Positions 1-64,000 of a stretch of DNA of 64,000 bases are shown in pieces. The translations under genes and the position numbers were made by a program. Every line of letters begins with the position of its first letter. Within the stretch, counting starts at the first letter, position 1. The notes beneath the pieces are model-generated. The model ran no database searches and had not been told where the DNA came from. It worked only from the letters and a program-made list of their open reading frames with translations. Source of the stretch: Acetobacteraceae bacterium (GTDB taxonomy: Bacteria; Pseudomonadota; Alphaproteobacteria; Acetobacterales; Acetobacteraceae); the NCBI GenBank assembly GCA_027451405.1, contig DAIDJM010000024.1, positions 1,411 to 65,410 on the forward strand. The letters are read 5' to 3'.

Positions 1-620
1 CTCGTGTAGATCATCCCAGGCAGGGTGGCTGTCCAGTGCTGTGCCCCGGTCAACGCGTCCAGGGCAATGACTTCACCGACGCCGACGGTGCCACCAGCCC
101 CGCCATTGTTGGCAGGTATATAAAGAATGCCCCCTGAGACAACCGGTGAGCCCCAAACAGCTTGCCTGAAAAAGAGGCCAAGCGGTATGTCCACGTGCCA
201 TAATGGCGCGAGCTTGGTAACAGTTGCGCTGGTGATGGCGGTTTCGTTGGGGTTGTTATAGGTCTGCTGGCTGTTGAACCCTGCCATGCCCCAATCCCAC
301 AAATTCAGCAGGACAGCGGTTGCGGCGGTGTTGCTGACCTCACCGACGGCGGTGACGTTGTGCTTGCCCGGCTGCAAGGTGGTGGGCACGGTGATGGTCT
401 GCTTGAAGCCGCCGCTGGCATTGCTGGCGGTGAGTTGTATGTTGGTCGTGTCGATTTAGATATTAACCGGTTCCGAGGCGGCGAAGCCGCTGCCATCGAC
501 GGCCACGTTGCCGCCGGGCTGGGTCTGGCTCGGGTGAAGTGAGATTGCGGGCGCGGCGAGTGCCGTGCTTGCGCACAGCGCCAGCGCGGCTGCGCTGAGC
601 GTAAACTGAGTCATGGACAT
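1..620 (-). pseudogene. Secreted Ig-like + PQQ/BamB-type beta-propeller repeat protein; 3' end runs off the window; interrupted by an in-frame TAA at 458..456
   Basis: Minus-strand ATG at 620 gives the signal peptide MSMTQFTLSAAALALCASTALAAP. The frame then reads ...GSGFAASEPVNI-TAA-IDTTNIQLTASNASGGFKQTITVP... and stays open to position 1 (...SPVVSGGILYIPANNGGAGGTVGVGEVIALDALTGAQHW...). I translated the whole stretch by hand and found no other stop. Confidence 0.55.
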
Positions 621-764
621 GATTAGGCTCTTTCCACCTTTCCGACTGGCCCGCGACCGAGCTTGATTGCGTCGTAATTATGCGGACATCGTTTTTATTG
701 TCAATTCTGCAGGGGCAAGTCTCTGGCGGGCCGGCGGCGTCTTGGTCCACGACCCCTCACCCAA

Positions 765-787
765 CCCTCTCCCCGAAGGGGAGAGGG
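765..787. other. GC-rich stem-loop CCCTCTCCCC-GAA-GGGGAGAGGG downstream of bioF
   Basis: Perfect 10-bp inverted repeat with a 3-nt loop, next to REP-A copy A1. No T-run follows it, so a terminator role is uncertain. Confidence 0.3.
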
Positions 788-792
788 CTTGC

Positions 793-853
793 GGGGTCTG
801 GGGCCTTTCGGCCCCAGCGGAGTGCAGAGGCGGAGCCTCTGCCCGCCGGAGGC
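793..853 (+). repeat. REP-A copy A1 (forward)
   Basis: GGGGTCTGGGGCCTTTCGGCCCCAGCGGAGTGCAGAGGCGGAGCCTCTGCCCGCCGGAGGC. Hairpin 1 is GGGGCC-TTTC-GGCCCC and hairpin 2 is GCAGAGGC-GGA-GCCTCTGC. Confidence 0.9.
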
Positions 854-858
854 GCGTT

Positions 859-2028
859 TTATGCGGCTCGATGCAGCCAGAGGGATTTCATCGCCGCCGC
901 GAGTTGTTCCAGGTCGGCGTCCGTGTGGGCGGCGGAGAGGGCGACGCGGAGGCGGCTGGTGCCCGGCGGGACCGTGGGGGGGCGGATGGGGATGGCGAGG
1001 AGGCCGGCTTCGCGGAGGTGGGTCGCGAGGGTGAGGGCGGCGGATTCTTCGCCGATGATGGCGGGGATGATTTGTGTGGTGCTGGCGGCGGTGTCGATGC
1101 CTAGGGCGGCGAGTTCGGTGCGGAGGCGGGTGGCGTTGGTGGCGAGGCGGGTGCGGGCTTCGTCCAGCGTGGGGAGAAGGTCGAGGGCGGCGGTGATGGC
1201 GCCGAGGACGGGTGGGGGGAGGGCGGTGGTGTAGACGAAGCCGCTGCAGGCGTTGGTGAGGTAGTCGATCAGGGGGCGGCTGCCGGCGACGAAGGCGCCG
1301 AAGCTGCCGAGCGCCTTGCTGAAGGTGCCCATGACGAGGTCGGGGGCGGCGAGGTGGGAGAGGCCGGCGCCGGCGGGGCCGAGGGCGCCGGTGGCGTGGG
1401 CTTCGTCGAGATAGAGGAAGGCGTCGTGGCGGTCGGCGAGGGCGCGGAGGCGGGGGAGGTCGGGGGTGTCGCCGTCCATCGAGAAGACGGATTCGGTGAC
1501 GATGATTTTGGGGCCGGGCGGGGCGGCGGCGAGGCTCGCGTCGAGGGCAGTGAGGTCGTTGTGGGGGTAGATCGTCGGTTTGATGCCGGCGGCGCGGATG
1601 CCGTGGATGAGGCTCGCGTGGTTGAGCGCGTCGCTGAAGAGGGTGGTTTCGGGGCCGGTGGCGCGGAGCAGGGCGGGGAGGATGGAGGCGTTGGCCTGCC
1701 AGCCGGAGGCGAGGATGAGGGCGGCTTCCTGGCCTTTGAGGGCGGCGATGCGGGATTCGATTTCGAGGTGGAGGTCGTGGGTGCCGGTGACGAGGCGGGA
1801 GGCGCCGGCGCCGGTGCCGTAGCGGGCGGCGGCGGCGCGGGCGCCTTCGATGAGGGCCGGGTGGGTGGCCAGGCCGAGATAGTCGTTGCTGGAAAAGTCG
1901 ATGAGCGGCTGGCCGTCGCGGAGGAGGCGGGCGGGGGCGGTCTGGGCGACGGGGGTGAGGGTGCGGCGGCGGCCGGCGCGGGCTAGGGCGGCGAGCTTGT
2001 CTGCGAAGAGTTCGTCGAGCCGGGCCAT
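859..2028 (-). CDS. bioF: 8-amino-7-oxononanoate synthase (alpha-oxoamine synthase family)
   Basis: 389-aa ORF with DFSSNDYLGL and the PLP-lysine context GTFSKALGSFGAFVAG. Length is typical of BioF. Confidence 0.85.
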   Translation of the reverse strand: MARLDELFADKLAALARAGRRRTLTPVAQTAPARLLRDGQPLIDFSSNDYLGLATHPALIEGARAAAARYGTGAGASRLVTGTHDLHLEIESRIAALKGQEAALILASGWQANASILPALLRATGPETTLFSDALNHASLIHGIRAAGIKPTIYPHNDLTALDASLAAAPPGPKIIVTESVFSMDGDTPDLPRLRALADRHDAFLYLDEAHATGALGPAGAGLSHLAAPDLVMGTFSKALGSFGAFVAGSRPLIDYLTNACSGFVYTTALPPPVLGAITAALDLLPTLDEARTRLATNATRLRTELAALGIDTAASTTQIIPAIIGEESAALTLATHLREAGLLAIPIRPPTVPPGTSRLRVALSAAHTDADLEQLAAAMKSLWLHRAA

Positions 2029-2037
2029 TTGAGGATT

Positions 2038-2095
2038 GCCTCCGGCGGCCCGGGCTCTGCCCGGGACCCGCTGGGGCCATAGGGCCCCAGACCCC
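2038..2095 (-). repeat. REP-A copy A2 (reverse); left half of an empty doublet
   Basis: GCCTCCGGCGGCCCGGGCTCTGCCCGGGACCCGCTGGGGCCATAGGGCCCCAGACCCC. Confidence 0.9.
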
Positions 2096-2141
2096 GTTAC
2101 TTTACATACGCGTTGATGCAGCCGGGGTCATCTGAAGTAAT

Positions 2142-2202
2142 GGGGTCTGGGGCCTTTCGGCCCCAGCGGAGTGCAGAGGCAGAGCCTCTGCCCGCCGGAG
2201 GC
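2142..2202 (+). repeat. REP-A copy A3 (forward); right half of an empty doublet
   Basis: Near-identical to A1. Separated from A2 by a 46-nt AT-richer spacer. Confidence 0.9.
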
Positions 2203-2216
2203 ACGCCCCAAAGAAA

Positions 2217-2669
2217 TCAACGCTGCCGGGCCTTACGCGCCGCGTATTTCGCATCCCGGATCGCCTTCCGCTCCGCGCGGATGGCTTCGTCGCGCAGGCG
2301 GGCGGCTTCGGCGGCGGCTTCCTCGGCGGCGCGGCGGGCGGCTTCGGCGGCGGCGGCTTCGGCGGCGCGGCGGGCTTCTTCCTCGGCGCGGATGCGCTCG
2401 CGCTCGGCGGCGCGGGCGGCGCGGGCTTCGGCGACGCGCTTGCGTTCCTCGATATGGGCCTGGACCCGGGGATCGTCGGGGCCGGGGGCTTTGCGGAAGC
2501 GCTCGAGCATGGCCTGGCGGGCCTCGGCCGCGGCTTTCGCGCGGTCCTGGAAGGAGTCGAACTTGAAGGCCAAGCGGGGTCGGTCCTCTGGGTTGAGGGG
2601 TCCGGCGGGGCGGGCCCGTGAGGTTGGGGGCGATGCGGCGGGCGCGGGGCCTGCCGGATCGCGCGTCAT
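2217..2669 (-). CDS. Small Ala/Arg/Glu-rich protein (DUF6481-like); start uncertain
   Basis: This is the C-terminal 150 codons of track ORF 2217..5447: ...PRLAFKFDSFQDRAKAAAEARQAMLERFRKAPGPDDPRVQAHIEERK... The rest of that 1076-aa ORF is an Arg/Pro shadow frame antisense to chvG, hprK and rapZ. Confidence 0.6.
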   Translation of the reverse strand: MTRDPAGPAPAASPPTSRARPAGPLNPEDRPRLAFKFDSFQDRAKAAAEARQAMLERFRKAPGPDDPRVQAHIEERKRVAEARAARAAERERIRAEEEARRAAEAAAAEAARRAAEEAAAEAARLRDEAIRAERKAIRDAKYAARKARQR

Positions 2670-2702
2670 ATAGAAGCCGCCCTGGATTTCCAGCCCTGCG
2701 CT

Positions 2703-4382
2703 GTGCAGATAGTCGCCATGCCCGACGCCAGCGGCACGATCGCGCCTACCGTGACGCGCCCGCCGCGGCGGGAGCGGTGGGTCTCGCCGCTGCTGCGGCG
2801 GATCCTGCTCGTCAATCTGGTGCCGCTGGCGCTGCTGCTGGCGGCGGTGCTGTATCTCGACCAGTATCAGGACGGCCTGCTGGAGGCGGAGGTCAGCGCG
2901 CTGCGGGAGCAGGCGCGGATTTATGCCGGGGCGCTCGGCGAGAGCGCGGTGCGGGTGACCGATCCGAACAATCCGGTGCTGATCCCGGAGATCGCGCGGC
3001 CGCTGCTGCGGCGGCTGACCGAGCCCACGCCGAACGCGGAGGCGAAGATCTATGCGCCGGACGGGGCGCTGATCGCGGACAGCCGGGTGCGGCCGGGGGC
3101 GGGAGGGGCGGTGACGACCGAGCCGCTGCCGCCGCCGACGCCGCGCGGGACGGTCGTGGGGATCGTGGGCCAGGTCTATGACTGGCTGACCCGGGTGCTG
3201 CCGCATCAGCATGCGCCGCAATTGTCGCTGGCGGCAAACGGGGCGGGGGTGGAGTGGCAGCCGGACGTGCGCGAGGAGATCCGGCTTTCGAGCAGCGACG
3301 ACAGCCATGAGATGCCGCCTTATATCCGGCGGACCTCGGACGGGCGGCTTCTGGTTACGGTATCGGAACCGGTGGAGCGGGACCGGCATACGGTGGGGAT
3401 CGTGCTGCTGACGCGCGACGCGCGGGAGGTGGATAATTCGCTGATTGCCGTGCGCGTCTCGATCGTCGAGCTGTTTCTGCTGGCGCTGCTGCTGACGGTT
3501 TTGCTGTCGTGGTACATGTCGCTGACCATCGCGCGGCCGATCCTGCGGCTGGCGGAGGCGGCGCACGATATGCGCGAGGGGCGCGGGCGGGCGGGGGCGG
3601 TGCCGCGGAATTTGTTGCGACGTCGCGATGAGGTGGGCGAGCTGGGGCAGGCGCTGGCGGCGTCGGCGTCGGCGCTGTGGGCGCGGATGGATGCGATCGA
3701 GCGGTTCGCGGCCGATGTCGCGCACGAGATCAAGAACCCGCTGAGCTCGATCCGGAGCGCGATCGATACGCTGCGCCGGGTGGAGGATGCGCGCGCGCAG
3801 GCGCGGCTGTTGCGGATCATGCAGGACGACGTGCAGCGGCTCGACCGGCTGATCAGCGATATTTCGGATGCGAGCCGGGTGGATGCGGAATTGTCGCGCG
3901 CGGTGACCGAGCCGGTGGACGTGGCGAAGATCATCCGGACGCTGGCCGAGATTTCGGAGGCGACGCGGCGGCAGGACGGGCCGGTGGTGGTGGCGGATCT
4001 GCCGGCGGGAAGGCTCTGCGTCGAGGGGGTGGAGGGGCGGCTCGTGCAGGTGCTGCGCAACCTGATCGCGAACGCGGAGAGTTTTTCGCCGCCGAACGGG
4101 CGCATCGTGGCGCGGGCGCGGGAGACCGGGGCGATGGTGGAGATCGCGGTGGAGGACGAGGGTCAGGGTATTCCGGACGGGAATCTCGACCATGTGTTCG
4201 ACCGGTTTTATTCCGAGCGGCCGGTGGGCGAGAGTTTCGGCAAACATTCGGGGCTCGGGCTGTCGATCAGCCGGCAGATCGTGGAGGCGCTGCACGGGCG
4301 GATTTCGGCCGAGAACCGGCGGGACGAGTCGGGGCGGGTGCTGGGCGCGCGGTTCGTCGTGCGCCTGCCGAAAGCGGCTTGA
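2703..4382 (+). CDS. chvG: Sensor histidine kinase, ChvG/ExoS-like
   Basis: Two TM segments flank a periplasmic region. H-box FAADVAHEIKNPLSSI and ATPase motifs (GLGLSISRQIV) are present. The gene sits directly upstream of hprK, as in alphaproteobacterial chvG-hprK loci. Confidence 0.8.
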   Translation: MQIVAMPDASGTIAPTVTRPPRRERWVSPLLRRILLVNLVPLALLLAAVLYLDQYQDGLLEAEVSALREQARIYAGALGESAVRVTDPNNPVLIPEIARPLLRRLTEPTPNAEAKIYAPDGALIADSRVRPGAGGAVTTEPLPPPTPRGTVVGIVGQVYDWLTRVLPHQHAPQLSLAANGAGVEWQPDVREEIRLSSSDDSHEMPPYIRRTSDGRLLVTVSEPVERDRHTVGIVLLTRDAREVDNSLIAVRVSIVELFLLALLLTVLLSWYMSLTIARPILRLAEAAHDMREGRGRAGAVPRNLLRRRDEVGELGQALAASASALWARMDAIERFAADVAHEIKNPLSSIRSAIDTLRRVEDARAQARLLRIMQDDVQRLDRLISDISDASRVDAELSRAVTEPVDVAKIIRTLAEISEATRRQDGPVVVADLPAGRLCVEGVEGRLVQVLRNLIANAESFSPPNGRIVARARETGAMVEIAVEDEGQGIPDGNLDHVFDRFYSERPVGESFGKHSGLGLSISRQIVEALHGRISAENRRDESGRVLGARFVVRLPKAA

Positions 4383-4440
4383 TGGGCGGGCAACGGCGGC
4401 GCGAGGCTCGCGTTGGGCGGCATCGGGCCGGAGCGCGGCG

Positions 4441-4863
4441 GTGAGCGAGAGCCTGCACGGGACCTGTGTGGCGCGGGAGGGAGAGGGCGTGTTGCTGCTC
4501 GGGCCGCCCGGGGCGGGCAAGTCGGACCTGGCGCTGCGGCTGATCGGGCTCGGCTTCACGCTCGTCGCGGATGATCGCGTGATCGTGCGGGATGGTGTAG
4601 CGAGCGCGCCGGCAAGGCTGGCGGGGCTTCTGGAAGTGCGGGGGCTGGGCTTGGTCCGGTTGCGGCATGAGGCGGCGGCGCGGTTGCGGCTCGTGGTCGA
4701 GCTCGGGCCGGGCGAGCGGTTGCCGGCGGCGGCGCGGGATGCGCGGTTCGGGCTGCCGCTGGTGTGGATCGAGGCGGGAGCGGCTTCGGCGGCGGCGCGG
4801 GTGGCGCTGGCGCTCGATTGCGCGCTCGGGCGGGTGGCGAGCGTGGCCGGGGCGTTCGCGTGA
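4441..4863 (+). CDS. hprK: HPr kinase/phosphorylase, short alphaproteobacterial form
   Basis: VSESLHGTCVAREGEGVLLLGPPGAGKSDLALRLIGLGFTLVADDRV (P-loop). I chose the GTG start at 4441, which gives 140 aa. The track ORF begins further upstream at 4192. Confidence 0.8.
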   Translation: MSESLHGTCVAREGEGVLLLGPPGAGKSDLALRLIGLGFTLVADDRVIVRDGVASAPARLAGLLEVRGLGLVRLRHEAAARLRLVVELGPGERLPAAARDARFGLPLVWIEAGAASAAARVALALDCALGRVASVAGAFA

Positions 4864-5837
4864 GCGGGTCCGAGGCAAGGCGGGTGGTGGTGGTGACCGG
4901 GCTTTCGGGCGCGGGCAAGGCCAGCATCCTGCGGGTGCTCGAGGATTGCGGCTACGAGGCGGTGGACAATCCGCCGTTGCTGCTGATGGAGGAGCTGGTC
5001 GGGCGCGGCGAGGGGCCGATGGCGGTGGGCGTGGATGCGCGCAGCCGTGGCTTCGATGCGCGGGCGGTGCTCGCCGTGATGGCGCGGCTGCGCGGCATGC
5101 CGGGGCTGCGGCCGGAGCTGGTGTTCGCGGCGGCGGACGAGGCGGTGCTGCTGCGGCGCTTCACCGAGACGCGGCGGCGGCATCCGATGGCGCCGCGCGG
5201 GCAGGTGACGGACGGGATCGCCGCCGAGACGGCGATGCTGGCGCCGCTGCGCGAGGCGGCGGATTTGGTGATCGACACGTCCGAGATGCCGTTGCCGGCG
5301 ATGCGCGGGCGGGTGGAGGCGCTGTTCGGCGCGGTGCCGGGGGGTGTGCCGCCGATGACCGTGTCGCTGATCTCGTTTTCCTACCCCGCCGGTGTGCCGC
5401 GGGAAGCAGATCTGGTCTTCGATGCGCGCTTCCTGCGGAATCCCCACTACGATCCCATCTTACGGGACCGGACCGGCCTCGATCCGAGCGTTGGCGCTTA
5501 TGTCGAGGCGGACCCGGACTACGAGCCGTTCGTGGAGAAGATAACCGATCTGTTAGGTCTGCTCTTGCCGCGCTTCGTACGCGAAGGCAAGAAATACGCG
5601 AGCGTCGCCATCGGGTGCACGGGGGGGCGGCATAGGAGCGTTCATCTGGTGGAAGTTCTCGCGCGCAGGCTGGAGCCAGGCGGCGGGACACCTCCCTGGC
5701 GCGTGACAGTGGTCCATCGCGACATGAACAGGACGGCACGGCAGGGACCCGACACCGGCTTGCATCGCTGGATGGCGGAGGAGGGCGGCGCGACGAAGGC
5801 GGGGCCGCGCGAGACGGTGCAGGCGCAGGAGGCCTGA
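4860..5837 (+). CDS. rapZ: RNase adapter / P-loop NTPase RapZ (YhbJ family)
   Basis: The GTG at 4860 overlaps the hprK stop (GTGA). Motifs VVVVTGLSGAGKAS and IGCTGGRHRSV are present. Confidence 0.85.
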   Translation: MSGSEARRVVVVTGLSGAGKASILRVLEDCGYEAVDNPPLLLMEELVGRGEGPMAVGVDARSRGFDARAVLAVMARLRGMPGLRPELVFAAADEAVLLRRFTETRRRHPMAPRGQVTDGIAAETAMLAPLREAADLVIDTSEMPLPAMRGRVEALFGAVPGGVPPMTVSLISFSYPAGVPREADLVFDARFLRNPHYDPILRDRTGLDPSVGAYVEADPDYEPFVEKITDLLGLLLPRFVREGKKYASVAIGCTGGRHRSVHLVEVLARRLEPGGGTPPWRVTVVHRDMNRTARQGPDTGLHRWMAEEGGATKAGPRETVQAQEA

Positions 5838-5845
5838 TCGACGCA

Positions 5846-6334
5846 ATGATCGGTATGGTTCTGGTCACCCACGGGCGGTTGGCCGAAGAGTTGCGCAAGG
5901 CCATGGAGCACGTGGTCGGACCGCAGCGCGGCGTGGGGACCATCTGCATCGGCGCCGAGGACGATGTGGAAGCGACCCGGCTGGCGATCCAGCGCACCAT
6001 CGAAAGCGTCGATTGCGGCGACGGCGTGGTGCTGCTCACCGACATGTATGGGGGGACGCCGAGCAATCTCGCGATCTCGATGATGGAGCGCGGGGGGGTG
6101 GAGGTGATCGCCGGCGTCAATCTGCCGATGCTGGTGAAGCTGGCGAAGGTGCGGTCGCACCATACGCTCGATGAATGCGTGGGCTGGGCCGAGGCGGCGG
6201 GGCGGAAATATATCGCGGCGGCATCGCACGTGATGGGGAGCGGGGCGACGCCCAATCTGTGCAAGCTCGATCCGCGGAATGGGGCGGCGGAGCCGTCGCC
6301 AGTGCCGATTCCAGCCATCAAGGCGCAGGCCTGA
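5846..6334 (+). CDS. PTS EIIA component, mannose family
   Basis: MIGMVLVTHGRLAEEL... (phospho-His context), then LLTDMYGGTPSN and IAGVNLPMLV. Confidence 0.85.
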   Translation: MIGMVLVTHGRLAEELRKAMEHVVGPQRGVGTICIGAEDDVEATRLAIQRTIESVDCGDGVVLLTDMYGGTPSNLAISMMERGGVEVIAGVNLPMLVKLAKVRSHHTLDECVGWAEAAGRKYIAAASHVMGSGATPNLCKLDPRNGAAEPSPVPIPAIKAQA

Positions 6335-6336
6335 GC

Positions 6337-6478
6337 GAGCGTGCTTGAGAACCGGTTCTGGCGGCCGTCTGACGGCGATTTCCTGCGCTCCGGTGCTCAC
6401 GGGCATCAAGCCCGCTCCGCTCCGGTGCTCGAAAATCGCCGCCAGCCGACTCGCCATAACCGGTTCTCAAACACGCTC
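6337..6478 (+). repeat. PAL-B copy B1 (142-nt long palindrome)
   Basis: Outer arms are GAGCGTGCTTGAGAACCGGTT...AACCGGTTCTCAAACACGCTC. Core motifs are CTGGCGGCCGTCTGACGGCG, GCGCTCCGGTGCTCACGG, CCGCTCCGCTCCGG and CGCCGCCAGCCGAC. Confidence 0.85.
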
Positions 6479-6505
6479 AGAGGGCTTGAGGCGGGCTGAA
6501 GTGAT

Positions 6506-6602
6506 GGGGTTTGGGGCCTTTCGGCCCCAATGGGCTCGCCAATGGTGCGCCATTGGACCAAGCACCAATGGCGAGGGGGCAAAGCCCCTGCCCGCTGGAG
6601 GC
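6506..6602 (+). repeat. REP-A copy A4 (forward, long variant with ~40-nt internal insertion)
   Basis: GGGGTTTGGGGCCTTTCGGCCCCAATGGG, then insert CTCGCCAATGGTGCGCCATTGGACCAAGCACCAATGGCGAG, then GGGGCAAAGCCCCTGCCCGCTGGAGGC. Confidence 0.8.
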
Positions 6603-6613
6603 CAGTCTCACGA

Positions 6614-6904
6614 ATGAGCGGCGAAGGGGAGGTTGTCGTCACCCGGCAGGTGACGATCGTGAACCGGCGCGGGCTGCATGCGCGCGCCGCCGCCAAGCTC
6701 GTCACCGCGGCGGAGCGCTATTCCTCGAATGTCGAGGTGGTGCGGGATGGGCAGGCGGTCTCGGCGCGGTCCATCATGGGGCTCATGATGCTGGGGGCCG
6801 GCATGGGGTCCACGATCGAGCTGCGCGCGACGGGGTTCGATGCGCATGAGGCGCTCGATGGTCTGGCCGGTCTCATCGAGTCCGGCTTCCATGAGCAGGA
6901 CTGA
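6614..6904 (+). CDS. ptsH: HPr-family phosphocarrier protein
   Basis: MSGEGEVVVTRQVTIVNRRGLHARAAAKLV (His-15 motif) and SARSIMGLMMLGA (Ser-46 region). The ATG at 6614 was chosen because the track start at 6530 lies inside repeat A4. Confidence 0.85.
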   Translation: MSGEGEVVVTRQVTIVNRRGLHARAAAKLVTAAERYSSNVEVVRDGQAVSARSIMGLMMLGAGMGSTIELRATGFDAHEALDGLAGLIESGFHEQD

Positions 6905-8699
6905 GTCGCGGCGACCCGCGCCGCCACGCGAGCGGCGGCTTTCCGGCATCGGCGTCAGCGCCGGCATCGCGATCGGGCCCATTTTCACCGCGCGCGAGCC
7001 GGCGCTCGAGGTGGCGCGCGGCACCATCGAGGCCGACGCTGTAGATGCGGAGCTGCAACGTCTTGCCGCCTCGGTCGCGCGCTCGCAGAAGCAGCTCGGC
7101 AAGTTGCGCGTGCGGCTCTCGGTGTTGCCCGAGGAAGGCGAGCAGGAAATCGCGCCGCTGATCGATGCCTATGCGCATATGCTGGGCCATTCGCGGCTGA
7201 TGCGGGAGGTGCGGCGGCGGATCGCCGAGCAGCGCGTGACGGCCGAGACCGCGGTGATGGACGAGGTGGAGGCGCTGGCCGCGGCGATGCTCGGGCCGGC
7301 GGGAGCCCGGCGCGACGACGAGGCCGAGAGCCGGCAGCGGCGGGCCGACGAGATCCGCGAGACCGGGCGGCGTCTGTTGCGCAACCTGGTGCAGGCGCCG
7401 TTTCGCAATTTCGCCAACGTGCCGCAGGGCGCGATCCTGTTCGCGGAGATGCTGCGGCCCTCCGACGCGGCGCTGATCGATCCGGGACGGATCGCCGGCA
7501 TCGCGACCGAGGAGGGCGGCGTGCAGGGGCATACCGCGATCATGCTGCGGGCGCTCGGCGTGCCGGCGGTGATGGGTGCGGCCGGGCTGCTCGCGGGGGC
7601 GAAGAGCGCGCGGCTCGCGGTGGTCGATGGCGAGGCGGGGTGTGTCACGCTGAGCCCGCTGCCGCGGACGGTTGCTGATGCGAAACAAGGGATCGCGGCA
7701 CTGGCGCGGGAGCGGCAGCGGCTCTCGCGGCTGCGGCGGCTGCCGGCCATCACCACCGATCAGGAGCCGGTGGAGCTGCAGAGCAATCTCGAATTGCTGG
7801 CGGAACTGCCGCTGGTGGCGGCCTCGGGCGCGTCCGGGATCGGGCTGTTCCGCACCGAATTCCTGTTCATGAACCGCGAGACGCTGCCGGACGAGCAGGC
7901 CCAGGCGGACACCTACCGCGCGGTGATCGAGGCGATGGATGGGGACGGGGTGACCATCCGCGTGCTGGACTGGGGCGGGGAGAAGGATATCGAGGCGCTC
8001 GCGGCGCGCGGGCTGGTGCCGGATACGCTCGATCACAATCCGGCGCTCGGCGTGCGGGGCTTGCGGTTGCTGCTGCGGCATCTCGATCTTTTCGAGACGC
8101 AACTGGCGGCGATCCTGCTCGCGGCGCGGGCCGGGCCGGTGCGGGTTTTGTTGCCGATGGTTACCAATGTCACCGAGGTGCGGGCGGCGCGGGAAATCTA
8201 CGAGCGGGTGGCGCGGCGGTTGCGCCGGCGGGGCGAGAAGCTGCCGGAAAAGCTGCCCGAACTTGGCATCATGATCGAGACGCCGGGGGCAGCGCTCGCC
8301 GCCGACGCGCTGGCGCTGGAGGCGGATTTCTTCGCGATCGGGACGAACGATCTGGCGATGTACGCGCTCGCGGTGGACCGCGCGGCGGCGGATGTGGCAC
8401 CGCTGTACGACCCGCTGCACCCGGCGGTGCTGCGGCTCATCCAGTTCGCGACCGAGGCGGCGCTGCGGCTGCGTATGCCGGTCTCGGTGTGCGGGGAGAT
8501 GGCGGCCAATCCGCTTCTGACGCCGCTCCTGCTCGGGCTCGGCATCCGCAGCTTCAGCATGAACGCCGGCTCGGTTCCGCGGGTGAAACAGGCGGTGCGG
8601 GGGGTCTCAATCGATGACTGCGCACGGTTCGCGCGGCGGGTGATGGAGCAGAGCGATCCGGAGCGGATCGCGGAGCTCGTGGGGAAGTTCGGGGAGTGA
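6891..8699 (+). CDS. ptsI: Phosphoenolpyruvate-protein phosphotransferase (Enzyme I, no GAF domain)
   Basis: GGVQGHTAIMLRALGVPAV (active-site His), FFAIGTNDL and VCGEMA. The ATG at 6891 overlaps the HPr 3' end by 14 nt. Confidence 0.85.
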   Translation: MSRTESRRPAPPRERRLSGIGVSAGIAIGPIFTAREPALEVARGTIEADAVDAELQRLAASVARSQKQLGKLRVRLSVLPEEGEQEIAPLIDAYAHMLGHSRLMREVRRRIAEQRVTAETAVMDEVEALAAAMLGPAGARRDDEAESRQRRADEIRETGRRLLRNLVQAPFRNFANVPQGAILFAEMLRPSDAALIDPGRIAGIATEEGGVQGHTAIMLRALGVPAVMGAAGLLAGAKSARLAVVDGEAGCVTLSPLPRTVADAKQGIAALARERQRLSRLRRLPAITTDQEPVELQSNLELLAELPLVAASGASGIGLFRTEFLFMNRETLPDEQAQADTYRAVIEAMDGDGVTIRVLDWGGEKDIEALAARGLVPDTLDHNPALGVRGLRLLLRHLDLFETQLAAILLAARAGPVRVLLPMVTNVTEVRAAREIYERVARRLRRRGEKLPEKLPELGIMIETPGAALAADALALEADFFAIGTNDLAMYALAVDRAAADVAPLYDPLHPAVLRLIQFATEAALRLRMPVSVCGEMAANPLLTPLLLGLGIRSFSMNAGSVPRVKQAVRGVSIDDCARFARRVMEQSDPERIAELVGKFGE

Positions 8700-8724
8700 A
8701 GGGGGGGGCGTTTTGTTGAGGCGT

Positions 8725-8782
8725 GCCTCCGGCGGCCCGGGCTCTGCCCGGGACCCGCTGGGGCCGAAAGGCCCCAGACCCC
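8725..8782 (-). repeat. REP-A copy A5 (reverse); left boundary of low-GC island 1
   Basis: GCCTCCGGCGGCCCGGGCTCTGCCCGGGACCCGCTGGGGCCGAAAGGCCCCAGACCCC. Confidence 0.9.
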
Positions 8783-8852
8783 GTTTCGTTCCGGTCTGTG
8801 GAGCGTGTTTGCGGGCTCACATCTGGTTCGGGCGGGCCCAATTTTGGTTGCA

Positions 8853-8867
8853 TCGATTGAGAATCGA
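8853..8867. promoter_or_regulatory. Palindrome TCGATT-GAG-AATCGA within a possible promoter (TTGCAT-N18-TAAACT) upstream of the HslV-like gene
   Basis: Perfect 6-bp inverted repeat about 40 nt upstream of the ATG at 8907. The promoter hexamers are weak matches by eye only. Confidence 0.2.
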
Positions 8868-8906
8868 CCATTAAACTAATGGGCTCTTGGTTGGCGGAAC
8901 CTGCGC

Positions 8907-10178
8907 ATGACTGCGGAAATTGCGATAATAAATCGGCAAGCAATTGCCTTGGCTGCGGACAGCGCTGTAACGACCGGCAAAAAAAAGGTTTGGAAGGGTG
9001 GCAACAAGCTCTTCTCCCTTGGTCCTCATAATGACATTGCGGTCATGATCTATGGGGCTGCTGAGTTTTCTGGATTCCCTTGGGAAACAATCATTAAAAC
9101 CTTTCGAGTCGAGAGAGCATTTGTTGAGTTTGATACCGTTGAGGATTGCGCAACCGATCTGGTGGGCTTTTTGCGGGATAACAGATTCGTTGCTGATGAA
9201 GTTAGTGAGCGCGCGCAGTGGGGACTGATTCTTGACCAAATCGAGGAGATAAAGAGGGATTTACCCGAATACAAGTCGAAGACCGAGTTTCGTAAAGTGT
9301 TGTCCGATGCTTGTCGGAAACGCGCCCAAAAATTACAGCAGGATTTCGTGGAAATCGATTGCGCGCCGACGTTAAAGCAGTTTAGTGACTTATGCTCGGA
9401 TAAAATAATCGGGCCGTTCGCGAGGGAAGTGTTTTCTGAGGTTATAACCGCTCGGCTTTTAAAGGATTTGACGGCTGCAATATATGAGTTTTACCGCAGA
9501 AATGTGGAGTCCGACTTCTCAACGGGAGTTGTCGTCGCGGGCTATGGTAAAAAGGAGTTTTTCGGAAGCGTTTTGACGTATACGGTCGACGGGAAAGACG
9601 AGTTGTGCGTCCGGCAATGGAGATCCTTCGAGCTAAACACCAACGCGGCGGACCAGAGAAAGACCGCAATAATTCCGTTTGCTCAGAAAGATATGTTCCA
9701 GCTTTTTATGGAAGGCATTGCTGCACGCCACGTCACCTTTCTTAATGTTTTGCTTAAGGAAATGCTTGACAGTAAATCTGATGGCCTTGTTAATAGTTAC
9801 GTTATCGACCCAGACGCGAGGGTTGTTGAAGCCGCCCTGCAACGGAAAGACAACGAAACTATCTTGAAAAAATTCCGCGAGGAATTCCGGGACTATCGTT
9901 ATCGGAAAGTCATAGAACCGATAATCGACGTGGTAAGGGCGCTTCCCAAGGAAGATATGGCTGACATGGCACACGCTTTGGTGGAGTTGACCTCTCTAAG
10001 AAGAAAGGTCGGCCCTTCACTGGAGTCGGTTGGGGGTCCGGTTGACGTTGCCGTGATCACGAAGTCTGATGGACTGATCTGGATCAAGCGTAAGCACTAT
10101 TTCGATGTAAAGAATAACCAGGATTTCCTATATAGGAAAGAGACTCGGGCGGGGAGGAACGCGCATGCCAAAGTCTGA
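8907..10178 (+). CDS. Decorated HslV/proteasome-beta-like Ntn (T1-type) peptidase homologue, 423 aa
   Basis: After Met the protein reads TAEIAIINRQAIALAADSAVTTGKKKVWKGGNKLFSL, which places Thr1, Asp17 and Lys33. Later motifs are GVVVAGYGKKEFFGSVLTYTVDG and SVGGPVDVAVITKSDGLIWIKRK. This is a long ORF in AT-richer DNA. An in-frame stop at 8877 excludes an N-terminal extension. Confidence 0.6.
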   Translation: MTAEIAIINRQAIALAADSAVTTGKKKVWKGGNKLFSLGPHNDIAVMIYGAAEFSGFPWETIIKTFRVERAFVEFDTVEDCATDLVGFLRDNRFVADEVSERAQWGLILDQIEEIKRDLPEYKSKTEFRKVLSDACRKRAQKLQQDFVEIDCAPTLKQFSDLCSDKIIGPFAREVFSEVITARLLKDLTAAIYEFYRRNVESDFSTGVVVAGYGKKEFFGSVLTYTVDGKDELCVRQWRSFELNTNAADQRKTAIIPFAQKDMFQLFMEGIAARHVTFLNVLLKEMLDSKSDGLVNSYVIDPDARVVEAALQRKDNETILKKFREEFRDYRYRKVIEPIIDVVRALPKEDMADMAHALVELTSLRRKVGPSLESVGGPVDVAVITKSDGLIWIKRKHYFDVKNNQDFLYRKETRAGRNAHAKV

Positions 10179-10341
10179 GGTAACTTCGCTTGGTCGTTCC
10201 ACGCCCCCAGCGGGAAGCGATGAGCGCATAGCCAACTTTCTCAAGGCCTATAGACTGAGCCCTGAGGCAGATGACCCGGTAATTGATGCCGAGAAGGCGG
10301 CTAAGCGAATCATAGCTGCCGTCGAGGCATGTCGGTCATGA
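10165..10341 (+). CDS. Small 58-aa ORF overlapping the HslV-like gene's 3' end (not on ORF track)
   Basis: ATG at 10165 follows GGGAGG (10152..10157). It overlaps the upstream stop by 14 nt. Product: MPKSEVTSLGRSTPPAGSDERIANFLKAYRLSPEADDPVIDAEKAAKRIIAAVEACRS. Confidence 0.4.
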   Translation: MPKSEVTSLGRSTPPAGSDERIANFLKAYRLSPEADDPVIDAEKAAKRIIAAVEACRS

Positions 10342-10367
10342 TTCGGGGCGTTCCACTCTCATTGTGT

Positions 10368-10428
10368 GGGGTCTGGGGCCTTTCGGCCCCAGTGGGGTCC
10401 AGGGGCAAGGCCCCTGGCCGCCGGAGGC
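10368..10428 (+). repeat. REP-A copy A6 (forward); right boundary of island 1
   Basis: GGGGTCTGGGGCCTTTCGGCCCCAGTGGGGTCCAGGGGCAAGGCCCCTGGCCGCCGGAGGC. Confidence 0.9.
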
Positions 10429-10520
10429 GTGGTGGGGACCCGATGAGGCGGCTTTCGCGTGGCGAGGCGCTGGATTGCCGCGCCGGCTTCCCCGGCTCGC
10501 AATGACGGGGAGGGGCCCCG

Positions 10521-11558
10521 TCAGGCGGCGAGTTTTTGCGCGGCGAACAGTTTCAGGAAGCGGTCCACGTCGGTTTCGGTGGTGGCGAAGCTGGTGACCA
10601 GGCGGATGACGGGGTTGGGGACGCCTTCGACGGCGACCCAGCGGTAGAAGCGGGCGCCGGCGGATTCGAGGGCGGCGATCTGGGGTTCGGGGAGGGTGAG
10701 GAAGAGTTCGTTGGCTTCGACCGGGTGGATCACATGGGGGCCGAGGCCGGCGGCGAGGCGGCCGGCCATGTCGTTGGCCTGGCGGGCGTTGCGGAGCCAG
10801 AGGTCGCTTTCGAGATAGGCGTCGAGCTGGGCCGAGAGGTAGCGCATCTTGGACCAGAGCTGGCCGGCGCGTTTGCGGCGGCGTTCGAAGCCGTCGGCGA
10901 GTTTGGGGTTGAAGAAGATCACCGCCTCGGCGGCGAGCGCGCCGTTTTTGGTCGCGCCGAAGCTCAGCACGTCCACGCCGGCCTCGGGGCCGATGGCGGC
11001 GGGGGGGCAGCCGAGCGTCACGAGCGCGTTGGCGAAGCGGGCGCCGTCCATGTGGAGCGCCAGGCCGTGGCGGCGGCAGGCGGCGGCGATCGCGGCGATT
11101 TCGTCCGGTTGGTAGATCGTGCCCCATTCGGTGGCCTGGGTGAGGCTGACCGCTTCGGGGAGCACGTGGTGGACGCCGCCGTCGCGGGCGCGGGCCATGG
11201 CGGCGTCGATCTGGGCAGGGCGGATCTTGCCGTCGCGCGAGGGGAGCGGGATCAGCTTGGCGCCGCCCATGTAAAATTCGGGGGCGCCGCACTCGTCGGA
11301 GGCGATGTGGGCTTCCTCGGCGCAGAGCACGGCGCCGTAGGGGCGGACGATGGTGGCCAGCGCGAGCGCGTTGGCGGCGGTTCCGGTGGCGACCGGGTGG
11401 GCGATCGCCTGCGGGCCGAACAGCGACGCGATTTTCTCGCGGAAGCGGGCGGTCCAGGAATCGGCGCCGTAGGAGGGGGCGGGGCCGTCGTTGGCGGCGG
11501 CCAGCGCCGCGAGGATTTCCGGGCTCACGGGGGCCGCGTTGTCGGACGTGAAGTTCAT
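10521..11558 (-). CDS. ltaE: Low-specificity L-threonine aldolase
   Basis: MNFTSDNAAPVSPEILAAL..., HMDGARFANA and the PLP-Lys context SFGATKNG. Confidence 0.85.
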   Translation of the reverse strand: MNFTSDNAAPVSPEILAALAAANDGPAPSYGADSWTARFREKIASLFGPQAIAHPVATGTAANALALATIVRPYGAVLCAEEAHIASDECGAPEFYMGGAKLIPLPSRDGKIRPAQIDAAMARARDGGVHHVLPEAVSLTQATEWGTIYQPDEIAAIAAACRRHGLALHMDGARFANALVTLGCPPAAIGPEAGVDVLSFGATKNGALAAEAVIFFNPKLADGFERRRKRAGQLWSKMRYLSAQLDAYLESDLWLRNARQANDMAGRLAAGLGPHVIHPVEANELFLTLPEPQIAALESAGARFYRWVAVEGVPNPVIRLVTSFATTETDVDRFLKLFAAQKLAA

Positions 11559-12313
11559 GGGGTGGCGATACCGAGTACGTCCGTCATCGAGTAGAGGCCT
11601 GGGGCGCGGTTCTGGGTCCAGATGGCCGCGCGGATGGCGCCTTGGGCGAAGATGCGGCGGTCGAAGGCGCGGTGGGTGAGGATGATCTGCTCCTCGGCGG
11701 CGGCGAAGATGACGCTGTGCTCGCCGATTACCTGGCCGCCGCGCAGGCTCGCTATGCCGATTTCGCGACCGCGCTGGCCGGTGCGGTTGGCGTCGGCGAA
11801 GGGGGTGTCGGTCTGGTCGCGGGCGGCGGCGATGGCGCGGGCCAGGGCGAGCGCGGTGCCGGAGGGGGCATCGAGCTTCTGGCGGTGGTGCATTTCGACG
11901 ATTTCGGCGTCGTGGGTGTCGGGCGGGAGGATGCGGGCGGCAGCGGCGGCCAGCGCCAGGAGGAGCGTGACGCCGGGGGAAAAATTGGCGGCCTGGACGA
12001 CGGGGACGCGGTCGGCGGCGTGGTTCACGTCGCGTTGTTCGGCGGGGTCGAGGCCGGTGGTGCCGAGCACCCAGGCGGTGCTGGTGGCGGCGCAGGCGGC
12101 GGCGTGGTCGGGGACGGCGGAGGGGTGGGTGAAGTCGATGAGCACGTCGCAGGCGGCGACCAGGCTCTCGATGCTGCCATAGACGGCGATGCCGTCGGGC
12201 GGGCGCTCGCCGGCGAGCAGGATGCCGCCCGCGAGGGTGGCGCCCGATCCGGGCACGAGCGCGGCGACGCTGCGGCCCATGCGGCCGGCAATTCCGGCGA
12301 TCCCGATGCGCAT
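11555..12313 (-). CDS. dapB: 4-hydroxy-tetrahydrodipicolinate reductase
   Basis: MRIGIAGIAGRMG and EMHHRQKLDAPSGTA. The stop overlaps the ltaE start (ATGA). Confidence 0.9.
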   Translation of the reverse strand: MRIGIAGIAGRMGRSVAALVPGSGATLAGGILLAGERPPDGIAVYGSIESLVAACDVLIDFTHPSAVPDHAAACAATSTAWVLGTTGLDPAEQRDVNHAADRVPVVQAANFSPGVTLLLALAAAAARILPPDTHDAEIVEMHHRQKLDAPSGTALALARAIAAARDQTDTPFADANRTGQRGREIGIASLRGGQVIGEHSVIFAAAEEQIILTHRAFDRRIFAQGAIRAAIWTQNRAPGLYSMTDVLGIATP

Positions 12314-12367
12314 TGCAGGACTATACGATGCCGGGGCGCCCTGCGAAGGCCCCGGATTGTCTGAGGC

Positions 12368-12487
12368 GGAAATCGGGTCTGGTGAGTCGGCTGGCGGTGC
12401 TTCGCGAGCAACGGAGCGGAGCGGCCTCCACGGCCGTGAGCACCGGAGCGCAGCGAAGCGCCGTCAGACGGCCGCCAGACCCGATTT
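12368..12487 (-). repeat. PAL-B copy B2 (reverse orientation relative to B1)
   Basis: Outer arms AAATCGGGTCTGG...CCAGACCCGATTT. Its reverse complement aligns with the B1 core (CTGGCGGCCGTCTGACGGCG...GCGCTCCGGTGCTCACGG...CCGCTCCGCTCCG...CACCGCCAGCCGAC). Confidence 0.85.
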
Positions 12488-12727
12488 ACGACCAGACAAG
12501 GTACGTGGCGGCGTAGCCGGGGGGTGGCTACGCCGCCTTTCGCACCTCGTAAGCGGCACGGGGGGATGGCCGCTCCGTGTGCTGACCCCCATCTGGGCGC
12601 GGGGGGGAAGATTTGCAACTGTCAAGCATGAGCTTCACGGCTCTGTGTCATGACCGTCTCGTGACGCTTTTCGGCAACAGATGCCGTGGCTTGTCAGGGG
12701 AGGGGTTGTGCCCGACAAGGCGCGCCC

Positions 12728-13648
12728 ATGCAGGTTTTCGAGGGCTGGCGCGGACTGCCCGAAGCGGCGCGCGGGGCCACGGTCGCGCTCGGCAATTTCG
12801 ACGGGGTGCATCGCGGACACGCGCATCTGATCCGCAGCGCGCATGCCGCGCGGCCGGACCGGGCGCTGGCGGTGCTGACGTTCGAGCCGCATCCGCGGCG
12901 GGTATTCCGGCCGGACGATCCGCCGTTCCGGCTGACGCTGGCGGGCGAGCGGGCGGCGGCGCTGGCGGGGCTTGGGGTGGCGATCCTCTACCAGCTGCCG
13001 TTCGACCGGGCCTTCTCGGAGCTGAGCGCGGAGGCGTTCGTGGGCGAGGTGCTGCATCGCGGGCTCGGGGCGGCGCATCTGGCCTGCGGGCCGGATTTTG
13101 CGTTCGGGCACCGGCGGGCGGGGGATGTGGGGTTTCTCGCGACGGCGGCGGAGCGGCTCGGGATCGGGCTCACGGTGGTGCCGCCGCTGGCCGATGCGCA
13201 GGGGCCGCTTTCCTCGACGCGCATCCGGCGGGCGCTGCAGGACGGGTATCCGGAGCGGGCCAATGCGGAGCTTGGCCGGGCCTGGAGCATCGCCGGCGTG
13301 GTGGCGGAAGGGGACCGGCGCGGGCGCACGATCGGGTTTCCGACCGCGAATGTGGCGCTGGGCGAACATCTGGAGCCGGCGCGGGGGGTTTATGCCGTGC
13401 GGGTGCGGCTCGGCGACGGGAGTGCGAAGCGCGGGGTCGCGAATATCGGGCGGCGGCCGACGGTCGCGAGCGGGGCGGAGAGCCGGCTGGAAGCGCATCT
13501 GTTCGATTTCGAGGGCGATCTCTACGGGCAGGCGATCGCGGTGGAGCTGCACCGGTTTTTGCGGAGCGAGCGGAAGTTCGAGTCGCTGGAGGCTTTGCGG
13601 GCGCAGATTGCGGTGGATGCGGCAGAGGCGAAGGGTGTTCTTTTTTGA
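12728..13648 (+). CDS. ribF: Bifunctional riboflavin kinase / FAD synthetase
   Basis: ALGNFDGVHRGHAHLI, with GFPTANV in the C-terminal kinase half. ATG at 12728. Confidence 0.9.
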   Translation: MQVFEGWRGLPEAARGATVALGNFDGVHRGHAHLIRSAHAARPDRALAVLTFEPHPRRVFRPDDPPFRLTLAGERAAALAGLGVAILYQLPFDRAFSELSAEAFVGEVLHRGLGAAHLACGPDFAFGHRRAGDVGFLATAAERLGIGLTVVPPLADAQGPLSSTRIRRALQDGYPERANAELGRAWSIAGVVAEGDRRGRTIGFPTANVALGEHLEPARGVYAVRVRLGDGSAKRGVANIGRRPTVASGAESRLEAHLFDFEGDLYGQAIAVELHRFLRSERKFESLEALRAQIAVDAAEAKGVLF

Positions 13649-13785
13649 AAAAAAGAACCAAAAAACTTTTCTCTGTTGGCGCCGTGCCGGCAGCGCCGGT
13701 TTTCGCATGTGACGAGGCGGTGCGGGGTCCGGTGAAAAGCGAAAAGTCTTTTTGCTTCTTTTTCTTCAGAAAAAGAAGATTCTTT
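13637..13785 (+). repeat. ATR-C copy C1 (AT-rich composite hairpin element)
   Basis: Parts in order: hairpin A GTTCTTTTTT-GA-AAAAAAGAAC (its loop holds the ribF stop), CAAAAAACTTTTC, a GC-rich variable core, GAAAAGTCTTTTTG, then hairpin B CTTCTTTTTCTTCAGAAAAAGAAG. Confidence 0.85.
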
Positions 13786-13799
13786 TCTGGAAGTTTTCG

Positions 13800-16553
13800 A
13801 TGAGCGAAACCGACTATCGCGCGACGGTCTTTCTGCCGCGCACCGATTTTCCGATGCGGGGCGAGTTGCCGAAGCGCGAGCCGGCGATGCTGGCGCGTTG
13901 GGAGCGGATGGGGCTGTTCGCGCGGCTGCGCGCGCAGGGCGCGGGGCGGGAGCGGTTCATTCTGCATGATGGGCCGCCTTATGCGAACGGGCATATCCAT
14001 ATTGGTCATGCGCTGAACAAGATCCTCAAGGACGTGATCAATCGCGCGCAGCAGATGGCGGGGCGGGACGCGTATTACGTGCCCGGATGGGATTGCCATG
14101 GGCTGCCGATCGAGTGGCAGATCGAGGAGCAGTATCGGAAGTCGGGGCGCAACAAGGACGAGGTGGCGCTGCTCGATTTCCGCGCCGAGTGCCGCGCGCA
14201 TGCGGAGCGGTGGCTTGGGGTGCAGGCGGCGGAGTTCCAGCGGCTCGGGGTGCTGGGGGACTGGGACCATCGTTACGCGACGATGGATTTTTCCGCCGAG
14301 GCGGCGATCGCGGGGGAGATCGGGCGGTTCGTGCTGAACGGGGCGCTCTATCGGGGCTTGCGGCCGGTGATGTGGAGCGTGGTGGAGAAGACCGCGCTCG
14401 CGGAGGCCGAAGTGGAATATGCGGAGCATCGCAGCACGACGATTTGGGTGCGGTTTGCGGTGGTCACGCCGGGGCATTTCGAGGGCGCATCGGTGGTGAT
14501 CTGGACCACGACGCCCTGGACCATGCCGGGCAACCGGGCGATCGCCTATGGGCCGGAGATCGAATACGCGCTGGTGCGCGTCGATGGGGTGGCGGAGGAG
14601 AGCCTGTCGCGCGTGGGCGAGCGCGTGCTGGTGGCGCTGAAATTGCTGCCCGATTATCTGCGCGATGCGGGGATCACGCTGCATCATGTGGTGCATGTCT
14701 ATCCGGGTGCGGAACTGGCGGGGCTGGTTTGTGCTCATCCGCTGCGCGGGCGGGGCTATGAATTCGACGTGCCGCTGCTCGCGGGGGAGTTCGTCACCAC
14801 CGAGCAGGGCACCGGGTTCGTGCATATGGCGCCGGGGCATGGCGAGGACGATTTCGCGCTCTGCCGCGCACATGGTATCGGCGTGCCGCCGACGGTGGCT
14901 GACGATGGCACCTATGTGAAACAAATTCCGCTGTTCGCGGGGCTGCATGTGTTCCGCGCGGCCGATCCGGTGTGCGCGGCGCTCGCCGAGGCGGGCGGGC
15001 TCGTGGCGCGGGGTGTGCTCGTGCACAGCTACCCGCATTCCTGGCGGTCGAAGGCGCCGCTGATTTTCCGGGCGACGCCGCAATGGTTCATCCGGATGGA
15101 TGGGCCCGAGCGGATCCGGGCGCGGGCGCTCGAGGCGATCGAGGCGACGCGCTTCGTGCCGGAGGCGGCGCGGCGGCGGATCGCGGCCATGGTGGGGCAG
15201 CGGCCGGATTGGTGCATCTCGCGGCAGCGCGCCTGGGGCGTGCCGATTCCGGTGTTCGTGCATCGCGAGACCGGCGAGGTGCTGCGCGATCCGGAGGTGG
15301 TGGCGCGGGTGGTGGCGGCGTTCGAGAGCGAGGGCGCGGATGCGTGGTTTTCCTCGCCGCCTTCGCGCTTCCTGGGCAACGGGCGCGATCCGGAAGATTG
15401 GGAGCAGGTGCGCGACATCGTCGATGTCTGGTTCGAGAGCGGATCGACGCACGCTTTCACGCTGGAGGCGCGCGGGCTGCCCTGGCCTGCCGATCTCTAT
15501 CTCGAAGGGTCCGATCAGCATCGCGGGTGGTTTCAATCCTCGCTGCTCGAGGCGATCGGCTCGCGCGGGGCGGCGCCGTTCCGCGCGGTGCTGACGCACG
15601 GGTTCACGCTCGATGCGCAGGGGCGCAAGATGAGCAAGTCGCTCGGCAACGTGATCGCGCCGCAGAGCGTGATCGACCAGTTTGGTGCCGATATATTGCG
15701 GCTTTGGGTGATGAATACCGATCTCGAGGAGGATCAGCGGATCGGGCCGGAAATTTTGAAACAGCAGGCCGAGCTGTATCGGCGGCTGCGCAACACGCTG
15801 CGCTGGATCCTGGGCGGGCTCGACGGGTTTGCCGAGAGCGAGCGCGTGGCGCATGACGAATTGCCGGGTCTCGAGCGCTATATCCGGCACCGGCTGGCAG
15901 TGCTCGGGGCGGCACTCGCGCGGGCGGTCGCGACGCATGACTGGACCGGGTTCTATCCCGAGCTGCACGCGTTCTGTGCTGCCGATCTCTCGGCCTTCTA
16001 TTTCGATATCCGCAAGGATTCGCTCTATTGCGACCGGCCGGACAGCGTGCGGCGGCGGGCGGTGCGCACGCTGCTCGACGATCTGCATCGCTGTCTCTGC
16101 ACGTGGCTCGCGCCGGTGCTGGTGTTCACGGCGGAAGAGGCCTGGGTCGCGCGGTTCGGGGAGAGTGCCAGCGTGCATCTCGAGCTTTTCCCGGCGATCC
16201 CGGTGGATTGGCACGATCCGGCGATCGAGGCGGAGTGGCGGCGCATCCGCGAGGCCAGGCGCGACGTGACCGGCGCGCTCGAGGCGGCCCGCGAGGCGGG
16301 CACGATCGGGTCGTCGCTGCAGGCGGCGATCGAGATCGGCGGCGAGGCGGGCACGCTGCTGGACGCGGAGCGCTGGGCGGAGGTGGCGATCGTGTCGGGT
16401 GCCACGGTGGATGGCGAGGGGGTGCGGGTGCGGCCGGCGCCGGGGGCGAAATGCGCGCGCTGCTGGCGCGTGCTGCCGGAGGTCGGGGCCGACGCGCTCT
16501 GTCTGCGCTGCGCCGATGCGGTGGCGGCGCTCGGCTGCACGGCGACGGCATGA
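13800..16553 (+). CDS. ileS: Isoleucyl-tRNA synthetase
   Basis: PYANGHIHIGH (HIGH motif), RKMSKS (KMSKS motif) and a C-terminal Cys cluster CARCWRV...CLRC. ATG at 13800. Confidence 0.95.
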   Translation: MSETDYRATVFLPRTDFPMRGELPKREPAMLARWERMGLFARLRAQGAGRERFILHDGPPYANGHIHIGHALNKILKDVINRAQQMAGRDAYYVPGWDCHGLPIEWQIEEQYRKSGRNKDEVALLDFRAECRAHAERWLGVQAAEFQRLGVLGDWDHRYATMDFSAEAAIAGEIGRFVLNGALYRGLRPVMWSVVEKTALAEAEVEYAEHRSTTIWVRFAVVTPGHFEGASVVIWTTTPWTMPGNRAIAYGPEIEYALVRVDGVAEESLSRVGERVLVALKLLPDYLRDAGITLHHVVHVYPGAELAGLVCAHPLRGRGYEFDVPLLAGEFVTTEQGTGFVHMAPGHGEDDFALCRAHGIGVPPTVADDGTYVKQIPLFAGLHVFRAADPVCAALAEAGGLVARGVLVHSYPHSWRSKAPLIFRATPQWFIRMDGPERIRARALEAIEATRFVPEAARRRIAAMVGQRPDWCISRQRAWGVPIPVFVHRETGEVLRDPEVVARVVAAFESEGADAWFSSPPSRFLGNGRDPEDWEQVRDIVDVWFESGSTHAFTLEARGLPWPADLYLEGSDQHRGWFQSSLLEAIGSRGAAPFRAVLTHGFTLDAQGRKMSKSLGNVIAPQSVIDQFGADILRLWVMNTDLEEDQRIGPEILKQQAELYRRLRNTLRWILGGLDGFAESERVAHDELPGLERYIRHRLAVLGAALARAVATHDWTGFYPELHAFCAADLSAFYFDIRKDSLYCDRPDSVRRRAVRTLLDDLHRCLCTWLAPVLVFTAEEAWVARFGESASVHLELFPAIPVDWHDPAIEAEWRRIREARRDVTGALEAAREAGTIGSSLQAAIEIGGEAGTLLDAERWAEVAIVSGATVDGEGVRVRPAPGAKCARCWRVLPEVGADALCLRCADAVAALGCTATA

Positions 16554-17047
16554 CGCAGCGCGGGCGGGTGATCCTTGGGCTCGGGGTGGCCCTCGTGGTG
16601 CTGGCGGCGGACCAGGCGAGCAAGGCCTGGGTGCTGGGCGGGCTCGATCTCGCCGGACGGTTCGATGTGCCGGTGATTCCGCGGCTGCTCGATCTGACAC
16701 TGGTGTGGAATCACGGGGTGACGTTCGGGCTGCTGCAGGCGGGCAGTTTCTGGGGCGAAATGGGGCTGGCGGCGATCGCAATCGCGGTGGTGGTGGCGCT
16801 GCTCGCCTGGCTGCGGCGCGCCGAGGCGGCTTGGGTGGCGGCGGCGATCGGCGCGATCGCCGGGGGCGCGCTCGGCAATGTGGCGGACCGGTTCCGGTTC
16901 GGGCGGGTGGTGGATTTCCTGCATCTGCACTGGGGCGCCTGGGACCCGTTTCCGTATGTGTTCAATGTCGGGGATTCGGCGATCGTCATCGGGGTCGCGG
17001 TGTTGCTGCTGGAAGGGATGGTGAGCGGGCGGCGGGCGGCGGGCTGA
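16550..17047 (+). CDS. lspA: Lipoprotein signal peptidase II
   Basis: The ATG overlaps the ileS stop (ATGA). Motifs VWNHGVTFG, GNVADR and FNVGDSAI are present. Confidence 0.9.
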   Translation: MTQRGRVILGLGVALVVLAADQASKAWVLGGLDLAGRFDVPVIPRLLDLTLVWNHGVTFGLLQAGSFWGEMGLAAIAIAVVVALLAWLRRAEAAWVAAAIGAIAGGALGNVADRFRFGRVVDFLHLHWGAWDPFPYVFNVGDSAIVIGVAVLLLEGMVSGRRAAG

Positions 17048-17088
17048 ACGCTTGCGGGGATTTGACCCGAGGCAGTAAGAGCCCGGGG

Positions 17089-17631
17089 ATGCGCCGCCTG
17101 GGATTCTGCCTGGTTCTGCCGATGCTGCTTGCCGCGTGCGGGGGCGATCTCGATCGCACGTTCGGGCTCACGCGCGACGTGCCGGACGAGTTCACGGTGA
17201 CCACGCGCGCGCCGCTCTCGATGCCGCCGGATTACACGCTCTCGCCGCCGCGGCCGGGGGCGCCGCGGCCGCAGGAGATGACGGCGCAGCAGGCGGCCGA
17301 AGCGGCGCTGGCGCCCGATACCGCGCTCACCAGCACCGCCGGGCCCGAGAGCGCCGGGCAGCAGGCGCTGGTGGCGCAGGCGGGTCCGCCGGCGCCGGCC
17401 AATATCCGCGACCAGGTGAATGCGGAAGTGCAGCTCGACCGGCCGCGCCAGGGCTTCACGCAGCAACTGATGTTCTGGCAGTCGCCGCCGCCGGCCGGCA
17501 CGCTGCTCGATCCGGCCAAAGAGGCCGAGCGGCTGCGCGAGGACGCGGCGCTCGGGCAGCCGCCGACCGTGGGCGAGACGCCGATCATTCAGCCGAAAAA
17601 GAATACCGGCGGCATTCTCGGGATTTTCTAG
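17089..17631 (+). CDS. Lipoprotein, DUF3035-like
   Basis: MRRLGFCLVLPMLLAACGG (lipobox), then RDVPDEFTVTTRAPLSMPPDY. Confidence 0.7.
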   Translation: MRRLGFCLVLPMLLAACGGDLDRTFGLTRDVPDEFTVTTRAPLSMPPDYTLSPPRPGAPRPQEMTAQQAAEAALAPDTALTSTAGPESAGQQALVAQAGPPAPANIRDQVNAEVQLDRPRQGFTQQLMFWQSPPPAGTLLDPAKEAERLREDAALGQPPTVGETPIIQPKKNTGGILGIF

Positions 17632-17743
17632 AGCGTATTGGAGAACCGGTTCTGGCGGCCGGCTGATGGCGATTGGCTGCGCTCCGGCGCGCAAAAATCA
17701 CCGCCAGCCGACAAATCCTGACCGGTTTTCAAACACGCTCTAG
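17628..17743 (+). repeat. PAL-B copy B3 (short, 116 nt)
   Basis: CTAGAGCGTATTGGAGAACCGGTTCTGGCGGCCGGCTGATGGCG...CACCGCCAGCCGAC...ACCGGTTTTCAAACACGCTCTAG. It contains the stop codon of the DUF3035 gene. Confidence 0.85.
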
Positions 17744-17825
17744 GCTCTTTGATGTTGCTCTAGGAAACCGCCCTTACGGTGGGGTGGCGAGTGGAAGAGT
17801 CGGGTCTTCCGGTCGCCGTGGGCCT

Positions 17826-17954
17826 GTGAAGACATTCGGTATGGCACGTCAGCTGGCGGTGGTTCTGGAGCAGCGGAGCGGAGCGCACGTCCTTGCGTGA
17901 GCCCCGGAGCGCCGAGACCGACCGTCAGATGGCCGCCAGACCCGATGTCTTCAC
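17826..17954 (-). repeat. PAL-B copy B4 (reverse orientation)
   Basis: Outer 10-bp perfect arms GTGAAGACAT...ATGTCTTCAC. Core motifs match B2. The right arm contains the mutL ATG at 17929. Confidence 0.85.
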
Positions 17955-19674
17955 GGGCTCCATCCGGCAGTTGCCGACCGGGCTGGTGAACCAGATCGCC
18001 GCGGGCGAGGTGATCGAGCGGCCGGCGGCGGTGGCCAAGGAGCTGGTCGAGAATGCGCTCGATGCCGGGGCGCGGCGCATCGAGGTGGCGATCGAGGGGG
18101 GCGGGGTCGCGCGCACCCTCGTGCGCGACGACGGGGCCGGGATCGCGGCTTCCGAGCTGCCGCTCGCGGTGCAGCGCCATTGCACGAGCAAGCTGCCCGA
18201 GGGCGATCTGGTGCGGATCGCGACCTTGGGGTTTCGCGGCGAGGCGCTGCCCTCGATCGGGGCGGCGGCGCGGCTGACGCTGATCTCGCGGCCGCACGGG
18301 GCCGATTCCGCCCACCGGATCACGGTGGAGGGCGGGGCGGTGGGGCCGGTCGTGCCGAGCGCGGGCACGGCGGGCACGCTCGCTTTGGTCGAGGATCTGT
18401 TCTTCGCGACGCCGGCGCGGCGGAAATTCCTCAAAAGCGCGCGGAGCGAGGCGGAGGCGGCCGAGGCCGCGGTGCGGCGGCTGGCCTTCGCCGCGCCCGG
18501 GGTCGCGTTCCGGGTGACGGTCGAGGGGCGGGTCGCGATCGAGCGGCCGGCCGAGGCGCGGGCGGCGCGGACCGGCGCGCTGCTGGGCGGGGATGGGGCG
18601 GCGCTGCTGCCGGTCGAGGGCGAGAGGGGGGAGCTGCGGCTCGCCGGGTTCGCCGCCCCGCCTTCGGTGACGCGGGCGAGTGCGGCTGGGATTTCGCTCG
18701 TGGTAAATGGGCGGCCGGTGGCCGATCCGATGCTGCGGACGGCGCTGCGCATCGCCTATCGCGGCGTGATCGAGGCGGGGCGCTATCCGGTGGCGGCGCT
18801 CTGGCTCGATCTGCCGCCCGAGGGGCTCGATGTGAACGTGCATCCGGCCAAGAGCGAGCTGCGCTTCCGCGATCCGGACGCGGTGCGGGGGCTGATCATC
18901 GGCGCGGTGCAGCGGGCGCTCGGCGCGGGGGCCGGGATGGCGGCGCCGCGGGTGGGCTGGGCGCCCGCCATGCGGCCGGGGCTGGCGCTGCGCGCGCCGG
19001 CGCCCGTGTCTCCGGGGATGGCGGAGGCGGCGCTGCCGTTCGCGGCGGCGCCTGCGGCGCGGAATTTCGTGGCGGAGGCGCCGCCGCCGGAGCATCCGCT
19101 GGGGGCGCCGGTCGCGCAGGTGCTCGACACCTATGTCGTGTCGGTGACGGCGGACGGGGCGCTCGTGCTGGTCGATCAGCACGCGGCGCATGAGCGGCTG
19201 ACGCAGGAGGCGCTGGCGGCGCAGCTTGTCACGGGCGGGGCGCGGGCGCAGCCACTGCTGGTGCCGGCGGTGGTCGATCTGCCGGAGGGCGCGGCGCGGC
19301 GCGTGGGCGAGGCGGCGGCGGCGCTGGCGCGGCTCGGGCTCGAGCTCGAACCGTTCGGGGCGGGGGCGGTGCTGGTGCGGGCGCTGCCGGCGCTGCTGGG
19401 GGCGGCCGATCCGGCGCCGCTCGTGCGCGACATCGCCGACGAGCTCGAGGCGTCGGGGGAGACGACGGCGCTGGAAGCGCGGCTCGATGCGGTGATCGCG
19501 CGGATGGCCTGTCATGGGAGCATCCGGTCGGGGCGGCGGCTGTCGCTGGCGGAGATGGCGGCGCTGCTGCGGCAGATGGAGGCGACGCCGCGGGCGGCGA
19601 CCTGCAGCCATGGACGGCCGACGTTTTTGCGGCTGTCGCGGGAGGAGATCGAGAAGTTGTTCGGCCGGCGTTGA
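17929..19674 (+). CDS. mutL: DNA mismatch repair protein MutL
   Basis: IRQLPTGLVNQIAAGEVIERPAAVAKELVENALDAGA, with C-terminal ...ACHGSIRSGRRL...CSHGRPT. Confidence 0.9.
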   Translation: MAARPDVFTGSIRQLPTGLVNQIAAGEVIERPAAVAKELVENALDAGARRIEVAIEGGGVARTLVRDDGAGIAASELPLAVQRHCTSKLPEGDLVRIATLGFRGEALPSIGAAARLTLISRPHGADSAHRITVEGGAVGPVVPSAGTAGTLALVEDLFFATPARRKFLKSARSEAEAAEAAVRRLAFAAPGVAFRVTVEGRVAIERPAEARAARTGALLGGDGAALLPVEGERGELRLAGFAAPPSVTRASAAGISLVVNGRPVADPMLRTALRIAYRGVIEAGRYPVAALWLDLPPEGLDVNVHPAKSELRFRDPDAVRGLIIGAVQRALGAGAGMAAPRVGWAPAMRPGLALRAPAPVSPGMAEAALPFAAAPAARNFVAEAPPPEHPLGAPVAQVLDTYVVSVTADGALVLVDQHAAHERLTQEALAAQLVTGGARAQPLLVPAVVDLPEGAARRVGEAAAALARLGLELEPFGAGAVLVRALPALLGAADPAPLVRDIADELEASGETTALEARLDAVIARMACHGSIRSGRRLSLAEMAALLRQMEATPRAATCSHGRPTFLRLSREEIEKLFGRR

Positions 19675-19700
19675 CGCGGGATGCGTCCAGGCGGAGGCGT

Positions 19701-19758
19701 GCCGCCGGCGGCCCGGGCTCTGCCCGGGACAAGCTGGGGCCGAACGGCCCCCGATCCC
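19701..19758 (-). repeat. REP-A copy A7 (reverse, degenerate)
   Basis: GCCGCCGGCGGCCCGGGCTCTGCCCGGGACAAGCTGGGGCCGAACGGCCCCCGATCCC. Confidence 0.7.
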
Positions 19759-19919
19759 ACGACTTCGAACAGGTCTTGTCGGACGAGGCGATTTTCTGAA
19801 TTGCCGGGGGGGCCTTTCGGCCGTCCGGCGCGAAATTCGCCGGAGCGCACCGAATTCGGAATTCGCCAGGATTTTTCTGCCGGGTGCACGATAGACCCGG
19901 CGCGTGACGCGGCCGCGGA

Positions 19920-20810
19920 ATGCAGCTCGACGGCAGCGAGCCGGGCATCGGCGCCATCACGGTCGCTGGCAGCGTCGATGTGGTGAATGGCACGACCGCC
20001 TATCCCGCCGGCACGATCGGCAATACCGGCAATCTGACGATCGATTCGCTGGGCAACGGTACCGCGCTCTGGCTTGCAAGCCAGAGCGTGACGCTGACCG
20101 GCGGCGGCACCCTCACGATGACCGACAACGCGAACAACAGCTTCTTTGGCAACGCGCTCTACTTCCCGCTGGTGAACAGCAACAATCTCATCACCGGCGC
20201 GGGGCAGCTCGGCGGCAACCGCAGCAGCTTCACGAATATCGGCGCGAGTCTGACGACCATTGCCGCCGGAGGCAGCCTCGCGATCGGCGCTGCCGGGGCT
20301 TTGTCGGTTGCCGCCAAAACGCTGTCGGATGCAGGCCAGGTGTCGCTGGCGCGTGCCACGCTGACCGCGACATCGCTGGCGGTCGTGCAAACGGGCACGC
20401 TCAGCGGGTTTGGCACCGAGAAGGGCAGCGTCGCTGAGACCGGCAGCGTGATTGCCGCTGGCGGGACGCTCGACGTGACCGGGAGTCTCGCCGCGGCAGG
20501 AACATTATCTACTGACAACAAGGCCGCGGCGCTGATCGGCGCGAAGCTGACGGTGCAGAGCGTGGCGTTCGCGGCGGCGCAGGCGCTGGCGATCGGGTCG
20601 GTGAGCGGGCTCCGGGCTGTGCCCGATCCCCCGGTGGTGACGGCCGGGGCTGGGTTGCACGAGGTCGCGGCGGGGCTGCCTCGGGCTGCGGGGGCGATGT
20701 CTGCCTTCGCGACGCCGGAGCGGTTCCCGACGATGTCCGGGACGGAGCCGCATATCGCCGGGGATGCCTGGGTAGGGCTGATCCCGCTCGGGCATATGCT
20801 TGCCGGGTAA
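19920..20810 (+). CDS. Repetitive Gly/Thr/Ala-rich beta-helix-like protein; no signal peptide seen
   Basis: 296-aa ORF with recurrent G(T/S)L(T/S) motifs: GNLTIDSLGNGTALWLASQSVTLTGGGTLTMTDNANN. This resembles adhesin or autotransporter passenger repeats, but function and start are unknown. Confidence 0.45.
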   Translation: MQLDGSEPGIGAITVAGSVDVVNGTTAYPAGTIGNTGNLTIDSLGNGTALWLASQSVTLTGGGTLTMTDNANNSFFGNALYFPLVNSNNLITGAGQLGGNRSSFTNIGASLTTIAAGGSLAIGAAGALSVAAKTLSDAGQVSLARATLTATSLAVVQTGTLSGFGTEKGSVAETGSVIAAGGTLDVTGSLAAAGTLSTDNKAAALIGAKLTVQSVAFAAAQALAIGSVSGLRAVPDPPVVTAGAGLHEVAAGLPRAAGAMSAFATPERFPTMSGTEPHIAGDAWVGLIPLGHMLAG

Positions 20811-20962
20811 AGCGGGCTGCGCAGCCGCGCTTGTCACGGTGGAGATCGAGCTGGCGGCCGACCTGGCGGATCGGTGGCGGCGGAGCGGGGTTCGCGCGGG
20901 CCGCGCCGGCGGAGGGTGGTCGCTGGCTGCCACGCGAACACGTTTGGCAGCCTATTGTTGAT

Positions 20963-22897
20963 ATGATAGCTCCTGCTCCCGCCAAAGGGGAGTGTCCCGT
21001 GACCGAACCGGTTCGCCTCGTCATCTGGGATCTGGATGAGACTTTCTGGCGGGGAACGCTGACCGAGGGCGGCATTCGCGAATACGTCGCCGAGCATCAC
21101 GAACTCGTCGTGGAACTCGCTCGCCGCGGCATCATCAGCTCGATCTGCTCAAAGAACGACGAAGCGACGGTTCTCGGAATTCTCGAGGAGCGTGGTATCC
21201 GCGACTATTTCGTGTTTCCCAGTATCTCGTGGGAACCGAAGGGGATGCGGATCGCCGCGATGATCGAGGCGATCGGATTGCGTCCCGCGACCGTTTTGTT
21301 CGTCGACGACAATCCCAACAATCTTGCCGAGGCGCAGGCCTGTGTTCCGGGCTTGCAGGTCGCGGACGAACGCTTCATTGCCGCGATGCCGGACGACCCG
21401 CGGTTTCGCGGCAAGAGCGACCCGGATCTGACGCGCCTTCAGCAATATCGGCTGCTCGAACAGAAGCGGCGCGACGAACGGCAGGCCGGCAGCGACAACA
21501 GCGCCTTCCTGCGCAGTTGCGACGTGCAGGTGTATATTGAATTCGCGGTCGAAGAGCATATCGACCGGGCGGTCGAGCTGATCAATAGAACGAACCAGCT
21601 CAATTTCACGAAGCGGCGCCTGCCCGAGGATCCGCAGGCCGCGCGGGAGGCGCTGCTGGCGGAGATCAACAGCTTCCGCAACCAGGCCGGACTGGTGCGA
21701 GTGCGGGACCGGTATGGCGATTACGGGTTCGTCGGTTTTTATTGCGTGACCAACCGGAGCAAACGGACCAAGCGGCGCGGTCTCGTGCATTTCTGCTTCT
21801 CGTGCCGCACGCTCGGTATGCTGGTCGAGCTGTGGGTCTATCGCTGGCTGGGTTCACCCGAGATCGAGGTGTCCGGCGAGGTGCTGACCGATCTGCGCTC
21901 GGAGCGAGAAGTGGATTGGATACGGCTGGTCTCCTCGCTGGATGACGCGGGCCCGCCGGTCCCGCCGGTCGCGCCGCTCGTGCGCGTCAATGGCGGCTGC
22001 GAGGCCAACGCGGTCGGCCATTACCTCTCGATGCATGCGCCGCAGATCGAGCTGTTCGGCAATTTCGCGGCGGGAGGGTTGTTCGTGCGCCAGAACAGCG
22101 CGCCGCTGCTGATCGCCATGGCGGATGCGCGGCCGGAGGTCATCGAGGCGGAGATGGGCGCGCTCGGGGTGCCGCCGGACCGCATGGCCAGCCGCTATTT
22201 CGATCCCGCGCCACCGGGAACGCTGTTTGTCTTCAGCGGCGGCTTCGACGCCATGCAGGGCCGCCGCTATCGCCACCGTGAGCACGGGCTGGAACTGCGG
22301 GTCGAGATCGAGTCGTCGATTCTCGTGAACATGGCAGCCCCGACTCGCATGGATATGCGCAAGCTCGAGGACCTGAAAATCTCGCCGGTGGCGAGGCGAC
22401 AAGTGGATGCCGCGCTCGCGCATATGCAGAAACATTACGTATCCGTCCGCCCCGACACGCCCGAGGCGTTTGCCCCGGCCATGACCGCGCTGTTCGCGCG
22501 GATTCCCGTAGGCAGCCGGCTCATCCTCGTGCTCGATGATGATCGTCTCCGGAGCCGCGACGGCGTGCTCAAGACGCTTCCGGAAATCACCGCCTACCGG
22601 GCCTGGGTCGAGTGCATCGCCGCCGATCTGCCGTGGGTAGGGCTGGTACGCTTCACGGACGTGATCCACAGCGAGGACGAGATCCAGATTGGCATCGCGC
22701 ACTACGACCGCATGGTCTATTGCCGGCTCGCGGACGCGATCGTGGCCGTGGCGCGCGACCTTCCCGCGAAGGCTGGGGCTTTGCCCCCTCGTGATCGGTT
22801 GTTGAATCGATGGCGCACGCGATGGCGAGCCCACTTTGGTCGGAGGGACCCCGACCCGATTACGTCAGAAGTCGCTTCAGCCAGCACAGTTTGTTAA
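20963..22897 (+). CDS. FkbH-like HAD-IIIC phosphatase-domain protein with a large C-terminal region of unknown function
   Basis: VRLVIWDLDETFWRGTL (HAD DxDxT motif), SICSKND, LFVDDNPNN and NRTNQLNFT. A spot count gives ~57% GC. The last ~45 codons are REP-A-derived (copy A8). Confidence 0.7.
   Translation: MIAPAPAKGECPVTEPVRLVIWDLDETFWRGTLTEGGIREYVAEHHELVVELARRGIISSICSKNDEATVLGILEERGIRDYFVFPSISWEPKGMRIAAMIEAIGLRPATVLFVDDNPNNLAEAQACVPGLQVADERFIAAMPDDPRFRGKSDPDLTRLQQYRLLEQKRRDERQAGSDNSAFLRSCDVQVYIEFAVEEHIDRAVELINRTNQLNFTKRRLPEDPQAAREALLAEINSFRNQAGLVRVRDRYGDYGFVGFYCVTNRSKRTKRRGLVHFCFSCRTLGMLVELWVYRWLGSPEIEVSGEVLTDLRSEREVDWIRLVSSLDDAGPPVPPVAPLVRVNGGCEANAVGHYLSMHAPQIELFGNFAAGGLFVRQNSAPLLIAMADARPEVIEAEMGALGVPPDRMASRYFDPAPPGTLFVFSGGFDAMQGRRYRHREHGLELRVEIESSILVNMAAPTRMDMRKLEDLKISPVARRQVDAALAHMQKHYVSVRPDTPEAFAPAMTALFARIPVGSRLILVLDDDRLRSRDGVLKTLPEITAYRAWVECIAADLPWVGLVRFTDVIHSEDEIQIGIAHYDRMVYCRLADAIVAVARDLPAKAGALPPRDRLLNRWRTRWRAHFGRRDPDPITSEVASASTVC
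22768..22857 (-). repeat. REP-A copy A8 (reverse, long variant) inside the 3' end of the FkbH-like CDS
   Basis: Aligns with the reverse complement of A4 and with A15: GGGGCTTTGCCCCCTCG...ATCGATGGCGCACGCGATGGCGAGCCC...GGTCGGAGGGACCCCGACCC. Confidence 0.65.
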
Positions 22898-22927
22898 AAC
22901 GTGCGTTCAGATTGACTTATCACGACT

Positions 22928-22986
22928 GCCTCCGGCGGCCAGAGTCTCCGCCTCCGCGCGCCGCTGGAGCCGAAAGGCCCCAGACC
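22928..22986 (-). repeat. REP-A copy A9 (reverse); left half of an empty doublet
   Basis: GCCTCCGGCGGCCAGAGTCTCCGCCTC...GCTGGAGCCGAAAGGCCCCAGACC. Confidence 0.8.
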
Positions 22987-23033
22987 TCGGCATTTGAAAA
23001 ATCGCCTGGTCCGGCGCCGCTTATTGGAAATCG

Positions 23034-23092
23034 TGGGGCTTGGGGCATTTCGGCCGCAGCGGGTCCCGAGCAAGGCCCAGGAATGGTGAGGC
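23034..23092 (+). repeat. REP-A copy A10 (forward, degenerate); right half of an empty doublet
   Basis: GGGGCTTGGGGCATTTCGGCCGCAGCGGGTCCCGAGCAAGGCCCAGGAATGGTGAGGC. The spacer to A9 is 47 nt. Confidence 0.65.
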
Positions 23093-23244
23093 GACCCTCA
23101 ACCCAGACGCATCCCGCTCGAGCCCTCTATGTTCGAAGCTTCGTCAGCCTGACCGCTTCCGGTCAGGCTGACGCTGCTGTAATTCCGCCGTCGCCCGGCA
23201 CGTAAAAGCGCTTGGCTTTGTCTCCTGAGAAGGAGGAATCGCCG

Positions 23245-24681
23245 CTACTGAACGATCACAGTGACCGGCGCTGAGGCGATGCCGTTGGTCACCACCGCTA
23301 GCGTGCTCGCGCCGGTCTCGGCGTTGGTGGGTATGACGACGTGCGCGGTGACGGTCTTGGGATTGCCGAGCGCGAGCGAGCTGAAGCCCCTCGTCTTGGC
23401 GTAGGCGACGTGGCCGGTCGCGGTGTTGGTGACGCGCACGAGCGGGTAGTTGGTGGCGCTCTGGTAATCGTCGCCGTAGGCGGCGCCCTGGCTTCTGCCG
23501 CTGAAGAGCGTGCCGGAGATCATGAATGAGGTGCCGCGGGTGACGGTCGCTGGAAACGAGCCGATATGCGGCACGGATCCGGCATTGGGCGCGCCCGCCG
23601 GGGTGAAGAATTGCACCGTTCCGGTCTGGTCGGTGACCATGATCTGGCCCGTGGGCAGCACGAGGAAATTGAGCGTGTAGGAAGGCTGCTTGGCGGCGCC
23701 CGTGTAGGCCGGGAGCGGATTGAGCGCGGTGCCCGTGAATTCATAGAAACTGGTGGGTTTGTTGAACACGCCGGGGCTGGCGGCGACGATCACGCGGCCG
23801 CTCGGTTCGAGGGCGGCGGGGCCGTCGGCGACGTCGAGCTGGCCGCTGCTGCTGGTCGGGAAGTCAGGGCCGGCGGACCAGGTGCCGGTTTTGATCGTAT
23901 AGATGCCGGTATGGCCGGTGGCGCCGGCGGCGAAGACGGTGCCGTTCGGCCGCAGCACTTGCGGGCCCATTTCATGGCTGCCGCCGCCCGAGGCGGTGAG
24001 GTCGGGGAGCTCGGCGACCGTGTCGCCGGCGAAACTCCAGACACCCTTGCTGAAGATTTCGGTGTGTTTGAGATCGCTGGTGTCGTTGGTGTCGACGGTG
24101 AGGATGCCGCGGGCGCCGGGGAGCAGGGTCCAGCCTTCCTCGTCGTTGATATCGGCCTTGGCCGCGGTGTTGACCGCGGTCCAAGTCAGTGTCTTGGCAT
24201 TGAGAATGGCCTGCTGCGCGGTGCAGCAATTGGCGAGCATGTAGGTGCCGTTGGGGCGCACGATGCTCTGCGCGTCGCCGATCGTGGTCCAGCCGGCGGG
24301 CGGGGCGACGGAGGTCCAGGCATTGGTCGCCGGATCGTAGATCGCGCCGAGCGTGGTCCAGACGCCGGTGCTGGTGCCGTTATATTCGCCGCCGTTCACG
24401 ATCAGCCTGCCATCGGGCAGGACCGCGGCAGCGCGGTAGAGCGGCGCGTAGCCGGCGGGCATCGAGGCGATCTGAGACCAGGTGCCGTTGACGTAACTGC
24501 CCTGATTGTCGGGCGTGAGCTTCCACCAGGTGCCGCGGTTGACGCCCTGGACGAGCACGCTGCCGTCGGTGAGCAGCTCCTGGCCCGTGACGGCGGCACC
24601 AGGGCCGGCTTTAGCGGTCCAGCTTTGGGCCAGAGCCGACGCGGGCAGCGCAGCCGCGAGAATGGCGAGAGGTAGGCGCAT
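23245..24681 (-). CDS. Secreted Kelch/galactose-oxidase-like beta-propeller protein with C-terminal Ig-like domain
   Basis: Signal peptide MRLPLAILAAALPASALAQS. Repeated ...DGR(L/V)IV.GG... blades, e.g. AAAVLPDGRLIVNGGEY. C-terminal beta-sandwich-like tail ...TVTAHVVIPTNAETGASTLAVVTNGIASAPVTVIVQ. Confidence 0.65.
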   Translation of the reverse strand: MRLPLAILAAALPASALAQSWTAKAGPGAAVTGQELLTDGSVLVQGVNRGTWWKLTPDNQGSYVNGTWSQIASMPAGYAPLYRAAAVLPDGRLIVNGGEYNGTSTGVWTTLGAIYDPATNAWTSVAPPAGWTTIGDAQSIVRPNGTYMLANCCTAQQAILNAKTLTWTAVNTAAKADINDEEGWTLLPGARGILTVDTNDTSDLKHTEIFSKGVWSFAGDTVAELPDLTASGGGSHEMGPQVLRPNGTVFAAGATGHTGIYTIKTGTWSAGPDFPTSSSGQLDVADGPAALEPSGRVIVAASPGVFNKPTSFYEFTGTALNPLPAYTGAAKQPSYTLNFLVLPTGQIMVTDQTGTVQFFTPAGAPNAGSVPHIGSFPATVTRGTSFMISGTLFSGRSQGAAYGDDYQSATNYPLVRVTNTATGHVAYAKTRGFSSLALGNPKTVTAHVVIPTNAETGASTLAVVTNGIASAPVTVIVQ

Positions 24682-24743
24682 GGGTTCCCCCGAATGGTGA
24701 CCGTTGCGAGCCTAGCAGGCGGAACGGGGTTGCCAAGGGAGGC

Positions 24744-24887
24744 GGAAAAGGTCTTCTTTTTCTGAAGAAAAAGAAGCAAAAAGACTTTTTTTCTTTGGGA
24801 CTGTGGAGGTTGAAGCGCACGTCCGATGCGTCAACCACCTCGTTCAGGTGAAAAGTTTTTTTGGTTCTTTTTTTTCAAAAAAAGAAC
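24744..24887 (-). repeat. ATR-C copy C2 (reverse orientation)
   Basis: Its reverse complement has the same layout as C1 and C3: hairpin A, CAAAAAAACTTTTC, a different GC-rich core, AAGTCTTTTTG, hairpin B. It starts 11 nt after the typA stop. Confidence 0.85.
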
Positions 24888-24898
24888 ATCTCTTTTCC

Positions 24899-26725
24899 TT
24901 ATGCGGCTGTTTCCGTCTTCCGCTCCATCCGCTTGCGCTCATGCGGATCGAGATAGCGCTTGCGCAGCCGCACCGCGCCCGGCGTCACCTCGACGAGTTC
25001 GTCGTCCTCGATATAGGCGATCGCCTGTTCGAGCGACATGCGGCGCGGCGGGATCAGCAGCATCGCGTCGTCCTTGCCGGCGGCGCGGATGTTGGTGAGT
25101 TTTTTCTCCTTGATCGGGTTGACGTCGAGATCGGAGCCGCGGCTGTGCTCGCCGAGGATCATGCCGACATAGACGGCCTCGCCCGGCTCGACGAAGAGCG
25201 TGCCGCGTTCCTGCAGGTAGAAGAGCGCGTAGTGGACCGCAGTTCCGTTCTCGGAACTGATGAGCGAGCCGGCGCGGCGGCCCTCGATGGGCCCGGCCCA
25301 GGGCTCGTAGCCGGCGAAGAGCCGGTTCATGACGCCGGTGCCGCGCGTGTCGGTGAGGAATTCGCCATGATAGCCGATCAGGCCGCGGCTCGGGATGCGG
25401 AAGGCGAGGCGCACCTTGTCGCCGCCCGAGGGGCGCATGTCCTGGAGCACGCCTTTGCGGCGGCTGAGTTTTTCGACGACCACGCCGGCATAGGGTTCGT
25501 CGACATCGACCAGCACGTCCTCGAACGGTTCCTCGCGCGCGCCGGTGTCGGGATTCTGGCGGGTGAGCACGCGGGGGCGGCCGATGGTGAGCTCGAAACC
25601 CTCGCGGCGCATCGTCTCGATCAGCACGCCGAGCTGGAGCTCGCCGCGGCCGGCGACCTCGAAGGCTTCGGTCTCCTGCGCGTCGGTGACGCGGATCGCG
25701 ACATTGCCCTCGGCCTCGCGCAGGAGGCGGTCGCGGATCTGGCGGGAGGTGACCTTCTTGCCCTCGCGGCCGCCGAGCGGGCCGTCATTGACGCGGAAGG
25801 TCATGGCGAGGGTGGGCGGGTCGACCGGGATCGCGGGGAGGGCGGCGGCGAGTTCGGGGGCGGCGATCGTGTCGGGGATGGTGGCGTCGGCGAGGCCGGC
25901 GATGGCGATGATGTCGCCGGCCTCGGCGGCGTCCACGGGGACGCGCTCGAGGCCGCGGAAGCCGAGCAGCTTGGTGAGGCGGCCGGATTCGATGGCGCTG
26001 CCGTCGGGGCGGAGCACGCGGACCGGCATGTTGAGGCGGGCCGAGCCCTGCTCGATGCGGCCGGTGAGCACGCGGCCGAGATAGGGGTCGTATTCGAGGA
26101 TCGAGGCGACCATCGCGAAGGGCGCCTCCGCGTCGAGCGCGGGGGCCGGGACGTGGGCGAGCACGAGGTCGAAGAGCGGGGCCAGGTCGCGGCGGGGGCC
26201 GTCGAGCGCGGTGTCGGCCCAGCCCTGGCGGCCGGAGGCGTAGAGCATCGGGAAGTCGAGCTGCTCGTCGGTGGCGCCAAGTGCCGCGAAGAGGTCGAAG
26301 ATCTCGGTGTGGACCTCGTCGGGGCGGGCGTCGCCGCGATCGACCTTGTTGACGACGACGATGGGGCGGAGGCCGCGGGCGAGCGCCTTGCCGACGACGA
26401 ATTTGGTCTGGGGCAGCACGCCTTCGGCGGCGTCGACGAGGACGATGGCGCCGTCGACCATGTTGAGGATGCGCTCGACCTCGCCGCCGAAATCGGCGTG
26501 GCCGGGGGTGTCGACCAGGTTGATGCGGGTGTCGGCCCAGCTGACGCTGGCGCATTTGGCGAGGATGGTGATGCCGCGCTCGCGCTCGAGATCGTTGCGG
26601 TCGAGCGCGCGTTCGGCGACCTGCTGGTGCTCGCGGAAGGCGCCGGACTGGCGGAGCAGCTGGTCGACCAGCGTGGTCTTGCCATGATCGACATGGGCGA
26701 TGATGGCGATGTTGCGGATGTTCAT
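24899..26725 (-). CDS. typA: Translational GTPase TypA/BipA
   Basis: MNIRNIAIIAHVDHGKTTLVDQLL, DTPGHADFGGEVER and VVNKVDR. ATG at 26725; the upstream track extension is not used. Confidence 0.95.
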   Translation of the reverse strand: MNIRNIAIIAHVDHGKTTLVDQLLRQSGAFREHQQVAERALDRNDLERERGITILAKCASVSWADTRINLVDTPGHADFGGEVERILNMVDGAIVLVDAAEGVLPQTKFVVGKALARGLRPIVVVNKVDRGDARPDEVHTEIFDLFAALGATDEQLDFPMLYASGRQGWADTALDGPRRDLAPLFDLVLAHVPAPALDAEAPFAMVASILEYDPYLGRVLTGRIEQGSARLNMPVRVLRPDGSAIESGRLTKLLGFRGLERVPVDAAEAGDIIAIAGLADATIPDTIAAPELAAALPAIPVDPPTLAMTFRVNDGPLGGREGKKVTSRQIRDRLLREAEGNVAIRVTDAQETEAFEVAGRGELQLGVLIETMRREGFELTIGRPRVLTRQNPDTGAREEPFEDVLVDVDEPYAGVVVEKLSRRKGVLQDMRPSGGDKVRLAFRIPSRGLIGYHGEFLTDTRGTGVMNRLFAGYEPWAGPIEGRRAGSLISSENGTAVHYALFYLQERGTLFVEPGEAVYVGMILGEHSRGSDLDVNPIKEKKLTNIRAAGKDDAMLLIPPRRMSLEQAIAYIEDDELVEVTPGAVRLRKRYLDPHERKRMERKTETAA

Positions 26726-26762
26726 CGAGGGCGCTTCTCGGGGGGCTCGGGTGGGGTGGCGC

Positions 26763-26803
26763 GCTTCCGGCGGCCAGGGGGGTTGCTCCTGGCTGCCGGA
26801 GGC
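26763..26803. repeat. REP-A hairpin-2-only module in the typA leader
   Basis: GCTTCCGGCGGCCAGGGGGGTTGCTCCTGGCTGCCGGAGGC. This is a palindrome carrying the CCGGCGG/CCGCCGG tails on both sides. Confidence 0.5.
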
Positions 26804-27041
26804 GCGCCCCGTGTTCATAGGCGGTGCTCATAGACGCCGGTTGCCGCGAGCGCGAGCCCTGAAGCCGGTGCGCCCCACGCTTGGGACCCGCCACTCGCTT
26901 TTCGAGAGCTTATGGCTTCGCTGCTCCGGGTGCCGTGCAGCCCGCGCGAAAGGGTGGGGCTTTTTCGCCCTTATGGGGGGCGGAAGGGCTTTCGGACCAA
27001 TTGCGCGACGTCCGATCCGCAGGGGTCGATCGTGGCTGCGT

Positions 27042-28382
27042 TCAGAGTCGGGCGGCCAGGCTGCGTTCAGCGGCTTGCTTGATCTTGGCAGCGGCGCGCA
27101 ATCCTGGCCGGATCAGGAGCGCGGCCTGCGCATGATCCCGCGCCATGGAGAATTTTCCGTCTTCGAAAAAAAGCTTTGCGAGCTGCAATTTTGCTTCGAT
27201 CTTGTTGGGATCCAGCCTGATCGCCCGTTCCAGCGCTGACCGCATGCCGTCGCGGTCGCCGGCACGTTTGTGAGCGCGGAACAGCGTCATCTGATGCCAA
27301 AATTCCCGGCTAACGTGCGCAGCGGTGGCGTGAAGCACGAGGGTGAGTGCATTCTCGAACAGCGTCTCCGGCGTGGGCCTGGTCTCCGTCTCGGGGAAGT
27401 TCGAGAAATCGGTGCTGAACAGGGTCGCCCGTTGCGGAAAATAGGCGCGCCGGACGGCCTCATTCGTTTCCGCGAAGTGCTCAATGAAGTTGCGCGCCTC
27501 GTCGCGGGTGGGACGCCAGCCCCGGCCAGGCAGCACTTGCGTGACCCAATCGCAGAGTATGCGCCACTGGGCGTCGGGTTCGGAATCGGCATCTGGCTGC
27601 GCGGCCCGGCGCTTCAGGGCGGCCAGCAAAATGGCCTGTCCTTCGAGGTTTATGCTGAGATTCCGTTCGCGCAAGCCAGGCGTTTCCGGAGCCGGAACAT
27701 CGATCCCGGCGGCTTGCAGGAAATCGGTGACGACGTCGCCTCCGGCGGCGGCCAGCGCATCGCGGGCGAAGATTCGGGGGCGGATCGAGCGGGCACCGAA
27801 TGCGGCCGCAAAACGGTGCAGCAGGGCTTTGTAGTTGAGGTAGCGACGCCGCTGGTTGCCGTCGGCACCTTCACGGAACAGGGCCGGCTCGACCGCGACG
27901 CCGTTACGCAGATATTGATTGTAGGCGCTGGCGACATGCTCATCCTGACGCCGCAGGTAGACGATCACGCGGGCGGAGTCGAAATAGGGCATGAGAAAAT
28001 CGGCTAGCGCCTGAACCTGCCGTCTGCGCGGCAATACGCTGAAATGTTCGCTCGTGATAATGCAGCGCGTGGTTCCCGATGGCATGGAGTCGAGTTCGGC
28101 TTTGAAGGAGTCGCGAAACGAACCGAGCCGCGTGGAAAGACCGGAGCCGCTCGCGCCGGCAGCACCGGCGAAGACGGCAGCCAGCGGGTGATGGTCGATC
28201 CGGCCGAGCGGCATGGGATAGAACACCTGCCTGGCCGCGAGCTGGTCGCGAAGCTGAGCCACGCTGTGCTGGATCGAGGTCGAACCGGTCTTGGTGACGC
28301 CGATATGCAGAATGAGTTCGCGTGCCAAAGCCTGCTCCGTGGGGTTTGCTGCGGGCAAAGCGCGGGTCGCTCGCAGCGGCAC
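27042..28382 (-). CDS. Sulfotransferase-fold-like P-loop protein with C-terminal TPR-like helices
   Basis: LILHIGVTKTGSTSIQHSV resembles a 5'-PSB PAPS-binding motif. The C-terminus RSALERAIRLDPNKIEAKLQLAKLFFEDGKFSMARDHAQAALLIRP looks TPR-like. A spot count gives ~60% GC. Confidence 0.5.
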   Translation of the reverse strand: MPLRATRALPAANPTEQALARELILHIGVTKTGSTSIQHSVAQLRDQLAARQVFYPMPLGRIDHHPLAAVFAGAAGASGSGLSTRLGSFRDSFKAELDSMPSGTTRCIITSEHFSVLPRRRQVQALADFLMPYFDSARVIVYLRRQDEHVASAYNQYLRNGVAVEPALFREGADGNQRRRYLNYKALLHRFAAAFGARSIRPRIFARDALAAAGGDVVTDFLQAAGIDVPAPETPGLRERNLSINLEGQAILLAALKRRAAQPDADSEPDAQWRILCDWVTQVLPGRGWRPTRDEARNFIEHFAETNEAVRRAYFPQRATLFSTDFSNFPETETRPTPETLFENALTLVLHATAAHVSREFWHQMTLFRAHKRAGDRDGMRSALERAIRLDPNKIEAKLQLAKLFFEDGKFSMARDHAQAALLIRPGLRAAAKIKQAAERSLAARL

Positions 28383-28565
28383 GCCCGAAGTCCCGACGGT
28401 GACCAGGCTGTTCGAGGCCGACAGCTACCCTAGCAGTCCCGGCGGGGATGAGAAAGGAATGAGGAAGGCTCTCAACCATGGGTGCGGGGTGGCGGCCGGG
28501 GTTGGCGAAACCGTTTGGGCTGTCTAGACAGGCGGCGTGGACCGACCCGTGCGGGACTGGATCGC

Positions 28566-29696
28566 GTGACCCAAAAAGCCCAGCATTTTCTCGATGAGCA
28601 GGCGCCGCAGACCCCCTGTCTGGTGGTCGATCTCGATCGGGTGGAAGAGAATTTCCGGACGGCTCGCGCGGCCTTTCCGGAGGCGCGGATCTTCTATGCG
28701 TTGAAGGCCAATCCGGCGGCGCCGATTCTGCGGCGGCTGGTGGGGCTGGGCAGCCATTTCGATGCGGCGAGCGTCGAGGAGATCGAGTTTTGCCTGGCGG
28801 CGGGGGCGGCGCCGGAGCGGATTTCGTTTGGCAATACGATCAAGAAGGCTACCGCGATCCGGCGGGCGTTCGAGGCGGGGATCCGGCTTTTCGTGTTCGA
28901 TTGCGAAGCCGAACTGGAAAAGATCGCCGAGCATGCGCCGGGGGCGCGGGTGTTCTGCCGCCTCGGGGTGGGCACCGATGGGGCGGTGTTTCCGCTGGCG
29001 CGGAAATTCGGCTGCGATCCGGCGCATGCGGCCGAATTGCTGGTGCGGGCGGCCGAACTCGGGCTCGAACCCTATGGGGTGTCGTTCCATGCTGGGAGCC
29101 AGCAGACCAGCACCGAGGCGCACGAGGCGGCGATCGGGCAGGCGGCGATGCTGTTCGACGATCTCGAACGCGCCGGCATCTCGCTCCGGATGATCAATCT
29201 CGGGGGCGGGTTTCCGACGCGCTATCAGGAGGATGTGCCGGATATCGGGGCGTTCGGCGAGCGGTTGCACCATGCACTGGCTTTCCATTTCGGAAACAGA
29301 ATACCGGAAATCCTGGTCGAGCCCGGGCGGTTGCTGGTGGGGGATGCGGGCATGCTTGAGAGCGAGGTCGTGCTCGTCAGCCGGCGCGGCAGGAACGATC
29401 CGGTGCGCTGGGTGTACCTCGATATCGGCCGGTTCGGCGGACTCTCGGAGACCGAAGGGGAGGCCACCAAATACCGGATCACGACGCCGCATGATGGCGG
29501 GCCGGACGGGCCGGTAATCATTGCGGGGCCGACCTGCGACAGCGCGGACACGCTTTATGAGAAGGCCGGTTACCGGATGCCGATGGCGCTCGCGGCGGGT
29601 GACCGCGTGCGGTTTCATGCGGCCGGGGCCTATGTGACGACTTACGCGACGACGGGCTTCAACGGGTTCAAGCCGCTCGCGGAATATTATATTTAG
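28566..29696 (+). CDS. Ornithine/lysine decarboxylase (alanine-racemase-fold, group IV PLP decarboxylase)
   Basis: IFYALKANPAAPILRRL (PLP-Lys), NLGGGFP and GPTCDSADTL. The GTG at 28566 gives 376 aa. The track ORF starts at 28482. Confidence 0.85.
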   Translation: MTQKAQHFLDEQAPQTPCLVVDLDRVEENFRTARAAFPEARIFYALKANPAAPILRRLVGLGSHFDAASVEEIEFCLAAGAAPERISFGNTIKKATAIRRAFEAGIRLFVFDCEAELEKIAEHAPGARVFCRLGVGTDGAVFPLARKFGCDPAHAAELLVRAAELGLEPYGVSFHAGSQQTSTEAHEAAIGQAAMLFDDLERAGISLRMINLGGGFPTRYQEDVPDIGAFGERLHHALAFHFGNRIPEILVEPGRLLVGDAGMLESEVVLVSRRGRNDPVRWVYLDIGRFGGLSETEGEATKYRITTPHDGGPDGPVIIAGPTCDSADTLYEKAGYRMPMALAAGDRVRFHAAGAYVTTYATTGFNGFKPLAEYYI

Positions 29697-29702
29697 GGGG
29701 AT

Positions 29703-29763
29703 GCCGCCGGCGGGCAGGGGCTCTGCCCCTGCACCCCGCTGGGGCCGGTAGGCCCCAGACCCC
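29703..29763 (-). repeat. REP-A copy A11 (reverse); left boundary of low-GC island 2
   Basis: GCCGCCGGCGGGCAGGGGCTCTGCCCCTGCACCCCGCTGGGGCCGGTAGGCCCCAGACCCC. Confidence 0.9.
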
Positions 29764-29764
29764 G

Positions 29765-30457
29765 CTATTTGTGGGCGACGGGGTTAGTTCCGCAATCCGA
29801 GGTCGTTGCCGCGGCCGCTCCGGAGCGGTGGCGTGAACGCGCAGATTGCTCCCAAATCGTCGTATCCGCGTCCCGTAGAGAGACTCCAGCCTTCGCAGCG
29901 GCCTCCTCAAGGAGCTGCAGCGCTCTGACGGCTGTGACAGGCCCCCCGGTTACGTCGCCAACCCATTGCCGGATCCGTATGTCCGGCTTTGTCGTGTTCG
30001 CGCCGAACAGCATCCGAAGGTATTGAAATCCTGCCAATCCAAAACCTCGTATTCTGGGAGTTTGCTGATCGTGGAATGCAGCGCTTTCGGCCCACGATTC
30101 CATGTTCCTGAGCTGAGACTCGCCGTCTCCAGTCCCACTGATTGTCAATGTCCATTTAGCCACTCCGGCAAGTGTATTGGCGCGATCTTTGTGGTTGTAA
30201 CAAAGAGTAGCGCAGACAAAGGCGTGTGGCGACTCGTATGCCGAAAGCGCAGATTCCAAGTCCGAAATCTTCCGTACTTGAGGATGATTTTTTTCAAAAC
30301 TGTTGAGCCGCGGAACCAGAAACCTGTCATAGTCGCGGTTAAGGGACAGAACGCAATCGATGACGCGAACAGCGGGCGGGCGACGCCAGGCTGGGTCTTC
30401 TGATTTCCTGGGCTTGATGTTACGGAGTGCCAGCACCAGGCGCTCTGAGTCCGTCAT
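29765..30457 (-). CDS. Orphan 230-aa protein with HhH-GPD (EndoIII-like) sequence pattern
   Basis: VIDCVLSLNRDYDRFLVPRL..., LCYNHKDRANTLAGVAKW... and IRGFGLAGFQYLRMLFGANTTKPDIRIRQWV parallel the EndoIII pattern LSAQ / YNSKA / GVGRKTANVVL...DTH. The ATG at 30457 follows GGGAGAG. Upstream track residues lie in high-GC or REP sequence. Confidence 0.45.
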   Translation of the reverse strand: MTDSERLVLALRNIKPRKSEDPAWRRPPAVRVIDCVLSLNRDYDRFLVPRLNSFEKNHPQVRKISDLESALSAYESPHAFVCATLCYNHKDRANTLAGVAKWTLTISGTGDGESQLRNMESWAESAAFHDQQTPRIRGFGLAGFQYLRMLFGANTTKPDIRIRQWVGDVTGGPVTAVRALQLLEEAAAKAGVSLRDADTTIWEQSARSRHRSGAAAATTSDCGTNPVAHK

Positions 30458-30591
30458 CCGGAATGGCTCTCCCTTGGGGGCGGCGGTGACCCCCTGTTGC
30501 AACGTACAACCGCTCTTGAGCATCCACCATCGCATTGAAGCCAGGGTATTGCCCAGGACCCTCTGTGGCCAGCGCCACGCTGCAAAGTGAT

Positions 30592-30652
30592 GGGGTCTGG
30601 GCCCTTTTGGCCCCAGTGGGGTCCAGGGGCAAAGCCCCTGGCCGCCGGAGGC
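30592..30652 (+). repeat. REP-A copy A12 (forward); right boundary of island 2
   Basis: GGGGTCTGGGCCCTTTTGGCCCCAGTGGGGTCCAGGGGCAAAGCCCCTGGCCGCCGGAGGC. Confidence 0.9.
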
Positions 30653-30660
30653 CAGGCCGA

Positions 30661-31644
30661 TCAGTTGGGGCGCAGCACGAGAATTTCTGCGCCGGTTCCG
30701 TAGCCGAAAAGATTGGCGCGGGCGGCGACGATGAGCCGGTCGATTTCCGGCACGAAGAGCGAGGTGCGGGCGCCGGATTTCGTCGCGATGCGGCCGATCG
30801 GGCGGTAGGGGGTGCGATCGGTCGCGAAGACATCGACGAAGCCTTCGCCGCAACTGACATAGAGACGTTTGCGCTTTTCGTCGGTGAAGACGTCGTCGGC
30901 GTCGCCGCACGTGTCGAGGCTGGCCCGGATGGTGCCGTCGGCGGCGTTCAGGGCGACCAGTCTGGCCGGATCGCGGAATGCGACGATGACGGTTTTGCCG
31001 CCATCGGCGAGGGCCATCGGGAAATTGCCGCGGAGGTCGGGCGTGCGCCAGGTGGTGAGGGGCTTGCGGGCGCCAGGGTCGAGCACGGCGATTTGTTGCG
31101 AGTCGGGGATGTTCACGAAAAGGCGCCGGCTTGCCGGGTCGAGCTGGAAGCCTTCCGGGTGGGCCGGGAGGGGGATTTGCGCGAGAAGCGCGCCGTTGGC
31201 CGGGTTGAGCGTGGCGATGCCGCCTTCGCCGTAGCCCACGAGAAAGGCGCCGCTTTGCGGATCGACGCGGATATCGTCGGCATCGCTGCCGAGTGGGGTG
31301 GTGGCGATCGGTGCGTCATCGCTGCCGCGGAGCAGGCGGACGGTGCCGTCGCCGCCATTGGCGATGGCGATGGTGTCGGTCCGCGGCGCGTAGCCGATGC
31401 CCTGGGGTTCGTGGAAGCCGGTGAGCCGCCGGATCAGCGTGCCGCGATGGAGGTCGATCACGTCGACGGTATCGTTGCCGAGCTCGGCGACGAGCAGCTG
31501 GCCCCGGGCCGGATCGAATGCCAGGTGATCGATCCGGCCGGTCACCTCGGGCAGCGCGATCGTCCGATCGAGGACGAGCGGCGGCGCGCCGGCCGCCAAA
31601 GCGGCGCCAAACGCCATGACCATCCAAAAGGTAGGCAAGGCCAA
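30661..31644 (-). CDS. Secreted YncE/YVTN-type beta-propeller repeat protein
   Basis: ...RIDHLAFDPARGQLLVAELGNDTVDVIDL... plus repeated blades. A TTG at 31644 after GGAGGG gives the signal-like N-terminus ALPTFWMVMAFGAALAAGA. An ATG alternative lies at 31623. Confidence 0.7.
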   Translation of the reverse strand: MALPTFWMVMAFGAALAAGAPPLVLDRTIALPEVTGRIDHLAFDPARGQLLVAELGNDTVDVIDLHRGTLIRRLTGFHEPQGIGYAPRTDTIAIANGGDGTVRLLRGSDDAPIATTPLGSDADDIRVDPQSGAFLVGYGEGGIATLNPANGALLAQIPLPAHPEGFQLDPASRRLFVNIPDSQQIAVLDPGARKPLTTWRTPDLRGNFPMALADGGKTVIVAFRDPARLVALNAADGTIRASLDTCGDADDVFTDEKRKRLYVSCGEGFVDVFATDRTPYRPIGRIATKSGARTSLFVPEIDRLIVAARANLFGYGTGAEILVLRPN

Positions 31645-31664
31645 TCCAACCCTCCAAAGTATAC

Positions 31665-31725
31665 GGGGTCTGGGGCCTTTCGGCCCCAGCGGAGTGCAGA
31701 GGCGGAGCCTCTGCCCGCCGGAGGC
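31665..31725 (+). repeat. REP-A copy A13 (forward) in a divergent promoter region
   Basis: Identical in core to A1. Confidence 0.9.
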
Positions 31726-31732
31726 AAGACGC

Positions 31733-32596
31733 ATGATTGATCTCGTCCTGGAAAGCCACCGCAAAAACCTGGGCGGTTTCGAAGTGGGCCGCGTGCTGCC
31801 CGCCGCGCCGCGGCGGATGGTCGGGCCGTTCGTGTTTTTCGACCATATGGGGCCGGCGGATTTTCCGGCGGGGATTCCGAAAAGCGTCGATGTGCGGCCG
31901 CATCCGCATATCGGGCTTGCGACGGTGACCTATTTGTTCGAGGGCGAGATCATGCACCGGGACAGTCTCGGCACGGTGCAGGCGATCCGTGCGGGCGAGG
32001 TGAACTGGATGACGGCCGGGCGCGGCATTACGCACTCCGAACGGTTCGAGCGGGCGCGGCTGCAGGGCGACCGGCTGCACGGGATTCAGTCCTGGGTGGC
32101 GTTGCCGGAGGGGGAGGAGGAGACGGCGCCGGATTTCTCCCATCATGCGATGGAAGATTTGCCCGAGATCGAGGGGCCGGGGGTGGTGGCGCGGCTGGTG
32201 GCGGGGAGCGCGTTCGGGATGACGGCGCCGGCACGGGTTTTCTCGCCGATGGTTTATATTCATTGGGCGTTGCGGGCGGGGGCGCGGGCGGAGGTGCCGA
32301 CCGGGCACGCGGAGCGCGCGGCTTATGTCGCGTCGGGGGAGATCGAGGCGGAGCATCGAACGTTCGGCAGCGGGACGATGCTGGTGTTCGCGCCCGGGTC
32401 GGCGCCGGTATTGCGGGCTTTGCAGGATTCGGCGGTGATGGTGCTGGGGGGTGAGAAGCTGGGGCCGCGCTATGTCGAGTGGAACTTTGTTTCGTCCTCG
32501 CGCGAGCGGATCGCGCAGGCGCGCGCGGATTGGCGGGCGGGGCGGATGCGGCTGCCCCAGGCGGACGACCAGGAGTTCATTCCGCTGCCGGAGTAG
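31733..32596 (+). CDS. Pirin-family protein
   Basis: RPHPHIGLATVTYLFEGEIMHRDSLG and NWMTAGRGITHSE. ATG at 31733; the track extension lies in A13. Confidence 0.9.
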   Translation: MIDLVLESHRKNLGGFEVGRVLPAAPRRMVGPFVFFDHMGPADFPAGIPKSVDVRPHPHIGLATVTYLFEGEIMHRDSLGTVQAIRAGEVNWMTAGRGITHSERFERARLQGDRLHGIQSWVALPEGEEETAPDFSHHAMEDLPEIEGPGVVARLVAGSAFGMTAPARVFSPMVYIHWALRAGARAEVPTGHAERAAYVASGEIEAEHRTFGSGTMLVFAPGSAPVLRALQDSAVMVLGGEKLGPRYVEWNFVSSSRERIAQARADWRAGRMRLPQADDQEFIPLPE

Positions 32597-34788
32597 AGGG
32601 TGGCGAGGGCGAGGCCGAGCGCGCCGGCGGCGGCGGCGAGCCAGGCCCAGAGCGCGCCTGGTGGGGCGTAGGCGAAAGCGATGTGCGATCGGCCGGCGGG
32701 CAGGTCGAGGGTCTGGAACAGGTCTTGCGTGCCGAGCGGGGTGGGTTGGCCGTTGATGCGGGCGGTCCAGCCGGGCCAGGCGAGTTCGCGGCGGATGAGT
32801 GTCGCGGGTTGTGGGCAATCGGTGACGATGTCGGTGCGGGAGCCGGCGATGTGGCAGCCGGGCGCGGTCCAGTAGGGTGCCGGATCGGGCAGTTGCCAGA
32901 TCGACATGACGCTGTCGCTGAAGACGAGCGGGAGCGCGATCGACGGCATTATGCCGGGATAAGTCAGGATATAGCGGACGCCGGCGTCGCGCAGCGCGGG
33001 CGCGATGCGGGGCAGGGTCGCGAGATCGCGGGTGGCGAATTGGAAATTGATGCCGTCGCTGCGGGGCATGAAACGCGCATGCACCGCATCGACCCAGTTT
33101 TGCGGCAGGGGCAGATAATTGTGATTGATCTCCGGCACGCCGAACATGGCGCCGTAATTGGCCCAGAACGGGCTGAAGGTGGCGATCCGGGAAAGGCCGG
33201 TGTGGGCTTGCAGGAAGCGGATCGCCTCGGTGTCGACGCGGGCGCCGTGCGGGCCGGCGAGAAGCGCGATCATCGGAATGGCCAGCGCCTGGGCACCGAG
33301 CGCGGCGACGAGCGAAGCTGTGCGGGGTGGAGCCGCGGGGCGCCGGGTGAGAAGATACGCGGCAAGAACAAGTCCCAGGGATAGCAGGATCGAGCCGGCG
33401 GCGAGCGCGTGGGGGGCGGCTGCGATTTGCGGCGCGGACCAGACCAGGGACAGGGCGGCGAGCGGGGCCAGGAAAAGAAGCGGGATGGTCCAGTTTGGGC
33501 GGACGCCTTCCCGCCAGTCCTGAAGCGTGAGGGAAGTCAGAATGGCGGCGGCCATCGACCAGCTCGGCATCATGTAGAGATGGATTGCGGCCTCGTGGAG
33601 CAGCGGGAGGTGCGCGAACAACGCGGTCGTGGGCGGGAAACGTACGGCGCGACTGCCTGTGAGCAGAATCCAGCCGAACAAGGTCCAGCGCAGGGCATTG
33701 TCGGGGCCGCGGCGCCGCAGCGCGGCGAGCGCCAGACAGGCCGGGAGCAGCGGGACCGTGCCGCCGAGCCGATACCAAGCGGCCGAACCATCTATGTGCT
33801 GGAGGTGGGTCGCGAGCAGGCCGCCCTGACTGTAGGGAAAGAGCATCAGGCCGGCGACGCCGGCCCGCCAGCCACCGCCCACGAGGCTGCCGTGCCATCC
33901 CAGGAATTCGCGGGGCAGGGCCTCGAGGAAGGACCAGATGGCGGGGGCGGCGAGCAGCAGGCCGCAGAGCGTGGCGGCGCCGGCACGCCAGGCATAGGCC
34001 AGGCGGGCGCCCCGGGCCTGCCATAGGCGGAGCGTGGCCCAGAGTCCGGCGAAGGCGAGGTCGAGCGCCGCGGTTTCGGGGAAGCCGGCGAGGAAGGTCC
34101 AGGCGGTGCCGAGGATCAGCGCGGGCGGGACGGTTCGCCAAACGGATGGGGTCTGGGGCCTTCCGGCCCCAGTGGGGTCCAGGGGCAAAGCCCCTGGCCG
34201 CCGGAGGCGCGGGGGGGCCCGCTCCGGGTCGCGGGCCTGTTCGAGGCCGAGCAGCATGAGCGGCAGGAAGGCGACCGGCAGGATCGGGCCGTGGGCGAAC
34301 CAGGCGAAGGTGCCGTTCAGCTCGAACAGGATGGCGCCGGCGAGCGCCGGGGCGCGGGCGAGGCCGAGGCGGCGCAGCAGGGCCAGTGTGAAGAAGCCGG
34401 CCAGCGCCATCAGGATCATGCGCAGCAGCAGCAGGCCGTGCGGCAGCGCCAGCAGCAGACCGAAGGGGAGGAAGAAGGCGGTGGTCTGGCCTTCGGCGGC
34501 GAGCGGCAGGCCGATACCGGAATAGGGGTTCCACCAGGGGACGATGCCGGAGAGCCAGTCGCGGGCGGCGAGCGCGCCGAGCGCTTCGGTGGTGACGCCG
34601 GCATTGCCGTCGATCCAGGGCAGGCCGGCGAGGAGGCCCGGGCTGCCGGGCGTGACGAGGCCGGAGACGGAATAGATCGGGTCGAAACGGAACATTCCGC
34701 TGAGCGCCGGCAGGTGGGCGGCGACCGGCAGGAGGGCCAGCAGCAGCCAGACGGGGGCGTCTTGGCGCCAGGATCGGCCCGAACTCAT
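32470..34788 (-). CDS. Large polytopic membrane protein (YfhO/GT-C-like, putative) carrying an in-frame REP-A copy
   Basis: ATG at 34788: MSSGRSWRQDAPVWLLLALLPVAAHL..., then ...VPWWNPYSGIGLPLAAEGQTTAFF... and many hydrophobic segments. REP-A copy A14 is translated as ...PPRLRRPGALPLDPTGAGRPQTPS... The 3' end overlaps the pirin gene by 127 nt. Confidence 0.65.
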   Translation of the reverse strand: MSSGRSWRQDAPVWLLLALLPVAAHLPALSGMFRFDPIYSVSGLVTPGSPGLLAGLPWIDGNAGVTTEALGALAARDWLSGIVPWWNPYSGIGLPLAAEGQTTAFFLPFGLLLALPHGLLLLRMILMALAGFFTLALLRRLGLARAPALAGAILFELNGTFAWFAHGPILPVAFLPLMLLGLEQARDPERAPPRLRRPGALPLDPTGAGRPQTPSVWRTVPPALILGTAWTFLAGFPETAALDLAFAGLWATLRLWQARGARLAYAWRAGAATLCGLLLAAPAIWSFLEALPREFLGWHGSLVGGGWRAGVAGLMLFPYSQGGLLATHLQHIDGSAAWYRLGGTVPLLPACLALAALRRRGPDNALRWTLFGWILLTGSRAVRFPPTTALFAHLPLLHEAAIHLYMMPSWSMAAAILTSLTLQDWREGVRPNWTIPLLFLAPLAALSLVWSAPQIAAAPHALAAGSILLSLGLVLAAYLLTRRPAAPPRTASLVAALGAQALAIPMIALLAGPHGARVDTEAIRFLQAHTGLSRIATFSPFWANYGAMFGVPEINHNYLPLPQNWVDAVHARFMPRSDGINFQFATRDLATLPRIAPALRDAGVRYILTYPGIMPSIALPLVFSDSVMSIWQLPDPAPYWTAPGCHIAGSRTDIVTDCPQPATLIRRELAWPGWTARINGQPTPLGTQDLFQTLDLPAGRSHIAFAYAPPGALWAWLAAAAGALGLALATLYSGSGMNSWSSAWGSRIRPARQSARACAIRSREDETKFHST
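34148..34208 (+). repeat. REP-A copy A14 (forward on + strand) inside the membrane-protein CDS
   Basis: GGGGTCTGGGGCCTTCCGGCCCCAGTGGGGTCCAGGGGCAAAGCCCCTGGCCGCCGGAGGC. Confidence 0.9.
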
Positions 34789-34867
34789 GGCTGTATCCCC
34801 CGTGCCGGCGGCGTCCGCGCTGGACAGGGCACGGCAGCGTCGCCATACTCCATTCGCTTCACTGACC

Positions 34868-35070
34868 CCAAGCGGGAGAGCAGCGGCCGCGAGCCGCCGC
34901 CGAAGGCGCAACCGGCCCCCGGAAACGCTCAGGCAAAAGGACCGCTCGATAGGGGTCGAGGCCTCTGGAAAGCCGGCGCCGGTTTGGCGCCGCACCGAAG
35001 GAGTAAGGGCGCACCCGGGGCCAGACACATGCCCGGGCACGCTCGAATCTCTCAGGTTCACGGACAGAGG
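34868..35070 (+). promoter_or_regulatory. Tandem glycine riboswitch (two aptamers) in the gcvT leader
   Basis: Aptamer 1 reads GGGAGAG...CCGAAGGCGCAA...CTCAGGCAAAAGGACC. Aptamer 2 reads CTCTGGAAAG...CACCGAAGGAGTAAG...CTCAGGTTCACGGACAGAGG. It lies immediately upstream of gcvTHP. Confidence 0.85.
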
Positions 35071-35135
35071 GGGGTCGGCTGTCGCCGGGTGACCGGCATT
35101 CGCTGACCCGGAGCCGTTCCCTGTCCGATTCGCCA

Positions 35136-36212
35136 TTGAAACTGTCGCCGCTCGATACGCTGCACCGCCGGCTCGGCGGGCGCATGGTCGGGTTCGCGGG
35201 CTGGTCGCTGCCGGTGCAGTATGAAGGTGCGCTCGCGGAACATCGGGCGGCGCGCACGCAGGCGGCGTTGTTCGATGTCTCGCATATGGGGCAGGTGACG
35301 CTGCGCGTGACGGCCGGGGAGATCGAGACGCTCGTGCCGGGCGATATCGCGGGGCTCGCACCGGGGCGGCAGCGCTACACGCTGCTGCTGAACGAGGCCG
35401 GCGGGATCCTCGACGACGTGATGGTGGCGCATTGGCCGGACGGTTTCGTGATGATCGTCAACGCGGCGCGGGCGGCTGCCGATCTCGCGCATCTGCGGCA
35501 GGCGTTCGGCGATGCGGCGGTGGAACATGGCGAGGGGCGCGCGCTGCTCGCGCTGCAGGGGCCCGAGGCCGCTGCGGTGATGGCGCGGCATGCGCCGGCC
35601 GCGGTGGCGCTGCCGTTCCTGGGGCTGGCCGAGGTGGCGATCGCGGGTGTCGCGTGCCGGGTGAGCCGGTCGGGCTATACCGGTGAGGACGGGTTCGAGA
35701 TTGCCTGCGCGGGCGAGGGGGCGGTGGCGGTCGCGGAGGCGCTGCTGGCCGAGCCCGAGGTTTTGCCGGCCGGACTTGCGGCGCGGGATACGCTGCGGCT
35801 CGAGGCGGGACTTTGCCTCTATGGCAACGATATCGACGAGGTGACGACGCCGGTGGAGGCGGGGCTTGCCTGGACGATCGGCAAGCGGCGGCGGGCGGCG
35901 CGCGATTTTCCCGGCGCCGAGCCGATCGCGGACCAGCTCGCGCAGGGTGCGCCGCGCTGCCGCGTGGGACTCCGGCCCGAGGGACGGGCGATCGCGCGGG
36001 GCGGGGCGGCCATTGCGGCGCCGGATGGGAGCGAGGCGGGAATCGTGACCTCGGGCGGCTTCGCGCCGAGCTTGGGCGGCCCGATTGCCATGGGTTACGT
36101 TCGCCGCGACCTCGCGGTCCCCGGCACGGCGCTCGGGATCGAGGTCCGGGGGCAACGTCTGCCGGCGCAGGTGGTGGCGCTGCCCTTCGTTCCCCATCGC
36201 TTTGCCCGTTAG
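35136..36212 (+). CDS. gcvT: Glycine cleavage system aminomethyltransferase T
   Basis: FAGWSLPVQYEGALAEHRAARTQAALFDVSHMGQV and SRSGYTGEDGFEI. Confidence 0.95.
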   Translation: MKLSPLDTLHRRLGGRMVGFAGWSLPVQYEGALAEHRAARTQAALFDVSHMGQVTLRVTAGEIETLVPGDIAGLAPGRQRYTLLLNEAGGILDDVMVAHWPDGFVMIVNAARAAADLAHLRQAFGDAAVEHGEGRALLALQGPEAAAVMARHAPAAVALPFLGLAEVAIAGVACRVSRSGYTGEDGFEIACAGEGAVAVAEALLAEPEVLPAGLAARDTLRLEAGLCLYGNDIDEVTTPVEAGLAWTIGKRRRAARDFPGAEPIADQLAQGAPRCRVGLRPEGRAIARGGAAIAAPDGSEAGIVTSGGFAPSLGGPIAMGYVRRDLAVPGTALGIEVRGQRLPAQVVALPFVPHRFAR

Positions 36213-36221
36213 AGGACCGCC

Positions 36222-36595
36222 ATGGCAGAGATCCGCTATACGAAAGACCATGAATGGGTGCGCCTCGAAGAGGATGGCACGCTGACGATCGGCATCACCG
36301 ATCACGCGCAGGAGGCGCTCGGCGACATCGTGTTCGTCGAATTGCCGGCCGTGGATCGCGAGGTGGCGGAAGGCGAATCCTGCGCGACCGTGGAGAGCAC
36401 GAAGGCGGCGAACGACGTGTTCGCGCCGCTCGCCGGGCGCATCGCCGAAGTGAACGAGGCGATCGTCGAGGATCCCGGGCTGATCAATCGCGATCCGGCC
36501 GGCGAAGGCTGGTTCTGGCGCATGGAACCGGAAGACGACGCGCAGTTTGAGCAGCTCCTCGATGAGGAGAGCTACGAGGCATTCCTGGAGACTCT

Positions 36596-36599
<4 letters not shown>
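36222..36599 (+). CDS. gcvH: Glycine cleavage system H protein
   Basis: [11 protein letters not shown] and the lipoyl-Lys motif VESTKAAND. Confidence 0.95.
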
Positions 36600-39466
<2,867 letters not shown>

Positions 39467-39475
39467 GGGAAGGTT

Positions 39476-39593
39476 GTTCTTTTTTTGAAAAAAAAGAACC
39501 AAAAAAACTTTCTCGTATTTGGAAGGTGCTGGTTCCGGCCTCGATCTAATACGAGAAAAAGTCTTTTTGCTTCTTTTTCTTCAGAAAAAGAAG
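39476..39593 (+). repeat. ATR-C copy C3
   Basis: Hairpin A GTTCTTTTTTTGAAAAAAAAGAAC begins 9 nt after the gcvP stop. The core stem is CTCGTATT...AATACGAG. Hairpin B is CTTCTTTTTCTTCAGAAAAAGAAG. Confidence 0.85.
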
Positions 39594-39600
39594 AATCCTT

Positions 39601-40335
39601 TCACTTCCCTTTCAACGGCTCATCAAAAATCGCACCATCGAGCTTCGCCCCCGTGAAATCGGTTCCGGTCAGATAGGCGCCGGTGAAGTCCGCGTGCGTC
39701 AGGTTGGCGTTGCGGAAGGTGGCGTGTTCGAGGTGGGCGTAGCGGAACGTGTTGCGGCCGAGATCGGCGCCGGTGAAATCGGCGTTTTCCAGGTGGGCGC
39801 TGTCGAATTCGCTGCGGAGCAGGCCCATCGACTGGTTGGCCATGTTCACGCCGTATCGGGCACCGCGGAGATTGGCGCCGCGCATATCGTCGAAACTGTA
39901 ATGGATGGTGCCGCTGGTGTCGGAGAGGTCGGCGGCGACGAAACTGGCGGCGAGGTCGGGCTGATTTTCCATGCCGTAGGATGTGACGATGGTGGGCATC
40001 TGGGCGGCGTGGAGGTTGGCGTGGTCGAAGCGGGCGCGCATGATCCACACGCCGCGGAGATTGGCGCCGCGGAGATTGGCGCCGGTGAGGTCGGCGCCCA
40101 CGAGTTTCACGCGGTAGAGGTTGGCGCCGGCGAGGTTGGCGCGCGAGAGGTTGGCGCCGGAGAAATCGAGGCCGGTGAGGTCGGCGCCGGCGAGGTTCTG
40201 GCCGGAAAAGTCGCGGTCGCCGGTGGCGAGACGGTGGCGGACGGCGTCGCCCGTGAGCGGAGACGGGGCGGCGGCGGTCAGCAGGGCGAGGCTCAGGACC
40301 ATCCAGGGGCGGAATGTCGGGCCAGCGTTCGCCAT
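39601..40335 (-). CDS. Secreted pentapeptide-repeat protein
   Basis: MANAGPTFRPWMVLSLALLTAAAPS (signal-like), then tandem A(N/D)LxG-type pentapeptides: ANLSRANLAGANLYRVKLVGADLTGANLRGANLRG. Confidence 0.8.
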   Translation of the reverse strand: MANAGPTFRPWMVLSLALLTAAAPSPLTGDAVRHRLATGDRDFSGQNLAGADLTGLDFSGANLSRANLAGANLYRVKLVGADLTGANLRGANLRGVWIMRARFDHANLHAAQMPTIVTSYGMENQPDLAASFVAADLSDTSGTIHYSFDDMRGANLRGARYGVNMANQSMGLLRSEFDSAHLENADFTGADLGRNTFRYAHLEHATFRNANLTHADFTGAYLTGTDFTGAKLDGAIFDEPLKGK

Positions 40336-40418
40336 GGCGGTTCCTGCCTCCGGGGTTGGCCGCGATCTTATAGCCCGGCGCGCGGCCGGGCCCAAGGAAG
40401 CCGTGCCGTTTCGGCATA

Positions 40419-40973
40419 TTGCCCCGGGGTTCCGCCCGGTTAGGTGTGGGCCGGACCCGCCATCGGCGCGGGCTTGAGTGGATATCCGGCTTGGAGTCGT
40501 TCGATGAACTCGGCTCGTGGGCCAGCTCCTGGTTCTGCGGCATCGGCCTCATTCTTGCCTGCGTGATGCTGCATGTCTCGGGATTGATCCTGATCGATCT
40601 CCGGGTCGTTACAAAAGTAGAGCGAAGACTTCCGCCCTGGGCCGGTCATGCGCGGGCGCCCGTGATCACCAGCGCGGTGATCCTGATGCTGACCGTGCTG
40701 CACGGGCTCGAGGCGTTTCTGTGGGCGCTTGCCTACCGGCTCCTGGGCGCGCTCCCGCACCTGCATGGCGCGATCCTGTTTTCGCTCGGCGCGCTCACTA
40801 CGTATGGCAACTCCGATATCGACATCGTCGAGCATTGGCGGCTGCTCGGCGCGCTCGAGGCGCTGAACGGTTCCTTGCTGTTCGGATTGTCGACCGCTTT
40901 CGTCTTTTCGGTGCTGGTGCGGAATTGGGCGTTCGATCGGGTGGCCGTCCGGCAGACCGGGGAGGGCGGATAG
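40419..40973 (+). CDS. Small 2-TM ion-channel-like protein with a degenerate K+ selectivity filter (start uncertain)
   Basis: TM1 is VITSAVILMLTVLHGLEAFLWALAY. The pore-helix and filter region reads AILFSLGALTTYGNSDI (canonical T(V/I)GYGD). TM2 is LNGSLLFGLSTAFVFSVLV. Confidence 0.5.
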   Translation: MPRGSARLGVGRTRHRRGLEWISGLESFDELGSWASSWFCGIGLILACVMLHVSGLILIDLRVVTKVERRLPPWAGHARAPVITSAVILMLTVLHGLEAFLWALAYRLLGALPHLHGAILFSLGALTTYGNSDIDIVEHWRLLGALEALNGSLLFGLSTAFVFSVLVRNWAFDRVAVRQTGEGG

Positions 40974-41085
40974 GACCGCCGGGCGGTGCCGAAAGCGCAT
41001 AGTCCGGTGTGCGGCGCGCGCCCTACCGTTTCGCGCGAGGCTGCCGTGCTGTCGGCGCCGGCCTGTGTGACGGCGTCCGGAAGGG

Positions 41086-42780
41086 ATGGTGATGACCGGC
41101 GCGGAATTCGCGGTTCCCGAGTCGCGCGTGACCGAGAGGCGCCGGCGGATTCCGGTCATCTGGATCATTCCGCTGCTGGCGATCGCGATCGGGATTTATC
41201 TCGCCTGGGATACGTATTCGAAGGAGGGGCCGACGCTCACCCTGTCCTTCAAGGCGGCGGAGGGGCTCAAGACCGGCGAGTCCGCGCTCAAATTCAAGGG
41301 AATCACGATCGGCACCGTGCAGCGGCTGGATTTCTCGCCGGATCACAGCCGGGTGCTGGTGAGGGTGGCGACGACCAGCGCGATCCGCAACCTGCTCAGC
41401 GACGACAGCGTGTTCTGGGTGGTGAAGCCGGAATTGTTCGCGGGCAGCCTGCGCGGCATCGGGACGCTGCTTTCGGGTCCGTATATCGAGATGCGCCCCG
41501 GCACCTCGGCGCGGCATGGGCGCACGCATTTCGTGGGCCTCGAGGATCCGCCCGTGATGGAGGCCGATGTTCCGGGAACGACCTATCTCGTCCGGGCGGC
41601 CAAGCTCGCGTCGATTTCGCTCGGCTCGCCGGTTTTCTATCGTGACCTTTCGGTGGGCCAGGTGCTGGGCTGGGATCTCGGTGACATGGCGGACAGCGCC
41701 ACGCTGCATGTTTTCGTGCGCAAGCCGTTCGACCAGTATGTGAACAGCTCCACGCGGTTCTGGGCGGCATCGGGGATCAAGGTGGATATGAGCGGTGCGG
41801 GGCTCAGCATCGAGGTCGAGTCGCTGAAGGCGATTCTGCTCGGCGGCATCGCCTTCGAGACGCTCGATCAGAGCGCGCCGCCGGCCGCGGCACGCCGCAC
41901 GATGTTTCCGCTCTATGCCGATCGCGAGGCGGCGGATGCGGCGTCGTTCCGGCGCAGCATACGGTGCGTCGCCTATTTCAGCGGATCGGTGCGCGGCGTG
42001 GCGCCCGGCAGCGAGGTGACGCTGCACGGGTTCAAGGTCGGCCACGTGACCTCGGTGGCGGTGACCTACGATCCGGACAAGCAGGATTTCATCGCCCCGG
42101 TGGAATTCGAGGTGCAGCCCGAACGGATCATCGGCGTCGGCAAGCGGGCCTACGCGACGCCCGAGCAGGGCATGCAGGTTCTTCTCGATCGCGGTCTGCG
42201 GGCCAGTCTGCAGAGCACCAGCCTGATCACCGGCCAGATGTCGCTGGTGCTGGCACTGGTCAAGGATGTTCCGGTCGAGAAGATGGTGCAACGAAATGGC
42301 CGGTTCGTGATTCCCGCGGTCAACGAGGGCGGGCTGAGCGGGATCGAATCGGGGGCGACCGCGTTGCTCACCAAGGTGAATACGATTCCGTTCGACAAGA
42401 TCGGGCAGGATGTCGCGGCCATTGTCCGCAATTTCGACACGCTGACGAGCGGGCCGCAGCTCGAGCGTTCGCTGAGTGCGCTGACTGCGACGCTCGCGAG
42501 CGCGCGGGATGTGATGGGCGGGCTGAAATCCAGTTCGGGTCCGGCGTTCAAGCGGCTGCCGCAGATCGCACTCGATCTGGAAGGGACGCTGGACAACACC
42601 AACCGGCTCATGCTCGGGCTGAACACCGGCTATGGCGACCGCGCGAAATTCGCGCGCGATCTGAGCCGGCTGATGACCGAACTCACCGATGCGGTCCGGT
42701 CGATCCGGGCGCTCGCGGATCTGCTGGCGTCGCATCCCGATGCCCTGATCCGCGGCCGCACCGCGGCGGGGGCGGAATGA
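41086..42780 (+). CDS. pqiB: PqiB-like MCE-domain intermembrane transport protein
   Basis: N-terminal anchor IPVIWIIPLLAIAIGIYLAW, then repeated MCE-like segments (LKFKGITIGTVQRL..., VTLHGFKVGHVTSV...). Confidence 0.8.
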   Translation: MVMTGAEFAVPESRVTERRRRIPVIWIIPLLAIAIGIYLAWDTYSKEGPTLTLSFKAAEGLKTGESALKFKGITIGTVQRLDFSPDHSRVLVRVATTSAIRNLLSDDSVFWVVKPELFAGSLRGIGTLLSGPYIEMRPGTSARHGRTHFVGLEDPPVMEADVPGTTYLVRAAKLASISLGSPVFYRDLSVGQVLGWDLGDMADSATLHVFVRKPFDQYVNSSTRFWAASGIKVDMSGAGLSIEVESLKAILLGGIAFETLDQSAPPAAARRTMFPLYADREAADAASFRRSIRCVAYFSGSVRGVAPGSEVTLHGFKVGHVTSVAVTYDPDKQDFIAPVEFEVQPERIIGVGKRAYATPEQGMQVLLDRGLRASLQSTSLITGQMSLVLALVKDVPVEKMVQRNGRFVIPAVNEGGLSGIESGATALLTKVNTIPFDKIGQDVAAIVRNFDTLTSGPQLERSLSALTATLASARDVMGGLKSSSGPAFKRLPQIALDLEGTLDNTNRLMLGLNTGYGDRAKFARDLSRLMTELTDAVRSIRALADLLASHPDALIRGRTAAGAE

Positions 42781-43397
42781 TGGCGATGCTCACGCGCCGA
42801 GGCCTCGGGTTGCTGGCGGCGGGCGGCGCGCTCGCCGGTTGCGGGTCGGTGAAGCCCAATCTCTATGCGGTGTCGGTGGTGCCGGGGCCGGCGCTCGGGG
42901 GCGGGCCGGGGATCGTGGAGCTGCGCCAGGTCGGGCTCGCGCGCTATCTCGACCGGCAGTCGATCGTGCAGTCTTCGGCGGGGTACCGTTTCACCCTGGA
43001 GTCGAACGATTGGTGGGGCGAGGCGCTCGGGCCGATGCTCACGCGGGTGCTTGCGCAGGAGCTCGGGCAGCGGCTGCCGGGGACCGCCGTGTTCGCCGAA
43101 ACCGGCGTGGTGGTGCCGGCACCGGATGCGACGCTCACCGTGAACATCACTCAGCTCGATCAGGATGGCGGCGGTATGCTGGTGCTGCTCGCGCAGGCGC
43201 AGGTGGAACGGAGCGACGCGCCGCCGATCGTGCGTAGTTTTGCGTTTCGCGTGCCGGTGGCGAATGCCACGACGCTCGCGCATGTCGAGGCGGTGAGTGC
43301 CGCGATCGGACAGTTGGCGGATGGGACCGCCGCGATGCTGCGGCAGGCGCGGAGCGCGCTTTCTTCCACTCCCCGCTCTCGTGCTGCAAGCTTGTGA
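42777..43397 (+). CDS. pqiC: PqiC/YmbA-like auxiliary lipoprotein
   Basis: ATGA overlap with pqiB. Lipobox GALAGCGS. Motif ...LRQVGLARYLDRQSIV.... Confidence 0.7.
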   Translation: MMAMLTRRGLGLLAAGGALAGCGSVKPNLYAVSVVPGPALGGGPGIVELRQVGLARYLDRQSIVQSSAGYRFTLESNDWWGEALGPMLTRVLAQELGQRLPGTAVFAETGVVVPAPDATLTVNITQLDQDGGGMLVLLAQAQVERSDAPPIVRSFAFRVPVANATTLAHVEAVSAAIGQLADGTAAMLRQARSALSSTPRSRAASL

Positions 43398-44622
43398 ATG
43401 TTGCGGACGCTTGCAGCGTGTGCCCGCGCTGGCGCCGGGCACGGCTGCGCTCTGCTCGCGTTGTGGGGTGACGTTGCGGCGCGGACGCCGCGATCCGATC
43501 GAGCGCAGTCTCGCCTTGAGTGTCGGGGCGCTCGTTCTGCTCATCATCGTTTGCCTGACGACCATGATGCGGGTGGAGGCCAGCGGAATTTCCGCGCAGG
43601 CCGGGCTGTTTTCGGGACCGGAGGAGCTCACCCGGCGCGGCATGCCGGAACTGGCCGCGGCGGTGCTGTTCACGACCGTGCTCGCACCGTTCGCGAAACT
43701 GATCGGCACGATCGTGGTGCTGGCGGGATTGCGGGCGGCGCATCCGCCGCGGCATCTGCGCCGTGTCTTCGTCTGGGTGGAGCGGCTCGGTCCCTGGTCG
43801 ATGATCGAGGTATTCGTCTTCGGCGTTTTCGTCGCCTACGTGAAGCTGGGCGGATTGGTCAGGATCACGCTCGAGAACGGCGTTTTCGCGCTGCTGGCGC
43901 TGACGGTCACGATGATCTGGGCGGACGCGGCGCTCGACCGCGAGGCGGTGTGGGAGGCGCTCGAGCGGATCGAGCCGGATGGAATCCCGCCGCTCCCACC
44001 GCACGTGCTGGCCTCGGGAGAGGTGGTGGCTTGCGAAACATGCGGGCTGGTGCAGGCATCGGATCACCGGCAATGCCTGCGCTGCGGCTCGGCGCTGCAT
44101 GAGCGCAAGCCCGACAGCATCGCGCGTTGCTGGGCGCTGCTGATTGCCGCCGCCGTGATGTATGTGCCGGCCAATTTCTATCCCGTGCTCAGCGTGGTGC
44201 AGAACGGCGCCGGCGCGCCGAGCACGATACTCGGCGGCGTCGAGGAATTGCTGGCCTCGCATATGTATCCGCTGGCGGCGCTGGTGTTCTTCGCCAGCAT
44301 CCTGGTGCCGCTCGTCAAGATCATCGGGCTTGCGGCGATGCTGATCATGACGCAGATGGGCTGGACCGCGTCGCTCAGGCAGCGGACACGGCTCTATCTG
44401 TTCGTCAACTGGATCGGCCGCTGGTCGATGATCGATATTTTCATGGAGGCGCTGCTGGGCGCGCTGGTGCGGTTCGGGGCGGTGGTGACGATCGAGCCGG
44501 GGATCGGGGCGGTGGCTTTCTGCTCGGTGGTGATCCTCACCATGCTGGCAGCGGAAAGTTTCGATCCCCGCCTGATGTGGGACGGCGTGCCGGCGGGCGA
44601 GGGGGCGCTGGCGCCGGCCTGA
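43381..44622 (+). CDS. pqiA: PqiA-like paraquat-inducible membrane protein (start uncertain; track ORF begins 43297)
   Basis: Two Cys-pair modules (CECCG...CSRCG and CETCG...CLRCG), each followed by TM segments. WSMIEVF and WSMIDIF motifs are present. Confidence 0.8.
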   Translation: MLQACECCGRLQRVPALAPGTAALCSRCGVTLRRGRRDPIERSLALSVGALVLLIIVCLTTMMRVEASGISAQAGLFSGPEELTRRGMPELAAAVLFTTVLAPFAKLIGTIVVLAGLRAAHPPRHLRRVFVWVERLGPWSMIEVFVFGVFVAYVKLGGLVRITLENGVFALLALTVTMIWADAALDREAVWEALERIEPDGIPPLPPHVLASGEVVACETCGLVQASDHRQCLRCGSALHERKPDSIARCWALLIAAAVMYVPANFYPVLSVVQNGAGAPSTILGGVEELLASHMYPLAALVFFASILVPLVKIIGLAAMLIMTQMGWTASLRQRTRLYLFVNWIGRWSMIDIFMEALLGALVRFGAVVTIEPGIGAVAFCSVVILTMLAAESFDPRLMWDGVPAGEGALAPA

Positions 44623-44625
44623 GGC

Positions 44626-47600
44626 TCAGACCGGGGTGGTGAGGCCGGTCATGGACCGGACCAGCATCGCGAGCGATTTCACGCCCATTTTGCGCATCAC
44701 GTTCTGGCGGTGATGTTCGGTCGTGCGTTCGCTGATGCCGAGATCGGCGGCGATGTTCTTGTTGAGCTGGCCGACCACGATGCGGTCGAGGATCTCGCGC
44801 TCCCGGTGGGTGAGCGTCGCGAGCCGGGCGGCGATGTCGGCCTGGTTCGTCTGCGGCGGGATCGTTTCGGTCTCCTTCTCCAGCGCGCGCGCCACGCTCT
44901 CGGCGAGGTCGGCGCTGCCCACGGGCTTTTGGAGGAAATCGGCGGCGCCCTCGCGCATCGCTTCCACGGCGACCGGAAGCTCGCCGGTGCCGGTGAGGAA
45001 AATGATGCAGGGCTGGCGGGGCTCGGATTTCAGCCGGCGCTGCAATTCCAGTCCGCCGATGCCGGGCAGGGACACATCCACCAGCAGGCAGCGGAACCGG
45101 TCATGGCCGGGGTCGGCGAGAAAGGTTTCGGCGGAGGGGAAAGTTTCGATCCGGTAACCATGGGCTTCGAGGGCGACCCGGGTGGCGTCGCGGACCCCGG
45201 CATCGTCGTCGATGACGGCAATATCGGCGTCGGCGCGGGGCAGGGATCGCAGCTGCGGCCATTGTCCCCCGTCGCCGGCCCATGGCTGCCAATCGGGCAG
45301 GGAACGTTGCGCGAGGCTTTCGACGGCGGCCAGGAGCCGCGACGGCTTGACCGGCTTGCCGAGGAACTGGAGGTCGTCGGCCTTGGCGGGGGAAAGCGCC
45401 GTGTCGGGGCGCCGGCCGCTCAGGATCAGCGCCGGAATCTCGGCGTTGAGCTCGTCGCGGACCTGCCGGACGAGATCGGTGCCGAAGATGCCGTCCGGAA
45501 GATTGAAGTCGGTGACGATGACGTGGGGCCGGTCTGCCGGCGCGCGGCGCAGGCGGGCCATCGCGTCGGTGCTCGTTCGCGCCGCGGTCACCCGGTAGCC
45601 TTTCAGTTCCAGCAGGGCGCGCAGCGCATCGCGCTGGACGTCGTCATCCTCGACGAGCAGCACCGATGGGCTGGCGCTCGCCGCGGGCGGGCCGGCCGGG
45701 GCGGGGCCGGGGATATCGGCGAAATCCGCATGGCGGACGACGAGCGCGAGCATCGTTCCGCGGCCCGGGTTGGAGCGGATATCGATTTCGTAGCCCAACA
45801 AATCGGCGAAGCGCTTGACGATGTGCAAACCGAGGCCGAGGCCGGCCTTGCCGCCGTCGGCGGGCTGGACGCGATCGAATTCGCCGAACACGTCGCTGAT
45901 CCGGTCGGCCGGGATGCCGATGCCGGTGTCCCATACCTCGATCCGCAAGCCTTCGCCGCGCTGGCGGCAGCCGACCAGGATCCGCCCCTCGTCGGTATAT
46001 TTGATGGCGTTGGAGAGCAGATTGCCGAGGATGCGGACGAGGAGCCGGCGGTCGCCGCGGATGACGGCCGGCCGCGGCACGCAGCGCAGATCGAGTCCCT
46101 TGGCCGAAGCGAGCGGCGCGAATTCGGCGACCGCGCGGGTGAGCAGCGGCTCCACCGAGATATCGGTTATTTCGAGCTTGAGGCTGCCGGTCTCGATCTG
46201 ATCGAGATCGAGGAGCGAGTCGATCAGCTCGCCCATCCGGCTGGTGGCCGGGCCGATCTGCAGGAGCGTCGTGCGGGCCTGGGGGCTTACGATCTGCTGT
46301 TCGAGGACGCCGTGCAGCAATTCCAGAGTCTGTAGCGGCTGGCGGAGATCGTGGCTCGCCGCGGCGAGGAAGCGCGACTTGGCGCGGCTGGCCTCGTCGG
46401 CGGCCTGGCGCGCGGCGCGGAGCGCGGCTTCGGCCTGCGAGCGTTCGATCAGTTCGGCCGCCATCCGCATGTAGAGATCGGTGATCCGCAGATCGCGCTC
46501 GGAGGGGGTGTGGGGGTTGCGGAAATGGGTCGAGATCATCCCCTCGATCGTGCCGTCGCGCGCGAAGATCGGGGTGGACTGAACCGCCCGGAAACCCGCC
46601 TCGGCCGCGGCGGCGCGATGCGGCGCGAATGCCGCGTCCTGCTCGACATCGGTGACGACCACGCGGGTGCGCGCCTCGAGCGCGCGGCCGCAAACCGAGC
46701 CGTCGCCGGTGCGCGCGACGCCGAAATGCGCGAGGAAGGGAGCGGAGAAGCCCTTCTGCACGGCGATCCGGAGCGTTCCGGTCTTGCTGTCGTAAAGCTG
46801 GATGTTGCCGAAATCGGCACCCTGCACGCCGATCATCGTGCTCAGGATTTCGTCGAGCATCGCCGGCAGGTCGGCGGTTCCGGCGAGCCGGGTCGCCATG
46901 TCGTGCAGGCGCTGCATGTCGGCGAGATCGGCGGTGAGTTGCGCGCGCAACCGTTCCCGCTCGGCCTCGCCGCGCTTGAACTCGCGCAGATCGTGGATCG
47001 CCGCGAGCACGAGCTTGCCGTCGGCCGTCTCCACGGGGCTGAGGCCGATATCGAGCGGAAGCCGGGTGCCGTCCTTCGCGAGGCCGAGGATGGCCAGTCC
47101 CGCGCCCATCGCGCGCGGCTCGGATGTCTGCAGGAAAGCGGCATGGAGGCCGCGGTGCCGCTCCCGGAACTCGGGCGGGATCAGCCGGTCGATGGTATGG
47201 CCGAGCAGTTCGGCCTTGGCGTATCCGAACAGGGCTTCGGTCTGGCGGCTGACGAAGCGGATGCGGCCCTGCGGGTCGGTGGCCAGCGTGGGTGTCGGAA
47301 GCGCATCGATCAGCAATTGCAATTGCTGGCGGACGATGTGCGTCCGGCCGGTGATGTTCTCGAGGGCGAGCAGCACGACGGGTTCCTGCGGCGGCGCGCG
47401 GAAGGCGCGGACCGTCGCCTGCCAGATGTCCTGCTCGCCCTGGCTCTGGGTGACCGTGACCTGCTGGCTGCCGGCATTCTGGCCGCCGGTCAGGAACTGC
47501 CCGACGATCTCGAGCAGCGTCGGGTGCGTCAGCACCGGCGACTGGAAGTCGCGCAGGGACAGTTTGCCGCGCTGGTCGGGATGGATGCCGAAGGCGGCGC

Positions 47601-49803
47601 AGAACGGTTGGTTGGCCGAGATCAGACGGAAATCCTCGCCGATCGCCGCCATCGGCTCGGTGGCCATCTCGACCACGGTTTCGGTGAGGCGATGCGCGTC
47701 GCTGGTGGCGGCCTGTTCGTGCTTGAGGCGGGTGACGTCGGTGAAGGTGACGACGGCGCCGCGGATGCCGCCGGTTTCGTTGCGATAAGGCATGACCGAG
47801 CGCATGTACCAGGCGCCCGACGCGGCGCGGATTTCGCGCTCGCGCGACGCGCCCGACGAGCGCGCCGCCCTGGCATCGGCGGTGAGATCGGGATCGGCGA
47901 ATTTGGGGGACAGGTCGGCGAGCGGCCGGCCCACATCGGCCTCGATCAGCGAGAACAGGGCCCGCATCGGGGGATTGAATATCTTGATGTTGAGATCGCT
48001 GTCGAGCAATATGGTTGCGACCGACGAACTGTTCAGCAGGTTCGTGAGGTCGTTCGACATCTGCTGCTCGTGTTCGAGCGTTTTCTGAAGCTGATTGTTG
48101 AGCGTGGTCAGTTCCTCGTTGAGCGATTGCAGCTCCTCCTTGGAGGATTCGAGCTCCTCGTTGGTCGAGAGATATTCCTCGTTCAGCGACATCGCCTCTT
48201 CGTTCTTGGATTTGAGGCTTTCGTTCGCCTCGCGCAGTTCGGCGATCGTGCGGTCGAGCTCGCGGCGGGTCTCGGTGAGTTGCCGGCGGAGCTCGGTGAC
48301 CTCGGGGTCACCCTCGTCCGGCGCCTCCGGCACGCGTTTGCGGTAGATGCGCGATTTCTCGTCAAGCGGCTCGAACAGGCCTGGCGCGGCATTGACCGAT
48401 CCGGCCGAGCCGAGCAGCAGCAGGCCACCCTTGAGAAGCGCGAAATCGAAGGCGGCGAGCGCCTGGCGTTGCGCCTCGGGCACGAAATAAATCAGCACGT
48501 TGCGGCAGCAGACGAGGTCGAGGCGAGAGAACGGCGGGTCGTGGAGCACGTCGTGCCGGCTGAAGGTGATCAGGCGGCGCAATTCCATGCTGACGCGGAA
48601 GCGGCCGCCTTCGGGGGAAAAAAACCGGGCGAGCCGGTCGGCGGTGAGGTCGTGGCGGATGCTGTCCGGGTAGATCCCGGCGCGCGCGGTCTCGAGCGCG
48701 TCCTCGTCGATATCGGTCGCGAAGATCTGGATGCCGGCGCGCAGGCCCGCCGCGGCCATGCGTTCCGTGAGCAGAATGGCGAGGGAATAGGCTTCCTCCC
48801 CGGTGCTGCAGCCGGCGACCCAGGCGCGAAACATGCGGTCGGGTAGATGGTCGCGCAGGGCGGCGGCGACGCGCTCGCCGAGCAGCGCGAAACAATCGGG
48901 GTCGCGGAAGAAGCGGGTGACGTTGATCAGCAGGTCCCTGGCCAGGGCTCCGGCTTCGGCCGGATCGCGGCGCAGCTGCGCCAGATAGTCCCGGCGGCTG
49001 GCGATCCCATGCAGCGCGAGGCGGCGTTCGATGCGTCGCTGCAAGGTTCCGGTCTTGTAGAGGTGGAAATCCATGCCCGTGCCGGATTTGATGGCGTCGA
49101 CGAAGTCGGCGAGCGTCGGCTCGGGCGCGGCCGGCCCTTCCGGGGGTGCCGGCGCGGGCTGGGCGGTGACATAGGCGTGGGAGGCGTAGCGGGCCAGAAC
49201 GGCCGGCATCTCGGCGACGGGCAGGACGAAATCGGGGTGCGCCACCTCCATCGCGTGCCGCGGCATCCCGTCGAACCCGGCCTCCTGCGGGTCCTGCACG
49301 AGCGTCAGGCCACCGGCCTCGCGCAGGGCCTGCAGCCCTGCCGCGCCATCGGTGCCCGTGCCGGAGAGGAGGATGCCGATGCCGCGCGGCCCGCGTTCCT
49401 GGGCCAGGGATCGCAGGAACACGTCGATCGGCATGACCGGCTTCCGCTCGCCGGGCTCGGCGAGGTGGAGCGCCGGGCCGGCGAGCGTGAGATAGGCGTG
49501 GGGCGGAATCACATAGACATGGCCGGGCGCGATCCGGGTGGCGTGGGTTGCCGTCTCGACCGGCAGGGTAGTGCGCCGGGCGAGCAGGGCGGTGAGCGCG
49601 CTGGGGCTTGCCGGATCGAGATGCTGGATGACGACGAAGGCGAGGCCGGTTCCGGCCGGCAGCGCGGACAGCAGCCGCCCGATCGGCTCGAGCCCTCCGG
49701 CAGACGCGCCGATCGCGACGACGGGGATGGAAGCCTGCGCTTCCGTCGTCTCGGTGCCGCCGGCGCCGGCCGGCCGAGGTGGCTGGCTGCGGATTTCGTC
49801 CAT
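44626..49803 (-). CDS. 1725-aa multidomain sensor: CheB-like methylesterase, CheR-like methyltransferase, coiled coil, PAS repeats, GAF, HisKA/HATPase, REC, REC, LuxR/FixJ HTH
   Basis: Motifs in order: VVAIGASAGGLEP; AGCSTGEEAYSLAILL...CRNVLIYF; the heptad stretch LNEEYLSTNEELESSKEELQSLNEEL; FLAAASHDLRQPL; GLGLGLHIV; VLLVEDDD...VTDFNLPDG; IAVIDDDAGVRD...LLVDVSLPGIGG; LTHREREILDRIVVGQLNKNIAADLGISERTTEHH. Confidence 0.85.
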   Translation of the reverse strand: MDEIRSQPPRPAGAGGTETTEAQASIPVVAIGASAGGLEPIGRLLSALPAGTGLAFVVIQHLDPASPSALTALLARRTTLPVETATHATRIAPGHVYVIPPHAYLTLAGPALHLAEPGERKPVMPIDVFLRSLAQERGPRGIGILLSGTGTDGAAGLQALREAGGLTLVQDPQEAGFDGMPRHAMEVAHPDFVLPVAEMPAVLARYASHAYVTAQPAPAPPEGPAAPEPTLADFVDAIKSGTGMDFHLYKTGTLQRRIERRLALHGIASRRDYLAQLRRDPAEAGALARDLLINVTRFFRDPDCFALLGERVAAALRDHLPDRMFRAWVAGCSTGEEAYSLAILLTERMAAAGLRAGIQIFATDIDEDALETARAGIYPDSIRHDLTADRLARFFSPEGGRFRVSMELRRLITFSRHDVLHDPPFSRLDLVCCRNVLIYFVPEAQRQALAAFDFALLKGGLLLLGSAGSVNAAPGLFEPLDEKSRIYRKRVPEAPDEGDPEVTELRRQLTETRRELDRTIAELREANESLKSKNEEAMSLNEEYLSTNEELESSKEELQSLNEELTTLNNQLQKTLEHEQQMSNDLTNLLNSSSVATILLDSDLNIKIFNPPMRALFSLIEADVGRPLADLSPKFADPDLTADARAARSSGASREREIRAASGAWYMRSVMPYRNETGGIRGAVVTFTDVTRLKHEQAATSDAHRLTETVVEMATEPMAAIGEDFRLISANQPFCAAFGIHPDQRGKLSLRDFQSPVLTHPTLLEIVGQFLTGGQNAGSQQVTVTQSQGEQDIWQATVRAFRAPPQEPVVLLALENITGRTHIVRQQLQLLIDALPTPTLATDPQGRIRFVSRQTEALFGYAKAELLGHTIDRLIPPEFRERHRGLHAAFLQTSEPRAMGAGLAILGLAKDGTRLPLDIGLSPVETADGKLVLAAIHDLREFKRGEAERERLRAQLTADLADMQRLHDMATRLAGTADLPAMLDEILSTMIGVQGADFGNIQLYDSKTGTLRIAVQKGFSAPFLAHFGVARTGDGSVCGRALEARTRVVVTDVEQDAAFAPHRAAAAEAGFRAVQSTPIFARDGTIEGMISTHFRNPHTPSERDLRITDLYMRMAAELIERSQAEAALRAARQAADEASRAKSRFLAAASHDLRQPLQTLELLHGVLEQQIVSPQARTTLLQIGPATSRMGELIDSLLDLDQIETGSLKLEITDISVEPLLTRAVAEFAPLASAKGLDLRCVPRPAVIRGDRRLLVRILGNLLSNAIKYTDEGRILVGCRQRGEGLRIEVWDTGIGIPADRISDVFGEFDRVQPADGGKAGLGLGLHIVKRFADLLGYEIDIRSNPGRGTMLALVVRHADFADIPGPAPAGPPAASASPSVLLVEDDDVQRDALRALLELKGYRVTAARTSTDAMARLRRAPADRPHVIVTDFNLPDGIFGTDLVRQVRDELNAEIPALILSGRRPDTALSPAKADDLQFLGKPVKPSRLLAAVESLAQRSLPDWQPWAGDGGQWPQLRSLPRADADIAVIDDDAGVRDATRVALEAHGYRIETFPSAETFLADPGHDRFRCLLVDVSLPGIGGLELQRRLKSEPRQPCIIFLTGTGELPVAVEAMREGAADFLQKPVGSADLAESVARALEKETETIPPQTNQADIAARLATLTHREREILDRIVVGQLNKNIAADLGISERTTEHHRQNVMRKMGVKSLAMLVRSMTGLTTPV

Positions 49804-50068
49804 GGGTCACGCACCGGCGGGTCGGGATGCCCGCTTGCACCATGTTCCGGAATCGCAAGGCGTCGCGCAAGGCCGAAACGCGAGCGGCGGGCGATCCGCG
49901 CGGTACATCGGTAGGAATACCTAGAGGAAATCCGTCACTGTCCCGTGACCGGCTTTTGGATGCGAAATACGCTGGGTCCCGGGACAAGGCTCGGAAAGAC
50001 GGTCCGGGATCGTTTCTTCAACCAAAAGGCCAATCGCGCGCAAGGCCATTCTCGGAGGATTTGTCGAG

Positions 50069-50509
50069 GTGAAAGCGCAATCCGCCATGCCTGCCCATGC
50101 TCACGGCCGCGAGCAATTTCCGGTTCTGATCGTCGATGACGACCGTTCGATGCGGGACACGCTGGCGATCTGCCTGCACGAGGAAGGCTTCGCGGTTTCC
50201 TCGGTGGATACGGGAGAGTCGGCGATCCGGCTGCTCCGGAAGACGCCCCGGCGGTGGGTGGTGATTTCGGACCACCATCTCGGCAGCGGGATGAACGGCG
50301 CGGAACTCGGGCACATTCTCGCCGACGAGTTGCCGCAGCACGGATTTCTCATGCTGAGCGGTGATGGCGGGCAAAGCGGACAATCGTATGCCTTCGTCGA
50401 AAAGCCGTTCAGCCTTTCGAAGTTGCTGGCCCTGCTCGACGTGCTGATGCTGTTGATGGCCAATGCGCCGGCGGCGACCGCGATGCACGCGGTTGCCGCG
50501 AGTCCCTGA
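50069..50509 (+). CDS. Stand-alone receiver-domain response regulator
   Basis: VLIVDDDRSMRD, VVISDHHL (acceptor Asp), MLSG and EKPF. The GTG at 50069 lies 10 nt after GGAGG. Confidence 0.7.
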   Translation: MKAQSAMPAHAHGREQFPVLIVDDDRSMRDTLAICLHEEGFAVSSVDTGESAIRLLRKTPRRWVVISDHHLGSGMNGAELGHILADELPQHGFLMLSGDGGQSGQSYAFVEKPFSLSKLLALLDVLMLLMANAPAATAMHAVAASP

Positions 50510-50543
50510 GCCGCGCGGCGCGCGGGCGAAGCCGAGGCCGGTC

Positions 50544-51281
50544 ATGGAGGACAGGCACGGAATCCAGGAAATGACGGCGGGCTACGGACGTTTCGAGTCC
50601 GCGACTGGCCGGCCGGCGGACCCGTCCGTTCCCGGCGAGCGGTTTCCGGCGTTCGCGCGTTGCGCCTCGCCCGACCTGCTGCTGCCGGTTTTTCGCATCC
50701 GGCAATACCGGCGCCAGGAGGAGATCGTGGCGCAGGAGGGGGTGCCGGATTTTGCGTTCTGGATCGTCAGCGGATGCGTCCGGACGGTCCGCCAGTGGCG
50801 AGACGGCCGCCGTCAGATCGGCGAGTTCCTGATGGCGGGCGATCTGTTCGATCGCGACGATATCGGGCGCGGCAGGTTCGGCGCCGAGGCGGTGAGCCCG
50901 ACCCGGGCCTTGTGCGTCCGGGTCAGCGCGCTCCAGGAGCTGGCGGCGCGACAACCCTGCGTTGCGATCGAGCTTCGGCAGCATGCCGTCGATCGCATGC
51001 GCCGGACACTCGATCGTCTGATCCTGCTGGGGCGGATGACGGCGAGCGAGCGCATCGCCTGCTTCCTGATCGAAATGAACGAGCGGCTCGGCGCGGAGGG
51101 AACGATCGACCTGCCGATGAACCGGACCGACATCGCGGATTATCTGGGTTTGACGATCGAAACGGTCTGCCGTGGCCTGGCCGTGCTGCGGCAACGCGGC
51201 GCGATCGCCATCGACCGGTCGAGGATCACGATTTTCGACCGCTGTGCCCTTGAGCGGGCGGAGCGGGGATATCTCAACTGA
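50544..51281 (+). CDS. Crp/Fnr-family transcriptional regulator
   Basis: A cNMP-binding-like beta-roll (FWIVSGCVRTVRQWRDGRRQIGEFLMAGDLF) and the HTH RTDIADYLGLTIETVCRGL. No N-terminal Cys cluster is evident. Confidence 0.8.
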   Translation: MEDRHGIQEMTAGYGRFESATGRPADPSVPGERFPAFARCASPDLLLPVFRIRQYRRQEEIVAQEGVPDFAFWIVSGCVRTVRQWRDGRRQIGEFLMAGDLFDRDDIGRGRFGAEAVSPTRALCVRVSALQELAARQPCVAIELRQHAVDRMRRTLDRLILLGRMTASERIACFLIEMNERLGAEGTIDLPMNRTDIADYLGLTIETVCRGLAVLRQRGAIAIDRSRITIFDRCALERAERGYLN

Positions 51282-51301
51282 AGCGCGGGCGAGTGGCGGG
51301 C

Positions 51302-51397
51302 GCCTCCGGCGGGCAGGGCTCTGCCCCTCGCCATCGGTGCTTGAACCGATGGCGCACACGATGGCGAGCCCGCTGGGGCCGAAAGGCCCCAGACCCC
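51302..51397 (-). repeat. REP-A copy A15 (reverse, long variant); left half of a doublet
   Basis: GCCTCCGGCGGGCAGGGCTCTGCCCCTCGCC...CCGATGGCGCACACGATGGCGAGCCCGCTGGGGCCGAAAGGCCCCAGACCCC. Confidence 0.85.
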
Positions 51398-51426
51398 ACT
51401 ACTTTAGAAAATCGTCTCGGCCAGCT

Positions 51427-51477
51427 TGGCTTTTTCAGCCCCAGCGGGTCCCGGGCAGAGCCCGGGCCGCCGGAGGC
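51427..51477 (+). repeat. REP-A copy A16 (forward, hairpin 1 degenerate); right half of a doublet
   Basis: ...CAGCCCCAGCGGGTCCCGGGCAGAGCCCGGGCCGCCGGAGGC. Confidence 0.65.
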
Positions 51478-51518
51478 GCGCCTCAACGAAACCGCGTTCC
51501 GATCGACAGGGAAAGGCG

Positions 51519-51594
51519 TGGTGCCCAGGGGCGGAATCGAACCACCGACACTGCGATTTTCAGTCGCATGCTCTACCAACTGAGCTACCTGGGC
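51519..51594 (-). tRNA. tRNA-Phe (GAA)
   Basis: Reverse complement is GCCCAGGTAGCTCAGTTGGTAGAGCATGCGACTGAAAATCGCAGTGTCGGTGGTTCGATTCCGCCCCTGGGCACCA. Cloverleaf, GAA anticodon and encoded CCA are present. Confidence 0.95.
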
Positions 51595-51630
51595 GCCGGG
51601 CGGGGTGGTTAGCCCAGGGGCGAGGGGGGA

Positions 51631-51801
51631 TCAAGCCGCGCCGGTGTCTTCGGTCGCGTCGGCGAGGGGGCCGGGGATCGCATACTGGCCGGTCAGCCAG
51701 CGGCCGAGATCGATTTCCGCGCAGCGCGGCGAGCAGAACGGGTGTCGCGCGGGGTCCGCGGGCTTGCGGCAGATCGGGCATGGGGTGGCGCTATCCGGCA
51801 A
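51631..51801 (-). CDS. yacG: DNA gyrase inhibitor YacG-like zinc-ribbon protein (not on ORF track)
   Basis: The frame gives ...[39 protein letters not shown]... The only in-frame start candidate is TTG at 51801, which overlaps the upstream stop. Track ORF 51560..51781 is in another frame. Confidence 0.65.
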
Positions 51802-52879
51802 CGGGCGTCTCCAGCATCCAGGTGCAGGCGCCGAGTGTGGGGTCGGCGCGGAGGGTGAGACTCCCGGTATGGTGTGCGGCCTCTTCCCTTGCGAGCGGGT
51901 CGCCGTCCAGGGCCGCGATGACGGCGGGCGCGGCGCGGAGCGTCAGCGCGGCCGGAGCGCGGCGGGTGGCCTCGCGCAGCGCGGCGAGCGCGGCCGCGTG
52001 GGGGCCGGCGAGCAGCTCGTGGAGCGGGGGGTAGCGGCGGGGGCGCACGATTTCGGCGAGGCCCAGCCGGGTGAAGCCGAGCAGGCGGGGGCGGAGCGGG
52101 TCGGCGGCGAGGGCGGCATCGAGGTCGGGGCCGAGGGCGCTGCGGCGTCTGGCGGGCAGGCCGGCGAAATCGATCAGGATGGCGCCCGAGAGGTTGCGGA
52201 GCCGGATCTGGCGGGCCAGCGCCGGGAGGGCGGCCCGGTTGGCGGCGAATTGCGCGGCGGGTTTGGGGGCGCGCCCGGCGGTGGCGGCCGCCATGTCGAG
52301 GTCGATGGCGGTGAGGGCCGGGGTGGGGGTGATGGTGGCGCGCAGCCCGCCGGGCAGCGTGGTCTCGGGGGTTTCCAGGGCTTCGGTTTCGTCGAGCAGG
52401 TCCGGGTCGGGGTCCGCGCGGGTGAGGCGGCCGGGATAGGCGGCGGCGAATTGGGCCAGGAGCGCGTGGGAGGCGACCTGGATCGGCGCCCCGGGGTGGA
52501 GGGCGGCGAGTTCGGCGAGAGGACCGGGGGCAGGCTCGAGCAGGCCCAGCCGGTCGATCGGCTGCTGGGGGACGCGGGCGGTGACGCGGGGGCCTTTGCC
52601 GCCTTGGGGGGCGCGGAGGATGCGGACCGTGAGCCAGGCGCCGATGCCGGGCGCGCCCTCGGTTTCAGTGTCGGGGAGGAAGGCTTCCGCGCCGTCGAGG
52701 GTGACGAAGCGGCCGGCCATGGCGGGGACGATGGCGGCGACCCGGGCCTGGTGAAGCTCGCCCGGCTGGAAGCGCTGGCCGGGGCGCCAGATCTGGTAAT
52801 GTTCGAGCCCGCCGGGGCCGGTCAGGGCGAGGCGGCGTTCACCGGGGCTCGCCCAGAGATGGATCGCGCTGGCCTTCAA
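51791..52879 (-). CDS. Rne/Rng-family ribonuclease (short form)
   Basis: S1-like region [30 protein letters not shown] and catalytic-core-like ...[10 protein letters not shown]... and ...AILIDFAGL... The TTG at 52879 overlaps the maf stop (TTGA). Confidence 0.7.
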
Positions 52880-53502
52880 GTGATGGAGTCTGGGGCCTCT
52901 GGCCCCAGCAGGTCCAGGGCGGCGCCCTGGCCGCCGGCGGCGCGCCACCCCAGCCCCTGCAGCAATTGGGCGGTCTCGTAGAGCGGCAGCCCCACCACCC
53001 CCGAATAGCTGCCCGAGAGCGCCCGCACGAACCCGGCGGCAAGGCCCTGGATCGCGTAGCCGCCGGCCTTGCCCTGCCACTCGCCGCTCGCGAGGTAGGC
53101 GCGGCGCGCGGCATCGCTGAGGCGGGCGAAGGTGACGATGCTTTCGCAGAGGCGCTCGCGAAGGCGGCCCGCGGGGTCGATCAGGGCAATGGCCGTATAG
53201 ACGCGGTGGCGCCGGCCCGAGAGCAGGCGGAGGCAGCGCTCGGCTTCGACCAGGGTCGCGGGTTTGGGGAGGATGCGGCGGCCGGCGGCCACCACCGTAT
53301 CGGCGGCCAGCGTATAGGCGCCGGGTTCGGCGGCGGCTTCGGCCTTGGCGCGGGCGAGCCGGCGGGCGAGGGGGCGGGGGAGTTCGCCCGGGAGGGGCGT
53401 CTCGTCGATCGCGGCGGGCGCGATGCGGTCGGGTTCGATGCCGAGCTGGGCGAGGAGGGCGAGCCGGCGGGGACTCGCGGAGGCGAGGATCAGCGGGGCC
53501 AA
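52876..53502 (-). CDS. maf: Maf-like nucleoside triphosphate pyrophosphatase with a REP-derived C-terminal tail
   Basis: [17 protein letters not shown], ...KAGGYAIQG... and [10 protein letters not shown]. The last ~22 codons are read through REP-A copy A17. Confidence 0.85.
52885..52941 (+). repeat. REP-A copy A17 (forward) inside the maf 3' end
   Basis: GGAGTCTGGGGCCTCTGGCCCCAGCAGGTCCAGGGCGGCGCCCTGGCCGCCGGCGGC. Confidence 0.8.
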
Positions 53503-53518
53503 GCGCGGGCCGGCGGCG

Positions 53519-53740
53519 TCACTTGAAGCGGAACGTGATGCGGCCCTTGGTGAGGTCGTAGGGGGTCATTTCCACGTTCACCCGGTCGCCGGCGAGGACG
53601 CGGATGCGGTTCTTGCGCATCTTGCCGCTCGTATGGGCGAGGATGATGTGGTCGTTGGTGTCCAGCTTCACGCGGAACATGGCGTTGGGCAGCAGCTCGG
53701 TGACGACGCCGCTGAACTCGATCATGTCTTCTTTCGGCAC
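53519..53740 (-). CDS. infA: Translation initiation factor IF-1
   Basis: [73 protein letters not shown]. Confidence 0.97.
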
Positions 53741-53827
53741 TCAGACCTCGTGGTGTGTGGCGTGGCGGCGTTGTGGTCGCGGGGTGGGGCCGGGTCAAGG
53801 CTTGGGACGCGCGCGTCGGCCCGGCGC

Positions 53828-55120
53828 TCAGCACGCGGCGAGGCGGTCGGCGAGGCTGCGGGCGTGGGCGGTGAGGCCCTCGGCTTCGGCGAGGCGGATG
53901 GCGGCGGGGGCGAGCGCCCGGATCGAGGCGGGCCGGGCTTCGATCCAGGTGGTGCGTTTGAGGAAGTCGAAGATCGAGAGGCCGCTCGAGAAACGCGCGG
54001 TGCGGCCGGTGGGGAGCACGTGGTTGGGGCCGGCGATGTAGTCGCCGAGCGCTTCGGGCGTGTGCGGGCCCACGAAGATGGCGCCGGCGTGGCGGATGCG
54101 GGCGAAGAGCGGGGCCGGGTCGGCCACCATGATCTGCAGATGTTCGGGGGCGAGCCGGTCGGTGAGTGCGGCGGCCTCTTCCCAGTCCGCGACCAGCAGG
54201 ATCGCGCCATGGTCGCGCCAGCTCGCGCCGGCGATGTCGGCGCGGGGCAGGGCCGGGATGGCGCGCGTGACGGCGTCGGCGACCGCGTCGGCGAATCGGG
54301 CGTCGTCGGTGATGAGGATGGCTTGCGCGGCTTCGTCGTGCTCGGCCTGGGCGAGCAGGTCGATGGCGACCCGCTCCGGGTCGTTGGCGGCGTCGGCCAG
54401 GATCACGACCTCGGAGGGGCCGGCGACCGAATCGATGCCGACGCGGCCGAAGACCTGGCGCTTGGCCTCGGCGACCCAGGCATTGCCGGGGCCGACGATG
54501 CGGTCGACTGGGGTGATCGTCCCGGTGCCGTAGGCCAGCGCCGCGACGGCCTGGGCGCCGCCGACCCGGTAGATCTCGCCGACCCCGGCGCGGCGGGCGG
54601 CGGCGAGCACGAGCGGGTTGAGCTGGCCGCCGGGGGCGGGGGTGCACATCGCGATGCGGGGGACGCCGGCGATGCGGGCCGGGATCGCGTTCATCAGCAC
54701 CGAGGACGGGTAGGCCGCCTTGCCGCCCGGAACGTAGAGGCCGGCGGCGTCGAGCGCGGTCCAGCGCAGGCCCATGGTGACGCCCTCATCGTCATGCATC
54801 TGCATGTCCACGGGGCGCTGCGCGCAGTGGAAGGTCTCGATGCGGGTGGCGGCGAGATCGAGGGCGGCGAGGAGGGCGGGGTCGAGCGTGGCCAGGGCGG
54901 CGTCGATCTCGGGCTCGGTGACGCGGAGGGTTTCGGCTGTCACGGGGTTGCGGTCGAAGCGGGCGGTGAAGTCGCAGAGGGCGCGGTCGCCGTCGGCCCG
55001 CACCGCGGCGAGGATCGCGGCGACCTCGGCATCGAGGCGCGCGGTGGTGTCGCGGGATTGCTGGAGGAGGGCGGCGAAGCGGGGCGCGAAGTCCGGCTCG
55101 CCGGTCGAGAGGCGAATCAC
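53828..55120 (-). CDS. hisD: Histidinol dehydrogenase
   Basis: The GTG at 55120 overlaps the hisG stop (GTGA). Motifs [24 protein letters not shown] and GPNHVLPTG are present. Confidence 0.93.
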
Positions 55121-55779
55121 GCGGCTTCCGGCTGGGCTTCGATCGCGCTGCGGAAGCGGGCGATCCAGGCGCCGACGCGCTCGGGGTCGGTCTTGAGCGC
55201 GGTGCGGTTGACGATCAGCCGGCTGGTGACGTCGGCGATCACTTCGGTTTCGCGGAGTCCGTTGGCGCGGAGCGTGGAGCCGGTCTGGACGAGGTCGACG
55301 ATCAGGCGGGCGAGGCCGAGGCCCGGGGCGATCTCCATGGCGCCGTTGAGATGCACGACTTCGGCGGCGATTCCGCGGGCGGCGAAATGGCGCCGCGCGA
55401 CGGCGGGATATTTGGTGGCGACGCGGACCGCGGACCAGCGGCGCGGATCCTCCGGCGTGTCGGATTCCGGGGCGGCGACGCTGATGCGGCAGGCGCCGAT
55501 GCCGAGATCGAGCGGCGCGTAGATGTCGGGGTAGTCGAACTCCATGAGCACGTCGCCGCCGCAGATGCCGAGCTCGGCGGCGCCGTAGGCGACGAAAGTG
55601 GCGACGTCGAACGGGCGGACGCGGATGACGTCGAGGCCGGGATGGTCGGTGGGGAAGCGGAGCCGGCGGCTGTCCTCGTCGGTATAGTCGGGGGCCGGCA
55701 TGATGCCGGCGCGGGCGAGGAGCGGGCCGCATTCGGCAAGGATGCGGCCTTTCGGGACGGCGAGGACAAGGGGACGCAT
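55117..55779 (-). CDS. hisG: ATP phosphoribosyltransferase, short form
   Basis: MRPLVLAVPKGRILAE, ...LGICGGDVL... and DLVQTGSTLRANGL. Confidence 0.9.
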   Translation of the reverse strand: MRPLVLAVPKGRILAECGPLLARAGIMPAPDYTDEDSRRLRFPTDHPGLDVIRVRPFDVATFVAYGAAELGICGGDVLMEFDYPDIYAPLDLGIGACRISVAAPESDTPEDPRRWSAVRVATKYPAVARRHFAARGIAAEVVHLNGAMEIAPGLGLARLIVDLVQTGSTLRANGLRETEVIADVTSRLIVNRTALKTDPERVGAWIARFRSAIEAQPEAA

Positions 55780-55804
55780 GGCGGGCGAGGCGGTATCACC
55801 CTGC

Positions 55805-55832
55805 GCCTCCGGCGGCCAGAGGTTCTGCCTCT
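55805..55832 (-). repeat. REP-A partial copy A18 (hairpin-2 half only)
   Basis: GCCTCCGGCGGCCAGAGGTTCTGCCTCT. Confidence 0.5.
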
Positions 55833-55892
55833 TGATCGACGAAACCGTCTGCCCCCGGGGACCGGGCAGAGCCCTGCCCCCGGCGACGCGCC

Positions 55893-56057
55893 TCAGCCGC
55901 AATGACCCGGATGCCAGCGTCCGTACACGCCGTAATGGCCGGGTATCCAGTGATACGGGTAGGGGCAGCCCCGATAGCCGGGCCCCGGGGGCGGCGCCAC
56001 GTAGCAGCCGGAGAGCGCCAGGCCGGCGGCGCACAACGCCAACAATCGCAGTTTCAT
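55893..56057 (-). CDS. 54-aa lipoprotein rich in Pro/Gly/Tyr/His/Trp/Cys (not on ORF track)
   Basis: MKLRLLALCAAGLALSGCYVAPPPGPGYRGCPYPYHWIPGHYGVYGRWHPGHCG. It has the lipobox LSGC and lies between murA and hisG. Confidence 0.5.
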   Translation of the reverse strand: MKLRLLALCAAGLALSGCYVAPPPGPGYRGCPYPYHWIPGHYGVYGRWHPGHCG

Positions 56058-56073
56058 CAGAGCCCCCAGGCGT

Positions 56074-57336
56074 TCAGTCCGTCAGCCGCTCGATATCGGC
56101 GCCGCAGGCCGCGAGTTGCCGCTCGACGGCTTCGTAACCCCGATCCAGATGGTAGACACGGTTCACGATGGTTTCGCCCTGCGCCGCGAGTCCGGCAAGC
56201 ACCAGCGAGACCGAGGCGCGCAGGTCGGTGGCCATGACGGGCGCGCCCTGGAGCGCGGGGACGCCGCGCACGATGGCCGAGGCGCCGTGGACATTGATGC
56301 GGGCGCCCATGCGGTTGAGCTCGGGCGCGTGCATGAAGCGGTTCTCGAAAATCGTCTCGGTGATCATCGCGGCGCCCTCGGCCACGCACATCAGGCTCAT
56401 GAACTGGGCCTGCATGTCGGTGGGGAAGCCGGGATAGGGCTCGGTCTTCACGTCGGTGCCGTGCAGACCGTCGAGGCGGCGGACGGCGACGCCCCGTTCG
56501 TGCTCGCTGAGCTCGACGCCGGCTTCGGCGAGCGGGGTGGCGAGCGCGGCCAGATGGTCGAGGCGGGCGCCGGCGAGCGTGACGCTGCCGCCGGCGATGG
56601 CGGCGGCGCAGGCATAGGTGCCGGCCTCGATGCGGTCGGGGACGATCGGGTGTTCGGCGCCGTGCAGGCGGGGGACGCCCTCGATCGTCAGCTTGCCGGA
56701 GCCGATGCCGTCGATCCTGGCGCCCATGGCGGTGAGGCAGAGGGCGAGGTCGCAGATTTCCGGCTCGCGGGCGGCATTGGCGAGCGTGGTGACGCCGTCC
56801 GCGAGGGAGGCGGCCATCAGCAGATTCTCGGTGGCGCCGACCGAGACCGAGGGGAAGAGGATGTCGGCGCCGCGCAGGCCCGCGGGCGCGCGGGCATGGA
56901 CGTAGCCGCCATCGAGGCGGATCTCGGCGCCCATCTGTTCGAGACCCTTGAGATGCAGGTCGACGGGCCGGGCGCCGATGGCGCAGCCGCCGGGGAGCGA
57001 GACCTGGGCCTCGCGGCAGCGGGCCAGCAGCGGGCCGAGCACGAGGATCGAGGCGCGCATTTTGCGCACGATGTCGTAGGGGGCGAGCGTGCTCGTGATG
57101 GGGCCGCCCAGCGAGAGGATGCGGCCGTCATTGCCGATCCGGTCGGTGGCGATGCCGTGCTGGGCGAGCAGGATCGCCATGGTTTCGATGTCGGCGAGCA
57201 GCGGGACGTTCGAGAGGATCAGGCGCTCGTCGGTGAGCAGGCCGGCGGCCATGAGCGGCAGGGCGGCGTTCTTGGCGCCGTGGATGAGGATTTCGCCGTC
57301 GAGGGGGCGGCCGCCGCGGATTCGGATTCGGTCCAT
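56074..57336 (-). CDS. murA: UDP-N-acetylglucosamine 1-carboxyvinyltransferase
   Basis: [27 protein letters not shown] and [15 protein letters not shown] (active-site Cys). Confidence 0.95.
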
Positions 57337-57392
57337 GCGGGCAGTTTAAGGGATTTGCCTGCCCGCGGCAGGGGAGGCGCCGGGCCCTGACG

Positions 57393-57947
57393 TCAGAGTT
57401 TGGGCAGCGCCACGCCGCGCTGGTGCATGTATTTGCCGGCCTTGTCGCGGTAGCTCACTTCCGGCGGGGCGCTGCCCTGCAGGAACAGGAACTGGCAGAT
57501 GCCTTCGTTGGCGTAGATGCGCGCGGGCAACGGGGTGGTGTTGCTGATTTCGATCGTGACCTGGCCTTCCCATTCGGGCTCGAGCGGGGTGACGTTCACG
57601 ATGATGCCGCAGCGCGCATAGGTGGATTTGCCGAGGCAGATCACGAGCACGTCGCGCGGGATGCGGAAATATTCGACCGTGTGGGCGAGGGCGAAGCTGT
57701 TCGGCGGGATGATCGCGACATCGCCCTTGCGGGTGACGAAACTTTCCGCGCGGAAATCCTTCGGATCGACGATGGCGCTGTCCACGTTGGTGAAGATGCG
57801 GAATTCGTCGGCGACGCGGGCGTCGTAGCCGTAGCTCGAGAGGCCGTAGGAAATCACGCCCTCCCGCTTCTGGGTCTCGACGAAAGGCTCGATCATGCCG
57901 TGATCGCGCGCGCGGGCGCGGATCCAGCTGTCGGGCATCACGGGCAT
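57393..57947 (-). CDS. dcd: dCTP deaminase
   Basis: [28 protein letters not shown] and [16 protein letters not shown]. Confidence 0.93.
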
Positions 57948-58098
57948 TCGGGCGTCCCGGCTTCGCGCTCGCGGGCCTGGGCCTTGCGGCGGCGGAGATT
58001 TTCCCGGAGCGCGGCGGCCTCGCGCTCGAGACGGGTGGCGCGGGCCTGCTCGGCTTCCGGGGTCAACGCGGGGCGAGGTTTGCGGGCGTCGGGTTCCA

Positions 58099-58099
<1 letters not shown>
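57938..58099 (-). CDS. Possible 53-aa Arg/Glu-rich ORF between tRNA-Thr and dcd
   Basis: [53 protein letters not shown]. The ATG abuts the tRNA 3' end and the stop overlaps the dcd start by 10 nt. The longer track ORF (to 58315) runs through the tRNA and is rejected. Confidence 0.3.
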
Positions 58100-58173
<74 letters not shown>

Positions 58174-58226
58174 GCCGGGGCCATGAGCCGCGCCTGATTA
58201 GTCCGCGGGGGCTGGGGCCGCAACCC

Positions 58227-58601
58227 TCAGAGACGGATGACGCCGCGGCGCGCCGCCTCGGCCACCGCGTCCGTGCGGCCGACCGCGTCGAGCTTCTCGA
58301 GCAGCTGCCCGACATGGAACTTGGCGGTGTGCACCGAGATGCCGAGACGGCGGGCGATTTCCTTGTTGGAGGCGCCCTCGCTCAGCAATTCCACGACCTC
58401 GAGCTCGCGCGCGGTCAAGCCGGTGGCGCGGTCGGCGGGCAGGGTCTCGGCGATGAGGGCGAGTTCGGCGGGCTCGCCGTCGGCGGCGAGGCGCAGGCCG
58501 GGCACGGCGGCGAGCCGGGCGGCCGCCCGCGCGGCGAGCGCCGGGTCGCGGACCCGGAGTGCCACGACCAGGGGCGGTTCGGCGCCGTCGCTGCCGCTCA
58601 C
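58227..58601 (-). CDS. Small LuxR-family HTH protein
   Basis: The GTG at 58601 overlaps the upstream stop (GTGA). The C-terminus reads LTARELEVVELLSEGASNKEIARRLGISVHTAKFHVGQLLEKL. Confidence 0.75.
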   Translation of the reverse strand: MSGSDGAEPPLVVALRVRDPALAARAAARLAAVPGLRLAADGEPAELALIAETLPADRATGLTARELEVVELLSEGASNKEIARRLGISVHTAKFHVGQLLEKLDAVGRTDAVAEAARRGVIRL

Positions 58602-59476
58602 CCGCCCACCGTGAGGCTGATGCTGCGCGGCTCGCCGGCGCGGCGCAGGCCGAGTGTCACGGCCTGCCCGACGCTGTCGGGGCCGAGCGCGCGCAACATG
58701 GCGGCGATGCCGGGGAAGGGCTGGCCGTTCCAGGTGACGATCACGTCGCCTTGCCGCAGACCGGCGGCCTCGGCGGCGCTGCCGGGCTCGACGCTGATGA
58801 TCATGGCGGCCTCGCAACCATCGCCGTCGGCGCGCACGGGCTTGAGCGCGAGACCGAGACGGCCGCGCGGGATGCGGCCGTGACGCTCGAGCGCGGGCAC
58901 GACCCGGTGCAGCGTCGCCGCCGGGATCAGCAGCACGCGGCGGCGCGGGCCGAACACGGCCATGCCGAGCGCGCGGCCCTGCGCGTCGAGGACGAGACCG
59001 CCTTCCGCCTCGCGCCTGAGCCGGAGATCCAGTTCCACACGCGCATCGATACGTCCGCCGCGCATGGATTCCCATTCGGGCCCGAGCGACGCGACGATGC
59101 CGAGCGCGGCCAGCGGTTCGCCCTGACAGGCGCCGGCGGCGAGCACGAGCGCGCCGGGCGCCGGCGGCGGCGGCGGCGCCTCCGCCGAGACCGGGGCGAG
59201 GTCCGCTTGTTGCACACGCAGAACGGCGATGTCGGTCGCCGGATCGCGGCCGGCGAGCCGCGCCTCGCGCTGCGCGCCGCCGGCGAGCAGGATGGTGAAG
59301 CTGTCACTCTCGCCAAGCGCCTCGTCGGCGGTGACGATGAGGTCGGCGGACCAGGCGAAGCCGCTGGCGCGGCCATGGTTGCCGGCGACGGTCACGATCT
59401 GGTTGCGGCGCCGATCCAAGGCCGCGCTGAACGCGCGCGAGATGGAGTCGAGACCGGCGTTGGAAGCGTCTGTCAT
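58598..59476 (-). CDS. Cytoplasmic HtrA/DegP-like trypsin-fold + PDZ protein lacking the catalytic His and Ser (pseudoprotease)
   Basis: SGFAWSADLIVTADEAL sits where S1C proteases have ...TNxHV. DIAVLRV keeps the Asp. EAEGGLVLDAQGRALGM sits where GNSGGP is expected. The PDZ-like region is ...VEPGSAAEAAGLRQGDVIVTWNG... No signal peptide is seen. Confidence 0.7.
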   Translation of the reverse strand: MTDASNAGLDSISRAFSAALDRRRNQIVTVAGNHGRASGFAWSADLIVTADEALGESDSFTILLAGGAQREARLAGRDPATDIAVLRVQQADLAPVSAEAPPPPPAPGALVLAAGACQGEPLAALGIVASLGPEWESMRGGRIDARVELDLRLRREAEGGLVLDAQGRALGMAVFGPRRRVLLIPAATLHRVVPALERHGRIPRGRLGLALKPVRADGDGCEAAMIISVEPGSAAEAAGLRQGDVIVTWNGQPFPGIAAMLRALGPDSVGQAVTLGLRRAGEPRSISLTVGG

Positions 59477-59656
59477 CGCGCTGTCTCCCTCGCCGGTATG
59501 TGCGGTGGGCGGGCGGCGGCGACCACTGCCATGGTGGGCAGGCGGTCCGTTCCGTGGCCGGAGGGACGTCGAACGGCGGCGACCGGCGGGTCCGCTCGGG
59601 CTTCGGCGCGGTCGATGTCGGGTGGGTCGGGAACCGAGGCAAGCCCCGCGCGGGGG

Positions 59657-60817
59657 TCAGGCGGCGAACTGGGCGGCGTGCGGGGCGATTTTCGTCTCGA
59701 ACGTCCTGAGCGCGGCGGCGATCGCCTGGTGCATGTCGAGATAGCGATAGGTGCCGAGCCGGCCGCCGAAGATCACGCGGCTTTCGGCCTCGGCGAGGCG
59801 CGCGTATTCCGCGTAGCGGCCGGCATCCGCTCTCGTATCGATCGGATAATAAGGCTCGTCGCCCCGGCCGGCGAAGCGCGAATATTCGCGCATGATGAGG
59901 GTGACGTCGTTTCGGTAGCGTCGCTCAGGGTGAAGGTGGCGGAATTCGTGGATGCGCGTCCAGCGCACGTCCGGGTCGGGGTAGTTCACGACGGCGGCGC
60001 CTTGAAAGTCGGCAACCGGGGGCCGCTCGATTTCGAAATCCAGAGTGCGCCAGCCGAGTTCGCCGCAGCGATAGCCGAAATAGCGGTCGATCGGGCCAGT
60101 ATAGACGATGAGGGCCTCCGGATTGAGCTGGTCGCGCACATCGAAGAAGTCGCAATCGCAGAGAGCGGTGATGCGCCGGTCGGCGAAGATGCGATCGAAA
60201 ATGGCGTGATAGCCGGCGGCCGGAAGTCCCTCGTAGAGGTCGCTGAAATAGAAATCGTTGTAGTTGAGGCGGACCGGCAGGCGCTTGATGGTCTCGGCCG
60301 GGAGCGTCCGCGGGTCGGTCTCCCATTGCTTCGCCGTATAGCCACGGATGAACGCATCGTAGAGCGCGCGGCCGATCTGTGAGACCGCCTTCTCCTCTAG
60401 GTTGCGAGGCTGGGTGACGGCTTCGCGCGCGGTCAGCTCACCGACGAAGCCCGCGGCCTGGGCCGGGGTGAGATCGAGGTCGAAGAAGCGGTTGAGCGTC
60501 ATCAGGTTGATCGGCATGGTGTACATGCGTCCCTTGTGCCGGGTCAGGACGCGATGGCGGTAGTGGGTGAAGTCGGAGAAGCGGCGTATCCAGGACCAGA
60601 CCTCGGCATTCGAGGTATGGAATAGATGGCTGCCGTAACGATGATATTCGATGCCGGTCTCCGGGTCGATTTCGGAATGGCTGTTGCCGCCCAGATGATG
60701 GCGCCGCTCGAGGACGAGGACCGGCGCCCCGAGCACGGTCGCGATCCGTTCAGCGATGGTCGCCCCGAAGAAGCCGCTGCCGGCGATCACGTAGCGGAAT
60801 TGCCGCAGCCCGGTCAT
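59657..60817 (-). CDS. glf: UDP-galactopyranose mutase
   Basis: YVIAGSGFFGATIAERI (FAD motif), YGSHLFHTSN and YTAKQWE. Confidence 0.9.
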   Translation of the reverse strand: MTGLRQFRYVIAGSGFFGATIAERIATVLGAPVLVLERRHHLGGNSHSEIDPETGIEYHRYGSHLFHTSNAEVWSWIRRFSDFTHYRHRVLTRHKGRMYTMPINLMTLNRFFDLDLTPAQAAGFVGELTAREAVTQPRNLEEKAVSQIGRALYDAFIRGYTAKQWETDPRTLPAETIKRLPVRLNYNDFYFSDLYEGLPAAGYHAIFDRIFADRRITALCDCDFFDVRDQLNPEALIVYTGPIDRYFGYRCGELGWRTLDFEIERPPVADFQGAAVVNYPDPDVRWTRIHEFRHLHPERRYRNDVTLIMREYSRFAGRGDEPYYPIDTRADAGRYAEYARLAEAESRVIFGGRLGTYRYLDMHQAIAAALRTFETKIAPHAAQFAA

Positions 60818-61740
60818 GCATGACCCGCCGGGGCCAGGGCACGGCGCAGATTGCGGGTCATTTTTTCAGCGAAACTGCGGGTTACGGCCTGGAGGTAGAG
60901 CGGCGCCGGCAAGCGGCGGAGCTTGCGGTGGAACAGGCTGTTCGGATCGAGATAACCGCTTATGCCGACGTGATATTTGAGGAGGCTTTCGATGTAGCGC
61001 GGCGGGTCGAGGACCGGATGGATGAAGCCGCGCGGGGTTCGTGTTTCCGGATCGTCCTCGAGATAAGGCGGCCAGTGGTCGTAGCGGGTGGTGTCGCCGA
61101 ACCGCGAGAGTTCGGCCATGCGCATGCCGGCGAGGGCCAGTTCGGTCGGAATGAAGCCTTCGCACATCGGCCAGGCGGACAGCTTTCCTTCCTTGAAATC
61201 CGCCGACAGCGCCAGCCGGCGCTCGCGAAGATGGCGGAGCGCGGCGGCAGAGAAGAGCGCGATGCAGATGAGTTGATGCCGAATGTCGTGGTCCGGGTAG
61301 GCGGCGAGACAGGTCGGCAACCAGTACCACTGGGGCGTTGGCTCGCCTTTGCTGAGTCCGACGAAGTCGATCGCTTCGCGAGCGGCCTGCGCCGCAAACG
61401 ACGCCAGATCGAGCGAGATGATCGCGTCATATTCGCAGACGATGTAGGAATCGTAGCCGGGCGCGAGATCGAGGAGAGCGTAGATCGGGTAATCGCCGTT
61501 GAACCAGAGCAAATGGCCGGTGCCGGCATCCGCGTAGCCCTGCGCCAGCAAATCCGGTGCCGTGATGCTCAGGACATGGTCGTGAGGGATCGGTCCGGCG
61601 GGTCCGGCGGTCTCGTCGATGAGCACGAACAGGTCGCAACCTTCGGACCGCGCGCGAATTCGGTGGAATTGACGCTCGACGAACGGATCCCAGAAATGGG
61701 TGCGGAAGATGACCGCGCTGCGCGGGGCCGCCGCCGTCAT
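60814..61740 (-). CDS. Hypothetical 308-aa protein within a polysaccharide cluster
   Basis: The ORF is coupled by ATGA overlaps at both ends, to glf and to the GT4 gene. I recognise no motif. Confidence 0.6.
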   Translation of the reverse strand: MTAAAPRSAVIFRTHFWDPFVERQFHRIRARSEGCDLFVLIDETAGPAGPIPHDHVLSITAPDLLAQGYADAGTGHLLWFNGDYPIYALLDLAPGYDSYIVCEYDAIISLDLASFAAQAAREAIDFVGLSKGEPTPQWYWLPTCLAAYPDHDIRHQLICIALFSAAALRHLRERRLALSADFKEGKLSAWPMCEGFIPTELALAGMRMAELSRFGDTTRYDHWPPYLEDDPETRTPRGFIHPVLDPPRYIESLLKYHVGISGYLDPNSLFHRKLRRLPAPLYLQAVTRSFAEKMTRNLRRALAPAGHA

Positions 61741-62930
61741 GACAGCCCGCGTTGGGCGGGATAGGCGATCGGCGTCGTGATGCCGATGCGACCGGTCCGG
61801 CGGACGTCCCGATAAAGAAGGCGGGTCCGATCGGCAATATCGGTCCAGCTCGGCATCGTATCGGCCAACGCACGAACCGCGGTTCCGGCGCTCGCCCGCC
61901 AGGCGGCATCGGTGATGGCATGGGCCAACGCGTCGGCCAGGCCGTCGATATCGCCGGGTTCGAACAGCAGGCCGTGCGTGCCGTGGGTCAGCATTTCCGC
62001 AAAGGCGCCGAGCCGGCTGGCGAGAATCGGCGTGCCATGGGCGATGGCGAGCGAGAGCACGCCGCTCGCCTCGATTTCCCGGTAGGGGAAGACGGCGACC
62101 GTCGTGGGACCGAACAGCGCGCGAATATCGCTGTCCGCGACGAAATCAGGCTCGATTCGCATATGCGTGCCGACGCCGAGTTCGGACGCGCGCCGAAGCA
62201 GCGGATCGAGCGGCATGTGGGGCTGGCCTACGATGCGCAGTCTCGCGCGATCGCGAAGCGCAGCCGGCAGCCGGCCGAAAGCCTCGATCAGCAGATCCGC
62301 GCCTTTGTAGGGCTTGATCTTTCCGAACAGCAGGAATTGGACATGCCCCGTGTCGGGCGCGGACGCGGCGCGTGGTTCGGCGAGCGGCCCGTGCGGGATC
62401 ACGGCGATGCGCGCGCTGGGAATTCCCATGGCCTGCAGCCTCGATCGGCCTTGATCCGTGTGCACGATGAGCCGGTCGAAGATTTTGAGCGCGCGATGGA
62501 AGCCTATGCGCTGAAGGGAAGCCGCCGGATTGCCGTTGAAAGGGCAGGTGTCGTGCACCGTCATGACCAAAGGGGCGACGCGCTGGAGCCAGCGCAGCAT
62601 CGGCGCATCCAGCCAGGGCAGCGGCAGCCATTGCACATGGATGATGTCGGGGTGGCAGGCGCGCAGCGCGGCGGCGAAACGCAGCAGCGACGCGGCGTGG
62701 TCCGCTCCTTTGAGACCGAGCCGGAGCGGCGCCGGAAGCCGCCGCGCGCGCGCATGTTCCGATAACGGATAAAAGTCGGGCCGCAGCGCGATGTCGCCGG
62801 GATCGCCGTCATCGGGACGCAGAGGGCGGCCGTGCAGGATGACCGCGTCGCCTGCGCGGTGCAGGGCAGAGGCGAGCGCGCGGTCATAGGGCAGCGTGAA
62901 CAGCGAAGGGTCGACCAGCGATATGCGCAT
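61737..62930 (-). CDS. Glycosyltransferase, GT4 (GT-B fold) family
   Basis: ATG at 62930: MRISLVDPSLFTLPYD... Later motifs are FLLFGKIKPYKGADLL and FPYREIEASGVLSLAIAHGTPILASRLGAFAE. Confidence 0.8.
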   Translation of the reverse strand: MRISLVDPSLFTLPYDRALASALHRAGDAVILHGRPLRPDDGDPGDIALRPDFYPLSEHARARRLPAPLRLGLKGADHAASLLRFAAALRACHPDIIHVQWLPLPWLDAPMLRWLQRVAPLVMTVHDTCPFNGNPAASLQRIGFHRALKIFDRLIVHTDQGRSRLQAMGIPSARIAVIPHGPLAEPRAASAPDTGHVQFLLFGKIKPYKGADLLIEAFGRLPAALRDRARLRIVGQPHMPLDPLLRRASELGVGTHMRIEPDFVADSDIRALFGPTTVAVFPYREIEASGVLSLAIAHGTPILASRLGAFAEMLTHGTHGLLFEPGDIDGLADALAHAITDAAWRASAGTAVRALADTMPSWTDIADRTRLLYRDVRRTGRIGITTPIAYPAQRGLS

Positions 62931-62932
62931 GA

Positions 62933-64000
62933 TCAATCCCCGGCGCCGGAATGCAGGGGAAGGCGCGCGGTGGCGGGTGGCGTCCAGGTCTGGAAGCGCA
63001 GGCCCCGGAAGGATTGCGCGACCCCGATCGCGGTGGCGACGAGCGCCAGCGCGATGTTGGTGAGGGTGGCGAATGGCCGCGGACGGATGACCAGACTCAC
63101 GTAGCCGGCTGCTGCCGTCAGCAGGAGGCCGGCAAGCGCCAGCGTAGCGAAGCCCGCCATCGCCGTGGCGAGCAGCAGGAAGACGACGCCCGCTCCGGCC
63201 AGATAGGCGGCGTGCCAGCGTAGCCATTTGTGCGAAACATATTTGTAGAGATCGAGCGCCGCCATGCGGCGCAGGTGTGGCCAGAGCGCCCGGTGGACGT
63301 TCATGGCCTGGCAAGCGATGCGAATCTTGCGGCGGAACTCTTCGTCGGCCTGCGCCACCGGCGGTTCGTTCGCGACGGCGTCGGCCGCGCGCACGATCCG
63401 TTTTCCTTGCAGCAAAACCGAGAAAGAGACGAACATGTCGTCGATCAGATCGGGCGGCGGGGGAGTATGGAGCGACCGGCGGATGGCGAAAATCGAGCCG
63501 TCCGCGCCCATCACCGAGCCCGTGTCGCTCTCGAGCGCCTTGATGCGCTCCTCGAGCCGCCAGTAGAACGAACCCACCTTCGCCGCGGCGTGACCTGGCG
63601 TTCCGTCATCGTATTGAAGGTGGCCGCAGACGCACCCCACCTCGGGGTCGGCAAACGGGGCGAGGAGGTTCGGGATCGCATCGCTGGCGAAACACACATT
63701 GGCATCGCTGAAGACGATGATCTCGGCGTCGCAGCCGGCGACAAGCCGGTTCATGCCAAACGTCTTGCCGTGCCGATCGGTGCAATGATCGATCCGGATG
63801 CGGCCCGCATAGGGTGCAAGTGCCGCCATCGTGCCATCGCTGGCGCCATCGACATAAATGGCGATGTCGAGGTCCGGCATGTGGGCCCGCGCGGCGAGCA
63901 GATTCTCGACGCGGCCGGCGATCGTGGCGGCCTCATTATAAGCGCAGACGCATACCGCGACACCGGACGGGCGCCACCCCTCGATGGGCGAGATCGGGCG
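62933..64000 (-). CDS. Glycosyltransferase family 2 with C-terminal TM helices; 5' end probably beyond the window
   Basis: The frame stays open upstream of the track ATG (63880) to the window edge: ...GVAVCVCAYNEAATIAGRVENLL... Also FSDANVCF (DxD-like) and the TM tail AGAGVVFLLLATAMAGFATLALAGLLL. Confidence 0.75.
   Translation of the reverse strand, partial: RPISPIEGWRPSGVAVCVCAYNEAATIAGRVENLLAARAHMPDLDIAIYVDGASDGTMAALAPYAGRIRIDHCTDRHGKTFGMNRLVAGCDAEIIVFSDANVCFASDAIPNLLAPFADPEVGCVCGHLQYDDGTPGHAAAKVGSFYWRLEERIKALESDTGSVMGADGSIFAIRRSLHTPPPPDLIDDMFVSFSVLLQGKRIVRAADAVANEPPVAQADEEFRRKIRIACQAMNVHRALWPHLRRMAALDLYKYVSHKWLRWHAAYLAGAGVVFLLLATAMAGFATLALAGLLLTAAAGYVSLVIRPRPFATLTNIALALVATAIGVAQSFRGLRFQTWTPPATARLPLHSGAGD

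Follow-up and report, generated by a model that had tools for sequence, protein, structure and literature searches.

REPs and REPINs are among the commonest repeats in bacteria, and what ties them to genome plasticity, as far as is known, is mostly that insertion sequences target them and that they mark old core DNA. IS200/IS605 elements end in co-oriented hairpins on one strand, integron attC sites form co-oriented arrays next to an integrase, and the minimal mobile elements of Neisseria are exchanged by homologous recombination in flanking genes. Insertion sequences that target REPs were reportedly treated by Tobes and Pareja in 2006. Those described include IS1397, the IS621/IS110 family and ISPpu9/10 (PMC8450116), and in REP families one foot of the palindrome bears a conserved tag, GTAG or CGTC (PMC3733652). 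Here we analyse a REP-type repeat, REP-A, in a 64-kb stretch of Acetobacteraceae DNA (the window, meaning the whole stretch at its full length), where two pairs of inverted REP-A arms each enclose a low-GC gene cassette.

Results

REP-A is a widely shared two-hairpin repeat

REP-A is a repeat of ~60 nt that contains two hairpins. A profile search recovered 16-17 copies in the window, a density of ~1 copy per 4 kb, and the hairpin-1 pattern GGGGTCTGGGGCCNNNNGGCCCCAG with ≤3 mismatches gave 13 matches there vs 0.01 expected. By the profile search, copies on the + strand lie at 793-854, 2142-2204, 6506-6603, 10368-10429, 23028-23078, 30592-30653, 31665-31727, 34148-34209, 51431-51478 and 52878-52942, copies on the − strand at 2036-2095, 8723-8782, 19699-19758, 22927-22988, 29701-29763 and 51301-51397, and a partial copy, also on the − strand, at 55804-55834. 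Hairpin 1 of the arm is an 8-bp GC hairpin (CTGGGGCC-loop-GGCCCCAG). The stems of hairpin 2 vary by compensating changes, with double changes in 3 of 11 predicted pairs and the variants directly visible, and the tail, CCGCCGGAGGC, is typical of the source genome's own copies and is present in all arms, including those that flank cargo. The first-pass annotation had pointed to a conserved motif just outside hairpin 1, and this motif is real; it proves to be a general component of the arm, as the head flank AAGTRAT, when followed outward from the head, reads nnnACTTyrG. In some copies GTAA, GTGA or GTAG stands 1-2 nt outside hairpin 1, and copies in other genomes have an A-rich flank only.

The tails of REP-A copies adjoin neighbouring genes generally, at a median of 23 nt, and 82 of 121 singlet tails among the matches listed face a 3′ end; non-coding DNA beside the repeat extends ~130 nt on the head side vs ~23 nt on the tail side. 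Our sample outside the source genome comprised at least 111 blocks from other genomes, ~0.8 Mb of loci. The two-hairpin core is almost unchanged in Acidocella, Acidisphaera, Roseococcus, Rhodospirillum, Phaeospirillum, Insolitispirillum and many Acetobacteraceae metagenome-assembled genomes, the conservation of hairpin 1 across the sampled loci being built into the search pattern. When the window was compared with Rfam, REP-A had no match, and the search picked up just two tRNAs and a tandem glycine riboswitch. With its head-to-head doublets, its single long hairpin and its many extragenic copies with maintained palindromes, REP-A is a REP/REPIN-type repeat, and it forms a well-defined, widely shared family of which we found no description in the searchable literature.

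Tight head-to-head doublets are discrete units

Tight doublets of REP-A run reverse-then-forward, that is head-to-head, in 13 of 13 cases among the matches listed for the window and for other Rhodospirillales and Acetobacteraceae genomes, and this geometry is independent of the orientation of the neighbouring genes, as illustrated by the co-directional dnaK-dnaJ pair in locus L114. With a 46-nt spacer between them, two head-to-head arms form a unit of ~170 nt capable of folding into one long hairpin; such a fold is obtained for the doublet at 2030-2210, whose arms pair together (−74.8 kcal/mol, z = −10.7).

Three empty tight doublets are present in the window as the first-pass annotation had described them. 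That at 2036..2204 lies between two co-directional minus-strand genes and consists of a reverse arm, a 46-nt spacer and a forward arm that together form one long hairpin. The second, at 22927..23092, lies between convergent genes and has a 46-nt spacer and a diverged right arm, and the third, at 51301..51478, has a nested third hairpin in its left arm and has lost half of hairpin 1 from its right arm. A fourth, degenerate doublet, absent from that annotation, occupies 19699..~19850 (reverse arm, 46-nt spacer, degenerate forward arm), and a doublet remnant is found at 55804..~55890. The doublet spacers in the window measure 46, 46, 46 and 33 nt, with a GC content of 46-52%.

For every reverse copy in the window the next REP to the right is a forward copy (7/7), five within 50 nt and two with cargo between, and the unpaired copies in the window are all forward (5/5). 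A strand bias of singlets relative to GC skew was considered and set aside: among the matches listed in other genomes, singlets face either way, 42:29 relative to the G-rich strand, which is not significant (p = 0.15), so the argument that reverse copies are always paired is one that applies to the window. The tight doublet is clearly a discrete unit and not a chance juxtaposition.

Two low-GC islets lie inside inverted REP-A pairs

By a uniform criterion the window has two low-GC islets, and both are bracketed by REP-A arms. The first-pass annotation had placed both segments inside inward-facing inverted REP-A pairs, with the drop in composition confined to the interiors. We confirmed the arms, which enclose 1585 nt and 828 nt, and the composition bears out the second statement: GC is 0.50 inside pair 1 vs 0.71 on both sides, and 0.58 (core 0.55) inside pair 2 vs 0.66 and 0.68 outside, with a GC of 0.49-0.55 in the cargo itself vs ~0.70 in the flanks. 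The identities that it had given to the four core genes at these junctions (ptsI, ltaE, ornithine decarboxylase and beta-propeller) were all correct.

Pair 1 lies between ptsI (6891..8699, + strand), the last gene of the hprK-HPr-ptsI operon, and the threonine aldolase gene ltaE (10521..11558, − strand), which comes last in a dapB-ltaE operon conserved in relatives. A repeat search aligned its arms as 8747-8782/10368-10403 (89% complementary) plus 8725-8741/10412-10428, with 1585 nt enclosed. The left arm (8723..8782, − strand) has its tail, GCCTCCGGCGG, 23 nt after the ptsI stop codon and its hairpin-1 head facing the cargo. A GC-rich inner flank of 57 nt (8783..8839), the first ~12 nt of which resemble the canonical head-flank motif, leads from this head to the AT-rich cargo: the cargo 1 gene (8907..10178, + strand; 423 aa; GC ~0.47-0.51; phage family PHROG 5990) and a small ORF of 58 aa (10165..10341, + strand) that overlaps its end. 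The stop of the small ORF is followed after 26 nt by the head of the right arm (10368..10429, + strand), whose tail is 91 nt from the 3′ end of ltaE. The inner flanks of pair 1, 57 nt plus 26 nt, exceed the 46-nt spacer of a doublet, and outside the ~10-nt head motif they have no significant homology to doublet spacers.

The arms of pair 2, aligned by the same search as 29703-29763/30592-30652, are 61 nt long, 85% complementary and enclose 828 nt. The tail of the left arm (29701..29763, − strand) is 4 nt after the ornithine decarboxylase stop, and that of the right arm (30592..30653, + strand) is 7 nt from the 3′ end of the beta-propeller gene (30661-31644, minus strand). Between them lies the cargo 2 gene (29765..30457, − strand), an orphan of 230 aa whose family has ~460 clusters, whose best non-self homologue is 60% identical, and for which we found no Pfam, NCBIfam, PADLOC, PHROG or PDB match. 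Homology in cargo 2 stops at about residue 208-212, and the final ~20 codons, with the TAG stop, fall within GC-rich sequence directly next to the REP head. Judged from the alignment, a frame that runs ~20 codons past the homology and ends in the REP head flank would be a junction scar, and we count it for the capture reading discussed below.

The tails of the four cargo-flanking arms are 4-91 nt from core-gene stop codons, as in ordinary doublets and singlets. These arms are among the best-conserved copies, with hairpin 1 perfect or near-perfect, and both right arms have the hairpin-2 variant CAGTGGGGTCCAGGGGCAARGCCCCTGG, the commonest in other genomes. Repeat searches of both pairs found no terminal or direct repeats of the cargo itself and no target duplication beyond the REP arms, and no integrase ORF lies between the arms. 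Both segments combine atypical composition and sharp borders with a patchy distribution, other genes at the junctions in relatives and an association with mobile elements; an integrase, att repeats or a tRNA target did not accompany them. The low-GC segments are horizontally acquired gene cassettes, and their cargo is foreign and mobile in character.

Cargo 1 resembles a proteasome beta subunit

The predicted fold of cargo 1 is a proteasome-beta/HslV-like Ntn-hydrolase with two large helical insertions (AlphaFold model, pLDDT 90.9). The top 50 Foldseek matches of this model are all 20S proteasome subunits, the best with E = 1.3e-5, probability 1.00 and a TM-score of 0.55 on the target, and the features of the proteasome-beta/HslV group, a beta-sandwich Ntn fold, an N-terminal Thr and the equivalents of Asp17 and Lys33, are all found. 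Across 61 homologues Asp18 and Lys34 are invariant and Thr2 nearly so (≥90%); the nearest non-self homologue is 57% identical, and neither Pfam, NCBIfam nor PADLOC gave a match for cargo 1. A literal sequence search of the literature returned chance matches only. Relatives occur in Streptococcus satellite phages and prophages, and beside an MmeI restriction-modification system and transposases. Because a ~60-aa ORF recurs at the same position beside homologues in other genomes, we regard cargo 1 as a two-gene module. The model and these neighbourhoods suggest that cargo 1 is an uncharacterised homologue of proteasome-like Thr proteases which, with its ~60-aa partner, probably travels with phages and satellites.

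Relatives and other REP-A genomes

We found no empty-site allele at either junction among relatives, and this comparison failed because there are no close relatives. The LtaE, cargo 1 and aminotransferase clusters have one member each, so there is no relative above 90% identity, and exact look-ups of the PtsI and cargo 1 proteins returned no contig. The closest relatives, at 77% protein identity for LtaE and 84% for PtsI, differ in synteny: ptsI is not beside ltaE, and the two gene ends are free of REP-A and adjoin accessory genes of another kind, namely a restriction-modification system and an antitoxin. What makes the ends of the ptsI and ltaE operons variable may have nothing to do with REPs. 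Scanning metagenomes with the decarboxylase yielded 79 loci, all at ≤71% identity and none with the propeller gene, cargo 2 or REP-A. No REP-A was found near cargo 1 homologues in five other contexts, and among the loci examined no cargo homologue lies between REP-A arms elsewhere.

That inverted pairs flank ordinary core genes just as often, which the first-pass annotation named as the finding that would speak against its reading, is nearly the case in other genomes. Among the matches listed, 9 of 33 pairs spaced 0.3-5 kb apart are head-inward, no commoner than other orientations, and these mostly enclose ordinary genes with native codon usage. Of the 7 low-GC islets in other REP-A genomes, only one lies next to a REP. 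There are individual resemblances. At locus L004 (436-1959) a head-inward pair surrounds a lower-GC orphan ORF, loci L004 and L020 each have a single gene snugly bracketed by head-inward arms, and at locus L056 an orphan gene of 45% GC ends 75 nt from the head of a REP whose tail abuts a core gene. REP-A also brackets single genes in every orientation, examples being a forward copy and then a reverse one around the aminotransferase gene (859-2028) and two forward copies around the propeller gene. A lower GC inside head-inward pairs elsewhere (p = 0.0013) was discounted as a measure biased by the longer non-coding DNA on the head side, and further because the genes inside these pairs are ordinary in function and native in their codon scores.

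Discussion

The most reasonable explanation for the two islets is that foreign DNA was captured inside pre-existing REP-A doublets, a reading to which we assign a probability of about 0.45. From the repeat, its geometry, the composition of the islets and the unit nature of the doublet, all of them observed, we infer an order of events and a mechanism. A doublet would already have been present at the junction of two convergent operons, each cassette would have integrated into a doublet spacer by non-homologous capture, and both arms would have stayed attached to the core genes, tail-outward, with the REP arms as a landing site rather than as the termini of a mobile element. A candidate mechanism is that the hairpin-prone doublet broke and was repaired by end-joining, and attack by a REP-targeting recombinase, since lost, may be an alternative. 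With ~6 of 25-50 intergenic sites holding two-armed REP-A, both islets would fall in such sites by chance with a probability of ~0.014-0.058, a rough and post hoc figure for n = 2 that is suggestive. The proposal of the first-pass annotation that doublets act as insertion hot spots gains from the discreteness of the head-to-head unit and from the pairing of reverse copies, and loses from the pairs and islets in other genomes, from inner flanks in pair 1 that exceed a 46-nt spacer, from operon ends that vary in relatives without REP-A and from the lack of an empty allele; it is plausible and unproven. The two cases suggest doublets as favoured landing sites for new genes, and it is doubtful that the REP-A doublet spacer is a preferred capture site for foreign cassettes throughout Acetobacteraceae and Rhodospirillales.

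A rather unlikely alternative is coincidence, in which four independent REP copies happened to stand at core-operon ends and foreign genes landed in free DNA, the REPs being non-causal. Part of the geometry of the cargo pairs is indeed expected anyway, because REP-A tails abut neighbouring genes generally and singlet tails mostly face a 3′ end; REP-A is dense, it brackets single genes in all orientations, the ptsI and ltaE ends are variable junctions in relatives that have no REP-A there, and given REPs at all four junctions, the observed orientation has a probability of ~0.12, estimated from end preferences. Yet coincidence needs a REP at all four islet borders, ~0.004 if independent with ~1/4 of intergenic sites occupied, and it must also contend with the absence of any unpaired reverse copy in the window and with tight doublets that are clearly units. 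It is improbable, too, that a donor gene between REP-A arms replaced a recipient doublet by homologous recombination in the 50-60-nt arms. Such cassette exchange could draw on a two-hairpin core that is almost unchanged across many genera (Acidocella, Rhodospirillum and others), on the CAGTGGGGTCCAGGGGCAARGCCCCTGG variant in both cargo right arms and on the single genes between head-inward arms at L004 and L020, but the cargo has 47-55% GC vs 58-74% in the REP-A hosts seen, REP-A arms elsewhere were not found to enclose a cargo homologue, the arms retain the source genome's own tail, and the conservation of hairpin 1 in the sampled loci follows from the search pattern.

The good conservation of the four arms, together with the decay of several empty doublets, would fit recent insertion of the cargo-flanking arms, that is, REPs arriving after the cargo in new non-coding DNA at the islet borders. 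This order we consider quite improbable, as it requires four separate events, each correctly oriented, and places the REPs beside cargo when their tails abut core genes; moreover, in published work REPs are a mark of old core DNA and keep away from regions acquired recently (PMC3390384). A mobile cassette bounded by REPs is unlikely, and the version raised by the first-pass annotation, a hairpin-ended non-autonomous element mobilised by RAYT or IS200/IS605 and carrying passenger genes, is highly improbable. RAYT genes are typically bracketed by inverted REPs (PMC3337134, PMC3390384) and the arms of both pairs are complementary, but the ends are inverted, vs co-oriented in IS200/IS605, the unit is single-copy, its arms have the native tail, and the cargo 1 homologues in five contexts elsewhere are without REP-A. 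That no transposase or RAYT gene lies in the window, as that annotation had also stated, agrees with the absence of a Y1 transposase or RAYT signal by tblastn in the window and in ~0.8 Mb of REP-A loci, an approximate E. coli RayT sequence being a weak probe. An integron was ruled out, since neither co-oriented arrays nor an integrase is present.

At present the finding records a widely shared REP family, two clean REP-bracketed islets and an uncharacterised proteasome-like module that travels with phages and satellites. If doublet spacers do capture foreign genes, they would offer small accessory or defence cassettes a simple, integrase-free route into core regions, possibly by a break at a hairpin-prone palindrome and subsequent end-joining, and capture sites would be predictable from sequence. 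In that case a hairpin-forming repeat that is inherited vertically would also serve as a distributed platform for integration, with no integrase required, and both islets, L004 and L056 would be its products.

Comparison with known systems

Among systems that move genes, the orphan, compositionally odd genes beside hairpin-forming repeats recall the cassettes of integrons with attC sites of the VCR type, whereas REP-A pairs have neither co-oriented arrays nor an integrase. IS200/IS605 elements and their non-autonomous derivatives (PATEs) share hairpin-forming ends and a single-strand logic; unlike them, REP-A pairs are without TnpA or TnpB, have inverted arms and form a single-copy unit, so that TnpA(Y1)/TnpB, multiple copies and co-oriented subterminal hairpins are all wanting. 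The presence of different cassettes at one conserved junction, with ltaE followed by a restriction-modification system in the closest relative, is reminiscent of the minimal mobile elements and repeat-bordered variable sites of Neisseria, although synteny outside the REP-A cargo junctions is not conserved.

The closest known relatives of cargo 1 are the PHI and PMI proteasome homologues (Fuchs et al. 2021, PMC8665760). Like these groups, cargo 1 is predicted to have the proteasome-beta fold, a conserved Thr1/Asp17/Lys33 equivalent and no propeptide, with large helical insertions after H1/H2 and between H3/H4. It differs from them in its conserved ~60-aa partner gene and in its prophage, satellite and restriction-modification neighbourhood.

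The repeat itself is nearest to REP-based systems. E. coli BIMEs are likewise mosaic units of inverted REPs of differing subtypes, and the centres of REPs and BIMEs are documented as preferred targets of mobile DNA; in contrast to REP-targeting insertion sequences, the DNA between REP-A arms carries neither a transposase nor terminal repeats of its own, and it shows no target duplication. REPINs with their RAYT (Bertels and Rainey; PMC3337134) also have inverted REPs around a fixed short spacer and a long-hairpin fold, and they too are extragenic and numerous, with decayed singlets common. REP-A departs from REPINs in that no RAYT was located in the window or in ~0.8 Mb of loci with the weak probe, in that each arm is itself a ~60-nt double hairpin, in that its core is common to several genera and families and not to one species group, and in that two doublet-like pairs hold 0.8-1.6 kb of foreign DNA.

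REP-A is a two-hairpin repeat that forms head-to-head doublets

In the window (GC ~70%) the hairpin-1 pattern GGGGTCTGGGGCC-NNNN-GGCCCCAG has 13 matches with ≤3 mismatches compared with 0.01 in shuffles, bearing out REP-A as a repeat, and a search with a profile made from clean copies brings the number to 16-17. The head of a copy consists of GGGGT and an 8-bp hairpin (CTGGGGCC/GGCCCCAG). It is followed by a second hairpin whose stem occurs as CCCGGGC/GCCCGGG, GCAGAGGC/GCCTCTGC or CCAGGGGC/GCCCCTGG, the differences between copies being compensating changes, and by the tail CCGCCGGAGGC. The outer head flank (~10 nt) carries a loose motif, nnnACTTyrG when read outward; the AAGTRAT motif seen there by the first-pass annotation is real and corresponds to this flank. 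Two copies (6506-6603 and 51301-51397) form a sub-family with an insertion, an additional nested hairpin of ~41 nt (CTCGCCAATGG...CCAATGGCGAG) between hairpins 1 and 2, and compensating changes distinguish the one nested hairpin from the other. A diverged copy (52878-52942) lies where maf (52876-53502, minus strand) meets an RNase E/G-family gene, and overlaps the predicted 3' end of maf. Another (34148-34209) lies inside a long predicted minus-strand ORF whose sole match is weak and YfhO-like; AT skew is strongly positive across 32470-35000, and the gene model around this copy is doubtful.

The three empty doublets already noted are real; to these we add a fourth (19699-~19850), which is degenerate, and a doublet remnant (55804-~55890). 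All 13 tight doublets, three in the window and 10 in other genomes, are arranged reverse-then-forward with heads facing. This layout is independent of flanking-gene orientation, as seen at dnaK-dnaJ (locus L114) and where two minus-strand genes flank 2036-2204. The spacer is exactly 46 nt in three of the four window doublets, and the doublet at 2030-2210 folds as a single long hairpin (-74.8 kcal/mol, z = -10.7). The REP-A doublet is thus a discrete unit. No RAYT gene was found in these 64 kb of the source genome.

Scanning one genome per species for the head pattern yielded at least 111 blocks. Almost all of the matches listed belong to Acetobacteraceae and other Rhodospirillales, the genera including Acidocella, Acidisphaera, Roseococcus, Rhodospirillum, Phaeospirillum, Insolitispirillum and Pararhodospirillum; a few come from bins assigned to Solirubrobacterales, Ruminococcaceae, Gammaproteobacteria and Asticcacaulis, perhaps through mis-binning. 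The second hairpin recurs in other genomes' copies at equal spacing and with near-identical sequence and, because it lies outside the search pattern, indicates that REP-A is common to several genera. The two-hairpin core is near-identical in several Acetobacteraceae and Rhodospirillaceae genera (L001-L111), and in Rhodospirillum sp. A1_3_36 it sits within a longer conserved element. The tail CCGCCGGAGGC is absent in this form from the copies read in other genomes, most of which end in CCTT.

Both low-GC islets lie within REP-A pairs

By a uniform criterion the only low-GC islets in the 64-kb window are cargo 1 and cargo 2. Pair 1, at the ptsI/ltaE junction, has arms at 8725-8782 and 10368-10428 and encloses 1585 nt; pair 2, at the ornithine decarboxylase/beta-propeller junction, has arms at 29703-29763 and 30592-30652 and encloses 828 nt, exactly as first annotated. 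The drop in composition is, as was claimed, confined to the interiors: GC is 0.50 within pair 1 versus 0.71 on each side, and 0.58 (core 0.55) within pair 2 versus 0.66 and 0.68 outside. A search of both segments for terminal or direct repeats of their own found none. They are two ordinary horizontally acquired islets.

Cargo 1 holds a gene for a 423-aa protein (8907-10178) and a 58-aa ORF (10165-10341) overlapping its end. The larger protein has no match in Pfam, NCBIfam or PADLOC; its whole length matches PHROG 5990 (E = 2.9e-89), and it has >4000 homologues, the best non-self one 57% identical, in a scattered distribution across Alphaproteobacteria. Several Streptococcus satellite-phage and prophage records have a relative of ~30% identity at one end or close to it. 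In other genomes (L119, L120, L121 and L122) an ORF of ~60 aa always lies 3' of the homologue, and one homologue adjoins an MmeI-type restriction-modification gene and transposases; the two-gene pair is a candidate for an uncharacterised phage-borne or defence module. The AlphaFold model of the 423-aa protein (pLDDT 90.9) resembles 20S proteasome beta subunits by Foldseek (probability 1.00, best E = 1.3e-5). The proteasome catalytic set Thr1/Asp17/Lys33 has its equivalents in Thr2/Asp18/Lys34, and across 61 homologues Thr2 is nearly invariant and the other two residues never vary. We predict a proteasome-beta-like Thr protease, whose two long helical insertions recall insertion-bearing proteasome homologues (Fuchs et al., PMC8665760). 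At one homologue locus (L118) a 19-nt inverted repeat (GGTAGTGGGTCAGTTTGAA, at 4474-4492 and 8056-8074 of that locus) brackets a 3.5-kb block that includes the homologue and extends to the edge of the contig; in this genome, the module could be part of an element that has terminal inverted repeats.

Cargo 2 contains a minus-strand ORF of 230 aa (29765-30457) whose product has no match in any profile library or the PDB and belongs to a small family (460 clusters, best 60% identical). Homology, and the homologous proteins themselves, stop at ~residue 208-212; the last ~20 codons and TAG stop (29765-29830) are GC-rich sequence running into the REP-A head flank. Since the frame continues ~20 codons past the homology and stops in that flank, the gene seems to have exchanged its native C-terminus and stop for new ones at the junction, and its 3' end looks like a junction scar.

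Operon ends in relatives

The protein collection has no relatives of >90% identity. The closest relatives retain both the dapB-ltaE and hprK...HPr-ptsI operons, but not next to each other at ptsI and ltaE. In these relatives a BglII-like endonuclease and an MT-A70 methylase come after ltaE (L112, 6487-7870) and a Phd/YefM-type antitoxin ORF after ptsI (L123, 6582-6827), with REP-A absent at both sites; further relatives have still other genes downstream. Because these genes differ, both operon ends are variable junctions in the clade, with or without REPs, and they collect accessory genes across it. For the decarboxylase side of pair 2, no informative relatives were found.

The order in relatives is hprK-rapZ-EIIA(Man)-HPr-ptsI; in the window hprK (5846-6334) is followed by HPr (6614-6904) with neither rapZ nor EIIA(Man) in between, and the gap contains a REP-A copy. 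Elsewhere, a tandem glycine riboswitch with two aptamers (34863-35077) lies upstream of a gene (35136-36212) that we take to be a putative glycine-cleavage operon member.

Origin of the bracketed islets

Several observations lead us to infer, with a probability of about 0.45, that foreign cassettes were captured within REPIN-like doublets that were already present where convergent operons meet. In the window the next REP to the right of each of the seven reverse copies is a forward one (within 50 nt in five cases, across cargo in two), and all five unpaired copies are forward. The four cargo-flanking arms have the native tail and lie tail-outward, 4-91 nt from core-gene stop codons, like ordinary doublets. 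Bracketing of both islets has a rough chance estimate of 0.014-0.058 (taking ~6 of the 25-50 intergenic sites as two-armed). Against capture, only one of seven islets in other REP-A genomes touches a REP; partial parallels do occur, namely a head-inward pair (436-1959) around a lower-GC orphan ORF (L004) and a 45%-GC orphan gene whose end is 75 nt away from the head of a REP that has its tail against a helicase gene (L056). The spatial association of islets with REP-A is suggestive, statistically thin. Also against capture, comparison of the pairs' inner flanks with doublet spacers gave no significant homology past the head motif.

Independent REPs and coincidence could also account for the arrangement, a possible if rather doubtful explanation. 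Over all REP-A loci the median distance to the neighbouring gene is 23 nt on the tail side and 130 nt on the head side, an asymmetry suggesting either that insertion is targeted to this position or that selection acts at gene ends; singlet tails at 3' ends outnumber the others 82 to 39, and singlets in other genomes divide 42:29 by strand, with either strand faced. Much of the geometry is therefore expected from independent copies at convergent operon ends. Adjacent pairs 0.3-5 kb apart are forward-reverse in 11 cases, forward-forward in 10, reverse-forward in nine and reverse-reverse in three, so that head-inward pairs (9/33) are not enriched, and in other genomes the genes inside head-inward pairs are ordinary ones whose codon scores are native (ABC ATPase, PhaR, alpha/beta hydrolase, GFO/IDH/MocA oxidoreductase, LysR, TonB, AI-2E transporter). 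This counts against the first-pass proposal that doublets are insertion sites, which survives in part: the doublet is a unit and both islets are bracketed, but the expected excess of head-inward pairs is missing. Head-inward pairs elsewhere do have lower GC (p = 0.0013), largely because of the head/tail spacing asymmetry. That cassettes were exchanged by homologous recombination in the arms, which are widely shared, is unlikely, and later arrival of the REPs than of the cargo slightly more so; REPs are known markers of old core DNA (PMC3390384). That the REPs bound a mobile element carrying passenger genes, the other first-pass idea, is very improbable, as the defining features of such an element are missing here.

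In known systems, REPs are targets of insertion sequences (PMC8450116). REP-A has no matching Rfam family, and no description of it was found in the searchable literature. It is a new, well-defined repeat of the REP/REPIN kind, and its doublet has the structure by which REPINs are defined (PMC3337134).

What the first reader, a model, noticed from the sequence alone, without database searches (positions are those of the whole stretch)
8783..10367. Low-GC two-gene cassette: a decorated HslV/proteasome-beta-like Thr-peptidase homologue plus an overlapping 58-aa ORF, with no partner ATPase
About 1.6 kb between ptsI and ltaE is strikingly AT-richer than its surroundings. My 60-nt spot counts give 42-50% GC inside against 73% in ptsI. 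It carries one long ORF (8907..10178, 423 aa). After the initiator Met the N-terminus reads TAEIAIINRQAIALAADSAVTTGKKKVWKGGNKLFSL. That places Thr at position 1, Asp at 17 and Lys at 33, the spacing of the catalytic triad in T1 (proteasome/HslV) Ntn-peptidases. From memory, E. coli HslV begins [37 protein letters not shown], and D17, T21, G23 and K33 line up with this protein. GVVVAGYGKKEFFGSVLTYTVDG resembles the central beta-subunit strand pair. SVGGPVDVAVITKSDGLIWIKRK resembles the C-terminal SGG...I.kdG strands. Between these blocks lie two long, apparently helical insertions (about aa 75-200 and 250-345) that are absent from the ~175-aa HslV. No HslU-like AAA+ gene is adjacent. An in-frame stop at 8877 rules out a propeptide-encoding extension, so Thr would be exposed simply by Met removal. 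A 58-aa ORF (10165..10341) preceded by GGGAGG overlaps the 3' end by 14 nt, which suggests a coupled partner. I do not recognise this architecture or pairing as a described system. It may be a self-contained, horizontally acquired regulated protease or toxin-like module.
Basis: partly seen in the sequence, partly recalled or inferred. Interest (0 to 1): 0.85.

Follow-up and report, generated by a model that had tools for sequence, protein, structure and literature searches.

The report
Mobile proteasome-like peptidase with small partner
A foreign, AT-rich two-gene cassette encodes a stand-alone relative of the proteasome's catalytic subunit and a conserved 58-residue partner; the enzyme family was catalogued in 2021 with no known function, and the partner and the cassette's travel on phages, satellites and plasmids are new clues.

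Summary
ORF 8907..10178 (423 aa) and the overlapping ORF 10165..10341 (58 aa) lie in a 45-53% GC island between ~70% GC housekeeping genes (ptsI; a threonine-aldolase-type lyase).

An AlphaFold model (pLDDT 87.5) matches only 20S proteasome beta subunits and Anbu by Foldseek (probability 1.0). Thr2, Asp18 and Lys34 are essentially invariant in 303 relatives. Thr2 follows the initiator Met, so there is no propeptide. No AAA+ gene recurs nearby.

The protein family is not new. Its insertions after H1/H2 and between H3/H4, and its spread across Bacteria, Archaea and phages, fit the "PMI" proteasome homologues of Fuchs, Alva and Lupas (2021), most likely PMI-4. That paper found no informative gene context.

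What appears unreported:
- A same-strand small ORF (typically 58 aa) follows or overlaps the gene in 81/81 genomic and 75/80 viral loci.
- The cassette is AT-richer than its flanks in 73/76 loci.
- It sits in the lambdoid Q–lysis moron slot, in Streptococcus satellites and on plasmids.
- Here it lies inside a REPIN-like repeat doublet.

Function is untested. My best guess is a self-contained peptidase–regulator module used in mobile-element conflict.

The parts
8725..8782 (+). Left REP/REPIN-like unit: a ~58-nt GC-rich element with two hairpins and the core GGGGCCGAAAGGCCCC.
   Evidence: inverted repeats I1 and I2; core found 10 times in the window, 0 expected; alignment of all copies.
8783..8906 (+). 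Leader of the cassette, where GC starts to fall. It holds the in-frame TAA at 8877-8879, which excludes an N-terminal extension, and a perfect 6-bp palindrome TCGATT-gag-AATCGA at 8853-8867. No consensus sigma-70 promoter was found.
   Evidence: sequence; no + strand promoter hit; translation shows the stop.
8907..10178 (+). 423-aa PMI-type proteasome homologue (T1 N-terminal-Thr hydrolase fold). Thr2 codon 8910-8912, Asp18 codon 8958-8960, Lys34 codon 9006-9008.
9198..9494 (+). Helical insertion 1 (about aa 98-196; four helices) following H1/H2, between core strands S5 and S6.
   Evidence: DSSP: H98-117, H125-146, H156-176, H182-196. This region is poorly conserved.
9723..9941 (+). Helical insertion 2 (about aa 273-345; long helical hairpin) between H3 and H4.
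   Evidence: H273-298, H302-345.
9945..10103 (+). The most conserved block (aa 347-399): H4 (LPKEEMA..LVELTSLRRK), the (S/T)VGG motif and the C-terminal strand pair VDVAVI(S/T)K.DG.IW.KRKHYF. It aligns to beta-subunit residues 169-185.
10152..10157 (+). Shine-Dalgarno-like GGGAGG, 7 nt upstream of the small ORF's ATG and inside the 3' end of the big gene (translational coupling).
10165..10341 (+). 58-aa partner ORF, predicted helical, overlapping the big gene by 14 nt. Its C-terminal helix 'AEKAAKRIIAAVEA' is shared with alphaproteobacterial relatives.
10368..10428 (-). Right REP/REPIN-like unit, inverted relative to the left one. It starts 26 nt after the small ORF's stop and may act as a terminator or mRNA stabiliser.

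Best explanation
**What is shown.** The cassette is a horizontally mobile, self-contained two-gene module. Gene 1 encodes a proteasome-superfamily (T1, N-terminal nucleophile) enzyme of the 'PMI' type. It has a beta-subunit core with about 100 residues of helices inserted after H1/H2 and about 75 residues inserted between H3 and H4. The catalytic Thr follows the initiator Met directly. Gene 2 is a short (about 58 aa) helical protein encoded immediately downstream. It often overlaps gene 1, and it is conserved in position across Bacteria, Archaea and phages.

**What is inferred.**
- The enzyme is activated simply by methionine aminopeptidase. Thr is a permissive second residue (established MetAP specificity).
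- It works without an AAA+ unfoldase.
- The two helical insertions, rather than a gated ring, control access to the active site.
- The small protein is made in fixed ratio by translational coupling. It binds the enzyme as a regulator, inhibitor or pseudo-substrate through its aromatic-Pro motif and amphipathic C-terminal helix.
- The module serves mobile-element conflict, most likely phage exclusion or abortive infection. The peptidase would be released to cleave a host or phage target when the partner is displaced or lost.
For: **Fold.**
- The AlphaFold2 model has pLDDT 87.5 and pTM 0.82.
- The top 50 Foldseek PDB hits are all proteasome beta or Anbu, with E from 8e-5, probability 1.0 and TM 0.44-0.57 to the target.
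- The top BFVD hit is a phage proteasome beta subunit, E 5.6e-5, TM 0.66.
- PF00227 is the only Pfam family that recurs, in 13/37 members, all sub-threshold.

**Active site.**
- The ungapped register is T2=Thr1, D18=residue 17 and K34=Lys33 against Thermoplasma beta.
- Conservation across 303 sequences at 30-56% identity: T2 295/295, D18 299/300, K34 301/301, S19 300/300, T22 298/301.

**No propeptide.** MT(A/T)E is the ORF start in most loci. The window has an in-frame stop upstream.

**No ATPase or other conserved neighbour.**

**Partner.**
- 81/81 genomic loci have a + strand ORF of 50-120 aa starting -79..+34 nt from the stop.
- The small-protein HMM hits 45 of 8,542 six-frame ORFs, all of them at that position.
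- The leave-out test recovers the window's ORF at E=0.017, with all 11 top hits adjacent.
- There are 71 database clusters, nearly all 58 aa.
- 75/80 viral loci have the ORF, median 58 aa.
- It is annotated in Providencia phage and in an E. faecium plasmid.

**Mobility.**
- 13 phage or satellite records and 10 plasmids carry the family.
- 184 IMG/VR contigs encode a relative.
- It occupies the lambdoid Q-[cassette]-Dam-holin slot.
- It lies at the satellite accessory end beside RelBE.
- It is present in 9/5426 complete E. coli genomes.
- GC is lower than the flanks in 73/76 loci, p=5e-14.
- In this window it lies inside a REPIN-like doublet.
Against: - No biochemical or genetic data exist for any member.
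- Sequence-profile matches to proteasome families are all below curated thresholds.
- Secondary active-site residues differ from canonical beta subunits. The GSG loop before H3 reads F-(A/G)-Q, and Ser169 aligns with an invariant Val next to a conserved S/T. The chemistry could therefore differ.
- I could not inspect the 3D geometry of Thr/Asp/Lys because no coordinates were available.
- No PADLOC hit was found.
- Chromosomal flanking genes are mostly housekeeping and not defence islands.
- The small partner has no recognisable fold or DNA-binding domain.
- No natural fusion with the enzyme exists, so physical interaction is inferred only from gene order.
- In many loci the small ORF has no detectable sequence similarity to the others. 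For those loci it could be a different gene or not a gene at all.
Confidence: 0.6

Rival explanations
1. Toxin-antitoxin-like addiction module. The peptidase is a growth-arresting toxin. The fast-evolving small protein is its labile, translationally coupled antitoxin. The pair stabilises the mobile elements that carry it and has no dedicated anti-phage role.
For: - It is a compact two-gene unit with overlapping reading frames.
- It occurs on plasmids, satellites and prophages, sometimes next to RelBE or hok.
- The small partner diverges much faster than the enzyme: mean column identity 25% against 46%.
- Several loci appear to have a disrupted big gene but an intact small ORF (not followed up).
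- A perfect palindrome lies in the leader of the window's copy.
Against: - The small gene is downstream, not upstream as in most type II systems.
- It has no RHH, HTH or other antitoxin DNA-binding fold.
- No TA family model matched.
- Many copies sit alone in chromosomes of Archaea and Bacteria, where addiction gives little benefit.
Confidence: 0.2
2. Phage-beneficial accessory function. The peptidase acts for the phage or satellite, for example in counter-defence, processing of a phage or host protein, or control of lysis timing. Chromosomal copies are remnants of such elements.
For: - It lies immediately next to lysis genes in lambdoid, Providencia and Stenotrophomonas phages.
- It is a PHROG family with full-length matches.
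- 184 viral contigs encode a relative.
Against: - In 28 prophage loci it is antisense to the late operon. That is typical of lysogen-expressed morons and not of lytic-cycle genes.
- Most of the more than 560 genomic loci, including Archaea and this window, have no phage genes nearby.
Confidence: 0.12
3. Connectase-like sequence-specific transpeptidase or maturase. The small protein is the substrate, and its invariant aromatic-Pro motif (FFPKS) is the recognition or cleavage site. The module would produce a processed or ligated peptide product.
For: - Connectase shows that proteasome homologues can be monomeric, highly specific ligases (PMC7980362, cited in PMC8665760).
- The small protein has an invariant Pro and nearly invariant flanking residues.
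- The helical insertions could cover the active site, as they do in connectase.
Against: - The FFPKS motif is absent or degenerate in the window's ORF and in all viral loci.
- The insertions are at different sites from the connectase insertion.
- There is no export or modification gene nearby.
Confidence: 0.06
4. Ordinary ATP-independent housekeeping or quality-control protease. The downstream small ORF is incidental.
For: Fuchs et al. suggest some homologues may act without accessory factors in clearing unstructured proteins. Chromosomal neighbours are often housekeeping genes.
Against: - The distribution is patchy and low-prevalence, for example 9/5426 E. coli genomes.
- Composition is systematically foreign.
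- Carriage is by phages, satellites and plasmids.
- The small ORF is conserved far beyond chance.
Confidence: 0.02

Closest known systems
PMI-4 (and PMI-3), 'Proteasome homologs with Multiple Insertions', Fuchs, Alva & Lupas 2021 (PMC8665760)
   Same: - Proteasome-like core with catalytic Thr1/Asp17/Lys33 and no propeptide.
- Long insertion after H1/H2 plus an insertion between H3 and H4.
- No AAA+ partner.
- For PMI-4: many members in nearly all bacterial phyla, Euryarchaeota and phages.
- Function unknown.
   Different: I could not compare sequences with the PMI representatives (HDY66466.1, OGZ26396.1), so the assignment rests on architecture and distribution. The paper reports no genomic context. 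The conserved 58-aa downstream partner, the moron/satellite/plasmid location and the systematic AT-richness are not described there.
20S proteasome beta subunit (Pfam PF00227; e.g. Thermoplasma 1PMA)
   Same: Best structural match. The N-terminal Thr, residue 17, Lys33, Thr21 and the C-terminal (S)GG..D.A.I..DG strands are in register.
   Different: - Twice the size, with about 175 extra helical residues.
- No propeptide and no alpha subunit.
- The GSG (Ser129) loop is replaced by F-(A/G)-Q.
- Not part of a conserved proteasome operon.
- Sequence match is below the Pfam threshold.
HslV (ClpQ)
   Same: Bacterial T1 peptidase whose Thr follows the initiator Met. Two JGI records annotate relatives as the HslVU peptidase subunit.
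   Different: - HslV is about 175 aa, compact and encoded next to hslU.
- It gave no NCBIfam or Pfam hit here.
- hhalign to E. coli HslV was not significant.
- No AAA+ neighbour is present.
Anbu
   Same: Stand-alone bacterial proteasome homologue without a dedicated ATPase. It has a C-terminal helix H5 and is among the top structural hits.
   Different: Anbu is about 240 aa without the two insertions. From my own knowledge, not tested here, it lies in a conserved operon with transglutaminase-like, ATP-grasp and alpha-E genes. No such neighbours occur here.
Connectase
   Same: [quoted passage not shown]
   Different: Connectase lacks H1/H2 and has its insertion between S3 and S4. It is restricted to methanogens and is not paired with a small ORF.

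Membership tests
Proteasome-like (T1, Ntn-hydrolase) superfamily | Alpha-beta-beta-alpha sandwich fold matching beta subunits. | tested here: met
   Model pLDDT 87.5. Foldseek PDB top 50 are all 20S beta or Anbu, probability 1.0, TM to target 0.44-0.57. BFVD top hit is a phage proteasome beta, TM 0.66.
Proteasome-like (T1, Ntn-hydrolase) superfamily | Nucleophilic Thr (or Ser) at the mature N-terminus. | tested here: met
   Thr2 follows the initiator Met in 295/295 sequences that cover the column. The MT start is the first start after a stop in most loci. Met removal itself is inferred from MetAP specificity.
Proteasome-like (T1, Ntn-hydrolase) superfamily | Asp/Glu17 and Lys33 at canonical spacing. 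| tested here: met
   D18 299/300 and K34 301/301. Ungapped register against Thermoplasma beta residues 1-42.
Proteasome-like (T1, Ntn-hydrolase) superfamily | Secondary active-site residues Gly47, Ser129, Asp166 and Ser169. | tested here: inconclusive
   G50 is present in 253/303. The loop before H3 reads F258-(A/G)-Q260 instead of GSG. The (S/T)374-V375-G-G motif aligns to S169-G-G with a possible one-residue offset.
Proteasome-like (T1, Ntn-hydrolase) superfamily | Significant sequence-profile match (Pfam PF00227 gathering score). | tested here: not met
   No hit for the window protein even at E<=10. 13/37 relatives match PF00227 only sub-threshold, best E=0.0065. Profile against PDB gave E=0.055. 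Homology rests on structure plus register.
Proteasome-like (T1, Ntn-hydrolase) superfamily | Catalytic geometry of Thr1/Asp17/Lys33 in 3D, and enzymatic activity. | not testable with these tools
No biochemical data were found.
PMI-4 / PMI-3 (Fuchs et al. 2021) | Long insertion after H1/H2 (third site). | tested here: met
   Four extra helices between aa 98 and 196, lying between H1/H2 and strand 206-213. Definition from PMC8665760.
PMI-4 / PMI-3 (Fuchs et al. 2021) | Insertion between H3 and H4 (fourth site), and none between S3 and S4. | tested here: met
   Helices 273-298 and 302-345 lie between H3 (261-269) and H4 (348-368). There is no large element between strands 21-29 and 35-37. Definition.
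PMI-4 / PMI-3 (Fuchs et al. 2021) | PMI-4 distribution: many members in most bacterial phyla, Euryarchaeota and phages. | tested here: met
   Over 4,000 relatives. Hosts include Proteobacteria, Firmicutes, Actinobacteria, Bacteroidota, PVC, Cyanobacteria, Methanosarcinales and others. Phages. Table 1 of the paper.
PMI-4 / PMI-3 (Fuchs et al. 2021) | Sequence clustering with the family's representative (HDY66466.1 for PMI-4, OGZ26396.1 for PMI-3). | not testable with these tools
   Those sequences and the Mendeley alignments could not be retrieved. The paper's supplement holds no sequences.
HslV | Compact ~175-aa subunit matching HslV models and encoded next to hslU (AAA+). | tested here: not met
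   The protein is 423 aa with two insertions. No NCBIfam or Pfam hit. hhalign to E. coli HslV gave E=0.28. No AAA+ neighbour in 81 loci.
Known anti-phage defence or toxin-antitoxin systems | Match to a model of a described defence or TA component. | tested here: not met
   No PADLOC v2, Pfam or NCBIfam hit for either protein. The only PHROG match is phrog_5990, 'unknown function'.
Connectase | H1/H2 absent and a two-helix insertion between S3 and S4. | tested here: not met
   Helices are present after strand 43-51, and there is no S3/S4 insertion. Definition.

The most novel reading that the evidence does not exclude
The cassette is the founding example of a widespread, previously unrecognised two-component conflict system found in Bacteria, Archaea, phages, satellites and plasmids. 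Its effector would be a stand-alone proteasome-family threonine peptidase, held in check by a rapidly evolving 58-residue partner. It would be the first anti-phage or addiction system built on a T1 peptidase, and it would give the orphan PMI proteasome homologues their first function.
Probability: 0.3. Interest if true: 0.78.

Novelty: new member of a known kind. Interest (0 to 1): 0.55.

Why it matters
Fuchs et al. (2021) described 22 new families of proteasome homologues and could not attach a function or a gene context to any of them. For what is probably the largest of these families (PMI-4), this locus and its relatives now give three concrete handles.

- An obligate small partner gene that annotation pipelines usually miss.
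- A life-style: a perpetually mobile, AT-rich accessory cassette that occupies the same prophage slot as Shiga toxin and other morons.
- Tractable representatives in E. coli ETEC prophages, Enterococcus plasmids and Streptococcus satellites.

These make the function of an ATPase-independent, propeptide-free proteasome relative directly testable. The tests are toxicity with and without the partner, a T2A mutant, and phage challenge. If the conflict-system reading is right, a new protease chemistry joins the catalogue of bacterial immunity or addiction effectors. If it is wrong, the partner protein is still a lead to how decorated proteasome homologues are regulated without a gated ring.

Tried and rejected
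- **Direct family assignment.** Pfam, NCBIfam and PADLOC gave no hits for either protein, even at E<=10.
- **Single-sequence and profile search of PDB sequences.** Only sub-threshold proteasome beta hits were found. They were useful for register, not for significance.
- **hhalign of the family profile against authentic E. coli HslV.** E=0.28, not informative with a single-sequence template.
- **Rosetta-stone test.** The 455-519 aa homologues are explained by miscalled upstream starts or low-complexity tails. None is fused to the small protein.
- **First frame-openness control for the small ORF.** It was badly designed: the fixed +10..+160 window and open antisense frames blurred the signal. 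I replaced it with the HMM-location test.
- **Conserved larger operon or defence island.** None was found. The largest neighbour cluster covers 7/81 loci, and flanks are mostly housekeeping genes.
- **Source organism.** Exact-match look-ups of the window's protein and of dapB found nothing. Cluster look-up gave no name.
- **PMI representative sequences.** The paper's supplement holds no sequences.
- **Fold of the small partner.** It is a three-helix model of moderate confidence with no PDB match.
- **Literature.** Searches for functional work on PMI families, for Ntn or proteasome-like defence effectors, and for the family's accession numbers found nothing relevant.
- **Promoter and terminator scan.** There is no consensus sigma-70 promoter upstream of the gene, and terminator-like sites are not above shuffle expectation.
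Full report
**1. The observation**

ORF 8907..10178 (+) encodes 423 aa beginning MTAEIAIINRQAIALAADSAVTTGKKKVWKGGNKLFSL. ORF 10165..10341 (+) encodes 58 aa and overlaps it by 14 nt. GGGAGG lies 7 nt upstream of the small ORF's ATG. An in-frame TAA at 8877-8879, with no start codon between it and 8907, excludes an N-terminal extension.

GC in 300-nt windows is 0.45-0.53 across 8900-10250, against 0.69-0.74 on both sides. Pfam confirms that the flanks are core genes. Upstream are rapZ, EIIA(Man), HPr and ptsI. Downstream are a beta-eliminating lyase of the threonine-aldolase type, dapB and ribF.

**2. What the large protein is**

No curated library recognises it. Pfam, NCBIfam and PADLOC gave nothing at E<=10. 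It nevertheless belongs to a very large family. A word-indexed search of 5.8 billion proteins found more than 4,099 relatives. An exhaustive HMMER scan of 1.84 billion cluster representatives found 4,791. Nearly all are 410-440 aa and named 'hypothetical protein'. It also matches phrog_5990, a phage family of unknown function, over its full length at E=3e-89.

An AlphaFold2 model built from 37 homologues is confident (pLDDT 87.5, pTM 0.82). The Foldseek results are clear:
- Against the PDB, the top 50 hits are all 20S proteasome beta subunits or Anbu. E-values start at 8e-5, probability is 1.0, and TM is 0.44-0.57 normalised to the target.
- Against predicted viral structures, the top hit is a phage 'proteasome beta type-2 subunit' at E=5.6e-5 and TM 0.66.

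Sequence-level matches are weak but consistent:
- A family profile against PDB sequences ranks Thermoplasma beta first (E=0.055). The alignment is ungapped and places Thr2 on Thr1, Asp18 on residue 17 and Lys34 on Lys33. It also places VGGPVDVAVI(S/T)K.DG on beta residues 169-185.
- PF00227 is the only Pfam family that recurs among members (13 of 37, all sub-threshold).

Across 303 distinct relatives at 30-56% identity, the key positions are almost invariant: Thr2 295/295, Asp18 299/300, Lys34 301/301, Ser19 300/300 and Thr22 298/301. Several Gly positions and the C-terminal block are about 100% conserved. This is the pattern of an active enzyme, not a decayed scaffold.

The MT(A/T)E start is the first possible start in most loci. 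The apparent N-terminal extensions in database entries are miscalled starts. The nucleophile is therefore exposed by Met removal alone. That step is inferred from the known preference of methionine aminopeptidase for small second residues such as Thr.

The secondary-structure order is:
- strands 4-51
- helices 59-89
- four extra helices 98-196
- strands 206-258
- H3 at 261-269
- a long helical hairpin at 273-345
- H4 at 348-368
- strands 379-394
- a C-terminal helix at 405-421

Some secondary catalytic residues differ from canonical beta subunits. The GSG loop is F-(A/G)-Q, and Ser169 aligns beside an invariant Val.

**3. It is a catalogued family, though of unknown function**

Fuchs, Alva and Lupas (2021, PMC8665760) described 22 new proteasome homologue families. 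[quoted passage not shown] They report insertions between H3 and H4 in PMI-2 to PMI-6. They found no propeptides outside beta subunits and HslV.

Only PMI-3 and PMI-4 have both insertions. PMI-4 is the abundant one (501 nr90 sequences). It is present in Proteobacteria, Firmicutes, Actinobacteria, Bacteroidetes, PVC, Cyanobacteria, other Bacteria, Euryarchaeota and phages. The family found here has the same architecture and the same spread.

I therefore assign it to the PMI type, most likely PMI-4. The caveat is that I could not obtain the representative sequences for a direct comparison.

It is not HslV. It is not compact, gives no HslV model hit, and has no hslU or other AAA+ gene nearby.

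[quoted passage not shown] I found no later functional work.

**4. The small ORF is a real, conserved partner**

In all 81 genomic loci examined (80 from Bacteria and Archaea, plus the window), a same-strand ORF of 50-120 aa begins between -79 and +34 nt of the big gene's stop. Most are 55-88 aa.

A profile built from 27 of these ORFs was searched against all 8,542 six-frame ORFs of at least 30 aa in the 81 loci. It hit 45 ORFs, and every one was at that downstream position.

The window's own copy belongs to a divergent alphaproteobacterial subgroup that shares the C-terminal helix (…AAKRII…). A profile built without it recovers it at E=0.017. That is marginal alone, but all 11 best hits of that search are 'adjacent' ORFs.

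Searching the profile against 5.8 billion proteins found 71 clusters. Nearly all are exactly 58 aa, and none has a name, domain or fusion. Their consensus is MNxxKxKKQxxxSMxEFEKKYFPKSFEKRMAEKPTDAxALGISLAKESLDKIRxQLA, with an invariant Pro.

The predicted fold is three helices (pLDDT 77), with no PDB match.

In 75 of 80 viral loci a small ORF is again present, with a median length of 58 aa, but it is unrelated in sequence. Size and position are therefore conserved while sequence turns over quickly.

Annotation of the small ORF varies. It is annotated in Providencia phage PSTRCR_117lys (58 aa) and in an E. faecium plasmid (56 aa, 17-nt overlap). It is left unannotated in E. coli. This probably explains why it was missed before.

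No natural fusion of the two proteins exists. Physical interaction is therefore inferred, not shown.

**5. The cassette is a mobile accessory element**

- No larger neighbour is conserved. The biggest neighbour cluster covers 7 of 81 loci. Flanks are mostly unrelated housekeeping genes, with occasional IS transposases, HTH regulators, a resolvase and a few restriction or defence candidates.
- The family occurs in 13 GenBank phage or satellite records, 10 plasmids and 184 IMG/VR contigs.
- In 28 of 80 viral loci and in ETEC prophages it occupies the lambdoid slot RusA–NinG/HNH–Q–[cassette]–Dam–holin–endolysin. There it is transcribed antisense to the late operon. In Providencia phage it lies in the same slot in the sense orientation.
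- In Streptococcus satellites it lies in the accessory end near RelBE.
- Only 9 of 5,426 complete E. coli genomes carry that copy.
- The cassette is AT-richer than its flanks in 73 of 76 loci. The median difference is -10 points, it reaches -35, and Wilcoxon p=5e-14.
- In this window it lies exactly between two complete inverted copies of a ~60-nt two-hairpin repeat (8725-8782 and 10368-10428). The repeat core occurs 10 times in the window against 0 expected. Elsewhere it forms inverted doublets only 40-60 nt apart. The cassette therefore appears to have been inserted into the spacer of a REPIN-like doublet. It carries no integrase or transposase.

**6. How it most likely works**

Shown:
- a T1-fold enzyme with an intact, propeptide-free catalytic triad
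- two large helical decorations
- no ATPase
- an obligate, co-oriented, often overlapping small gene
- mobile, patchy, AT-rich carriage

Inferred:
- The enzyme is an ATP-independent peptidase, or possibly a transpeptidase.
- Its insertions take over the gating role of a ring.
- The small helical protein, made by translational coupling, binds and restrains or directs it.
- The module serves inter-element conflict, as a phage exclusion or abortive-infection effector, or as an addiction module.

I put about 0.6 on this overall picture. Within it, I put roughly 0.3 on a genuine defence or conflict system with the peptidase as effector.

Rivals:
- a plain toxin-antitoxin pair (0.2)
- a phage-beneficial function (0.12)
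- a connectase-like maturase acting on the small protein (0.06)
- a housekeeping protease (0.02)

**7. Verdict**

The claim that the architecture is undescribed is only half right. The protein is a new member of a computationally catalogued but functionally orphan kind (PMI proteasome homologues). The conserved 58-aa partner, the moron/satellite/plasmid life-style and the REPIN insertion appear to be new observations, and they make the family's function testable. Interest is moderate to good at 0.55.

Noticed in passing
window 800, 2149, 6513, 8760, 10375, 19736, 22966, 31672, 34155, 51375 (core positions): A genome-wide REP/REPIN-like element of about 60 nt with two GC-rich hairpins and the core GGGGCCGAAAGGCCCC. 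It occurs 10 times in 64 kb against 0 expected by chance. Several copies are inverted doublets 40-60 nt apart. It also generates spurious 'PFGPKGPRP'-type ORFs in intergenic regions, for example around 6400-6600 and 12300-12600.
   Followed up: partly
L001 5721-6011, and equivalents in L002, L003 and four other alphaproteobacterial loci: The closest relatives of the window's cassette carry a third small gene directly upstream. It is about 92 aa, ends in GRRGGLKGGKARAAALTPEQRREIAQKAAAARW, and overlaps the start of the peptidase gene. It has no Pfam match. The window's copy lacks it.
   Followed up: partly
window 8853-8867: A perfect 6-bp palindrome, TCGATT-gag-AATCGA, lies in the leader 40-54 nt upstream of the peptidase start codon. 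It could be an operator. No consensus sigma-70 promoter was found in the leader.
   Followed up: no
L017 7311-7517 and 7514-7708: In an actinobacterial MAG two small ORFs follow the peptidase gene in tandem. The second one, not the adjacent one, matches the 'FFPKS' small-protein profile. Some lineages may therefore have two partners.
   Followed up: no
L006, L007, L019, L038, L054: In these loci tblastn matches the whole peptidase, but the longest ORF starts internally, which suggests a frameshift or stop. The downstream small ORF stays intact. This could be pseudogenisation of the enzyme with retention of the partner, or an assembly error in the MAGs.
   Followed up: no
L167 (E. coli ETEC-2265 prophage), 3602-5058: PGAP annotates the peptidase homologue (WP_000123148.1) but not the 49-aa ORF 24 nt downstream, leaving a 207-nt 'empty' gap before the antiterminator Q gene. 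The same prophage carries hokD and two tRNA genes in the Q–lysis region. It offers a tractable E. coli representative.
   Followed up: partly
window 8825-8848: A terminator-like hairpin plus T-run (GGTTCGGGCGGGCC CAATTTTGGT) lies between the left repeat unit and the cassette. It could end ptsI transcription and isolate the cassette. The number of such sites in the region is not above shuffle expectation.
   Followed up: no

Follow-up and report, generated by a model that had tools for sequence, protein, structure and literature searches.

A REP-A palindromic repeat read in frame within a gene for a YfhO-like membrane protein of an Acetobacteraceae bacterium

A gene for a polytopic membrane protein of an Acetobacteraceae bacterium contains a segment that is REP-A repeat sequence, is absent from homologous proteins and lies in a loop; the reading frame through it is intact, and the conserved residues of the protein are kept. 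The gene (32470..34788, minus strand), defined by its open reading frame (ORF) and translation, encodes 772 residues; its product has ~13-15 transmembrane (TM) helices, residues ~511-711 make up a periplasmic domain, and the start at 34788 agrees with the N termini of homologues. The window, the whole stretch of 64,000 nucleotides analyzed here, corresponds to C24:1411-65410 of the genome that was searched (3.37 Mb, 67.9% GC, 67 contigs, 97.7% complete). We consider it likely that REP-A inserted in frame into a glycosyltransferase gene and is tolerated there as a neutral decoration. The original prediction, that the 772-codon ORF reads through a complete REP-A copy, was confirmed, and the peptide quoted with it was reproduced.

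The REP-A core within the gene spans 61 nt (34148..34208, minus strand) and encodes residues ~194-214 (RLRRPGALPLDPTGAGRPQTP). Read on the minus strand from 34208 to 34148, it is GCCTCCGGCGG-CCAGGGGCTTTGCCCCTGG-ACCCCA-CTGGGGCCGGAAGGCCCCAG-ACCCC, a complete two-hairpin core. Across 131-137 anchored copies, positions from GCCTCCGGCGG through CAGACCCC carry 1.8-2.0 bits of information each, and those beyond the core at most 0.7 bits; the core defined in this way is exactly the 61 nt delimited from the letters of the window at the outset. REP-A comprises two 8-bp GC stems, hairpin 2 (34179..34197, minus strand; CCAGGGGC-TTT-GCCCCTGG) and hairpin 1 (34153..34172, minus strand; CTGGGGCC-GGAA-GGCCCCAG), both present in the MFE and centroid RNA folds; other copies show variants in both arms of hairpin 2, e.g., CAGAGGC..GCCTCTG. 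A weakly conserved 3′ tail (34140..34147, minus strand; ATCCGTTT; family consensus ATTACTT) carries 0.2-0.7 bits over 7 nt, and a few blastn matches reach this far. Its codons end in A/T (GTT, CGA), whereas the GC3 of the host gene is 0.91-0.96.

REP-A is a high-copy family in this genome. The hairpin-1 motif CTGGGGCC-N4-GGCCCCAGACCCC occurs 218 times, against 0 in a backwards control; blastn returned 144 copies (at least 50 nt), and a two-hairpin regular expression 177 cores. The copy in the gene agrees at all 61 nt (100% identity) with one on another contig (C62:7292-7352) and is >98% identical to several more. Within the window, a 28-nt piece of the core has four matches (≤3 mismatches), against 0 in 100 shuffles, and a repeat finder clusters the intragenic site with copies at 792, 2141, 10367, 30591 and 31664. 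The repeat near 30600 had been said to give a similar peptide in the same frame, and one frame there indeed reads GLRRPGALPLDPTGAKRAQTPS. In the family Acetobacteraceae the motif is present in 54 of 401 genomes and reaches high copy number in few (187, 176, 74 and 52); it was not found in the same-genus genome, and among 40 sampled relatives it was nearly absent, with a single match in one. This patchy distribution is typical of mobile DNA.

At the protein level the insertion covers 90 nt (34132..34221, minus strand), or residues ~190-219 (RAPPRLRRPGALPLDPTGAGRPQTPSVWRT), with edges uncertain by two to three residues; the peptide spanning it is RPGALPLDPTGAGRPQTPSVWR. A search of 5.8 billion proteins yielded 150 homologues (best identity 57%); when 22 of these (46-58% identity) were aligned with the host protein, the ~30 extra residues occurred in the latter only. 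They are bounded by the invariant residues E183 and G227 and by the blocks ...LPL.LLG.EQAR and ...LGTAW.F.AGFPETA. Comparison by tblastn with the closest genome loci opened a gap of 30-31 residues at this position, and three genomes of the family (G023, G020 and G001, the last from the same genus) encode homologues that lack the segment. The G001 homologue, whose gene is split between two frames, has a loop ~6-7 residues longer and of unrelated sequence; the length of the loop is therefore not fixed. Residues 190-218 match ~17 other places in the genome, all of them translated REP-A copies. Because homologues lack the segment and its matches are translated copies of the repeat, we conclude, as had been proposed, that it is repeat-derived and not ancestral to the protein.

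The gap falls exactly at the repeat, as foreseen for an indel between orthologues, but its size does not correspond to that of the element: 30-31 residues (90 nt) are missing from the homologues, and the recognizable element measures 61 nt, or ~72 nt with the weak tail (34140-34211), so that ~18-29 nt of the insertion match no other REP-A copy. One possibility is that the loop was longer in this lineage beforehand, as it is in G001, and that an element of 72 nt (24 codons) then entered it. For this copy, which was the one tested, no flanking direct repeat with a 90-nt spacing was found as a target-site duplication; the only flanking repeats of at least 7 nt are spaced by 110 and 174 nt, nothing unusual for GC-rich DNA. 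An empty site in a close relative was found neither among the 5.8 billion proteins nor in the GTDB genomes, where the best protein identity is 57-58%. The peptide upstream of the insertion, written as a degenerate DNA pattern, had no match in metagenome contigs, a collection from which near-identical records may be missing. The junctions given here are therefore approximate. The identity to another copy suggests that the insertion may be recent.

The host protein belongs, by its predicted structure, to a distant subfamily of YfhO-like GT-C glycosyltransferases. It scores 26.4 bits against Pfam YfhO (PF09586), just below the gathering cut-off of 28.5 bits, and neither NCBIfam nor a sequence-profile search of the PDB returned anything for it; YfhO is nevertheless matched at E≤0.01 by all 23 aligned members (best 5.8e-10), and many relatives bear a precomputed PF09586 assignment. 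An AlphaFold2 model built from the alignment has a pTM of 0.83. With Foldseek, the PDB structures that match it best are GT-C enzymes throughout (AftD, ArnT, AglB, STT3, PglB, EmbB and Pmt), at probabilities of ~1.0 and with low TM-scores. The assignment of the host as YfhO/GT-C-like thus holds at the level of the fold. In common with YfhO-type GT-C enzymes (AftD, 6W98; ArnT, 5EZM), the protein has an N-terminal core of many TM helices followed by a soluble periplasmic domain, and invariant acidic and His motifs in Lys/Arg-poor loops (periplasmic face); it differs in its distance from them, reflected in the Pfam score. D36, D60 and E99, which vary little or not at all among the sequences, lie in the Lys/Arg-poor loop 30-105 and may be catalytic. 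Homologues come mostly from metagenome-assembled genomes of Acetobacteraceae, Bryobacteraceae and Acidimicrobiia, and no second paralogue of the gene was found in the genome.

As had been suggested, the insertion lies in a loop. In the model, helices at 175-186 and 222-233 flank it, and residues 187-215 are coil (block-mean pLDDT 45-61). In homologues the loop is short (7-10 residues) and rich in Lys/Arg, with ~2 positive charges; in the host protein it has 38 residues, among them seven Arg and three acidic ones, and the charge bias is kept. Simple hydropathy segmentation was too crude to define the topology, which was derived instead from the density of Lys and Arg (K+R) in the loops across the 22 homologues. 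This density alternates along the chain between 0.20-0.29 and 0.00-0.07: N terminus, 0.21; 30-105, 0.03; 114-118, 0.01; 138-146, 0.25; 160-168, 0.00; 184-221 (the insert loop), 0.25; 234-239, 0.00; 254-263, 0.24; 291-346, 0.05; 356-364, 0.29; 382-401, 0.05; 424-434, 0.20; 451-460, 0.06; 481-488, 0.24; 511-711, 0.07; and C-terminal tail, 0.22. Under the positive-inside rule, Lys/Arg-rich loops are cytoplasmic. Because of its high K+R density the insert loop is probably cytoplasmic, on charge bias together with helix counting. The invariant polar motifs D36, D60, E99, P116-H117-G118, H166-G167-P168 and G235-F236-P237-E238 are all located in loops of low K+R density. Active sites of GT-C enzymes lie on the periplasmic face, and these motifs would mark that face, opposite the insert.

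Taken together, these observations are consistent with the following course. A high-copy, GC-rich, two-hairpin element that is normally intergenic would have entered a single-copy YfhO-like GT-C gene. The frame would have continued because most copies of the element are free of stops and the net length added was 90 nt, with a gain of ~30 residues rich in Pro, Arg and Gly in the short Lys/Arg-rich loop between TM helices ~169-186 and 220-233. With a net positive charge and predicted disorder, the insert should leave topology and fold unchanged, and should therefore be tolerated as a neutral decoration.

An insertion of this kind may also have inactivated the gene, with an ORF that is still open through recency, a stop-free element and a length that is a multiple of three; we regard this as unlikely. 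The identity of the copy to another one means that it may be very young, and an in-frame outcome is expected by chance in ~1 in 3 cases. Moreover, 139 of the 177 cores are free of stops in all six frames, so that an insertion reads through whenever its length is divisible by three. We looked for signs that would speak against a functional gene or a repeat-derived segment: no homologue carries the peptide, the 772 codons contain no stop or frameshift through REP-A, and invariant residues are kept on both sides of it. Both flanks have a strong coding signature, with GC fractions at the first, second and third codon positions of 0.78/0.46/0.96 upstream of the insertion and 0.74/0.63/0.91 downstream. 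Among columns invariant in the other 22 sequences, the host protein keeps 52/52 before the insert and 59/63 after it; the four departures, at 539-570, could speak for inactivation, and the split same-genus gene indicates that the family can be lost. In a leave-one-out comparison, however, the other members miss 0-9 such columns, which places the four within the normal range of the family. Inactivation is also at odds with the site, the one short loop of genus-variable length, where the insert is predicted as coil and the positive charge is kept.

The placement of REP-A in the genome bears on the same question. A screen of the 144 blastn copies by GC3 found only the copy at 34148-34208 inside an ORF with a coding signature on both sides. 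A separate and stricter classification of the 177 cores placed 171 in non-coding DNA, five in C-terminal tails and one, the same copy, in the interior of a coding region. A sole interior copy among 144 to 177 fits selection that removes disruptive insertions and has spared this one, rather than inactivation. These considerations favor the tolerated in-frame insertion, under which a full-length and active host protein would still be made. There is also a warning for annotation: REP-A is a source of N-terminal extensions that are spurious, and of C-terminal tails that are real or spurious, in the same genome.

A more far-reaching reading, to which we give little credence, is that REP-A is an active repeat family without a genomic tyrosine transposase, moved by an undescribed mechanism, or that its hairpins or the Arg/Pro-rich loop have been co-opted for regulation. 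Were REP-A active, the young intragenic copy would be one of the few cases in which protein homologues allow the ancestral target of an insertion to be inferred; were it co-opted, the two stable hairpins in the mRNA or the Arg/Pro-rich cytoplasmic loop might regulate the synthesis or the interactions of the enzyme.

Misassembly could in principle have placed a repeat inside a gene, as the draft assembly has 67 contigs and the repeat, present more than 200 times, is the type of sequence that confuses assemblers, but we hold such an artefact to be very improbable. The element (61-72 nt) is shorter than typical reads, unique sequence of one gene flanks it on both sides inside a 75-kb contig, and beyond the element the frame is preserved exactly, as are the conserved residues downstream. 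From a misjoin one would expect a broken gene, not 90 nt added in frame. An ancestral origin of the segment within the protein, or an origin of REP-A from the host gene, has practically no chance of being correct, since nothing more than the shared sequence speaks for it, whereas no homologue carries the segment, almost all of the 218 copies of the repeat are non-coding, and its codons are rich in A/T-ending triplets, unlike those of the host gene.

The Rickettsia palindromic elements (RPEs) gave the first description of palindromic repeats inserted in frame into genes (PMC10969869), in work by Ogata et al. (2000, 2002) that, as summarized in that review, found RPEs in frame in protein genes. 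According to this summary, a repeated palindromic element lies in frame in an unrelated gene, is missing from orthologues and adds a short peptide where the fold can accommodate it, as is the case here. RPEs are described there as ~100-150 bp long and frequently intragenic (nearly half of the copies in some families), whereas REP-A measures ~61-72 nt, is very GC-rich and has one of ~144-177 full copies inside a gene. The likeness to RPEs drawn in the original prediction is apt when taken as analogy and not as homology.

Comparable as well are the GTAG/CGTC REPs. Di Nocera et al. (2013) reported REPs inside genes in several species, many encoding 20-30 residues, and found CGTC repeats missing from Acetobacteraceae (PMC3733652). 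Like REP-A, the repeats behind these "REP-decorated proteins" are short GC-rich stem-loops, mostly extragenic and patchy among species, and now and then a copy is found in frame, where it encodes 20-30 residues; the REP-A copy differs in its host, a membrane glycosyltransferase gene instead of one for DNA repair. REP-A shares with classical REPs the short GC-rich stem-loop, high copy number and predominantly extragenic location. Inspection of its consensus (GAGGCGTGCCTCCGGCGG...CAGACCCCATTACTT) and of the complement found no GTAG/CGTC tag next to the stem, and the 97.7%-complete genome has no match to the Y1/RAYT transposase (PF01797), which was detected in control genomes. Two hallmarks of classical RAYT-type REPs, tag and transposase, are thus missing for REP-A. 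Among intragenic ERIC, BOX and MITE elements, too, in-frame fusions have been reported; these small non-autonomous repeats have open frames and can extend or interrupt host ORFs (review PMC10969869). The terminal inverted repeats of MITEs are absent from REP-A, as its ends GCCTCCGGCGG and CAGACCCC are not complementary.

The process is thus already known, as in-frame REP, RPE and MITE decorations of 20-30 residues, and the example is new; REP-A follows the same course but shares no homology with those families. It adds a case of repeat-driven protein "decoration" in an alphaproteobacterium of the high-GC, free-living type. It can also be regarded as a natural experiment: a GT-C enzyme apparently tolerates a disordered, positively charged insert of 30 residues in a probably cytoplasmic loop, which marks this loop as permissive, e.g., for tags.

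At the RNA level, no Rfam family covers the element (28000-38000 scanned, a stretch with three REP-A copies), and no terminator-like site was found at it in the orientation of the gene. In that orientation the RNA of the insertion folds into both hairpins, with a free energy of -63.1 kcal/mol (z = -2.35). The fold also contains a 7-bp stem that pairs the Q-A-R codons with the new E-R-A codons, likely a chance pairing in GC-rich sequence.

Five further REP-A cores in the source genome are read by ORFs that have a strong coding signature upstream and a stop codon inside or just past the element, which indicates that repeat-derived C-terminal tails recur in this genome. These cores lie on contigs 2 (C2:89587 and C2:96276), 14 (C14:17994), 17 (C17:5347), and 35 (C35:96920); positions are 0-based and strand-specific, and for minus-strand cores the numbering follows the reverse-complemented contig. 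Across the genomic copies, hairpin 1 of REP-A is nearly invariant; the hairpin 2 stem differs among subfamilies in both arms (CAGGGGC/GCCCCTG, CAGAGGC/GCCTCTG, and CAAGGGC/GCCCTTG), and it therefore appears to be maintained.

The hairpin-1 motif is present in 54 of the 401 Acetobacteraceae family genomes (G115, G361, G195, G107, and G408 among them) and reaches high copy number in just a handful of the 401; its loop variants (GAAA, GGGA, AGTC, AGTA, and TGGA) are lineage-specific. The same-genus genome G001 lacks the motif. The glycosyltransferase homologue of that genome (L004/L018; G001:C21:19551-21663) occupies two reading frames with a break near residue 362, which reflects either a frameshift in the gene or an error in sequencing. 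It adjoins rho, not gcvT and pirin, and is thus not syntenic with the membrane-protein gene.

At its 3' end, the membrane-protein ORF overlaps a convergent pirin-like ORF by 127 nt (window 32470-32596). Residues ∼730 through 772 of the membrane protein have tblastn matches in numerous other genomes; the simplest explanation for these matches is the antisense strand of the conserved C terminus of pirin. The protein extends 38 residues past its last transmembrane helix, compared with a mean of 19 (range 2 to 52) in the homologues. A REP-A copy (window 31664-31737) also lies near the start of the pirin-like ORF, which reads through it to give the peptide …GLGPFGPSGVQRRSLCPPEA…. As listed, this plus-strand ORF encodes 326 amino acids and starts 5' of the copy, the frame being open across it (window 31616-31737). 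Translation probably begins at the Met of MIDLVLESH, and the additional N-terminal stretch of the listed ORF is therefore likely spurious.

Beside the membrane-protein gene, and oriented away from it, is a tandem pair of glycine riboswitch aptamers (window 34863-35077, plus strand; 57.7 and 53.1 bits). A gcvT-like ORF (window 35136-36212) follows directly downstream; this is the standard arrangement.

Other kinds of repeat also occur in the window. An AT-rich palindromic repeat of 46 nt (AAAAGTCTTTTTGCTTCTTTTTCTTCAGAAAAAGAAG...) occurs at 13742-13787, 24851-24896, and 39557-39602, and is conspicuous against the 68% GC genome. Several glycosyltransferase homologues from other genomes carry Lys/Phe-rich peptides at their termini (SSFLKKRTKKLL, FFFEKKKQKTF, and FFFSKKNILP), which would fit translation of a repeat of this type; a similar repeat may thus also be read at gene ends in those genomes. 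Finally, a long run of 15-nt-periodic repeats (window 39640-40222, minus strand; repeat family D1) has a periodicity compatible with a pentapeptide-repeat protein gene.
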